Below are positions 1 to 64,000 of a DNA stretch of 64,000 nt, one piece after another; position 1 is the first letter of the stretch, and each line of letters begins with the position of its first letter. Location of the stretch: positions 11,284,001 to 11,348,000 of the forward strand of contig NC_043018.1 in the NCBI RefSeq assembly GCF_006345805.1. The letters are read 5' to 3'. A program made the translations under genes and the position numbers. The stretch comes from Octopus sinensis. Lineage: Eukaryota. The notes under the pieces are model-generated. The model searched no databases. It was not told the origin of the DNA and saw nothing but the letters and a program-made list of their open reading frames with translations.

Positions 1-344
1 GAATAAATGGACTTAAGGGACAATTTTTAAAATTGGTCTCCTTGAAGCATGGCTGTGTGCTTAAGAAGTTTGCTTTGCAACTGCCTAGTTCCCAGTTCAG
101 TTCCACTTGGGAAAGTATTTTCTGTTATACCTTCAAGTCGACTCATAGCATGTAATGAGAATTTGGCAGATGGAAAGTGTAGAAGTCCATCATGTGTGTG
201 TGTTTTATGTCCCTTTTTGTCCCATAATATAGCAGTTCAACTAATAGAAAATGATAAAATAGGTACTAATAGTGAGGTCAATAGGATGGACTAAACCCTT
301 GAAAGAAGTGCCCTAGTTTGGCCATAAGCCAATGATTGAAACTA

Positions 345-1577
345 TTGGGTTGGCAACTAAGTTCCCGCAGTTTTTTTTTAATTTAAATTTTTTTAAAAGG
401 TTTAATAAAAAATAACAACTAATTAATCAATAATGTATTCACCCTTGTTGTTTACAACTTCCTCCCAACGGTTGACAAGATTTTCAATACCTCGTTGGTA
501 GAAATCCCCCGATTTCGACTTGAAAAATTGATCCAACCAAGCTCTCAATTCTGCATCAGTATTGAATGAAACACCATGCATAGCATTTGAAAGAGATCGA
601 AAGAGGTGGAAATCCATTGGTGCCAAATCAGGAGAGTACGGCGAGTGTGGCAGCACTTCCCAGCCATGCGTTTGAATAGCATATTGGCAATGAGGGCAGG
701 CGTTGTCGTGCAGCAAAAGAACTCCATGTTGCCAGTTGGTTCTTTTCTCTTGAATAGCCGTGTTGAGTCGTTCCATCTGCTGAACATAGAGTTCCGCGTG
801 GACCGTTTGGTTCTGTTCAAGCAATTTGTAATGGATAATCCCTTCCCAGTCCCACCATACGCACAACATTGTTATACGCGGATGAAGATCTTATTTCACG
901 CACGATGTCGCTTGTTTACCGGGGCTCAGCCATTCCTTGCGCTGCTTCATATTGATGTTCAGGCACCATTTTTCATTGCCAGTAACGATTCAGTAAAGAA
1001 ATCGTTGAGTTGAGCGGTGACAAGCAAGCAGACCAGCAGAGATTGTGGCTTGTTGATTTTTGTTGTTATCACCTAAAGCATGCAGAACCCATGCTCCATA
1101 CTTCTAAACCTTTCCCATCGAGTGAAGATGCTTCTCTATAGCAGTGTGGGAGTATTCCATTTTCTCTGCCAGTTCCCTTGTTGTTTGTGCAAAAGTTGGT
1201 TTAATCGCTCTTCATTGAACTCAACTGGACAACCAGAACAAGGTGCATCTTTGAGGTCAAAATTTCCATTTTTGAACTTGGCATACCAATCATGAGCGGT
1301 TCTTTCAGCTATGGCACCCTCTCCATACACAGCACAAATGTCACAAGCAGTTTTTGCAGCCTTAGAACCTTGATTAAAAGCGAAAAGAAGGTGTCAAAAA
1401 TGCTCGTTCTTCTTAACTTGACATTCCATTTTAATGATCTGAAACTAAGCAAATATTAACTAAAATTAACTAGGAAAAAAAAACAAAATATATTCCAAAA
1501 TGATTCAAAAATAGAATTCTTGAAAAAAATAGATTCCAAAATTTAAAAAAACGGTGGGAACTTAGTTGCCAACCCAA
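345..1577 (-). mobile_element. Full-length, non-functional mariner (Tc1/mariner, D,D34D) DNA transposon
   Basis: 22-bp perfect terminal inverted repeat TTGGGTTGGCAACTAAGTTCCC at 345-366 and 1556-1577, each flanked by TA (343-344, 1578-1579). Length 1233 bp, with a transposase remnant inside. Confidence 0.97.
423..1429 (-). pseudogene. Mariner transposase pseudogene
   Basis: Minus strand starts MECQVKKNEHF*HL...VYGEGAIAERTAHDWYAKFKNGNFDLKD (N-terminal HTH region). Later motifs are RIVTGNEKWC (first catalytic D mutated to N), MLCVWWD, LLHDNA and YSPDLAPMDFHLF, ending NNKGEYIID*. It contains an early TGA and several frameshifts. Confidence 0.95.
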
Positions 1578-3549
1578 TAGAAAAAAGAGTAAAAGAACAA
1601 ATTTTCAGTGTTTTGAGATATGTATGTAAATAGGTATATAGATATATATTTATACATGTTTTTAAAAATATAAGAGTGTATAAAATATTTTTATACACAA
1701 AGAGGAGACCATTGACAAGACTCCTTATATGCTAAAAAGGCCAATTAAAACCCAAACCATGTGAAAAGAGAATTCATGAGTCATGCCAATTATAACACTA
1801 GAACGAACAAAAAATTAGTTAATCCTCAAGATATACTTGCTGTTGTTTTCCTGATGGCACCCCTGTGACCCCATTGAGAGCCCATGGCACAGTATGGTCA
1901 AGCCTCAATTATAGTATTGTCAATAGATTTTTTTATTTTATTTCTTGTGAAGCAAATCTTAGAGATTTTTTTTGTCTTTTATTTTTGGAGTAAATCTTCT
2001 TTGCTTTAAGCCATTTTAGTTTCATTTTGATTAACCTCTTGGCATATTCAGCTCAGTTATTCTTCTTATTTTATGTTTGAACCAGCCAGATCTGACTTCT
2101 CACACCCACCCTTCTCTCACCCATTCTGAACATAAACAATCACCTTGTCAATATCTCAAAGTTGCAAGAAAAAGCATGATTAATTAAAAAAAAAAGAGAA
2201 TAAATAACTAAATAACCACTACATTTGGTGGAGTAATCTAAATGGTAAAGACTGTCTTCATTGATCCTGTGATTCATGTTATTCTGCTGTAGAATTGCTT
2301 ATCATGGACGAGAGAGCTTCTGCATGATCATTCGACCGACTGGGTATTGTAACCACATTTCCTTCAAATGACACCCTACCCTAAATATGACAAGGAGCAA
2401 CACAGTCAGTAATAATGTTATTTGACACACTATACCTTTAAAAAATGGATGACACGGTCGTAGCTGTAATCCTTTTAAATGTAAAGTTGGCTTAACTAGG
2501 GCTAATATGGAGTTAAGCAACTCCAGCATACACACAATCAAATTTTCCTTTGAAAATGTCTGCTGGTAATTTCTGGAAATTTCAGCTTATGAATATTATC
2601 TGAATCTTTATCAATCAATCAGTATTTTATTTATCTCATAAAAGTGAGATAAATAATCAACTGTTTAATTTTTTTTCTCTATTCAATATTAACTGTCGAA
2701 GGGAACTGAGGAGTAGTTATTCCTGTGGACCTCTGGGAAAGGGGTAAATTCATGATTTCTCTAAGGTCTTATTGACTTATGTGAATCAAAGAGATGAAAC
2801 TACACCATGAACAAAATAGCCTTTCCCCCTTAGGCACTTAACACACATCGGCTTTCTTTCTTGTTTTTCTTTTTTCATGTCAAGGATTAATTTAGTTAAT
2901 TCAATCAAAATGTATGTATTAATCTTTAGTTCAGTCTCTATAACGGAAAGGGAAAAGCCATTAGACAAATGGTGTGATTTTATTTGATATTTTCCACACT
3001 TATTCCTAGACTTACACCATTTTTTTCTTAACAGGAAACATTTCCATTGTTTTTCTTTTTTTTTTCTTTTTTTAAACTCCAAATCAATCCTGAAAGAGCA
3101 GATAGATCAATGATCAAACCCATTCCAACCATGACCTTCCTGTCTCTTATGATTCAGACATAGTGTACCTATAGCTACATTATTTATGTGGCTCACCTCT
3201 TTTTGTGGTTTGGAAGTTTTAACTATTATTTCTAGAAGGTTAGCAACCATGTAGAGGCTTCCAGATTTGTTCACCCTTCTCCTGTTGTTGGTAGCACAAG
3301 AAATTAACAAAGCATTTGTAAGAGCTATTCCCTAAATTCCAATTAAAACATTCTTTTAAAATGTTAGCGAGACTGTCATTCTTAAAGAAATTACTTCTAA
3401 GTATAGCCTTTACCTACAATTTAAGTTGATTGGATTGGGTTAGATCTGCGTGTGTTCAGTCTACAGCAGGATGAATACCTCAGCATGTTCTCTCCACCAA
3501 CCATGCTTTCACTTGGAAGCTGTGGATTTCAGGTTTAGGCCACACTGGC

Positions 3550-3700
3550 GGGGCCGGATTAAGACTCATCCTAAGCACTTAAAAGTTTCCTCCTACTTTT
3601 TTGAATTGCAAAGTCTTTGATCAGATCCTCAAAATTAATCTTGGGTAAGACATCTGCATCTATACTTATTAGAAATCAAGGCATCCTGAATATTAATTTA
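3550..3700 (-). mobile_element. hAT-superfamily transposon 3' remnant
   Basis: Minus strand reads ISIDADVLPKINFEDLIKDFAIQKSRRKLL, resembling the hAT C-terminal dimerization region. It is followed by a terminus GGGGCCGGATTAAG (3550-3563) of the hAT end type. The other end was not found. Confidence 0.6.
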
Positions 3701-3896
3701 GCAAGTTTGAAGTGATTTCTTTTGGTGCCGTAAGCCATTTACCATTTCTCTGGTGCCTCCTCTTTCCCTTGATACCCTGAGCATGTGCTTATTTTTCTTA
3801 ATGGTTAATCCAGCACTGTATACTGGTTTGATGAGCCTACATAGTCACACTGGCTCAACATGGCTTGGCAGACGAATGCAGTTTTTATACACATAC

Positions 3897-4080
3897 CCAG
3901 GTGTAGTTAAGTCGATTACTTCAACCTGTGTTCAACTGGTGCTTATTTTATCAACCTTGAAAAGATGAAGGACAAAGTTGGTCTCAGTGGAATTTGAACT
4001 TAGAGCTTATTAAGAACGGACAAAATACCACTAAGCATTTTGCCCAGCATGCTAACAATTCTGCCAACTCCACACCTTAT
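3897..4080 (-). mobile_element. tRNA-derived SINE, family A
   Basis: Reverse complement of the family-A head (GGCAGAATTGTTAGCATGCTGGGCAAAATGCTTAGTGG...GTTCAAATTCCAC) plus the core CTTCATCTTTTCAAGGTTGATAAAATAAGCACCAG. Confidence 0.85.
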
Positions 4081-4607
4081 TGAAATAATGTAGTCTAATT
4101 GTCCGACTGCTAACATACATTTATTGGTTGGGTAGTAAAATCGCAGATAATAGTCTTGGCAGAATCAGTTAATTACTTGCAAATTGGTTAGGAAATTTCT
4201 GGATAGTCATTTGGTTCTGCTTGAAGGTTTTGGGGTTACTAAATTAAAACATCAGGACAATAATGAAGATGAGAGAAACATCACTAGAATCCTCATGAAG
4301 TTATGGAACTGAATCTTAACCAGTCTGCCAAGCATGTTATTTCTGTGAGCCTGGAAGCTGGACTTGCAGCTGATGTGTGATTAGTTGCAGTATGTATGAT
4401 AAAAAGGGGACTGGCTTGTCAAACAGTGGAAATATGTAAAGAGAGGACACTGGGAAGAACAAAGATGGCAGTAGGTAAAATGGTCTGATTGGACAATGGG
4501 CAGACAGAGCTGAATGGGAAATGGTAGCAATTCACAGATAGAACTGACTTAACTAATGAAACTGAATGGACAAACAGGTTAGTAGGCAAACAAAACTGAT
4601 TAGTTAA

Positions 4608-4828
4608 CCCTTTCGTTACTGTATTTATTTTGAGATGCTCTGTGTTTCTTTCAATTATTTTAAATACAACAAAGAATTTAGTAAAATAACTTAGTTATCA
4701 TTAAGCTAGTGTTAGGAACATTAATTGTGACTAAGGTTAGGTGGAAGATTTTAATTCAAAACTTATGAAAACAAAACATTTGTATTACACAGCAAGTGCC
4801 AGTTTCAGCCAGGCTGGTAACGAAAGGG
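4608..4828. mobile_element. piggyBac-type MITE with TTAA target duplication
   Basis: TTAA (4604-4607) + CCCTTTCGTTAC ... GTAACGAAAGGG + TTAA (4829-4832); 12-bp perfect TIR and no ORF. Confidence 0.85.
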
Positions 4829-5117
4829 TTAAATACTGTTTATATGCCCTTGTAACTGACTGGACAAACAGTGATAATAAGTTAACAGAATTCACCGAAC
4901 AAATAGTAACAATAGGCAAATATAATTTACAGGGCAAACGGGCAAACGGGCAGAGGCATAGAAGTGAACAGGTAAACTTGATAAGCAAATCTAACTCAAT
5001 GGTAAAACATTGTCAGTAGGCAAACTGAACTCAGTGGGAAAACAGGGTCAATAAGCAAACATAACTCAGTCAGAAAGCGGTGACAATGAATGAACAGAGC
5101 TGACTGGGAAAAAAGTT

Positions 5118-6587
5118 ATTATCATCATCATCGTTTAACGTCCATTTTCCATGCTCGCATGGGTTGGACGGTTCAACTGGGGTCTGGGAAGCCAGAAGGC
5201 TGCGCCATGCCCAGTCTGATCTGGCAGTGTTTCTACAGCTGGATGCCCTTCCTAATGCCAACCACTCCGAGAGTTTAGTGGTGCTTTTTATGTGCCACCT
5301 GCACAGGTACCAGACGAGGCTGGCAAACAGCCACAGTCGGATGGTGCTTTTTACGTGCCACCGGCACGGGGGCCAGGTGAGGCTGGCAACGGCCACAATC
5401 GGATGGTGCTTTTTACGTGCCACCGGCACTGGTATCACAGCTACAATTTCCATTGATGTTGATCAATTTCGATTTTGATTTTCACTTGCCTCAACAGGTC
5501 TTCACAAGTAGGGTTTGTGTCACAAGAAGGAAAGGTATGCATAAGTGGGATGGCTACGTCCCAGGTAGAGGCCACGGGTTATGGTCTCACTTGTCCTGCC
5601 GGGTCTTCCCATGCACAGCATACTTCCAAAGGTCTCGGTCTCTGGTCATTTCCTCAGTGAGACCTAAAGTTTGAAGGTTGTGCTTCACCACCTCATCCCA
5701 GGTTTTCCCGGGTCTACCTCTTCCACAGGTTCCCTCAACCGCTAGGGTGTGGCGCTTTTTCACACAACTATCTTCATCCATTCTTGTCACATGACTATAC
5801 CAGCGCAAATGTCTCTCTTGCACACCACAACTGATGCTTCTTAGGTCCAACTTTTCTCTCAAGGTACTTACACTCTGTTGAGTATGAACACTGACATTAC
5901 ACATCCATCAGAGCATACTGGCTTCATTTCTTGCAAGCTTACGCATATCCTCAGCAGTCACGGCCCAAGTTTCACTACCATGTAGCATGGCTGTTCATAC
6001 ACATGCGTCATACAGTCTGCCTTTTACTCTGAGTGAGAGGCCTTTTGTCACCAGCAGAGGTAAGAGCTCTCTGAACTTTGCCCTGGCTATTCTTACTCCA
6101 TCAGTTACACTTTCAGCACACCCGCCCCCCCTCACTGACTTGGTCACCTAGGTAATGGAAGCTATCAACTATTTCTAGTTTTTCTCCCTGGAATGTGGCA
6201 GAAGTTGGTCTCTGAGCATTTTCAGTGTTTATTGCTCCTGAGCATCTGCCACATACAAAAACTATCTTCCCAGTTAGCCTTCCTTTGACATTGCTGCACC
6301 TCTTATGTGTCCATAGCTTACACTTGGTGCATCTTAAAGAATTTCTACCTATGCCTTTTCTACAGATCGAGCAGGGCCATCTACCTGAAGGCGTTTGTGA
6401 TTTGCCTGCCTTCCTACGTATTAGGACTTTGGTTTTAGCTAGGTTGATTTTAAGGCCCTTCGATTCTAATCCTTGTCTCCACACTTGAAACTTTGCCTCT
6501 AGTTCTGATAGTGACTCAGCAATTAGGAGCAAGGTCATCAGCATATAGGAGCTCCCAGGGGCATCCTGTCTTGAATTCCTCTGTTAT
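5118..6587 (-). mobile_element. 5'-truncated RTE-clade LINE: RT C-terminal half, 3' UTR and (GAT)n tail; frameshifted
   Basis: Minus strand reads ITEEFKTGCPWELLYADDL (frameshift after DDL), then GLKINLAKTKVL, EKLEIVDSFHYLGD and LRWYSHVTRMDEDSC...GTCGRGRPGKTWDEVV (typical RTE C-terminus). The UTR has short internal repeats and ends in (GAT)n at ~5120-5132. Confidence 0.93.
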
Positions 6588-7800
6588 CAATAAGGGATTA
6601 TCCTGTAGTGATTAAAAGGGATACAGGACAAGTAATATAGGACAATATTTAAAACTTTCTCAAGGGTTGTTCGCTATTCAAGAAAGTGCAGTGAGTTAAG
6701 CCACAAGCTGGGATAATATAGCAACATTAAAGAGGTTGCCAAACGAGTCCTCAACAGTTTCTTGTTATACAGGTCAATTTATATTCTCTTTGTTGTAGTT
6801 AATGAAGATAATGCTGCACACTGACCTATGCCAGACAGACAAACTGTATGGACAAATGGTTTCTTGTAAGGTGTGTGTGTGTGTGTATGTATATAAATCT
6901 ATATACATGTACTTGTGTGTGTGTGTGCAAACTTAAGTATATATAAGTGAATACATATTCATATGTGTGTATGCATGAGTATGTGCATGTGTATGTGTGT
7001 GCATATGTATCTATGTGTGTATATGCGAACATCCATTTATTAGATTTAAGAGAGAGAGAGAGAGCTCAGTGCCATCATAGAGTATAATTAGTGTAATTGA
7101 GTGACATAAAAAATATATATCTAAACATGTATACTGCCCAAAATCAATATGGACTCTGTGTGAGTGCTTATACATATTGTACTTTTTACAGTGTTTCTGT
7201 TGTGTTTGAAGGCCAACATAAAATATTTGTACCTGAGTGACACAAAACAAATGCTTCTCATTAGAAGATGATTTTGACATGCTCAGACATGCCTTGTTGT
7301 TGTTGATGATGATGATGTAGCATTGGAGGAGAGATGAACACACATGCATGCTCACATCAAGTTGATGGTGGATGAGTTATTTCACTCAAGAGCAAAAGTG
7401 TCAGGTTCAATTCCACATAAGAATTGAAATTTCACTTATATTTAAAAAGGAAAATGTTACTAATAAACTTCAAATAACCAAATTTCCATCAAATTACACA
7501 TTTCCTTCAAATGGATGAGATGGTCGAAGTTGGAATTCATTAAAGTATAAGGTCAGCTTAAATAGGGTTGAAATAAACTTAAAAGAACTGTATTAAAAGG
7601 ACATTTTCAAATATTTTGTGCTAGTGAGTCACAGATGGTCAAAATATCAGCAGAGACATTGCTGTCAGGGTGTCATCCTTGATCCACAGATGGTCAAAGT
7701 ACCCTCTTTAAGTCACAGATAGTAAGCTATTATTCAAGAGAGTCACAAATGGTTAATATCCTATTAAGTCACAAGTTGTTAATACAATAACCTTATAGTA

Positions 7801-8570
7801 AAGGGAATGAGCTGGCAGAATCATTAGCGTGCTGCCAGGGAAAATGCTTAGCAGCATTTCATTTCTCTTTACAATCTGAGTTCAAATTCCACCAGAGTCA
7901 ACTTTTCCTTTCATCCTTTTGGGATCGATAGAATGAGTACTAGTTGGACACCGTAGTTGTGTTTCTTAACACTTAAAACAAGCAGGGTTAAGCTTCAGTA
8001 TATTGTGGTAAGTCTCAGAAACAAAGTTAAGGATATCTTTGCTTTTGCCTCGAGTCATCAATTCTTTAATGGAGTTGTAGGAACACTATTGGAATGTACA
8101 ATGTGTTCTTGACATTTCCAGACCTTGCAAAGCCCAACTCTCTCTCTCTCTCTCTAGCTGTAGCTGTGACTTAGCCAACTTCTTCCAAAAATAGAGAAAG
8201 GAGAATTGGCTCAGCACAGGATTGGTACTTTATCGATTGACCCTGAAAAGTTGAAAGATAAAGTTGACCTTTATGGGATTTGAACCCAGTCAGAATAATT
8301 ACTACAAAGCAATCTATTCAATCCTCTTATACTCTCTCAGTTGGCCATCTTATTTATCAAATTAAATCTTGTACTCTGTATACAATGCTAAAGGCAGTGT
8401 GCTGACAGAATCATTGGTATGCCAGGCAAAGACTTTGCAGCATTTCGTCTGTCTTAATGCTCTGAGTTCGAATTCTGCCAAGTTCAACTTTGCCTTTCAT
8501 TGGGGGTGATGTAATCAACTTACACCCACCCCTGGGATTACTGGCCCTGTGACAAAATTTGAAAGCTATA
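7801..8570. mobile_element. Cluster of decayed family-A SINE copies (+ 7801-7952, - ~8200-8345, + ~8392-8570)
   Basis: Recurrent GCTGGCAGAATC..TTAGC / GAGTTCAAATTC / CTTTGCCTTTCATCC motifs. Confidence 0.75.
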
Positions 8571-10618
8571 TGTATACAATGCTATGTTTTATTTTTACAT
8601 TAAAGTTAATGTCACAGAAGTGCTCAATACATTGAGATAGAGCTAATTAAAATATGTGAACAGTTAAAATAGCTAGGTTCGGATGAAGCTATAAGATGTT
8701 ACTCAGGCACTCAACTATGAATCTACCACATCTTATCACAGCTGTATGCTAATAAAATTCATAAGATAATCTTATGAATTTACTTATTTTTCTTATAATG
8801 CACAGATATTAAAATAAATATCAAAAAGAGACTAAGTCTGTTTATGTATTCACTTTCATAAATGATGTAATTTACATTATTTTACCTTTCACTTGTTTCA
8901 GTCGTTGGAGATGCTGGGACACCACCTCTACAATTATGTCTTCACTTAATTCCTTTTTCTAAGATTAAGATCTCTGTTTTATTTACTTATTTTTTATGTT
9001 GATCTGTTATGTATTTAATAAGTTGTAGAGTTGTTGGTGCCAGAATCAATAAGATACTGGTTTAGTCAGGTGAAGCATTAATGGCTCTTATCCAAGCCTA
9101 TGATGTAGCCATGCCCCTTTCCTCACTTTTGTGATATAAATATATTCTAAACTCTAAGAGTTTTTTAAGAGGCTGGTTCTTAGTTGCAGTTTGAATGCTA
9201 TTAAAAAAAGAAAAAAAAAAACACAGTTAGATGTAAGGTGTGTTTCACTCTGGGATAGGAGTGGGTGAATTACCCAATCACAAATGGCATCACCCAGTCC
9301 TTCCTTTCTAAACCATCAAGCCTCTGGAATACTCACCTTGTCCTCTTTTAACATTTTTTTTTCATTTACTTATTTATTTGCCACCACCACTTCCAGCTAT
9401 TCAAATGAAACATTTACAAAATTGATCTCTAGCCACAAACAAGGCTGCATGGTCAAAAATTTGTTTCCTAACCACGTGGTCAAGATTGGAAGGCAAACTT
9501 CTTAAAGCATGTAGCCACAGTAGAAGGCACCTGGCCAAGATTCCACTATGTGGCAACTTTTCCCCTGTGACTTCTACTAATATCCCTGGGTTGACTAACA
9601 CCTTGTGAGTAGACAGAAAATGAAAGGCAACCTATGTGTGTGTGTGTATGTGTTTCTGTCTCCTCTTGACATCACAAGTGTGTGTGTAAAGAAAAATTTT
9701 TAATTATTCCATAGTCTTTGATTGCCAGTTGAATTGAAGTAATGTAAAATATGCTGCTTAAACTTAATACAATGAAATAACTACTGCTGCAGTGGATTTG
9801 AAATCAAGATCTTTGGACTGGTAGTGTAATACTGTAACCATTTGGCTATTTCCTTTGTACTAAAAGAAAGCAATATTAAAAGCTTGACTGTCTGGAAATA
9901 TTTTTATAAATTTGTGTTCTAAGAAATTGCCTATAATTTCGATTTCTGAAGTTTATTGAATTGTCTTAACTCCAAATTCTCACAAATTTAAATATTCATT
10001 GAATTCACTGCGTTCAATTCTTCATGAATTTAAATATTCATTGCATTCACTGCGGAGTAGATTTTAATGTTTAATAATAAACACAATTAATTCATTGCAG
10101 GCAACATTTTACATTTTTATTTACATCAGTCTCTCTTTCTTGCTCTCCCCTATTTTCATTAATAATAATTTAATAACAACATTCTGAGTTCAAATACTAC
10201 CAAGGTCAGCTTTGCCTTTCATCCTTTCAGGGTCGATAAAATAAGTACCAGTTAAGTATTGAGATCAATGTAATTGATTTATCTCTTTCCTAAACTTGCT
10301 GGTCTTGTGCCAAATGTTGAAATCTATATTTCAGGATGGTCATCTTTTTTTTTGTCAACTAATTACATGCGCTATATGTTCATTCTTCACTCATTTATTA
10401 TTGTTCTTGTTTTATATGTCCATTGTCTGGAAATCTTTCATCACACATCTGTGACCTCTTCAGCAACCCTTTCCATACACGTGTATCCTCCTGCTCTGCC
10501 TAGTCCATATCATAACACTAAAAGGAAATCAGTTTGTATTAATTACAAGTATGCATTGTACATGAGTGTGTAATTAAACACACACACACACACATATAGT
10601 AATATATATATATATTTT

Positions 10619-11026
10619 TCTTTTTTTACTTGTTTCAGTCATTTTGACTGCGGCCATGCTGGTGCACTGCCATTAATCGAGCAACTCGACCCCGGGACAT
10701 ATTCTTTGTAAGCCCAGTACTTATTCTATAGGTCTCTTTTGCCGAACCGCTAAGTGACGAGGACATCAGCATCAGTTGTCACCAGCATCAGTTGTCAAGC
10801 AATGCTAGGGGGACAAACATAGACACACAAACATACACGCACATACATATATATACATATATACAATGGGCTTCTTTCAGTTTTCGTCTACCAGATCTAC
10901 TCACAAGGCTTTGGTCGGCCCGAGGCTATAGTAGAAGACACTTGCCCAAGGTGCCATGCAGTGAGACTGAACCCGGAACCATGTGGTTGGTAAACAAGCT
11001 ACTTACCACACAGCCACTCCTGCACC
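10619..11026 (-). mobile_element. tRNA-derived SINE, family B (internal TA/TG microsatellite)
   Basis: Head GGTGCAGGAGTGGCTGTGTGGTAAGTAGCTTG...GGTTCAGTC, then core GCACCTTGGGCAAGTGTCTTC, an internal (TA)/(TG) tract and tail ...ACTGAAACAAGTAAAA. Near-identical to copies at 13682, 26811, 52864 and 55207. Confidence 0.9.
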
Positions 11027-11073
11027 TATATATATAAATAGTTTAACACTTTGCTATAATAATAATAATAATG

Positions 11074-11104
<31 letters not shown>

Positions 11105-11106
<2 letters not shown>

Positions 11107-11560
11107 TACCACAAAGCATTTTGTCCAGCATGCTAATGATTCTGCCAGCTTACCGACTTAATGATAATAATAATAATAATCCTTTCTAATATAGGCACAA
11201 GGCCTGAAATTTTCAGGGAAATTATAAGTCAATTACATCAACCCCAGAACTCAATTGGTACTTAATTTATCGACTCTGAAAGGATGAAAGGCAAAGTCAA
11301 CCTCGACAGAATTTAAAATCAGAATGTAGTGATGGGCGAAATATTGCTAAGCATTTCACTTGGCATGCTAGCGATCTTTCCAGTTCACCAGGCACAATGC
11401 CTGTTATTTTGGGGGAAGGGATATGTCAATTACATTTACCCCAGTTTTCGCCTGGTACTTATTTTATCGACCCTGAAAGGGTGAAAGGCAAAGTTGACCT
11501 CAGCAGAATTTGAATTTTACCGATGGACAAAATGCCACTAAGCAGTCCCAGGTCAGCTCC
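11105..11560 (-). mobile_element. Chain of family-A SINEs separated by (AAT)n
   Basis: Two near-complete minus-strand copies (~11180-11390, ~11395-11550) and a head fragment at 11105-11160, adjoining (AAT)n at 11058-11104. Confidence 0.8.
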
Positions 11561-12711
11561 ACTATTAATTAGTCTTGGTCATCTCTGCTAATATCTCAAA
11601 TCACATCAGGATGTATATATCCTAGGTCTCTCCCTCTCCCGCTTCTCTCTAAGTTTCAATTGGGCTAATCATACAGATGATTTAGAAGCAAAACACGCAA
11701 TTGGCTATTATAAATATTTATTATCTTGTGTGACATAATAAATATTGATCAATTGATTGATTGATTTAAAAAGCAGTTGTTAGAAAGTTGCAAACATAAC
11801 TGAAAGTGGCAGAAGTCCTTCAGTGATACGGATGATGGACAATAAAGGACGATTGAGTTCCTGCTCCATTTTAGGGTTTTCTCATCAATCAAAGACAGCT
11901 TCTTACTCGCTCGCTTTAACAAAATCTCTTCATTTCGTTGACAAAAGAATGTGTAGAGTTTATTACAAGACAACATAATTTGGTGAAAACGTATTTTTGG
12001 AAAAAAAAAATGTTTTTAATCTTTTTCTCCCTGCTCCCTCCTCCTTCTCTTCCTTTTTTCTTCTTTCTCTCTCTCTCCCTCTGTCTCTCTCATGCCACCA
12101 TTGCTCTCAAGTTTTCCATTGTTTTTAAGCGATACGACTATGAGTGGTTTCTAAAAATACCAATCTTACATATTGGTATTGATTTCTTGTTTGGTGCTGT
12201 GCTAGAGGCCACATCTCAGGAGTTGGATATATTACAACAACAACAAGATCAGCAGCAACAGCACTACCACCACCACCACCACCACCACCACGCCGCCAGC
12301 AGCTCTATAACCCCCGCTACCACCAGCAGAAAATATGTCATTTATAGAAATGTAAATCATTTCAGTTTTCCATTCAGTCAATAATGAATTCACATACAAA
12401 CTTTCTAATTCATCTTCTGTAATGTTAAGGGGTGAGTGGGGAGGGTTGAGGTGGACTTTTTTGTTGTTTTTTTTTATCAGTGTCTAATACAGATATTGGG
12501 TAATGTTTTATTTATAAAGTTTGAATTTTTTTATTTTATTTAATTCACTTTATTTAGGATGTAACGCCCACCTACCTTTTACACCCAGTAAAATCTTGCT
12601 CTGACCATTTAGAAATACCAATAATCATTATTGCTTTGTTTTAAATTCAAATCAATTTCCAATAGAATACTTTCTCCCATATTTGTAATCGCCCAAAATC
12701 AAATCAACTTT

Positions 12712-24835: not shown

Positions 24836-25490
24836 TAAGGCGGCAAGGTGGCAGAATTATAAGCATGCCAGGTAAAATACTGAGTTCAAATTCTGCCAAA
24901 GTCACCTTTGTCTTTCATTCTTTCAGGGTTGATAAAATGAGTACCAGTTGAGTAATGGGGTCAATGTAACTGAATTACCTCCTCCCCTGAAATTGCTGGC
25001 CTTGTGCCAAAATTTGAAATCATTATTATTATTATTATTATTATTGTGGTGATGAGCGAGTAGAATTGTTAGCATGCCAGGCGAAATGCTTAGCGGCATT
25101 TTGTCTGCTGCTATGTTCTGAGTTCAAATTCTGCTGAGGTCAACTTTGCCTTTCATCATTTCAGGGTTGATAAATTGAGTACCAGTTGATGTAATCAAGT
25201 GCCCCACCCCAAATGTCAGGCCTTGTGCTTATAGTAGAAAAGATTATTATTATTATTATTATTATCATTGTGGTGAGCTAGCAGAATCAGTAGCACACCA
25301 AACAAAATTCTTAGTGACTTTTCTTGTGCCTTGGCATTATGAGTTCAAATTCCACCAAGGTCAACTTTAATTTTCTTCCCTTCAGGAGTCAATAAAATAA
25401 AAACCAGTCAAACACAGGGGTTGATTTAATTGACTATTTCCCAACCCCCAAATTTCAGGCCTTGTACCGGTAATAGAAAGGATTAATTTC
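24836..25490 (+). mobile_element. Three head-to-tail family-A SINEs joined by (ATT)n
   Basis: Heads at ~24836, ~25046 and ~25268. Each ends ...GGCCTTGTG...AGAAAGG/TTTGAAAT followed by ATTATTATT, directly before the next head. Confidence 0.88.
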
Positions 25491-25589
25491 TAACCGAGGT
25501 AATAGACCACAAATTTTGGGAAGATGATAGTTGAATAAACTTACCGCATCCCTCTCTGTTCTTCACAACATGAACAGTTCTTTGTTCCA

Positions 25590-27011
25590 TTGACCTTGGC
25601 AGGATGAAAGGCAAAGCTGATGACAACAGTATTTGAACTCAAAAACATAAATGGCTACAACTAAATACTGCAAGGTATTTTGTCTGATGCTCAAGTGATC
25701 AATCTGTCAAGTTTTATCTCTTTATAATAATAATATTAACATAATAATGATAATAGCAAAAATAATAATAGATATTAAGATGAGTGTGATACAATTTGTA
25801 ATAAACGTAGACAAACCCTGTCTAATTAATTCAATAAACAGTCAAATTGTATTTATTACAAATCCTATTGTGCTCATCTTATTGCTTATTTACCTTCTTG
25901 AAGCATTACATCAATATTCATAAATTAATAATAATAATAATAATAATAATAGAAATAATAATAATGACAATAATAATTTTGGCCCAAGGCCAGCAGTTTC
26001 AGAGTGGGGGAGTGGATAAATCGATTACATCAATCACCCCCTCCAGTATTGAACTGGTGCTTATTTTATCAACCCAGAAAGGATGGAAGGCAAAGTTGAC
26101 CTTATCAGAATTTGAACTCAGAATGTAAAGATGGATAAAATGCTATCGAGCATTTTGTCTGATACAGTAATGACTCTGTCATCCTTTGTACTCTAGGCAT
26201 TAGTCCTGAAATTTGGTGGGAAGGGGTTAGTTGATTACATTGACACCAGTACTCGATTGGTACTTTATTTTATCTACCCCAAAAGGATGAAAGGTGAAAT
26301 TGACCTCGGCAGCATTTGATCTCAAAACAAAGAGTTGAAGAAATGCTGCTAAGCATATTGTTCAACGCTCGAATGATTCTGCAACAGTTCTTCACCTCTG
26401 ATAATAATTCTTTCTAATATTGACACTAGGCCAGCAATTTTGAGGGGATGCAGCATGTTGATTACATTGATCTTTGAAGTTGACTGGGAGCTAATTTTAA
26501 TCAACCCTGAAAGGAAGAAAGGCAAAGTTGACCTTGGCAGGGTTTTTAGAAGAAACACCAATAAACATTTTGTCCAAAATGCCAACAATTCTACCAGCTG
26601 GCCACCTTAAAAGTAATAGTTCTTTCTTCTATTGGTAAAAGGTCAGCAATTTGATGGAGAGTGGAACCAGTCAATTACAATGCTCCCCACACACACACTT
26701 CCCCCCCAGTGTTTAACTGGTGTTAACATTTTATCAATGCTGAATAGATGAAGAGCAAAGTTGATCTCTGTGGAATTTGAACCTAGACTATAAAGCCAGA
26801 AGAAATACCCTTTTACTTGTTTCAGTCATTTGACTGTGGCCATGCTGGAGCACTGCCTTTTTTAGTCGAGCAAATCAACCCCAGGACTTATTCTTTGTAA
26901 GCCTAGTACTTATTCTATCGGTCTCTTTCGCCAAACCGCTAAGCTACAGGGACATAAACACACCAGCATTGGTTGTCAAGTGATGTTGGGGGGACAAACA
27001 CAGATACACAA

Positions 27012-27062
<51 letters not shown>

Positions 27063-27290
27063 CATATATACGACGAGCTTCTTTCAGTTTCCGTCTACCA
27101 AATCCACTCACAAGGCTTTGGTCAGCCTGAGGCTATAGTAGAAGACACTTGCCCAAGGTGCCATGCAGTGGGACTGAACCCAGAACCATGTGGTTGGGAA
27201 GCAAGCTACTTACCACACAGTCACTCCTACGTGTACCTATAAGCATTTTGTCTTGCGTGCTAACGAATCTGCCTGCTCACTGTCTTAACC
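25590..27290 (-). mobile_element. Chain of about five minus-strand family-A SINEs; the last is interrupted by a family-B SINE
   Basis: Copies at ~25590-25700, 25975-26180, 26185-26400 and 26410-26610. The fifth, 26620-26810 plus 27238-27290, is split at GAAATACC|...|TAAGCATTTTG. Confidence 0.82.
26811..27232 (-). mobile_element. Family-B SINE nested inside a family-A SINE head
   Basis: Complete family-B sequence from tail TTTTACTTGTTTCAGTC (26811) to head CAGTCACTCC (~27228). The host SINE continues on both sides. Confidence 0.88.
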
Positions 27291-28254
27291 CTTAGGAGAC
27301 AACAAAGCCAATCTCTTGGTCAAAAAGTAGAACGAGAAAGAAGAGTGTATTAATTCATTCAATTTCCTACAAGAATATGATTTTATACATGTAAAGTAAT
27401 TACTTTATATTTGATAAATTTTTTGAAATAGAGGTGCATGCCTTGTGTAGGGTTTGTGAAAAAGGCTCTGTCTTCTTGGCACTGAAACTCCAGATGAGGC
27501 TTCATCTCCAAAGGGTTAAGAAATGATAATGGCTAGAATTTTCAGAGTATCAGATGAAATGTCATATTTTGTATTTATCCCATTTACGTTCTAAGATCAA
27601 ATCCAGCCTGTGTTGTGTATTTCAATCCTCCATGGTTGTTAATACAAGAATAGTGAGGACAGTGACAGTGATCAATGAAAACAGATTACGCCCCACCCCC
27701 AACATATGACCTTGCACCTAAGCTAAACACTTATCATCATCATCATCATATAACACTAGATCAGCACAAATATTAATGTATTGAAGGAGCAGACATGGCC
27801 TAGAGATATACTTTAACAAAAGTTAAGGGGTGCCTCATTCCAGCATGCTGAATACCAACCCAGAATTTCTGAGGGATCATGTTATCGCTAGATCGTCGTT
27901 GAAATTACCCTGGGTTCATCCATCCTTTTGACAAGTCCTGCTGGGCTCCTCACTTGGCAAGCCTAGTGCAGGTGTTAGTTAAGTGACCAACAACCTGACC
28001 ACACAACAGGTTGCACTGGATTCCATGTTACCAGGAGAAATCATGAGGGACCTCACAAGTGACCTGACACTAGCCTTGTCTTTCAACCCAATAACATTGG
28101 TGAAATAGTCCAGACTAGTCATGTAATGAGTGTTTTCCTTGCAAACGTTTGTGGCTTTGGGCCAGCGTATCAGAAAGTACATTGGCACAAAGCCACAAAT
28201 GTTTAGGGGAAAATAATTGTTATAACCATTATTGTTATAATAAAAAAAAAACTG

Positions 28255-28765
28255 TTGTATGCCAAGTTCATTGGCAGAGATGTTATCTTGGGGTTTGGTA
28301 ACAGCAGGTCACCTCAAGTCTCAGGAATCTTTTGTAAGGTTTTTTCACATCACAAGATGGCACTTTTCTGCAATTGCACACCATGAGTCCCATTCCAGCC
28401 TCGCACGTAGCAGTTTGGGTTTTGTACTGATTGCACCAATTATCACAAGAACAATTTTCACACTTGTATCGCACAATCTCTTCGTGTCTGTAGCTTGGTT
28501 CCGATATTTCTCTATTTTCTTGGCTTCCTTGATATATACTCTGTTATTATACAGGACTGCTAAGTCAATGGTCTTACAGTTTTGTTATTTTCTATCTCCC
28601 TCAATCATATCCAGTCTCCTTGCTTCAGTAGTATTGTTAGTCTCTATGACATTATCCCATAAAATCCTCTAATTACCATTAATCATGACAGCTTCTGGCT
28701 TGTGTTCATACCTCTTTACTCTCACTTCAAATCCTCAAACTTGGCTAAATCCCACTGTACCCTTT
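28255..28765 (-). mobile_element. Second, older R4/Dong-like RLE LINE 3' fragment
   Basis: Minus strand reads YEHKPEAVMINGN*RILWDNVIETNNTTEARRLDMIEGDRK*QNCKTIDLAVLYNNRVYIKEAKKIEKY...VKIVLVIIGAISTKPKLL, the same motif order as 17690-18372. Confidence 0.8.
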
Positions 28766-28804
28766 TACTGATGGATTATTATTATTTATTATTGTTGTTG
28801 TTGT

Positions 28805-29040
28805 TGTGGCAAGCTGGCAGGATCTTTAGAGCAGTGGTCCTAATGCTAAGTAATATTTCTTCTAACTTAAGCACGTTCTGAGTTTAAATTTCATTTGGGT
28901 GAACTTTGTTTTCATCCCTCTGGGGTTGATAAAGAAAAGTATCTGTCAAGTACTGGGATTAATAGTATCAATTAACCCCCTTCCCTCAGAATTGCTGGCC
29001 TTGTGCCAAAATTTGAAGTCATCAGTATTATTATTAATAT
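28805..29040 (+). mobile_element. Decayed family-A SINE immediately upstream of the array
   Basis: GTGGCAAGCTGGCAGGATC head through tail GCTGGCCTTGTGCCAAAATTTGAA, then an ATT-rich spacer leading into array unit 1. Confidence 0.8.
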
Positions 29041-29050
29041 TTTTATTACT

Positions 29051-32000
29051 AAGGCAGCAAGTGGGCAGAATTGTTAACATGCCAGGCAAAATGCTTAGAA
29101 GCATTTCGTCCATCTTTATGTTCTAAGTTCAAATTCTACCAAGGCAGCAAGCTGGCAGAATTGTTAACATGCCAGGCAAAATGCTTAGAAGCATTTCGTC
29201 CATCTTTATGTTCTAAGTTCAAATTCTACCAAGGCAGCAAGCTGGCAGAATTGTTAACATGCCAGGCAAAATGCTTAGAAGCATTTCGTCCATCTTTATG
29301 TTCTAAGTTCAAATTCTACCAAGCAGCAAGCTGGCAGAATTGTTAACATGCCAGGCAAAATGCTTAGAAGCATTTCGTCCATCTTTATGTTCTAAGTTCA
29401 AATTCTACCAAGGCAGCAAGCTGGCAGAATCGTTAACATGCCAGGCAAAATGCTTAGAAGCATTTCGTCCATCTTTATGTTCTAAGTTCAAATTCTACCA
29501 AGGCAGCAAGCTGGCAGAATCGTTAACATGCCAGGCAAAATGCTTAGAAGCATTTCGTCCATCTTTATGTTCTAAGTTCAAATTCTACCAAGGCAGCAAG
29601 CTGGCAGAATCGTTAACATGCCAGGCAAAATGCTTAGAAGCATTTCGTCCATCTTTGTTCTAAGTTCAAATTCTACCAAGGCAGCAAGCTGGCAGAATCG
29701 TTAACATGCCAGGCAAAATGCTTAGAAGCATTTCGTCCATCTTTATGTTCTAAGTTCAAATTCTACCAAGGCAGCAAGCTGGCAGAATTGTTAACATGTC
29801 AGGCAAAATGCTTAGAAGCATTTCGTCCATCTTTATGTTCTAAGTTCAAATTCTACCAAGGCAGCAAGCTGGCAGAATTGTTAACATGCCAGGCAAAATG
29901 CTTAGAAGCATTTCGTCCATCTTTATGTTCTAAGTTCAAATTCTACCAAGGCAGCAAGCTGGCAGAATCGTTAACATGCCAGGCAAAATGCTTAGAAGCA
30001 TTTCGTCCATCTTTATGTTCTAAGTTCAAATTCTACCAAGGCAGCAAGCTGGCAGAATTGTTAACATGCCAGGCAAAATGCTTAGAAGCATTTCGTCCAT
30101 CTTTATGTTCTGAGTTCAAATTCTACCAAGGCAGCAAGCTGGCAGAATTGTTAACATGCCAGGCAAAATGCTTAGAAGCATTTCGTCCATCTTTGTTCTA
30201 AGTTCAAATTCTACAAGGCAGCAAGCTGGCAGAATTGTTAACATGCCAGGCAAAATGCTTAGAAGCATTTCGTCCATCTTTATGTTCTAAGTTCAAATTC
30301 TACCAAGGCAGCAAGCTGGCAGAATCGTTAACATGCCAGGCAAAATGCTTAGAAGCATTTCGTCCATCTTTATGTTCTAAGTTCAAATTCTACCAAGGCA
30401 GCAAGCTGGCAGAATTGTTAACATGCCAGGCAAAATGCTTAGAAGCATTTCGTCCATCTTTATGTTCTAAGTTCAAATTCTACCAAGGCAGCAAGCTGGC
30501 AGAATCGTTAACATGCCAGGCAAAATGCTTAGAAGCATTTCGTCCATCTTTATGTTCTAAGTTCAAATTCTACCAAGGCAGCAACCTGGCAGAATCGTTA
30601 ACATGCCAAGCAAAATGCTTAGAAGCATTTCGTCCATCTTTATGTTCTAAGTTCAAATTCTACCAAGGCAGCAAGCTGGCAGAATTGTTAACATGCCAGG
30701 CAAAATGCTTAGAAGCATTTCGTCCATCTTTATGTTCTAAGTTCAAATTCTACCAAGGCAGCAAGCTGGCAGAATCGTTAACATGCCAGGCAAAATGCTT
30801 AGAAGCATTTCGTCCATCTTTATGTTCTAAGTTCAAATTCTACCAAGGCAGCAAGCTGGCAGAATCGTTAACATGCCAGGCAAAATGCTTAGAAGCATTT
30901 CGTCCATCTTTATGTTCTAAGTTCAAATTCTACCAAGGCAGCAACCTGGCAGAATTGTTAACATGCCAAGCAAAATGCTTAGAAGCATTTCGTCCATCTT
31001 TATGTTCTAAGTTCAAATTCTACCAAGGCAGCAAGCTGGCAGAATGTTAACATGCCAGGCAAAATGCTTAGAAGCATTTCGTCCATCTTTATGTTCTAAG
31101 TTCAAATTCTACCAAGGCAGCAAGCTGGCAGAATCGTTAACATGCCAGGCAAAATGCTTAGAAGCATTTCGTCCATCTTTATGTTCTAAGTTCAAATTCT
31201 ACCAAGGCAGCAAGCTGGCAGAATCGTTAACATGCCAGGCAAAATGCTTAGAAGCATTTCGTCCATCTTTATGTTCTAAGTTCAAATTCTACCAAGGCAG
31301 CAAGCTGGCAGAATCGTTAACATGCCAGGCAAAATGCTTAGAAGCATTTCGTCCATCTTTATGTTCTAAGTTCAAATTCTACCAAGGCAGCAAGCTGGCA
31401 GAATCGTTAACATGCCAGGCAAAATGCTTAGAAGCATTTCGTCCATCTTTATGTTCTAAGTTCAAATTCTACCAAGGCAGCAAGCTGGCAGAATTGTTAA
31501 CATGCCAAGCAAAATGCTTAGAAGCATTTCGTCCATCTTATGTTCTAAGTTCAAATTCTACCAAGGCAGCAAGCTGGCAGAATTGTTAACATGCCAGGCA
31601 AAATGCTTAGAAGCATTTCGTCCATCTTTATGTTCTAAGTTCAAATTCTACCAAGGCAGCAAGCTGGCAGAATTGTTAACATGCCAGGCAAAATGCTTAG
31701 AAGCATTTCGTCCATCTTTATGTTCTAAGTTCAAATTCTACCAAGGCAGCAAGCTGGCAGAATCGTTAACATGCCAGGCAAAATGCTTAGAAGCATTTCG
31801 TCCATCTTTATGTTCTAAGTTCAAATTCTACCAAGGCAGCAAGCTGGCAGAATCGTTAACATGCCAGGCAAAATGCTTAGAAGCATTTCGTCCATCTTTA
31901 TGTTCTAAGTTCAAATTCTACCAAGGCAGCAACCTGGCAGAATTGTTAACATGCCAAGCAAAATGCTTAGAAGCATTTCGTCCATCTTTATGTTCTAAGT

Positions 32001-35000
32001 TCAAATTCTACCAAGGCAGCAAGCTGGCAGAATCGTTAACATGCCAGGCAAAATGCTTAGAAGCATTTCGTCCATCTTTATGTTCTAAGTTCATTCAATT
32101 CTACCAAGGCAGCAACCTGGCAGAATTGTTAACATGCCAAGCAAAATGCTTAGAAGCATTTCGTCCATCTTTATGTTCTAAGTTCAAATTCTACCAAGGC
32201 AGCAAGCTGGCAGAATTGTTAACATGCCAGGCAAAATGCTTAGAAGCATTTCGTCCATCTTTATGTTCTAAGTTCAAATTCTACCAAGGCAGCAAGCTGG
32301 CAGAATCGTTAACATGCCAGGCAAAATGCTTAGAAGCATTTCGTCCATCTTTATGTTCTAAGTTCAAATTCTACCAAGGCAGCAAGCTGGCAGAATCGTT
32401 AACATGCCAGGCAAAATGCTTAGAAGCATTTCGTCCATCTTTATGTTCTAAGTTCAAATTCTACCAAGGCAGCAAGCTGGCAGAATTGTTAACATGCCAG
32501 GCAAAATGCTTAGAAGCATTTCGTCCATCTTTATGTTCTAAGTTCAAATTCTACCAAGGCAGCAACCTGGCAGAATTGTTAACATGCCAAGCAAAATGCT
32601 TAGAAGCATTTCGTCCATCTTTATGTTCTAAGTTCAAATTCTACCAAGGCAGCAAGCTGGCAGAATTGTTAACATGCCAGGCAAAATGCTTAGAAGCATT
32701 TCGTCCATCTTTATGTTCTAAGTTCAAATTCTACCAAGGCAGCAAGCTGGCAGAATTGTTAACATGCCAGGCAAAATGCTTAGAAGCATTTCGTCCATCT
32801 TTATGTTCTAAGTTCAAATTCTACCAAGGCAGCAAGCTGGCAGAATTGTTAACATGCCAGGCAAAATGCTTAGAAGCATTTCGTCCATCTTTATGTTCTA
32901 AGTTCAAATTCTACCAAGGCAGCAAGCTGGCAGAATTGTTAACATGCCAGGCAAAATGCTTAGAAGCATTTCGTCCATCTTTATGTTCTAAGTTCAAATT
33001 CTACCAAGGCAGCAAGCTGGCAGAATCGTTAACATGCCAGGCAAAATGCTTAGAAGCATTTCGTCCATCTTTATGTTCTAAGTTCAAATTCTACCAAGGC
33101 AGCAAGCTGGCAGAATTGTTAACATGCCAGGCAAAATGCTTAGAAGCATTTCGTCCATCTTTATGTTCTAAGTTCAAATTCTACCAAGGCAGCAAGCTGG
33201 CAGAATTGTTAACATGCCAGGCAAAATGCTTAGAAGCATTTCGTCCATCTTTATGTTCTAAGTTCAAATTCTACCAAGGCAGCAAGCTGGCAGAATTGTT
33301 AACATGCCAGGCAAAATGCTTAGAAGCATTTCGTCCATCTTTATGTTCTGAGTTCAAATTCTACCAAGGCAGCAAGCTGGCAGAATTGTTAACATGCCAG
33401 GCAAAATGCTTAGAAGCATTTCGTCCATCTTTATGTTCTAAGTTCAAATTCTACCAAGGCAGCAAGCTGGCAGAATTGTTAACATGCCAGGCAAAATGCT
33501 TAGAAGCATTTCGTCCATCTTTATGTTCTAAGTTCAAATTCTACCAAGGCAGCAAGCTGGCAGAATCGTTAACATGCCAGGCAAAATGCTTAGAAGCATT
33601 TCGTCCATCTTTATGTTCTAAGTTCAAATTCTACCAAGGCAGCAAGCTGGCAGATTGTTAACATGCCAGGCAAAATGCTTAGAAGCATTTCGTCCATCTT
33701 ATGTTCTAAGTTCTAATTCAAATCTACCAAGGCAGCAAGCTGGCAGAATCGTTAACATGCCAGGCAAAATGCTTAGAAGCATTTCGTCCATCTTTATGTT
33801 CTAAGTTCAAATTCTACCAAGGCAGCAAGCTGGCAGAATTGTTAACATGCCAGGCAAAATGCTTAGAAGCATTTCGTCCATCTTTATGTTCTAAGTTCAA
33901 ATTCTACCAAGGCAGCAACCTGGCAGAATTGTTAACATGCCAGGCAAAATGCTTAGAAGCATTTCGTCCATCTTTATGTTCTAAGTTCAAATTCTACCAA
34001 GGCAGCAAGCTGGCAGAATCGTTAACATGCCAGGCAAAATGCTTAGAAGCATTTCGTCCATCTTTATGTTCTAAGTTCAAATTCTACCAAGGCAGCAAGC
34101 TGGCAGAATTGTTAACATGCCAGGCAAAATGCTTAGAAGCATTTCGTCCATCTTTATGTTCTAAGTTCAAATTCTACCAAGGCAGCAAGCTGGCAGAATC
34201 GTTAACATGCCAGGCAAAATGCTTAGAAGCATTTCGTCCATCTTTATGTTCTAAGTTCAAATTCTACCAAGGCAGCAAGCTGGCAGAATTGTTAACATGC
34301 CAGGCAAAATGCTTAGAAGCATTTCGTCCATCTTTATGTTCTAAGTTCAAATTCTACCAAGGCAGCAAGCTGGCAGAATCGTTAACATGCCAGGCAAAAT
34401 GCTTAGAAGCATTTCGTCCATCTTTATGTTCTAAGTTCAAATTCTACCAAGGCAGCAAGCTGGCAGAATTGTTAACATGCCAGGCAAAATGCTTAGAAGC
34501 ATTTCGTCCATCTTTATGTTCTAAGTTCAAATTCTACACCAGGCAGCAACCTGGCAGAATTGTTAACATGCCAGGCAAAATGCTTAGAAGCATTTCGTCC
34601 ATCTTTATGTTCTAAGTTCAAATTCTACCAAGGCAGCAAGCTGGCAGAATTGTTAACATGCCAGGCAAAATGCTTAGAAGCATTTCGTCCATCTTTATGT
34701 TCTAAGTTCAAATTCTACCAAGGCAGCAACTGGCAGAATTGTTAACATGCCAGGCAAAATGCTTAGAAGCATTTCGTCCATCTTTATGTTCTAAGTTCAA
34801 ATTCTACCAAGGCAGCAAGCTGGCAGAATCGTTAACATGCCAGGCAAAATGCTTAGAAGCATTTCGTCCATCTTTATGTTCTAAGTTCAAATTCTACCAA
34901 GGCAGCAAGCTGGCAGAATCGTTAACATGCCAGGCAAAATGCTTAGAAGCATTTCGTCCATCTTTATGTTCTAAGTTCAAATTCTACCAAGGCAGCAAGC

Positions 35001-38000
35001 TGGCAGAATCGTTAACATGCCAGGCAAAATGCTTAGAAGCATTTCGTCCATCTTTATGTTCTAAGTTCAAATTCTACCAAGGCAGCAAGCTGGCAGAATC
35101 GTTAACATGCCAGGCAAAATGCTTAGAAGCATTTCGTCCATCTTTATGTTCTAAGTTCAAATTCTACCAAGGCAGCAAGCTGGCAGAATCGTTAACATGC
35201 CAGGCAAAATGCTTAGAAGCATTTCGTCCATCTTTATGTTCTAAGTTCAAATTCTACCAAGGCAGCAAGCTGGCAGAATTGTTAACTTGCCAGGCAAAAT
35301 GCTTAGAAGCATTTCGTCCATCTTTATGTTCTAAGTTCAAATTCTACCAAGGCAGCAAGCTGGCAGAATCGTTAACATGCCAGGCAAAATGCTTAGAAGC
35401 ATTTCGTCCATCTTATGTTCTAAGTTCAAATTCTACCAAGGCAGCAAGCTGGCAGAATCGTTAACATGCCAGGCAAAATGCTTAGAAGCATTTCGTCCAT
35501 CTTTATGTTCTAAGTTCAAATTCTACCAAGGCAGCAAGCTGGCAGAATTGTTAACATGCCAGGCAAAATGCTTAGAAGCATTTCGTCCATCTTTATGTTC
35601 TAAGTTCAAATTCTACCAAGGCAGCAAGCTGGCAGAATCGTTAACATGCCAGGCAAAATGCTTAGAAGCATTTCGTCCATCTTTATGTTCTAAGTTCAAA
35701 TTCTACCAAGGCAGCAAGCTGGCAGAATCGTTAACATGCCAAGCAAAATGCTTAGAAGCATTTCGTCCATCTTTATGTTCTAAGTTCAAATTCTACCAAG
35801 GCAGCAAGCTGGCAGAATCGTTAACATGCCAAGCAAAATGCTTAGAAGCATTTCGTCCATCTTTATGTTCTAAGTTCAAATTCTACCAAGGCAGCAAGCT
35901 GGCAGAATCGTTAACATGCCAGGCAAAATGCTTAGAAGCATTTCGTCCATCTTTTGTTCTAAGTTCAAATTCTACCAAGGCAGCAAGCTGGCAGAATGTT
36001 AACATGCCAGGCAAAATGCTTAGAAGCATTTCGTCCATCTTTATGTTCTAAGTTCAAATTCTACCAAGGCAGCAAGCTGGCAGAATCGTTAACATGCCAG
36101 GCAAAATGCTTAGAAGCATTTCGTCCATCTTTATGTTCTAAGTTCAAATTCTACCAAGGCAGCAAGCTGGCAGAATCGTTAACATGCCAAGCAAAATGCT
36201 TAGAAGCATTTCGTCCATCTTTATGTTCTAAGTTCAAATTCTACCAAGGCAGCAAGCTGGCAGAATCGTTAACATGCCAAGCAAAATGCTTAGAAGCATT
36301 TCGTCCATCTTTATGTTCTAAGTTCAAATTCTACCAAGGCAGCAAGCTGGCAGAATCGTTAACATGCCAGGCAAAATGCTTAGAAGCATTTCGTCCATCT
36401 TTATGTTCTAAGTTCAAATTCTACCAAGGCAGCAAGGGCAGAATCGTTAACATGCCAGGCAAAATGCTTAGAAGCATTTCGTCCATCTTTATGTTCTAAG
36501 TTCAAATTCTACCAAGGCAGCAAGCTGGCAGAATTGTTAACATGCCAAGCAAAATGCTTAGAAGCATTTCGTCCATCTTTATGTTCTAAGTTCAAATTCT
36601 ACCAAGGCAGCAAGCTGGCAGAATCGTTAACATGCCAGGCAAAATGCTTAGAAGCATTTCGTCCATCTTTATTTCTAAGTTCAAATTCTACCAAGGCAGC
36701 AAGCTGGCAGAATCGTTAACATGCCAGGCAAAATGCTTAGAAGCATTTCGTCCATCTTTATGTTCTAAGTTCAAATTCTACCAAGGCAGCAAGCTGGCAG
36801 AATCGTTAACATGCCAGGCAAAATGCTTAGAAGCATTTCGTCCATCTTTATGTTCTAAGTTCAAATTCTACCAAGGCAGCAACCTGGCAGAATCGTTAAC
36901 ATGCCAGGCAAAATGCTTAGAAGCATTTCGTCCATCTTTATGTTCTAAGTTCAAATTCTACCAAGGCAGCAAGCTGGCAGAATTGTTAACATGCCAGGCA
37001 AAATGCTTAGAAGCATTTCGTCCATCTTTATGTTCTAAGTTCAAATTCTACCAAGGCAGCAAGCTGGCAGAATCGTTAACATGCCAGGCAAAATGCTTAG
37101 AAGCATTCGTCCATCTTTATGTTCTAAGTTCAAATTCTACCAAGGCAGCAAGCTGGCAGAATCGTTAACATGCCAGGCAAAATGCTTAGAAGCATTTCGT
37201 CCATCTTTATGTTCTAAGTTCAAATTCTACCAAGGCAGCAAGCTGGCAGAATTGTTAACATGCCAGGCAAAATGCTTAGAAGCATTTCGTCCATCTTTAT
37301 GTTCTAAGTTCAAATTCTACCAAGGCAGCAAGCTGGCAGAATCGTTAACATGCCAGGCAAAATGCTTAGAAGCATTTCGTCCATCTTTATGTTCTAAGTT
37401 CAAATCTACCAAGGCAGCAAGCTGGCAGAATTGTTAACATGCCAGGCAAAATGCTTAGAAGTTTCGTCCATCTTTATGTTCTAAGTTCAAATTCTACCAA
37501 GGCAGCAAGCTGGCAGAATTGTTAACATGCCAGGCAAAATGCTTAGAAGCATTTCGTCCATCTTTATGTTCTAAGTTCAAATTCTACCAAGGCAGCAAGC
37601 TGGCAGAATTGTTAACATGCCAGGCAAAATGCTTAGAAGCATTTCGTCCATCTTTATGTTCTAAGTTCAAATTCTACCAAGCAGCAAGCTGGCAGAATCG
37701 TTACATGCCAGGCAAAATGCTTAGAGCATTTCGTCCATCTTTATGTTCTAAGTTCAAATTCTACCAAGGCAGCAAGCTGGCAGAATCGTTAACATGCCAG
37801 GCAAAATGCTTAGAAGCATTTCGTCCATCTTTATGTTCTAAGTTCAAATTCTACCAAGGCAGCAAGCTGGCAGAATCGTTAACATGCCAGGCAAAATGCT
37901 TAGAAGCATTTCGTCCATCTTTATGTTCTAAGTTCAAATTCTACCAGGCAGCAAGCTGGCAGAATCGTTAACATGCCAGGCAAAATGCTTAGAAGCATTT

Positions 38001-39827
38001 CGTCCATCTTTATGTTCTAAGTTCAAATTCTACCAAGGCAGCAAGCTGGCAGAATCGTTAACATGCCAGGCAAAAGCTGCTTAGAAGCATTTCGTCCATC
38101 TTTATGTTCTAATTCAAATTCTACCAAGGCAGCAAGCTGGCAGAATTGTTAACATGCCAGGCAAAATGCTTAGAAGCATTTCGTCCATCTTTATGTTCTA
38201 AGTTCAAATTCTACCAAGGCAGCAAGCTGGCAGAATTGTTAACATGCCAGGCAAAATGCTTAGAAGCATTTCGTCCATCTTTATGTTCTAAGTTCAAATT
38301 CTACCAAGGCAGCAAGCTGGCAGAATTGTTAACATGCCAGGCAAAATGCTTAGAAGCATTCGTCCTCTTATGTTCTAAGTTCTAAGTTCAAATTCTACCA
38401 AGGCAGCAAGCTGGCAGAATTGTTAACATGCCAGGCAAAATGCTTAGAAGCATTTCGTCCATCTTTATGTTCTAAGTTCAAATTTTACCAAGGCAGCAAG
38501 CTGGCAGAATCGTTAACATGCCAGGCAAAATGCTTAGAAGCATTTCGTCCATCTTTATGTTCTAAGTTCAAATTCTACCAAGGCAGCAAGCTGGCAGAAT
38601 CGTTAACATGCCAGGCAAAATGCTTAGAAGCATTTCGTCCATCTTTATGTTCTAAGTTCAAATTCTACCAAGGCAGCAAGCTGGCAGAATCGTTAACATG
38701 CCAGGCAAAATGCTTAGAAGCATTTCGTCCATCTTTATGTTCTAAGTTCAAATTCTACCAAGGCAGCAAGCTGGCATCGTTAACATGCCAGGCAAAATGC
38801 TTAGAAGCATTTCGTCCATCTTTATGTTCTAAGTTCAAATTCTACCAAGGCAGCAAGCTGGCAGAATCGTTAACATGCCAGCAAAATGCTTAGAAGCATT
38901 TCGTCCATCTTTATGTTCTAAGTTCAAATTCTACCAAGGCAGCAAGCTGGCAGAATCGTTAACATGCCAGGCAAAATGCTTAGAAGCATTCGTCCATCTT
39001 TATGTTCTAAGTTCAAATTCTACCAAGGCAGCAAGCTGGCAGAATCGTTAACATGCCAGGCAAAATGCTTAGAAGCATTTCGTCCATCTTATGTTCTAAG
39101 TTCAAATTCTACCAAGGCAGCAAGCTGGCAGAATCGTTAACAGCCAGCAAAATGCTTAGAAGCATTTCGTCCATCTTTATGTTCTAAGTTCAAATTCTAC
39201 CAAGGCAGCAAGCTGGCAGAATCGTTAACATGCCAGGCAAAATGCTTAGAAGCATTTCGTCCATCTTTATGTTCTAAGTTCAAATTCTACCACGGGCAGC
39301 ACTGGCAGAATCGTTAACATGCCAGGCAAAATGCTTAGAAGCATTTCGTCCATCTTTATGTTCTAAGTTCAAATTCTACCAAGGCAGCAAGCTGGCAGAA
39401 TCGTTACATGCCAGGCAAAATGCTTAGAAGCATTTCGTCCATCTTTAGTTCTAAGTTCAAATTCTACCAAGGCAGCAAGCTGGCAGAATCGTTAACATGC
39501 CAGGCAAAATGCTTAGAAGCATTTCGTCATCTTTATGTTCTAAGTTCAAATTCTACCAAGGCAGCAAGCTGGCAGAATCGTTAACATGCCAGGCAAAATG
39601 CTTAGAAGCATTTCGTCCATCTTTATGTTCTAAGTTCAAATTCTACCAAGGCAGCAAGCTGGCAGAATCATTAACATGCCAGGCAAAATGCTTAGAAGCA
39701 TTTCGTCCATCTTTATGTTCTAAGTTCAAATTCTACCAAGGCAGCAAGCTGGCAGAATCGTTAACATGCCAGGCAAAATGCTTAGAAGCATTTCGTCCAT
39801 CTTTATGTTCTAAGTTCAAATTCTACC
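29051..39827 (+). repeat. ~120 x 90-bp tandem array (satellite) built from the tRNA-like head of SINE family A
   Basis: Unit AAGGCAGCAAGCTGGCAGAAT(C/T)GTTAACATGCCAGGCAAAATGCTTAGAAGCATTTCGTCCATCTTTATGTTCTAAGTTCAAATTCTACC repeats without spacers; 10777 bp / 90 = 119.7. It matches the heads of dispersed SINEs, e.g. at 40057 and 49437. Confidence 0.99.
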
Positions 39828-40270
39828 AAGGCAGCAAGCTGGCAGAATCATTAACATGCCAAGCAAAATGCTTAGAAGCATTTCGTCTGTCGCTACATTC
39901 TCAGTTCAAATTCTGCCATGGTCAACTTTGCCTTTCATCCTTTTGGAGTCAATAAATTAAGTACCAGTGAAATACTGGGGTCCATGTAATTGACTATTCC
40001 CCTCCCCTGAAATTTCAGGCCTTGTGCCTTTGGTAGAAAGGATTATTATTCTTATTAAGGCAGCAAGCTGGCAGAATCGTTAACATGCTAGATGAGATGT
40101 TTTCTCTTGTTTATGTTCTGAGTTCAAATTCCGCCATGGTTGACTTTGCTTTTCATCCTTTCAGGGTTGATAAAATAAGTACCAGTTGCGTACTGGGGTC
40201 GATATAATCGACTCTCCCCCTCCCCCAAATTTCAGGCCTTGTGCTTATAATAGAAAGGATTATTATTATT
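39828..40270 (+). mobile_element. Two complete family-A SINEs closing the array (39828-40048, 40057-40270)
   Basis: The final head continues into GGTCAACTTTGCCTTTCATCCTTTTGGAGTCAATAAATTAAGTACCAG...GGCCTTGTGCC..GTAGAAAGG-ATTATT. A second full copy follows. Confidence 0.92.
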
Positions 40271-41137
40271 ACTCCTAATTTTCCTTGTGAAGTATACCAG
40301 TAATTTCTCTTCATTTCATCCCCATACATCAATCATCTGCATGTGGTACTCTTTCCATTGTCCAGACTATTTCTGCCTTCTATTGTTGTTGTTGTTGACT
40401 ATTTCTTCTCTACAAATGCTGTTCTTCTCCCTTCTTTTGCTCTTCTTTGCCCCTCTGCTCTTACCAATATTTCCAACACTGTCATCCTCATCATCAAATA
40501 TCATATACACATTGGTATGAACCACCAACACCTCCACTACCACCGCTAACCACCATGCAGTAGTTGCCGTCACCACCACCATCAAGCCAATGTTGTTATA
40601 ACTCTCAGCATCACCATCATCCAATATCTATCACTACCATCATTCTATAGAAAAATCCTCTATCCATCATTGCCAGCATCACCATCCACCACCACCACCA
40701 CCACACATCATGGTCACTACTGCACCATCAAGCATTTGCCACTGCCACCACCACCACCACCACCACCACCATTAGTTTTTATCCGCAGCCCTCCTCCTCT
40801 TTCTCATCAATATGTAGTGATGTTGGCCCATTGTCAGCTACAATCATTGACTTTGGCCAAACTACTCGGACTTGATGGCTAATAATGATCTGATTGTCTA
40901 CTTTCGTTGTTCTTTCCACTTCTTGTTTTGTTTTTGGTTTTTTCACTTTTCTTTATTTGGCTTCTTCCTCCACCTCCACCCCATCCATCCATCATTCACC
41001 TATTCATTCATTCATTCATTCATTCATTCGTTCATTTGTAGATTGACTGACTGATTGATTGATTCACTCATTCATTGATCCTTTTGGTCATTCATCTGCT
41101 TTGTTTGTATGACCAGAACACAGTCAGAGAATCTAAT

Positions 41138-41171
<34 letters not shown>

Positions 41172-42820
41172 ACATGTATTTGTGTTTATATTCATTCAGT
41201 TACTCTCATTGTTGCCAAACAATGAGAGAGCAGCAATCCACAATTTCCATTACCATCTGAATGTTTAGCTCTCTCTCTCTCTCTCTTATCCAAAAACTCC
41301 TTCACTCCCCTCCACACTCACTCATTCACTCAATCTCCTTTCTTCACATTATTCAACTTAGTCTTATTCACCCACATTTCTTTCTCATTCATCCAATGCC
41401 ACACTCATTCACAGACTTAATATTTCACCACTTTTCCAATATTCAACATTGTCTCGTTAACCCTGCTTACCCATACATATTCTCCTACAACCCTATTTTT
41501 TACCATGTCCTCCTTTCTATCTGTGTGTCTACTGTTTTTTCACCCCATGCAAGGACTGTGACAATCCCTGCCGCTTATTGGTTCCAGCTTTCTTGCTCTC
41601 ATTTGACAGCAATGTCTCTTCACTCCACATCACTCATTCGTACCATCTGTCTCTCAATCAGGACATTATCACTCAATGTCATTCACTTTCCCAATCACTC
41701 ACATTATTTCTCTCTCTCCTCCGTGTTATTCATCACTCCACATCACTCATGTGTTCACTGACCCATTGGCATTATATATATATCTCTCTCTTTTATGATA
41801 TTCATCATTCCAAGGAGCTGCACTGAAGACTTTCCTAGGTCCTAAGATTGTCCAAGACTGGAGGACCATAAAGCAACAATTCTTGTCTACACCTCAAGAA
41901 CTCGATTGCCCTATTCTTTCTTTCATCTTTGGACAGTGTTATTCCACACCACCTACACACCAAATCTCTTCCCTTCTCCATTCAGCCAAGTGACAGTATA
42001 CACCATCAGAGTTCACATGCTTCATAATGTTTCTCTCTAGCTCTCTTTCTCTGTCATTCAATTTATCTTGCTTACCCTCTCATCCAAGGTCAAGTGTACT
42101 CTACTTCCCAGTCCGTCACACTCGAACCTTTCATCATCTGACACAAGGTCTCCTCTTCTAATGCCCCCCTCTCCTCTCAAAGGATCTTTGTCTTGCAAAT
42201 TACTTGGTGACCCTACCAGTTTGGTGCCACACAAAAACCATCCAGTCCACACTGTAAAGTGGTTGATGTTTGGAAGGGCATCCTGTGGTAAAAACCATGC
42301 CAAAACTGACCTTGTCTGTGCTTGTACCACTTAAAAAGCACTCTTTCCACTCTGTTGGGTTGTTGGTGTTTGGAAGGGCATCCAACCGTAAAAGCCATGC
42401 CAAAACAGTCACTGAAGTCTGGTGCAGGTTCCTGCCTGGTCAGCTCCTCTCAAACCATCCAACCCATATTTACAACAAATACACATATGTAAACTAAACT
42501 TCAGTTTCAAATTTGTTAGCCCAATACAAGTTTTAACTGGCTAAGTTATGGTCCCTTTCCATCCAGGTTCCTCTTTTTCTCTCTCTCCATAATATTGGGT
42601 TTTGGACACCAGGACTGCTCTAACCACTTTTGGATGATCCTATCTCCTCAACACATCAAGCCCTTCAAAATACCATACCTGCCCCTCTTTTGTCAACATA
42701 TTTCCTGCTCCTTTCTATTGGCAGGTGTTCAAGCTGAACATAAACCACTCAGTGACCCCTACAAAGTTTAGGGGATCACTCCTGACTAAACCATAAAACA
42801 AGCAAAAAAAACTACTGTTG

Positions 42821-43013
42821 CAACTCACCCCTATTCAAGCTCACTCCTAACTCAAGTCCACCCCTAACTAAAGCCTACCCCAACTCAAGCCCCCACCCCA
42901 ACTCAAGCTCACTTCTAACTCAAGCCCACCCTGAACACAAACACACCTTCAACTTAAGCCTACCCCCAAATCCAGCTCGCCTCCCAACTCAGTCTCATCC
43001 CCAACTCAACTCT
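42821..43013. repeat. Degenerate 17-bp C-rich minisatellite (CAAGCCCACCCCTAACT-like, ~11 copies)
   Basis: Successive units CAAGCTCACTCCTAACT, CAAGTCCACCCCTAACT, CAAGCCCCACCCCAACT, CAAGCTCACTTCTAACT and so on. Confidence 0.75.
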
Positions 43014-44519
43014 CTTCTTTTAACTATTCATCTTTTTTGTTTCTTTTGTTTTCATTCTCAGATTTTCTTTCTCCTCCTATTAACCTACTTTTATCAAGTT
43101 GATAGTGTCTTTAGCTGTTTGCTCTGCTTGCTAGAAATAGCAACCAAATTCCTTCCAAATCATATATTACCTATTTAAAAAAGGAAGTGTGGCATAACAT
43201 AATCCTGTTCTCTGCACATTGTAAGCAGACAGAATATTTATGGCTAGAATGTCCTTGACCACTGGTCTTGACCACTGGTGTACTCAATCAGGACTGACCT
43301 TTAGCTAAGTAACAATTATAACTCATTTTTCATGAGAAAAATGAAGAAGCGTCTGTGTTTACCCAATCTACTAGAAATAGCAACCAAATCTCACTTAAAT
43401 TAAACAAAGGTGAATATGTTAGACATTGTTTTCTTTGATATAAATGCAACAAAAAAAAAAACTGATGGTCAAGGCTGGAACTTCATTGATTATGAGTGTA
43501 CTCAATAAAACTCAGTGGTTAGAGCTTTGGGCTCAAACTCATGAAGTAGCGAGTTTGATTCCCAGACCGGGCTGCATGTTGTGTTCTTGTTTATTTTACA
43601 TTGCTCCAGTTCACTCAGCTGTGGAAATGAGTTGTGACGTCACTGGTGCCAGGCTGTATCGGCCCCTTTGCCTTTCCCTTGGATAACATTGGTGACATGG
43701 AGTGGGGAGGCTGGTATGCATGGGCAACTACTGCTCTGCCATAAACAATCTTGCCTGGACTTGTACCTCCTCAGAGGGGAACTTTTTAGGTGCAATCCCA
43801 TGGTCATTCATCTCCAAAAGAGGTCTTTACCTTTAGAGTAACTCTGTATACATCTTACTGGTGTTATCATCTTGATTATTGCTTTCACTACACTTTGGCT
43901 GTTGTGCACTCCAGCCTTCTTCAGGTGTTTTGAGTCAAACTGGGGTTGTATCAGAATTTCGAACCCAACCCTTTATCTGATTTTCAGGGGTACACTGTTC
44001 TCATTCCGCAACAATTTTTGCTTCAGTTGAATTATGAAAATTATCTTTAGTGCCTTGCTTGGGATTGAACTTAGAACTTGTAGGTGACTGCACTGCATTA
44101 ACCAATCTTCTTATCTAGTCTGACTAATCATCATTATCATCATCATCATTATTTAACATCCGCCTTCCATGCTGGCATGGGTTGGATGGTTTGACAGGAG
44201 CCAGCCAGGTAGGAGACTACACCCTACTTCTGTATCTGTTTCAGCATGGTTTTTATGGCTGGACGCCCTTCCTAATACCAACCACCCTGCAGAGTGGACT
44301 GAGTGCTTTTTATGTGGCACCAGCATAAGCTAGGTCAGTTTTGGTATGGTTTTTACAGCTGGATGCCCTTCCAAATGCCAACCACTTCTCAGTGTGGACT
44401 GGATGCTTTTTATATGGCACCAGTACCAGCAGGATCACCAAATAACTTGCAAGACAAGGAATCTTTGAGAGATGTGGGGGGGTATTGACTAATGTAAATT
44501 CCTTGTCTTAGTAATAAAG

Positions 44520-45650
44520 AATTGTATTAGAGTAACTCTGTTCTCTTTCTTTTCCCTCTTCTACTTTCCTCTTCATCTACTCCTGCCACTCCTCCTTTTT
44601 GCTCCCACCTTTTCTCTTCCCCTTTCATAGCTCATCTTCCTTGCAGGGAAAGTTACTAAAAAGAGATTGTCATTCTATCCAGGAAGAGATTCACCTCTGC
44701 TTAATGGTGTTGAAATTATGTCCTTGTTGTTTGGAGTATGATACTAGCTAACTATTTCTCCTTAATTCCATCGCTCTCTACTCCTTTCTCTTTACCCTCA
44801 TCCCTTAGAGGTACACATCTTTATCTCTCTCTCTCTCTCTCTCCTCTTTACAACTTTCTCTTTCATTTTAATTATCTTTTTTCCTTTATTTTTTTCCCTT
44901 GCTCTCTCCTCTGCTCACATCTTTATTGCTGTACCTCCTCTGCAACTTTTTCTCTCTCCCTCTCTACACACACATCTCTCTCTCTCTCTCTACCTCTGTC
45001 TCTTACACTCTTCCTCTCACACATTTCTTCCCCTCAAAAATCCTTTCTCTTTTATTCTACCACCTTTAATTCCTTCTCTTCAGTTTTATTCTCATTCTTC
45101 CTTCTTACTCTCTCCCTCTCTCATCTGTTGTCCAAGACATTTTTACTCTTTTTTTTCTTCCTTTTACCTCTCTACCCATCTCCAACCCCTGCTCCCTTTT
45201 CTACCTGTTCAGCCTTCCCACATTCTCTTCCACCCTTAATCCTTTTCTCTGCATGTCACTGTTCTCTACACCATCTTTTGCCTCTACCATTCTCTATCTC
45301 TACCCCCCACCCTCTTCTCATCCAGCTTCATCCTCCTCTAACTTTCTCTCACTTCTATCCATCTTCTCTACTTTTTAACAAATATCTTCCCTCCTCTCTT
45401 TATACACACACACATGTTCTCTTTTTTTCCTTTGCAAATTTTCACTCCTCCTCCTCCTCCAAACCATTCTTCTCATTCTCTTTCAGCCATTCTATCATTT
45501 ATTTATTTCCTTCCTTCATTTTTCTTTTCTTTTTGTTTCATTCCTTCATTTTTCTCGTTCTCTCCCCCTCCCCTTTTTCCCTGCCGTGCGTTTGGTTTAC
45601 CTTCCAATTTCTTTCGAAATTTTCCCATTTTTTTCACTCTTGACCTTTAA
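44520..45650. repeat. ~1.1 kb polypyrimidine (CT-rich) low-complexity tract
   Basis: The plus strand is almost entirely C/T with very few G. The 301-aa S/F/L ORF here is a by-product of that composition. Confidence 0.8.
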
Positions 45651-47530
45651 AATTTCAATGTCTTTCACATTGGCTTAATCCACTCAGCACCACTACTGCC
45701 GTCCACCACCACCACTACCACCACCGATACCGTCACTACGATCGTTACAACTACTACTACTACTACTACTACTACTGCTGCTTTTACGCCTCTTCCCCCC
45801 CTCCCGTACTCTCTCAAAGTCATGCTTCTATTTCTCGGTCTCATTCATCGTCGTGTCGCTTCCATTCATTGCGTACCAACAACAGCAACAATTACAACAC
45901 GCACCTCGATTCCAATTGAGGAAACATGACTACGTTCTTCAGCTGAATTGCATAACTTGCACACCTAACAACATCGGCAGCTGCACCGCTGCTGCTGCTG
46001 CCCACCGCTGCTGCTGCTGCTGCTGTGTCTTGTGTTTGCAGTCTCTGTCACTAGTCACTACTTTGTAGTAGTTCCAGAGCGGTTGAGCGCCATCGTTAAC
46101 GCTTCCGCGCAAATCACATGCCAGGGGTGTGAAAGGGGAGGGGTGGAAAAAAAAAAGCAACAACGAAAAAAGTAAGAAAAGAAGAAAAAAGCTTAAAGCA
46201 AATTAAAACCTCGAAAACCGACAAAATAAACAAGAAAAGGGGGAAAAACCCTACATTTGAGAAATATACAAAAACATAATAAATTTTCCAAAAAAGCATT
46301 GTTTGTAACTTAACTTTTCACAAGAATCTTGGAAACCTTGTACATATCAATCATCACAACGTGAAGTCGGAATGAAGCTACGGTGAAAGAAAATAAGAAA
46401 AAGAATCAAACCATAGACATCTCCAGAAGGATCGCAAGAGCAAGCTGAACGTTGATGCAACTCGCCAAAGAGTGAACCCATTTCCAAACGGATGTACTTA
46501 CATATTTCGCTGCTTTCAAACCCTTTTGCTTCTTGGAATTTATTAGGGTGGGTGGTTTGCAAGTAGTTGTTTGTTTTTGTTTTTTGTTTTATTGTTGTTG
46601 CTATTATTATTATCATTTATATTTATGTGTGTAAGTATTTTGACTTAACTTCCCCACACCGACGGAACACATACACTTCGGGTAAATATGGACATACGGA
46701 AAACTACTGCTGCCCTTCATACTACTACTACTACAACTTCTACCACTGTCGAGTTTATTGTATGTGTGTGTGGTGTATCCTCTCCCCATAACCTTTCCTC
46801 ACACACACACACATCCACAGGTTACTTTATTTCTCTTTTAAATTCTTTTTTCTTCTTTCTCTCATACCTTTAATTTCCTTGTGTGAAGTTTTTTCCTTCT
46901 GTGAAGTTTAGCCCCGCATCATCTCTTCTCTCAGTTTCCATCCATCTCCGTTCTTGCTCTTTTCCATTCTTTCACCACACACACACACACACCCGTCTCC
47001 TTTTCTTCTCTTTCCCTTCTTCTTTTCTGATTATTCTTCAAAGATTTAAAACCTCTTTCTTCGTCCTTTCCTCCTAAATTCTCTTTCTTCCTCTTCCACA
47101 CCACATCTCTCCACCACTTCGCCCTCACTATTCTCTCCACCCTGATGCCAATAGCAACAGTAGCGGCGGCGCTAGCTTAATATTAAGACAATTTACTTTA
47201 ATTAATTCTGCTTGGTCTCTCCCTCTTCACATCCTTTTGTTTTGCTCTTCTTTATATGTTCTCAACTACCTTTGATCTTCTGGTCACACTGTGCGCATAA
47301 CACGTTAACCCTTGAAACAACACATGTGCGCGCGCGCGCGTGTGAAAGAGAGAGAGAGAGAGAGACCGACCGCGTATGTTCGCGCGCGCGCGGTTTCGTG
47401 TCATTTTTGCGCAGATGGGACACACGCCGAAGAGTATTGTTTTCTTAATTGACATGTATTTTTGTGCCCGTCTGTTATGGAGTCAATTGGGTTAAGCTAA
47501 TGAATGGCTGCGGCTCGCGTGTCTTAGAGA
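45580..47530. promoter_or_regulatory. CpG-enriched, SINE-free promoter/5'-exon-like region of an unidentified gene
   Basis: CG dinucleotides are visibly frequent (CGCGCGCGCGCG at ~47326-47341 and ~47381-47392, CCGACCGCG, GCGGCTCGCG) against a CpG-poor background. There are (GA)n tracts, an Inr-like TCATTC at 45841, and no recognisable SINE between ~44.5 and 48.7 kb. Direction unresolved. Confidence 0.55.
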
Positions 47531-48764
47531 GAGAGAGAGACCTATGTGCGTGTGTGTATGTATGAATGGGTTTCCTTAATGTGTCTGTGTAAGATTAAGT
47601 ATGTATACGTGTCTACATATATATGTAGTTGGTGTATATGAAAAGTATATATGTGTATGTATGTATGTATACATGTGTGTATGTATATATACGTATGTGT
47701 ATGTACATATACGTGTGTGTATGTATATATATATGTTTATATATGTACGTATACATACATATATAAATACACATACCACACACGCTATTTAAAACAATGA
47801 TGATATTAATAGAACCGTGTAACAATGTTATAAATTATCACTAACACAATTATGATACTCGACCGCCTTTGTTTGGATAGAAATCTCTGATCAAATGCTT
47901 TATCAAGGGAGATCCTACAAGATAGGGGTTGCCAGATTTCTTATTAATTAATTCCTCCCCTTTTTCACAGATATTTTAATACACAGAAAAGAGCAAAAAA
48001 TTCTATTGTTAACAAATGTCCTAGAATTTTCTATCATCCTCCAAGACTAGTTAATAATTACATTGTGCTTCTATTAATTAGAGTAAAGAAATATTTACTA
48101 ATTAGAATTACTAATTCTATTTTTGAGGGAATATGGTGTTTTGGTCCAAATATTTCCAGTTTTTAGTAATATTTGTTATTCATTGTTGCATGTCCACACT
48201 TCTCTCTCTCCCTCTCTCTCTCCATATATATATATATATGTATGTATGTGTGTATATATATATATGTACATATATGTATGTATGTGTGTGTATATATATA
48301 TGTACATATATGTATGTATATATGCATATATTTATATATTATTTATATGTATGTATGTATGTATGTATATACATACATACATACATACAAACATGTTATT
48401 TTTATACATTTACATATGCACAGAGTGCGCATGCAGATATATACATACACACACACACACTCGGCTATATCTTGAAATTGTTTGTCTCAAAGAACAGCCT
48501 TAATGTTTTGGAAGACAATTTAATTAAGCCAAACAGTTTGCATATTCTCATTAACATGGTGATTATTAAAAACAACTGAAAACAAATCAGCAAACATATA
48601 TAAAAACATTCTACTTGTACAAAAATACTGCTCTGATGTCCTTCTACTGGTTTCTCTTATGACTGACCAAGCTGGGGCACTTGCTGTCTCAGTAGAAAGG
48701 AATTTTCATTTTTTTCATAGTTTATCAGATTCTATTATTAGTGTTGTTGTTGTTGTTGTTGTTA

Positions 48765-50655
48765 AGGTAGTGGATTGACATGATTGTTAGAAGTTTTGAA
48801 AATGCCTTGCAGCATTTATTTTGATTCTCTACATTCTGTGTTCAAATCCTGCTGAGGCTAACTTTGCCTTTCATCTTTACAGGGTGGATAAAATAAAATA
48901 CCTGTTAAGTACTGGGTTGATAAGCCATCCCCCTCAAAATTACAGACCTTATGCTTTAAATTAGAAGCCATTGTTATCATAATTCTTCAAGCCAAAAAAG
49001 AAAAAAAAAAATGGTAAGAGACTTAGGAGTCGGCCCGGAACAAGATGATCGGATAATATTCATAGACTCAGTTGGTCATGCTTGGGAATCCGTCCAAAAA
49101 ATTTAATGATGGTTTCTTCTGATAAGACCCTGTGAAGGAGATGCCTGAGCCTTCTACTTCAACAACCCAGTAATAGGGGGCCAGAAAATGGATGGATTAT
49201 TATCATTTATCATTATTTTAATTTTTATTAAGGCAGCGAGCTGACAGAAATATTAGCATGCTGGGCAAAATGCTTAGTATCATTTTGTCCTTCTTCACGT
49301 TCTGAGTTCAAATTCCATCAGGGTTGATAAAATAAGTGTCAGTTACATACTGGGTCGATGTAATCAACTAACCCCGCTCCCCCAAAATTTCAGGCCTTGT
49401 GCCTTTAGTAGAAAGGATTATTATTATTATCATTATTAAGGTAGTCAGCTGGAAGAAATGTTAGCATGCCAAGCAAAATGCTTAGTGGTACTTCGTCCAT
49501 CTTCATATTCAGAGTTTTTAAATTCCACCGGGGTCAACTTTGCCTTTCATCCTTTCGGGATTGATAAAATAAGTACCAGTTGAGTACTGCGGTCAATGTG
49601 ATCAACTTGCCCTGTCCCTTGAACTTGCTGGCTTTGTGCCAAAATTTGAAATCATTATTATTATTATTATTATTTAAAGATAATCAATGGATGGGATAGT
49701 CTTGTTTTAAATAAAGTACTTTGTGATGTTTAGTTAGGTTGCTTTACCAAGTTCAGATCCTGTAGAAATGAACTTAGCTTTTCTTCCTTCCAGAGGTTTA
49801 TAAGGTAAGTACCAGTTAACCACCAGGGTCAGAATAATCAACTACACCCATTCTTCAACTATAAGCCTTGTGTCAAATTTTTTGATTTTTCTCACTTTTC
49901 CATCCCGGCATGGGTCGATTGTGACTTTTTGTCTCTTGAAGTAGTGGTTTATAACTGGATTCTTTTCCTGAACCCAACTCTTTTAGTTGCCCCTTACAAC
50001 ATGCAGGGGTACAATGTGTCAGTCATAAAAATTGGCAGACACATGGCATAGAAACTATTATTAATCAGAATTGTTCCGCTATTCGTACAAAATACCTTGT
50101 GTTATTTCATTATGGATGTTTTGATTTTAAATCTCACTCAATGTCAACTCTAAGTGACATTCTTTTAGGTATTTTTGATTAGAAAGAAAATACCAGTTAA
50201 GTTGACGGTCTTGACTCATCCCGTCACCTTGGAATTTGCTGGTCTTGAGCCTAAATTAAAGACTATTGAGTTTAAATACTGCTGATATTAACTTTGCCTT
50301 TTATCCTTTTGGGATTTGATAAAATGAGTAGCAATCGACTCCCTGTGGTTGATATAATTGATTTTCCCTTTCCCTCAAATCCAGGCCCTGTACCTACAGC
50401 AGAAAGAATTATTATTATTATTATATGAGGTGGTGAGCTGACAGAATTGTTAGCACATCAGACAAAAGACTTAGTGTGGCATTTCTTCTAACTCTTTATG
50501 TTCTAAGTTCAAATTCCACTGAGGTCGACTTCACCTTTCATCCTTTCCAGGTCGATAAAATAAGTACCATCTGAACACTGGGGTTGATGTAATCAACTAA
50601 CCCTGCCTTCCCCTAAAATTGCTGGCAGCTTTGTTCCCAAATTTGAAACCATTAT
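48765..50655 (+). mobile_element. Plus-strand cluster of about seven family-A SINE copies or fragments linked by (ATT)n
   Basis: Heads or cores at ~48765, 49230, 49437, 49740, 50270 and 50428, with ATT runs at 49410-49436, 49652-49674 and 50408-50424. Confidence 0.8.
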
Positions 50656-51024
50656 TGTTGTTGTTATAAGTACAGGTGTATCCCTCTGGCTAAGGAGCTT
50701 GCTCCCCAGCTATCTAGTCTTAAGTTCCACTGTGCAGCACTTTGGACACTAAGCTCTGGGTCAACCAAAGCCTTGTGAGTAGATTTGGGAGAAGCCCGTC
50801 GTGTGTGTGTACCCTTGTTTTAACATCACATGATGGTTGTAAATGAGCATCCCCATCATACATGTGTTCTTGTCCATTTGTAGTCTTTTTTAAAATACAT
50901 GTCCAGCTGAGGGTAAGAGGGTTGGTGACAGAGAAGGCACCTGGCTGTAGAAAATCAATCTCAACTAATTCTGTCTGACCCATGCAGGCATGGAAAAGTG
51001 AATATTAAAAGAACGACAACAATC

Positions 51025-51196
51025 TTTTCACTTTTCATTTCGTTTACTCGCTTCAGTCATTAGACTGTGGCCATACTGGGGCACCACCTCGAAGAATTTT
51101 TGGTCAAAAGAACAACCCAAGGACTTATTTATTTTAAGCCTGGTACTTATGCTATCAGCCTCTTTTGCTGAACTGTCAAGCAGTGGTGGGGACCAA

Positions 51197-51227
<31 letters not shown>

Positions 51228-51600
51228 GGGTAGAAAAATTAGAGAAATTTTCTACGAGTGGCTAGCATGCATAAAAATAGTCAATAGACAATATATTAGT
51301 CATATAAAATTTTTTTCATCCCTTTCGAAATTACTCTTAACCATGGTTGGGGCTTTGACTGTTCCTTTTAGCATGTAAGGTGTCATGTTAGGGTCACCTC
51401 CTTTGCATACAAATGTACACTAATTTTATATATATATATATATATAAATACCCAACAGGCATCTTTCAGTTTCCGTCTACCAAATCTACTTACAAGGCTT
51501 TGGTCAGCCCAAGGCTATTGTAGAAGACACCCAAGGTACTGCACTGTGGGACTGAACCTGGAACCACGTGGTTGGGAAGCAAGCTTCTTACCACACATCC
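51025..51600 (-). mobile_element. Family-B SINE split by a ~200-bp insert in its (TA)n tract
   Basis: Tail half at 51025-51210 and head half at 51455-51600, with unrelated sequence at ~51225-51425 between TA runs. Confidence 0.7.
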
Positions 51601-52121
51601 ATGATGATGATTAATATCATCATCGTCCTCATCATCATAAAGGTTGAACATAAGTGTTTGTAGAGTAATGGTCTATGTTCACCAAAGTATTATTTTGACC
51701 CTGTACATTTTCTATTCGGTATGTCACAGGGATCAAGTATTTAGATTCTTCTAATTAACCATACCTTCTCTTACCTGCTCTCCCAAGATTGTGGAGGTGG
51801 TGACAATGTAAAGAAACAAATAAAAACCCCACTGATGTCAACTGTAGCTTTCATTCTTCCACAGTTGTGATAAATAGGTACCAGTAATGCGCCAGGGTCA
51901 ATTTAATCAATTCCCTGCTTTTCTCAAGATTTTTGGCTTTGTGCCAATATTAGGAATCCTTATTGATGTTGATATTGTTGCAATTAACTTTGCTCTTTGA
52001 TTTCTTCAGCCACACCACTTCGGTTGTGAGCATTCTTTGTTCAGGTGGGTGGGGAGCGCTTTTGACGTCATTTCCAGTCATAAATATAGACTTGTTTCAC
52101 ATACTCAAATATTAGTTTGTT

Positions 52122-52160
<39 letters not shown>

Positions 52161-52863
52161 GTAGTATAGACACACAGTATAGATATATGCATTTGTGTGT
52201 GTGTGTGTGTATGTGCGAAAAATATATATTAACAACGCACACATACATTTTATGTATTACATATAAATATGAGTGTGTAAGTATGTCTGTATATGTATGT
52301 GTATATATGTGTTTATGTGTATAATACATGTTGTATAGATATATGATTTTTATGGTTTGTTTTCTTTTGTTTCAATATTCTATATTTCAATTGTTTATAT
52401 TACGTAATTATTTTTTAGTGCTTTTTTTATTAGGGCTTCTTTGAGGATATTTAGCCAGTTGTTTTGTTATGATAATAGTGATGATGGTGCTGGTGATGTT
52501 CTGTTGAGAGGTGGTTGTTGTTGTTGTTGTTGGTGGTGGTGGTGTTCTGTTATCAGATTGTTTGATGATAGTGGTATCCTTTTCAGAGGTTGTTGGTGAT
52601 GATGGAGATTGTGTTCTTTTGTGAGGGTGATGGTGGTGTCCTTTTGTGACGGTGGTGGTGGAGGCAGTGCCCCTTTTGTGAGGTTGGTGATGGTGATGGC
52701 AGTGGTGTTCTTTTATGATGCTAGTGGTGGTCTGTTAACAAGGTTGGTAATGGCAGTGGTGTTCTTTTATGAGGAGGGTGTTGATGGTTTGCTGGTTATG
52801 ATCACTCAGAGTCTATAAAGATGGTGAATCATGCAAGCGGGTGGGGTATTATACTGAATACTC

Positions 52864-53652
52864 TCTCTTACTTGTTTCAGTCATTTGACTGTGGCTATGC
52901 TGGAGCACCACCTTTAGTCAAGCAAATCAACCCCAGGACTTACTCTTTGTACGCCTAGTACTTATTCTATTGGTTAATTTTTGCCGAACCACTAAGTTAC
53001 GGGGACGTAAACATACCAGCATCGGTTGTCAAGCAATGCTAGAGGGACAAATACAGGCACACAAACATATGCACAAACTCATACATACATATATATATAT
53101 ATACATATATACAAAATAAACAAGAGTGAAAAAACTACAGAAGACTTGTGTTATATGGTTAAAGAATATACTTAAGTCATTATGTTAGAAAATTTTGTTT
53201 ATAGTAACATAGTTTTGGAAGAAATATCCGGTTTTGTATTTTCTTTTCAAATTTCTCAAAACAAAAAAAAAAAGAAAATACGAAACCGGTTATTTCTCCA
53301 AAAACTACATTACAATACACAAAATTTTCTAACATTTTTCTAACATAACAACTTAAATATATTCTTTAATCATATAACACAAGCCTTCTGTAGTTTTTTC
53401 ACTCTTTTTTATTTTTTATACATCCAACCACGTGCTTTCACATACCAACTCTCTCACCTATATATATATATATATACACGCACATACATATATACGACAG
53501 GCTTCTTTCAGTTTCCGTCTACCAAATTCACTCACAAGGCTTTGGTCGGCCCGAGGCATTAGTAGAAGACACTTGCCCAAGGTGCCACACAGTGGGACTG
53601 AACCCGGAACTATGTGGTTGGTAAGCAAGCTACTTACCCACTCCTACGCCTG
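52864..53652 (-). mobile_element. Family-B SINE split by a foldback MITE in its (TA)n tract
   Basis: Tail half at 52864-53108 and head half at ~53455-53652. Confidence 0.82.
53109..53421. mobile_element. ~310-bp foldback (almost fully palindromic) MITE
   Basis: GAGTGAAAAAACTACAGAAGACTTGTGTTATATGGTTAAAGAATATACTTAAG (53124-) is the reverse complement of CTTAAATATATTCTTTAATCATATAACACAAGCCTTCTGTAGTTTTTTCACTC (-53404). The inner arms (GAAATATCCGGTTTTGTATTTTCTTTT / AAAAGAAAATACGAAACCGGTTATTTC) also pair, leaving a loop of ~15-20 nt. Confidence 0.85.
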
Positions 53653-54005
53653 TAAGCAAAAAACGTAAAAATGATGTTAAACCAAAAGCAAACCTTCAAT
53701 AAATTGAAATTCAACTTTTAGTCAAAGAAAGAAACAGTCAACTGGTTGACACCTTTCAACTAAAAGTTAAAAGATGAAATTAGTTGATCGATTTCACAAA
53801 ATTTCAAATTACTTGCTTCCAATGAATTCTGATCTTTGTTGGCTGACAAAAGTGAGAGCCATATTTTTGGTCTTGTGGGATTTTGTTGCTGCAACAAATA
53901 GCCACACATCAACTTGCTGGATCTGTCAACAAAGATTTTATAATTTCTCCATGCTCTGGCTTTTAAATTTTCCTGTATATTGTAGTGTATGTGTGTATGT
54001 ATGTA

Positions 54006-54087
<82 letters not shown>

Positions 54088-54422
54088 GAGAGAGAGAGAA
54101 ACATATACATACATGCATACGTCACCATTATTTTAACTGCCAATTTTCCATGCTTTTATGTGTTGGATAGAGTTTATTGAGGCAGATTTTCTAAGGCTGG
54201 ACGCTCCTCTTGTTGCTAACCTTTACCTGTTTTCCACAAGAGGTAATAGATATTTCCCAATGGCCAGACATGATTTCACAGAATATTAAAAATGATTGAC
54301 AGTTCTTGTATGTCATTGACACTCGTTTACAATTCTCATGCTATGGTGAAGACACGCATGCCCCCACACACACACACAAACACATACTCAGACATACAAA
54401 CATATATATATATATATATATA

Positions 54423-54806
54423 CTAGCAGTATCGCCCTGCGTTGCTCGGGTTTGCAAGGGAAATAACTATAAAGCATTTTTAGAGAGTTATAGCCAAAAA
54501 ATAGCAAAAAAATGGGGGAAAAAATGATGGTAAATTTTTTTTATAGTTAAAAAGGTCGAGTTGCATCCTCTAGACAGTCTGTGGTTTGTGTTTCTGATTC
54601 TCGACCCCATGTCGAATTTATCGATCTTTTTCAGAACTGGGGGAACTTTTCAAAATTTTCGCTGCGTTAGTTTTGAATTATGACATTGGGCTATGTGTGT
54701 GTCAAGTTTCATCAGAATCGGTTGAAAGCCGTGGTCAGGGTGAGGGTACAACCAAACAGACACACAGAAACACACACAGACAAACTGCCGTTTATATAGA
54801 GAGAGA
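54423..54806 (-). mobile_element. Non-autonomous Helitron-like element, complete
   Basis: Minus strand has 5'-TC at 54806, an imperfect GC hairpin CCCGAGCAACGCAGGG 8 nt before the 3'-CTAG at 54426-54423, and insertion between A and T inside a (TA)n tract. Confidence 0.75.
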
Positions 54807-55206
54807 TGATTGGCTTCTTTCAGTTTCCATCAACCAAATCCACTGACCAAGTTTAGGTGAGGCTGGAACTATTGTAGAAGACACTTGCCTAAGGTGACAT
54901 GCTTGCATATACATGCATGATGCCTGCTTCGTTGCTCTCAGGTATAAGATGACAATGCCAGTATGTCAAGCGATACATGTCCATAACAGTTTTTGAAGTG
55001 AGAAAAGGTTTTGTACACAACCAATCCCATTCTCTGAGCAATGATGACAGATACCCCAAAAAGAAGAACTCGTCAGCATTATTGGCTGCCACTGAGTCAC
55101 AGATTTTGCATCAGTTTTTCTTCTCCTGGAGTGATGTCCTAACGGGGACTAGGGGTTCATTCATATACATGTCTAGACATGCAACTAAAACAAAACATAC
55201 AAATCT

Positions 55207-55566
55207 GCAGGTGTGACTGAGTGGTAAGAAGCTTGCTTCCCAACCACACGGCTTCAGGTGGCAAGTGTCTTCTGCTATAACCTCAGGCCGACCAAAGTCT
55301 TGTGAGTGGATTTTGTAGACGGAAACTGAAAGAAGCCCATTGTGTATATATATATATATATACATATGTGTGTTTGTGTTTGTCCCCCCACCATTGCTTG
55401 ACCACCAGTGTTGGTGTGTTTACATTCCTGTAACCTAGCTGTTCAGCAAAAGTGACTGATAGAATAAGTACTAGGCTTACAAAGAATAAGTCCTGGGGTC
55501 GATTTGTTCGACTAAAAGGCGGTGCTCCAGCATGGTCACAGTCAAATGACTGAAACAAGTAAAAGA
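55207..55566 (+). mobile_element. Family-B SINE with a short head deletion
   Basis: GCAGGTGTGACTGAGTGGTAAGAAGC head, (TA)/(TG) centre, and tail CAGTCAAATGACTGAAACAAGTAAAAGA. Confidence 0.88.
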
Positions 55567-56244
55567 GATACATCTGTATTTATGTATGTACGTACATCAC
55601 TCAACCAACCATTTTAACATTCACTTTCCCAAGCTTGCATGGCTCAGACGGAATTCATTCAGACAAAGTGTCAACAGCCAAATACTTCACATGTGGAAAC
55701 AGACAGATGCCCAACTGGCAGAGTCAGCAGAATTTCAGATACATTGTTTTCCATTACCTTGAGATCAGTTTTGTCTTTCATCTTTCAGGGTCAGTAATTA
55801 AAGCACCAATTCTGTGCTTGGATTATTCTTCTTTCTTGCATTTTCTTTCTGTCTATATGACTTTCTTTTTTCTGAAAGCCATTGGATGTGGTCAGAGCTT
55901 GAGAGAGATGAGCTCTACCAGGTCTAAATATGTGTAATCCTTATAGCCTTGTTGGCGTTAGGAAGGGCATCCAGCCATAGAAACTCTGCCAGATTGGATT
56001 GGAGTCTGGTGCAGCCATCTGGTTTGCCAGACCTCAGTCAAATCGTCCAACCCATGCTAGCATGGAAAGTGGACGTTAAACGATGATGATGATCTACTTT
56101 TTCCTGCTGGTATGTGTTGGACCCTTTTTTCCCTTCTACAGTGCTTTTACTGTCACATGCCCTTCATGTTGACAACCCTTCTAGTTGCATCTTACGGCAT
56201 GCAAGAATGTATTCAAAATAATAGTATACATATGTTTTCTACAT

Positions 56245-57410
56245 GTATATCATCATCATCATCAGTTAACATCTGTTTTCCATTCTGGCATGGGTTGGAG
56301 AGATTGACCGGAGCTGGCCAGGCAGGAGGGCCATGCCAACCTCCATTGTCTGTTTCGGCATCACTTCGGTGGCTGGATGCCCTTGTAACCACCAACCGCT
56401 TTACAGAGTTTCCCCCAGGTGCCTTTTTTCATGGCACCAGCACCAGCAGGGTCACCTTGTACTTTGCAAAACAGAACAAAGTCCCCTTGACTAGGGGTAG
56501 TAGTAATGAGGGAGGTGGCTTTGTGCCAGTTGATGAGAGGTTAAAAGAATAATAGAGGAGGTTGGATAGGTGTTATGCTGTAGAAGTGAAAGAAGGGTAT
56601 CCAGTTAGAGAGGAAGGGAGACGGGGAGTGAGAGAGAAAGATAGAAATGGCAAGAGTGGGAGAGATGGTGGTGGATATGTGAGGGTATACCCACAGGGCA
56701 GAAATATGGGGTGAATATAAGTGAAGTGATGGGTGAACAGAGGGAAAAATTTCATAAGAAGGTGAGGAGAATAGTTAGATGGAACAGAGGTGGCAGTAGT
56801 AATTAAAGGTGAGAGGTATAGGAGTGACTCAGTGAGGAGGGTGGCTTATGTGAGGGCATCGGGAGAGGTGGGGATTAAAAAGATGCAAGGATGGACAGAG
56901 TATAGCAGAGAGGAGAGAGCATGGCTGGAGAAAGCTAATGAGAATTGGAAGTGTTCTGGGGGGAGGAGGAGGAGGGAGTCGGGGTTGTGAGTGCATAGAA
57001 TGTTCCTATTCTGCTTTCAAGTAGCTAAATAAAATCACAGATAAAGAAGTGATGAATGTTAGGGAATGCGATGTGAGGGTCACTTGACAGGGCAGTGAGA
57101 GAGAGGTGGAGCTTTGCGCAGAGAAGCATGTAACCAAGGTGGTTTTAGGATATCTGTTGTGGTGGGTGAGTTTTCTCAAACAAAGCAAGGTGCCAGACAT
57201 CTCGGTCCTTTATCATCTCCTCCATAAGGCTCAGCATCTTGAGATCAGACCCCCAATACTTCATCCTATGTCGTCCTGTGTTTCCCTCTTCCACAAGTTC
57301 TTTCCACTTAAAGTAATCGGCTCTTCTTTATGCAATAGTCCTCATCCATATGCATCACATGATCAAGCCAGTACAGTCTGTTCTCCTGTACATTACATCT
57401 AATTTCTCTT
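56245..57410 (-). mobile_element. Old RTE LINE 3' end: C-terminal ORF remnant, long pyrimidine-rich UTR and (GAT)n tail
   Basis: Minus strand at 57400-57175 reads RLYWLDHVMHMDEDYCIKKSRLL*VERTCGRGKHRTT*DEVLGSDLKMLSLMEEMIKDRDVWH, homologous to 5587-5904. The tail at 56245-56440 matches the RTE 3' end. Confidence 0.75.
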
Positions 57411-57569
57411 ATGACTATATATATTCATGAATAAGAGAAGTGTAAAAATACCGCTTGCCAAAGATGAAAGTGAAAGCTTCAAAAGCCACCAATACTACAA
57501 TAAATATACTCCTCTTTGTAAATATTTCTTGTGTATGTGTGTATATATCTATATCTATCTATCTATCTA

Positions 57570-57630
<61 letters not shown>

Positions 57631-59456
57631 AATAAACAGGTAATAAATATATATATTGAATTCTGTCATTGCACGAGATGTACATTTTGTTTTGTCGTTA
57701 TAGCTGAGGGCCAGTTCTACTTGATCGGGTGTTCTAACCATGATCATCCCCTTTTTTGCCCCCTCAACCTTCCTTATACATGATGATTGGCCATGATTTG
57801 AAGGAGTTTGGTTGCTTCTTGTTACTGGCCAAGTCAAAAACCAAGGCTCCTTTGCTGAGATGTCAATTGATTTACAACATAAATAGAAGGGCTTCAGATA
57901 TATAAGGTTTATGAGGATGGTTTTGTAACGTTAATCCTTTTCTCAAGAGAATTAAGTAATGTAAGCAATATAATTTTAATGGCTGTTAAACCCCACCACA
58001 CACACACACACTTAAAATTAATGACCAATAAAAACGGCAAAGTTTTATAATCTCTTCTACACACATCATGGCTTCTCTACAAGGAGACTTGACTGCTTGT
58101 TGTTGTCATGTTTATGATAATGATGGTGGTATTTTTGTTTTGAGAATGATAATGATGGTTGTGGTGGTGGTAGGGGCTGCCATCATCTTCTGTTATGATG
58201 AAGCAATTGGTGGTAGTATATTCTTACACAGATGATGATGGTTGTGTTCTGTTTGGATGTGACAGAATTTTCTCAGTTTGTGACAGTGGTGTTATTGGTG
58301 GTGGTGGTGGTGCTGATGGTGGCAGTTGTAATACTGATGGTGTTTTGCTGTTGTGACAGTGGTTTCTTATGAGGACAATGATGATGATGATGACTGCAGA
58401 TTGTAGTGGTGTGATGGTGGTGATATTGTTGTAGTGAGGGTATTAGTGGTCTTATGATGGTAGTTGTGGTAGTTGTATTAGCAGTATATATGTCATTTGT
58501 TATTTAACCCTAGGTCTGCCTTCATTAAACCAAGCCATGATCAAAGACATTCCAGCTGTGACAATGCCATCTAATTAGGTGCAATGGAAGGGTGGGAAGC
58601 AGTCGACTATATACATTATCCAATATGTCCTTTCGTCTTTTTTTTAAACACTAGGATAGCATTTGAAGTATATTTGTTGCTATTTCTAGCAGGTTGAGCA
58701 ATTCATAGACACAGCTTCATTGGTTGTGAAGTTGGTTGTAGGGCCTGGTAGTGGTAGTGGTTGTGTTGGCAGTGACAGTGGTGGTAGTGGGGATGTTGGT
58801 TGTGGTGACGGTGAGGATTGTGATAGTAGTGGTGTTGGGAACTGTGACAGTGGTGGTGGTGGTGGTGGTTGTAGTGTTCCTTACGATGGCTGAAGTGGTG
58901 GTTGTGAGGTAAGATTTTTATTGGCAGTTGCGTTGGTGTTTTCTTGTCTTTTAGCCCTAGGTCAGCCTTAACTGAGTACAAAGATGCTCCAGCCAGGCCA
59001 ATTTGATCAGTTTGTATATCTAGGACATTTCCCTGTTGTCACTAGAATGTAATTGAAAAGATATATCGCTGTTATTTCTGGTAAGGCCACTGACTACAAA
59101 GGATCTTCTTCATTAAGTTGTGATGTTTGTTGCTGTGGAGGCAGTTCTGTGGTAGAGTGACGGTGATGCTGGTGGTAGCATCACACATTGTTTCAAATGT
59201 ATGGGGGTAGGTGCAGGGCTTGATTGTATTATGATAGAATTTACCACCACCACTACTCAAACACACACACACACATACGTGTGTGTGTGCATTACATCAC
59301 TTCTGCTTTATCAGTATTCCCAATCATTACCATGTGTACAAAGACAATATCCTTTTGCGGCCGCCGTTTCAGTTTATAGTTGTTTTTGAAAATGTCTTCC
59401 AAAAGACATTCCACATTCGACCCCTTTTTGCTTCCATTTGCTGCTGCCTGTTCTGT

Positions 59457-59684
59457 TTAACCCTTTAGCATTCAGATTACCATGTCAAATGTAATCCTTA
59501 TTTATCCGCTTTTTGTTTTGGATTAATCATGTAATTATCTCGTGGCTTTCAGAGTTTGGTAATGTTGTATATTTTTAGAATGACATTGTCAGATAGGTGT
59601 GAGAGGCCAGATGTGGCCATCTTGAACATAAAACTGGTAGAATATTTGGGTCAGATACAGCTTGTTTAAATACTAAAAGCTTAA
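59457..59684. mobile_element. piggyBac-type MITE, second family
   Basis: TTAA-CCCTTTAGCATT ... AATACTAAAAGC-TTAA; internal similarity to 19881-20106. Confidence 0.8.
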
Positions 59685-60904
59685 TTATCTACCCGTACAA
59701 GCTAACCAAGTGATGTACATACATATGTGTGTTTGTAGGTGTTATATGTGTGTATATATGTGTATATGCACTGTCTGTGTGTATATGTTTATATAATAGC
59801 AATGTTTTGTGCGTGTTTGTATATATTAATCAAGAGCATTGACATTACCATTTCAGGAGGACTTTTATAATTTCCCCTCAGGTCTGACACATTTCCACAA
59901 ATTAAGGCTATCACCTGCCTTAATAGTAATACTAATAATAATAATAATAATCCTTTCTACTATAGGCACAAGGCCTGGATTTTTGTGGGAAGGGGGAATA
60001 ATTGATCACATCAACACCAATACTTGACTGGTACTTAACTAATTGACCCCAAAAGAATGAAGGGCAAAGACGACCTTGGTGAAATTTGAATTCAGAATAT
60101 AAAGGGCCAGAACAGATGCCACAAAGCAATTTGTCTTGCACTCTAATGATTCACTCAGCTTGAGGGGATGAAACTAGACTTGTTGGTTTTTGTCCACCTC
60201 CAGCAGTTGATTGGTCCTTTATTTCATTGACCTCAGAGAGAGGCACAAGGCCCGAATTTGTGGGAAGAGGGTTAATCAAATTGATCCAGTACTTGGCTGG
60301 TACTTACTTTTATCAACCCCAGAAAAATAAATACCAACTTGACATTTTGGCAGAATTTGAATTCAGAATATTAGAGGCCATAGTGAAATATTGCAAAACA
60401 CTTCATCAGAGATTCTAACAATTCTGCAAATAATCATAGTAATAATAATAATGATAATAATAATAATCCTTTCTACTATAGGCACAAGGCCTGAAATTTT
60501 AGGCAGGAAAGGACTAGTCAATTACATCAACTCCAGTGTATAACTGGTACTTATTTCATCGACCCCAAAAGGATGAAAGGTAAAGCTGACCTTGATGGAA
60601 TTTGAATTTAGAGCATAAGGACAGACCAAATGCTAACGTTTCAGCCAGTTCACCACCTTAATAATAATAATATTAATAATAATAATATTAATGATGATGA
60701 TGATTTTAGCACAAGGCCAGCAATTTTTAAGGAGTGGGGTTGTCAGTTACAGCAACACCAGTGCGCAACTGGTACTTAGTTTATCAACCACAAAAAATGA
60801 AAAGCAAAGCTGACTTCAGCTGAATTTGAACTCAAGAGTTTAGGGAATTAGAAGAAATGTTTCTAATGATTTGATCCAACAACTTAACAATTCTGCCAGT
60901 AACA

Positions 60905-61545
60905 ATCATCATCATCATCATCGTTTAATGTCTGTTCTCCATGCTAGCATGGGTTGGACGGTTCGACCAGGATCTGGGAAGCCAGATGGCTGCACCAGGC
61001 TCCAGTCTGATCTGGCAGTGTTTCTACAGCTAGATGCCCTTCCTAACACCAACCACTCTGTGAGTGTAGTGGGTGCTTTTTACATGCCACCAGCACAGGT
61101 GCCAGGCGAGGCTGGCAACGGCCACGATCGGATTGGTGCTTTTTACGTGCTACCAGCACAGAAGCCAGTCAAGGCAGCGCTGGCATTGGCCACGTTTGGA
61201 TGGTGCTTTTTACGTGCCACCGGCACAGGGATCACAACTACAATTTCCATTGATTTTTGATGTTGGTGTACTTGACTCAATGGATCTCCTCAAGTACAGG
61301 GTCGAAACGGTGTTTCTTTACTTGCCACCTGCACAGGAGTCAGTCCAGCGGCCCTGGCAACTGCTGGGTGCCAGTCATAGGATTGGTTCAATTTCGATTC
61401 TGATTTCACTTGCCCCAACAGGTCTTCACAAGCAGAGTTTATTGTCCAATGAAGGGAGGTTGGCATGGGTGCCAGTCGTCGGATGTGGTTCGATTTTGAA
61501 TTCAATTTCAACTTCGCTTGCCTCAACAGGTCTTCACATGTCCAA
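60905..61545 (-). mobile_element. RTE LINE 3' UTR copy with a partial internal duplication
   Basis: 60908-61260 is nearly colinear with 5120-5460. The segment CACTTGCC.CAACAGGTCTTCACA occurs twice (~61405, ~61512). Confidence 0.85.
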
Positions 61546-61993
61546 TAATAATTCATTCTACTATAGAAGTTTTGTGGGTAAGGGGCTTGTTGATTACATC
61601 AGTCCCCGTGTTCAACTAGTATTTAATTCATCAGCCCTGAATGGATGAAAGGCAAAGTCGAACTTGAAAGAATGTAAACACATGAAATGTGGTTATGCAT
61701 TTTGTCCAGTATGCTAACAATTCCACCACCTCCCCACCCTATTATTAGTAACAATAATATATTCAAATTTAGGCACACAGCCAGCAATTGTGAGAGAAGG
61801 GAGTTAGTCAATACCACCAGCACCCTCACTTCTCTGAATATTTGAGAGGTAACTTTATTTTCTCAATCCTGGTAAAAGAGAAAGTGAATTAAATCTGACC
61901 TTGGCAGACTTGAACTCAAAACACTGAGAACCAGAACAAACACCACAGAGCATTTCTTCTGATGCTCAAACAATTTTGCCAGATTCTTGCTTT

Positions 61994-62387
61994 CACCCTT
62001 TAGCATTTAAAACCAGCCAAACCTGGCCAAAATATTCTACCTGTTATAGGTTGAAAGAGGCCAGATGTGGTTTCTCGCACCAACCCTACAATGTCATTCT
62101 AAAAATTAACAGTTATGTCATCAAAATCTCATAAACTACAAAATAATACATGATTAGTTCAAAACATTGTGAACGAATAAGCATTACTTTTTACAGAATA
62201 ATGCAAATGCTAAAGGGTTGATCCAGCCATATCCAACTTCTCACACCTACCCTACAATGTGATTCTAAAAATATACAAACACACCATTGAAATCTTAAAG
62301 CTACAAGACAATGTGTGATTTATTCAAAACAAAAATGGATAAATAAGCAGTAGGTGTGACAAAGAAATCTGAATGCTAAAGGGTTGG
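61994..62387. mobile_element. Reverse-oriented piggyBac-type MITE followed by a partial tandem copy
   Basis: CCCTTTAGCATT at 61997 to AATGCTAAAGGG at ~62218. A second partial unit ends AATGCTAAAGGG at ~62385. Confidence 0.7.
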
Positions 62388-63099
62388 AAGGTTTGGTTGA
62401 TTCCATTGATGTTAGTGTATGACTGAGACTGTATTTTATTGATCCCAAAAGGATGGGAGGCAAAGTTGACTTTAGCAGGATTTGAACTCGGAACATAAAA
62501 TGCCAAAGCAAATACTGTAGAGTATTTTTTTATGACACTCTCATGGTTTTGCCAGCTCACTGCCATAATAGTAATAATCTTAGTTTAATTAACTTCATTA
62601 CATCAAATCAAGTGAACAAATTTAAGGGGTACAATGTAGTAGTTCAATTTAAATAGTAACTGACTTCTGCTTATTTTAATGACCCCTGAATGCTACTACT
62701 ATTACTACTACTACTGGTAATAATAATAATGGTTTCAAAATTTGGCATAAGGCTAGTAATTGGGGGGTGGGCATGCAACTTAGTCAATTACATCACCCCA
62801 GTATTTGATGGGTACTTTATTTTATTGACCCCGAAAAGTTGAAAGGCAATAATAATAATAATAATCCTTCCTACAACAGGCATAAGGCCTGAAATTTTGG
62901 GGAGGGGACTAATTGATTACATCGACCCCAGTGTATCACTGGTACTTAATTTATTGACCCCGAACAGATGAAAGTCAAAGTCACCCCCTCCCCTCCAGAA
63001 TTTGAACTCAGAATGTAAAGAGTCTGAAGAAATAAATTCCACAAAGCATTTTAACTGACGTGTTACGATTCTGCCAGTTTAATAATAATGATAATAATA

Positions 63100-63625
63100 A
63101 GGCCAGCTCAGGATTCAACTGGTACTTATTTTATTGACCCTGAAATGAGGAATGGCAAAGTCAACCTTGGCGGAATTTGAACTCAGAACATGAAGTCAGA
63201 CAAAATACCTATTTCTTTACTACCCACAAGGGGCTAAACACAGAGAGGACAAACAAGGACAGACAGATGGATTAAGTCGATTACATCGACTCCAGTGCAT
63301 AACTGGTACTTATTTAGTCGACCCCGAAAGGATGAAAAGCAAAGTCAACCATGGCGGAATTTGAACTCAGAACATGAAGTCAGACAAAATACCTATTTCT
63401 TTACTACCCACAAGGGGCTAAACACAGAGAGGACAAACAAGGACAGACAGATGGATTAAGTCGATTACATCGACTCCAGTGCATAACTGGTACTTATTTA
63501 GTCGACCCCGAAAGGATGAAAAGCAAAGTCAACCATGGCGGAATTTGAACTCAGAACATGAAGTCAGACATAATACCGCTAAGCATTTCACCTGGCGTGC
63601 TAACAATTCTACAGGCTTGCCACGT
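63100..63625 (-). repeat. 184-bp tandem multimer of family-A SINE lacking the A-box in repeated units
   Basis: GGCGGAATTTGAACTCAGAACATGAAGTCAGACA starts at 63169, 63353 and 63537 (period 184). Only the outermost unit keeps the full head. Confidence 0.93.
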
Positions 63626-64000
63626 TAATACTAATACTTATAATAATAATAATGATTTCCATTATTAGGACCCAACTCAATGTCAAGGGACAAAATACAA
63701 TACGCAAAACATGGGGGCTTGGCTGAATCAAAAGGGAATCAACAACAATAAGGATAAAGCAAGAGATATAAAAATACAATGATAATTCCATAAACTAGCA
63801 TCACCATTTTTAATTGTTATGTAATGTTATGACGTATAGTTAAATATCACCACATAACAGAGATATTGAAGTATTCAATGTGTTACGTCATATATAACCA
63901 TATACACACTTGATATGTCTGGAGGTGTGAATATGTCTGTGTAGTAGCAGAGAGGGAGAGAGAGAGAGAGAGAGAGAGGAGAGACTGATAATCACAATGA

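Follow-up and report, generated by a model that had tools for sequence, protein, structure and literature searches.

A 10.9-kb tandem array of ~121 near-identical 90-bp repeats lies within the 64,000-nucleotide stretch of Octopus sinensis DNA analysed here (hereafter the window), and it is very likely a SINE-derived satellite that formed in place and most probably constitutes selectively neutral repetitive DNA. TRF reports a single array at 29047-39918 with a period of 90, 121.1 copies, 97% matches, 1% indels and a score of 20662, in agreement with the original prediction of a ~10.8-kb tandem array of ~120 units. What that prediction did not include is that the array sits within one SINE copy: it begins directly after the tail of an upstream SINE (S0), and its last unit is followed by the body and tail of a second (S2), with a third (S3) placed head-to-tail behind it. 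The features of the locus, with the analyses that define them in brackets, are the following.

28806..29050, plus strand: upstream SINE copy S0 with an AT-rich (ATT)n-type tail (BLAST of the full SINE against the window, alignment).
29051..29142, plus strand: left edge, comprising the 'AA' of the SINE 5' start AAGG and unit 1 (alignment, difference positions).
29053..39829, plus strand: ~120 consensus-type 90-bp units (SINE head positions 1-92, the last GG being common with the next unit).
39830..39921, plus strand: terminal unit, formed by the head of the full-length SINE S2 (alignment; 88% identical to the unit consensus).
39922..40056, plus strand: S2 body followed by its (ATT)n-type tail, running on without a break from the terminal unit (alignment).
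40057..40272, plus strand: next full SINE, S3, head-to-tail with S2 (BLAST, alignment).

The parent SINE is ~215 bp long, ends in an (ATT)n tail and is present in more than 30 dispersed copies in the window, across which the array unit aligns to SINE positions 1-92. These positions run from the SINE 5' end to 8 nt beyond a B-box-like motif, so that the unit stops at the start of the SINE body, and the proposal that the array consists of a SINE promoter head ending before the core is borne out by the alignment. The stronger wording, that the unit is 'exactly' the SINE 5' module, holds for the boundaries but not for the sequence, which is 66-80% identical to the ~30 other SINE heads in the window and 88% identical to the adjacent head. 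In unit coordinates, an A-box-like motif, TGGCAGAAT(C/T)G, occupies positions 11-21, an inverted repeat (AAATGCT/AGCATTT) positions 37-54 and the B-box-like motif AGTTCAAATTC positions 74-84. Counts within the array are 117 for GTTAAC (HpaI), 116 for AGTTCAAATTC, 115 for AAATGCTTAGAAGCATTT, 65 for the A-box-like TGGCAGAATCG and 48 for its TGGCAGAATTG variant. One unit passes into the next at the junction TTCAAATTCTACCAAGGCAGCAAGCTGG. The unit-to-unit junction motif has 109 occurrences in the window (expected 0), all of them within the array. Whole-SINE clusters are also present in the window, as is a second, much shorter tandem repeat of SINE origin.

63117..63577, minus strand: short SINE-derived tandem, 184 bp x 2.5 (TRF, BLAST).

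Its unit combines the 3' portion of the head, B box included, with the body and a further ~80 bp, and the tandem shows that duplication of this kind inside SINEs recurs in this genome.

The edges of the array are informative as to how it arose. The only departures of unit 1 from the consensus are at positions 10, 11 and 20, all on its outer (5') side, and the terminal unit carries 2 differences in the 56 positions from 1 to 56 and 9 in the 36 positions from 57 to 92 (Fisher p = 0.003). Each edge unit is thus un-homogenised only on the side that is joined to unique flank. Where a SINE copy in the window follows a preceding tail, its first letters are AAGG, and positions ~87-93 of the family read CC(R)AGG-T. 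A microhomology of 4 nt therefore underlies the junction CCAAGG|CAGC, and this AAGG is found at every unit junction. In the origin that we favour, position ~92 of a SINE head (...TTCYRCCAAGG) would have been joined to position 1 of a SINE head (AAGGCAGCAAGC...) across the shared AAGG, giving the product [head][head-body-tail]. Candidate mechanisms for this founding event are duplication mediated by microhomology, a deletion that joined two neighbouring SINEs, and a template switch by reverse transcriptase. Since the 3' part of the unit is near the family consensus and that of the terminal head is not, the comparison favours two different founder heads. S3, after its AA lead-in, is identical to the array unit over its first 30 nt, including the rare A at position 25 that creates the HpaI site, and beyond those 30 nt it is ~77% identical. 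Unequal exchange between sister chromatids, or slippage during replication, may then have expanded the 90-bp direct repeat to ~121 copies, and these processes would also keep the array interior homogeneous (concerted evolution). What the sequence shows directly is the anatomy, the homology to the SINE, the microhomology at the junctions, the pattern at the edges and the interspersed shared variants; the founding event, the driving role of exchange in the expansion and the lack of a selected function are inferred.

Variation among the units is low and has no regular order. Interior units show ~1.3% divergence at any distance up to 40 units, as against 20-34% among the dispersed SINE heads, and autocorrelation of the array units gives no higher-order or dimer (180-bp) periodicity. 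Eleven haplotypes at three sites form a non-periodic mosaic among the array units; the linked variants 9C and 33A occur together in units 18, 22, 33, 35 and 40, 33A is common to the pairs 75/76 and 80/81 (a 5-unit offset), and a 2-bp deletion is common to units 7 and 13. The most frequent polymorphism is at position 20, where 42% of units (48-50) have T in place of C in an aperiodic pattern that approaches random interspersion (46 runs vs. 59 expected). The differences in the edge units and the interspersed variant haplotypes together are the pattern expected from unequal crossing-over, although for the position 20 pattern gene conversion or recurrent CpG mutation is an easier explanation than simple crossing-over. 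We also considered CpG decay as a read-out of methylation and rejected it: the first CpG of the unit is C/T polymorphic in 42% of units and the second is intact in ~118 of 120, which is uninformative on methylation and indicates the spread of one variant, not general decay.

The same variants bear on whether the array has its true length. A long-read assembler could have inflated a short SINE-head duplication, and consistent with this, 31 of the ~120 units vary in length by 1-4 bp, mainly within T/A runs and with a cluster in the 3' third of the array, resembling long-read consensus error. Likewise, exact and degenerate junction patterns gave no match in metagenome and viral contigs, so that no external copy of the junction was found; these collections are unlikely to contain the host genome, and the absence of matches there says little. 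The inflation of identical reads would yield neither the non-periodic mosaic of real-looking shared variants, with its 11 haplotypes at three sites and linked 9C+33A, nor the distinct and asymmetric edges, and we regard an artefact of assembly as quite improbable.

The low and flat divergence of ~1.3% might instead reflect a single burst of rolling-circle amplification of an excised circle (eccDNA) followed by reintegration, or the array might have spread by retrotransposition of a SINE with several heads. The boundary of the unit falls at the 5' end of the SINE RNA, which would suit a first junction made by reverse-transcriptase template switching. However, a one-unit circle predicts identical units and a circle of k units predicts a period of k, neither of which is seen given the aperiodic T at position 20 in 42% of units. 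Moreover, the edge units are hybrids that are continuous with resident SINE sequence, and the window contains no head-to-head junction outside the array. An origin of either kind is accordingly the least probable of the readings considered, and very improbable in itself. The sequence downstream of a U6 pseudogene is unique in the window, and within the window it provides no evidence for a U6-SINE template-switch chimera. A LINE RT/PHD remnant has as its only named relatives Octopus bimaculoides proteins with 45-82% identity, and there is also a mariner remnant, the SINE being absent from the contig of its best relative.

Given that the unit is in essence a promoter head, a different question is whether the array could be a working Pol III/TFIIIC platform, on which TFIIIC recruited via the B boxes would form a boundary or chromatin organiser, or from which long read-through transcripts would be made because the unit has no T4 run. 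The A-box-like motif TGGCAGAATCG deviates from TRGCNNAGTGG at 2 positions and fits the relaxed TRGYNNARNNG without a mismatch. The B-box-like AGTTCAAATTC is a family-wide motif, identical in 13 of 21 SINE heads, and no other segment of the head is as well conserved; the single mismatch first attributed to it is in fact 2 mismatches to GGTTCRANNCC and 3 to the strict GGTTCGANNCC. The spacing from A to B is 52 bp, compatible with a type-2 promoter (about 30-60 bp), both motifs are kept at a spacing of 50-54 bp in 108 units, and only 74 of 20000 shuffles do as well. The consensus unit has no sense-strand T4 and thus lacks a terminator shortly downstream of the boxes. In the whole array only two variant units have one, exactly as had been counted before.

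35952..35955, plus strand: first sense-strand T4 run inside the array, in a variant unit.
38483..38486, plus strand: second sense-strand T4 run inside the array, in a variant unit (C to T in TTCTACC).

Beyond the array, the next T4 is at 39941, in the S2 body, and on the minus strand of the array T4 occurs once in every unit. With T4 as the only stop signal for Pol III, the predicted transcripts would have a median length of ~2 kb and reach up to 6.8 kb. Presumably the SINE family could spread only through transcription from such heads, and in amphibians in vitro transcription is reported for tandem families that contain tRNA-like segments (PMC10702118).

Other observations speak against such a platform. 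Each box departs from the strict consensus at 2 positions, among them the equivalent of C61, and the commonest polymorphism, C20T (48-50 units), falls inside the A box, where it gives the TTG variant in 48 units and shows that there is no constraint at this site. T3 runs number 237 in the array, about two per unit, and would probably erode long Pol III read-through; in addition, genomic SINE copies are mostly silent. No tRNA-like fold was found by ARAGORN, Rfam or folding, and satellites of O. bimaculoides are relatively more methylated than transposons (PMC9476566). On balance we think it unlikely that the array is a working platform of this kind. The fuller version of the idea is, if anything, slightly more doubtful: it would have ~110-120 terminator-less type-2 heads occupied by TFIIIC in vivo, with or without Pol III, and acting as a boundary, a TFIIIC sink or a source of kilobase multimeric Pol III transcripts. 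If true, this would be a SINE-head 'ETC-like' super-cluster in a cephalopod.

ARAGORN finds 0 tRNA genes, and no unit or SINE head has an Rfam tRNA match at gathering score, nor does one appear when the threshold is relaxed to E<=10 for 39600-40300 or to E<=1 for the whole window; all sub-threshold Rfam matches are microsatellite look-alikes of miRNA families. These negative results, from ARAGORN and three Rfam searches, led us to reject a tRNA identity for the SINE head. The minimum free energy of the unit is -17.1 kcal/mol (z = -0.62), and 46 of 200 shuffles fold at least as well. The tRNA-like RNA of the original prediction is thus not upheld, and of its 7-bp stem with a TAGA loop, the inverted repeat is there in the sequence but lies outside the predicted minimum-energy fold. 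A protein-coding repeat was rejected as well: one of the six frames is open, with ORFs of up to 719 aa, but 60% of shuffled units have an open frame by chance, and the translated repeat has no homologues among 5.8 billion protein clusters.

Taken as a satellite formed in place, the array would have inherited its A-box-like and B-box-like motifs from the SINE, without any need for them to have a role in the array itself. Occupancy by TFIIIC or Pol III is conceivable because the boxes equal those of the family and both are retained, suitably spaced, in 108 units; the array may bind TFIIIC or be weakly transcribed, in either case as a by-product. As far as the sequence can tell, nothing shows a function of the array's own. 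A unit that is a promoter head alone, without a terminator, would also make a convenient natural test object, for example for the question of whether dense B-box arrays recruit TFIIIC in an invertebrate.

As to its significance, the array was originally put forward as an undescribed system, a description that does not survive comparison with the literature, in which SINE-derived satellites are described in squamates (PMC10702118) and a mollusc (PMC11121367). A search of the literature for SINE sequences in print returned nothing relevant. The closest parallel is the squamate sSat of Vassetzky, Kosushkin and Ryskov 2023 (PMC10702118), a tandem array with a longer terminal unit extending to the SINE terminus, for which the authors propose a route of duplication, amplification and concerted evolution. 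An sSat is recognised by homology to part of a SINE, at least 4 tandem units, a longer terminal unit and homogenisation, and is found at several loci per genome with a subtelomeric preference. In the octopus array we find homology to a dispersed SINE, a tandem array, a terminal unit that continues to the SINE terminus and homogenised units. As in squamates, each unit corresponds to one section of a tRNA-related SINE of which dispersed copies exist in the same genome, the arrays are long and homogeneous with a longer terminal unit to the SINE terminus, and short 'nucleus' duplications exist elsewhere, here at 63117-63577. Unlike the squamate sSat, the octopus array is hosted by a cephalopod mollusc and derives from an unrelated SINE family, and its unit is a complete head with both boxes and no body, whereas the main unit in snakes comprises the B box together with some of the body, and gecko units add body or unknown sequence (PMC10702118).

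PcH-sat of the limpet Patella caerulea (Nin-SINE; PMC11121367) is likewise a mollusc satellite with a monomer from part of a tRNA-related SINE. However, it represents the SINE 3' region without boxes A and B, whereas the octopus unit is essentially the A/B-box region, and it is abundant and pericentromeric, with the octopus array known from one 10.9-kb locus. A tRNA-type promoter-like segment in each tandem unit is shared with the amphibian PolIII/TAN (Cynops), OAX/'satellite I' (Xenopus) and Rana/polIII families, some of which are transcribed in vitro (PMC10702118) and provide a precedent for the Pol III idea; their units are 200-750 bp long with much non-tRNA sequence and an unproven SINE derivation, as compared to the direct SINE origin of the octopus array. 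Bivalve whole-SINE arrays (PMC11481361) are also head-to-tail SINE multimers in molluscs, similar to the clusters in the octopus window, and have been attributed to unequal recombination or repeated insertion, but they comprise 2-15 complete SINEs, in contrast to 121 copies of the head alone. The octopus array is therefore a case of a known route of satellite birth and reveals no new mechanism in itself. Our literature search found no SINE-derived satellite described in cephalopods, to which this array would extend the phenomenon, and it would do so with the satellite still beside its parent transposon, where the donor SINE, the microhomology of the founding junction and the un-homogenised edge units can all still be read.

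The tandem array described in the original prediction is real. Tandem Repeats Finder reports it as a single array at 29047-39918 (period 90, 121.1 copies, 97% matches, 1% indels, score 20662), and the 28-nt unit-to-unit junction motif occurs 109 times, every time within the array, against 0 expected from shuffles. Segmentation yields ~121 units, with successive unit starts exactly 90 bp apart in 89 of 119 intervals. The landmark motifs named earlier are present in quantity, as listed below, and the plus strand contains TTTT at 35952 and 38483 only, precisely the two sites that had been claimed; the minus strand has one T4 per unit.

Occurrences of landmark motifs in the array.
GTTAAC (HpaI): 117
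AGTTCAAATTC (B-box-like): 116
AAATGCTTAGAAGCATTT: 115
TGGCAGAATCG (A-box-like): 65
TGGCAGAATTG: 48

The unit derives from a SINE family of ~215 bp with more than 30 copies in the window; the SINE head is followed by a conserved body (…CTTTGCCTTTCATCCTTTCAGGGTTGATAAAATAAGTACCAGT…), and the tail is (ATT)n. The unit aligns to SINE positions 1-92, from the 5' start (AAGGCAGCAAGCTGG…) to 8 nt beyond the B-box-like motif, where the body starts. Individual SINE copies (S0, S2 and S3) lie at the array edges.

~28806-29050: S0, the upstream SINE, its tail directly preceding the first array unit
39830-39921: terminal unit, the head of S2
39922-40056: body and tail of S2, continuous with the terminal unit
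40057-40272: S3, a full SINE 3' of S2

Since the last unit runs unbroken into a SINE body and tail, it is the head of a full-length copy, and because the first unit directly follows the tail of S0, the array amounts to the head of a single SINE copy, multiplied where it lies. The earlier description of an array of SINE heads was thus right about head origin, but overlooked the continuation of the last unit into S2. Every unit junction reads …TTCTACCAAGG|CAGCAAGC…; SINE copies start with AAGG-C and, over positions ~87-93, carry CC(R)AGG-T, so that the junction sits on a 4-nt AAGG microhomology. After an AA lead-in, S3 matches the array unit perfectly over its first 30 nt, down to the rare A25 on which the HpaI site depends; past this point identity is only ~77%, with an 11-nt deletion. 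The 5' identity could mean that the array has locally converted this copy, or that both come from one source subfamily.

We consider it likely that the array arose in place at the AAGG microhomology, then grew by unequal exchange, and has no selected function. The founder probably combined two different heads rather than a duplicated S2 head, given that the unit stays near the family consensus in its 3' part (3 differences), which the S2 head does not. Such a founding junction could have formed by microhomology-mediated rearrangement between neighbouring SINEs, or by a reverse-transcriptase template switch that left one SINE RNA at its 5' end and entered another at position ~92; unequal exchange would then have driven expansion.

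Variation among units bears on how the array grew. Substitutions amount to ~1% per site, with common variants at three sites (G9C in 8 units, C20T in 50, G33A in 13). Pairs of units diverge by ~1.3% whatever their separation (1-40 units), and no higher-order period emerges. Rare shared variants are interspersed: linked 9C+33A occurs in units 18, 22, 33, 35 and 40, 33A recurs in units 75/76 and, five units further on, in 80/81, and units 7 and 13 have a 2-bp deletion in common. T at position 20, present in 42% of units in an aperiodic pattern, argues against amplification of the array in one rolling-circle burst. Positions 10, 11 and 20 are the only ones at which unit 1 departs from the consensus; the terminal unit does so at 2/56 positions in its 5' part vs. 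9/36 in its 3' part (Fisher p = 0.003). The array-facing side of the edge units is therefore homogenised and the side joined to unique flank is original, exactly as repeated unequal exchange or conversion predicts. Unit deletions fall mostly in short T/A runs and are concentrated in the 3' third of the array; those of 1-4 bp cluster at 35800-39500 (units ~77-116), and could stem from true slippage or from consensus error in long reads.

The array had been proposed as a possible Pol III or TFIIIC platform, on the strength of two promoter-like motifs in each unit.

Unit positions 11-21: A-box-like TGGCAGAATCG, 2 mismatches to TRGCNNAGTGG and 0 to the relaxed TRGYNNARNNG
Unit positions 74-84: B-box-like AGTTCAAATTC, 2 mismatches to GGTTCRANNCC and 3 to the strict form, rather than the one mismatch originally claimed

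The motifs are 52 bp apart, and only 74 of 20000 shuffled units score as well. Both simply belong to the SINE family as a whole: 13 of 21 heads share the identical B motif, which is the head segment with the highest conservation (95% vs. 73% elsewhere). The array-specific changes A25, A47 and A73 all lie outside the box cores; the commonest polymorphism, C20T, is inside the A box. Both motifs are kept at 50-54 bp in 108 units. Hypothetical Pol III transcripts starting in a unit and stopping only at T4 have a computed median length of ~2 kb (maximum 6.8 kb); T3 runs, of which there are about two per unit, would probably erode such read-through. ARAGORN found no tRNA, and Rfam searches matched none of the units or SINE heads to tRNA, whether with the gathering score, a local limit of E<=10 or a limit of E<=1 across the window. 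The predicted unit structure is no more stable than those of its shuffles (-17.1 kcal/mol, z = -0.62), and the predicted fold pairs GCTTAGAA with TTCTAAGT instead of forming the proposed 7-bp/TAGA hairpin. A SINE-head satellite with the family's promoter-like boxes is what survives of the initial interpretation; the tRNA-like label finds no support. A Pol III, TFIIIC or insulator role is improbable.

Frame +0 of the unit lacks stop codons, and ORFs reach 719 aa. We rejected a coding repeat, as 60% of shuffled units likewise contain an open frame and a search of 5.8 billion protein clusters with the peptide found no relatives. The CpG observed/expected ratio is 0.43 for the array vs. 0.31-0.33 for its flanks. 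Of the CpGs in the unit, one varies between C and T and the other is preserved in ~118/120 units; the pattern reflects spread of a variant and not general decay. In Octopus bimaculoides, methylation is nearly absent from transposons and somewhat higher in satellites (PMC9476566).

The window is AT-rich animal DNA (35-42% G+C) with abundant microsatellites, and its SINE copies often lie head-to-tail, each beginning directly after the preceding copy's tail. Clusters occur at 24880-25485, 26005-26794 (-), 49230-50626, 59939-60834 (-) and 62422-63671 (-), with the AAGG start immediately 3' of the previous (ATT)n, which suggests insertion into tails or tail-mediated recombination. Two remnants of other elements are recognisable.

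423-869, minus strand: mariner/Tc1-type transposase remnant (PF01359)
6113-6544, minus strand: LINE RT/PHD-finger remnant, whose named relatives are all Octopus bimaculoides proteins (45-82% identity, closest 76-79%)

A U6 snRNA match at 17511-17608 (+; 55 bits, above the gathering score) ends in T5, is followed by sequence unique within the window, and has many substitutions relative to canonical U6; it is probably a pseudogene or retrocopy. A 62-63-bp internal tandem (x2.4; GGTGCTTTTTACGTGCCACC…) at 5279-5429 and 61072-61228 is apparently part of a further dispersed repeat family. At 40000-46000 the plus strand is strongly pyrimidine-rich, with a GC skew as low as -0.47 and an AT skew of -0.32; degenerate C-rich repeats occur there, for example CACCCCTAACTCAAGCC at 42826-42991.

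As a satellite derived from a SINE head, the array falls within a known kind of repeat; the literature searched yielded no cephalopod example. SINE-derived satellites are reported from 56 squamate genomes, where long arrays are homogenised and attributed to duplication, amplification and concerted evolution (PMC10702118). Their architecture is the same as that of the octopus array, and the B box, or most of the head, is present in some of the squamate units (PMC10702118). Bivalves have tandem arrays of whole SINEs, of 2-15 units (PMC11481361). The limpet satellite PcH-sat, derived from Nin-SINE, lacks boxes A and B (PMC11121367), whereas the octopus units carry both box-like motifs. Amphibian tandem families that bear tRNA-like segments, and of which some are transcribed in vitro (PMC10702118), are a precedent for the Pol III idea. 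Finally, the window contains a second SINE-derived tandem at 63117-63577 (-; 184 bp x 2.5 copies, 96% identity), its unit made up of the 3' portion of a head, B box included, plus the body and another ~80 bp, which matches the squamate 'library of nuclei' stage.
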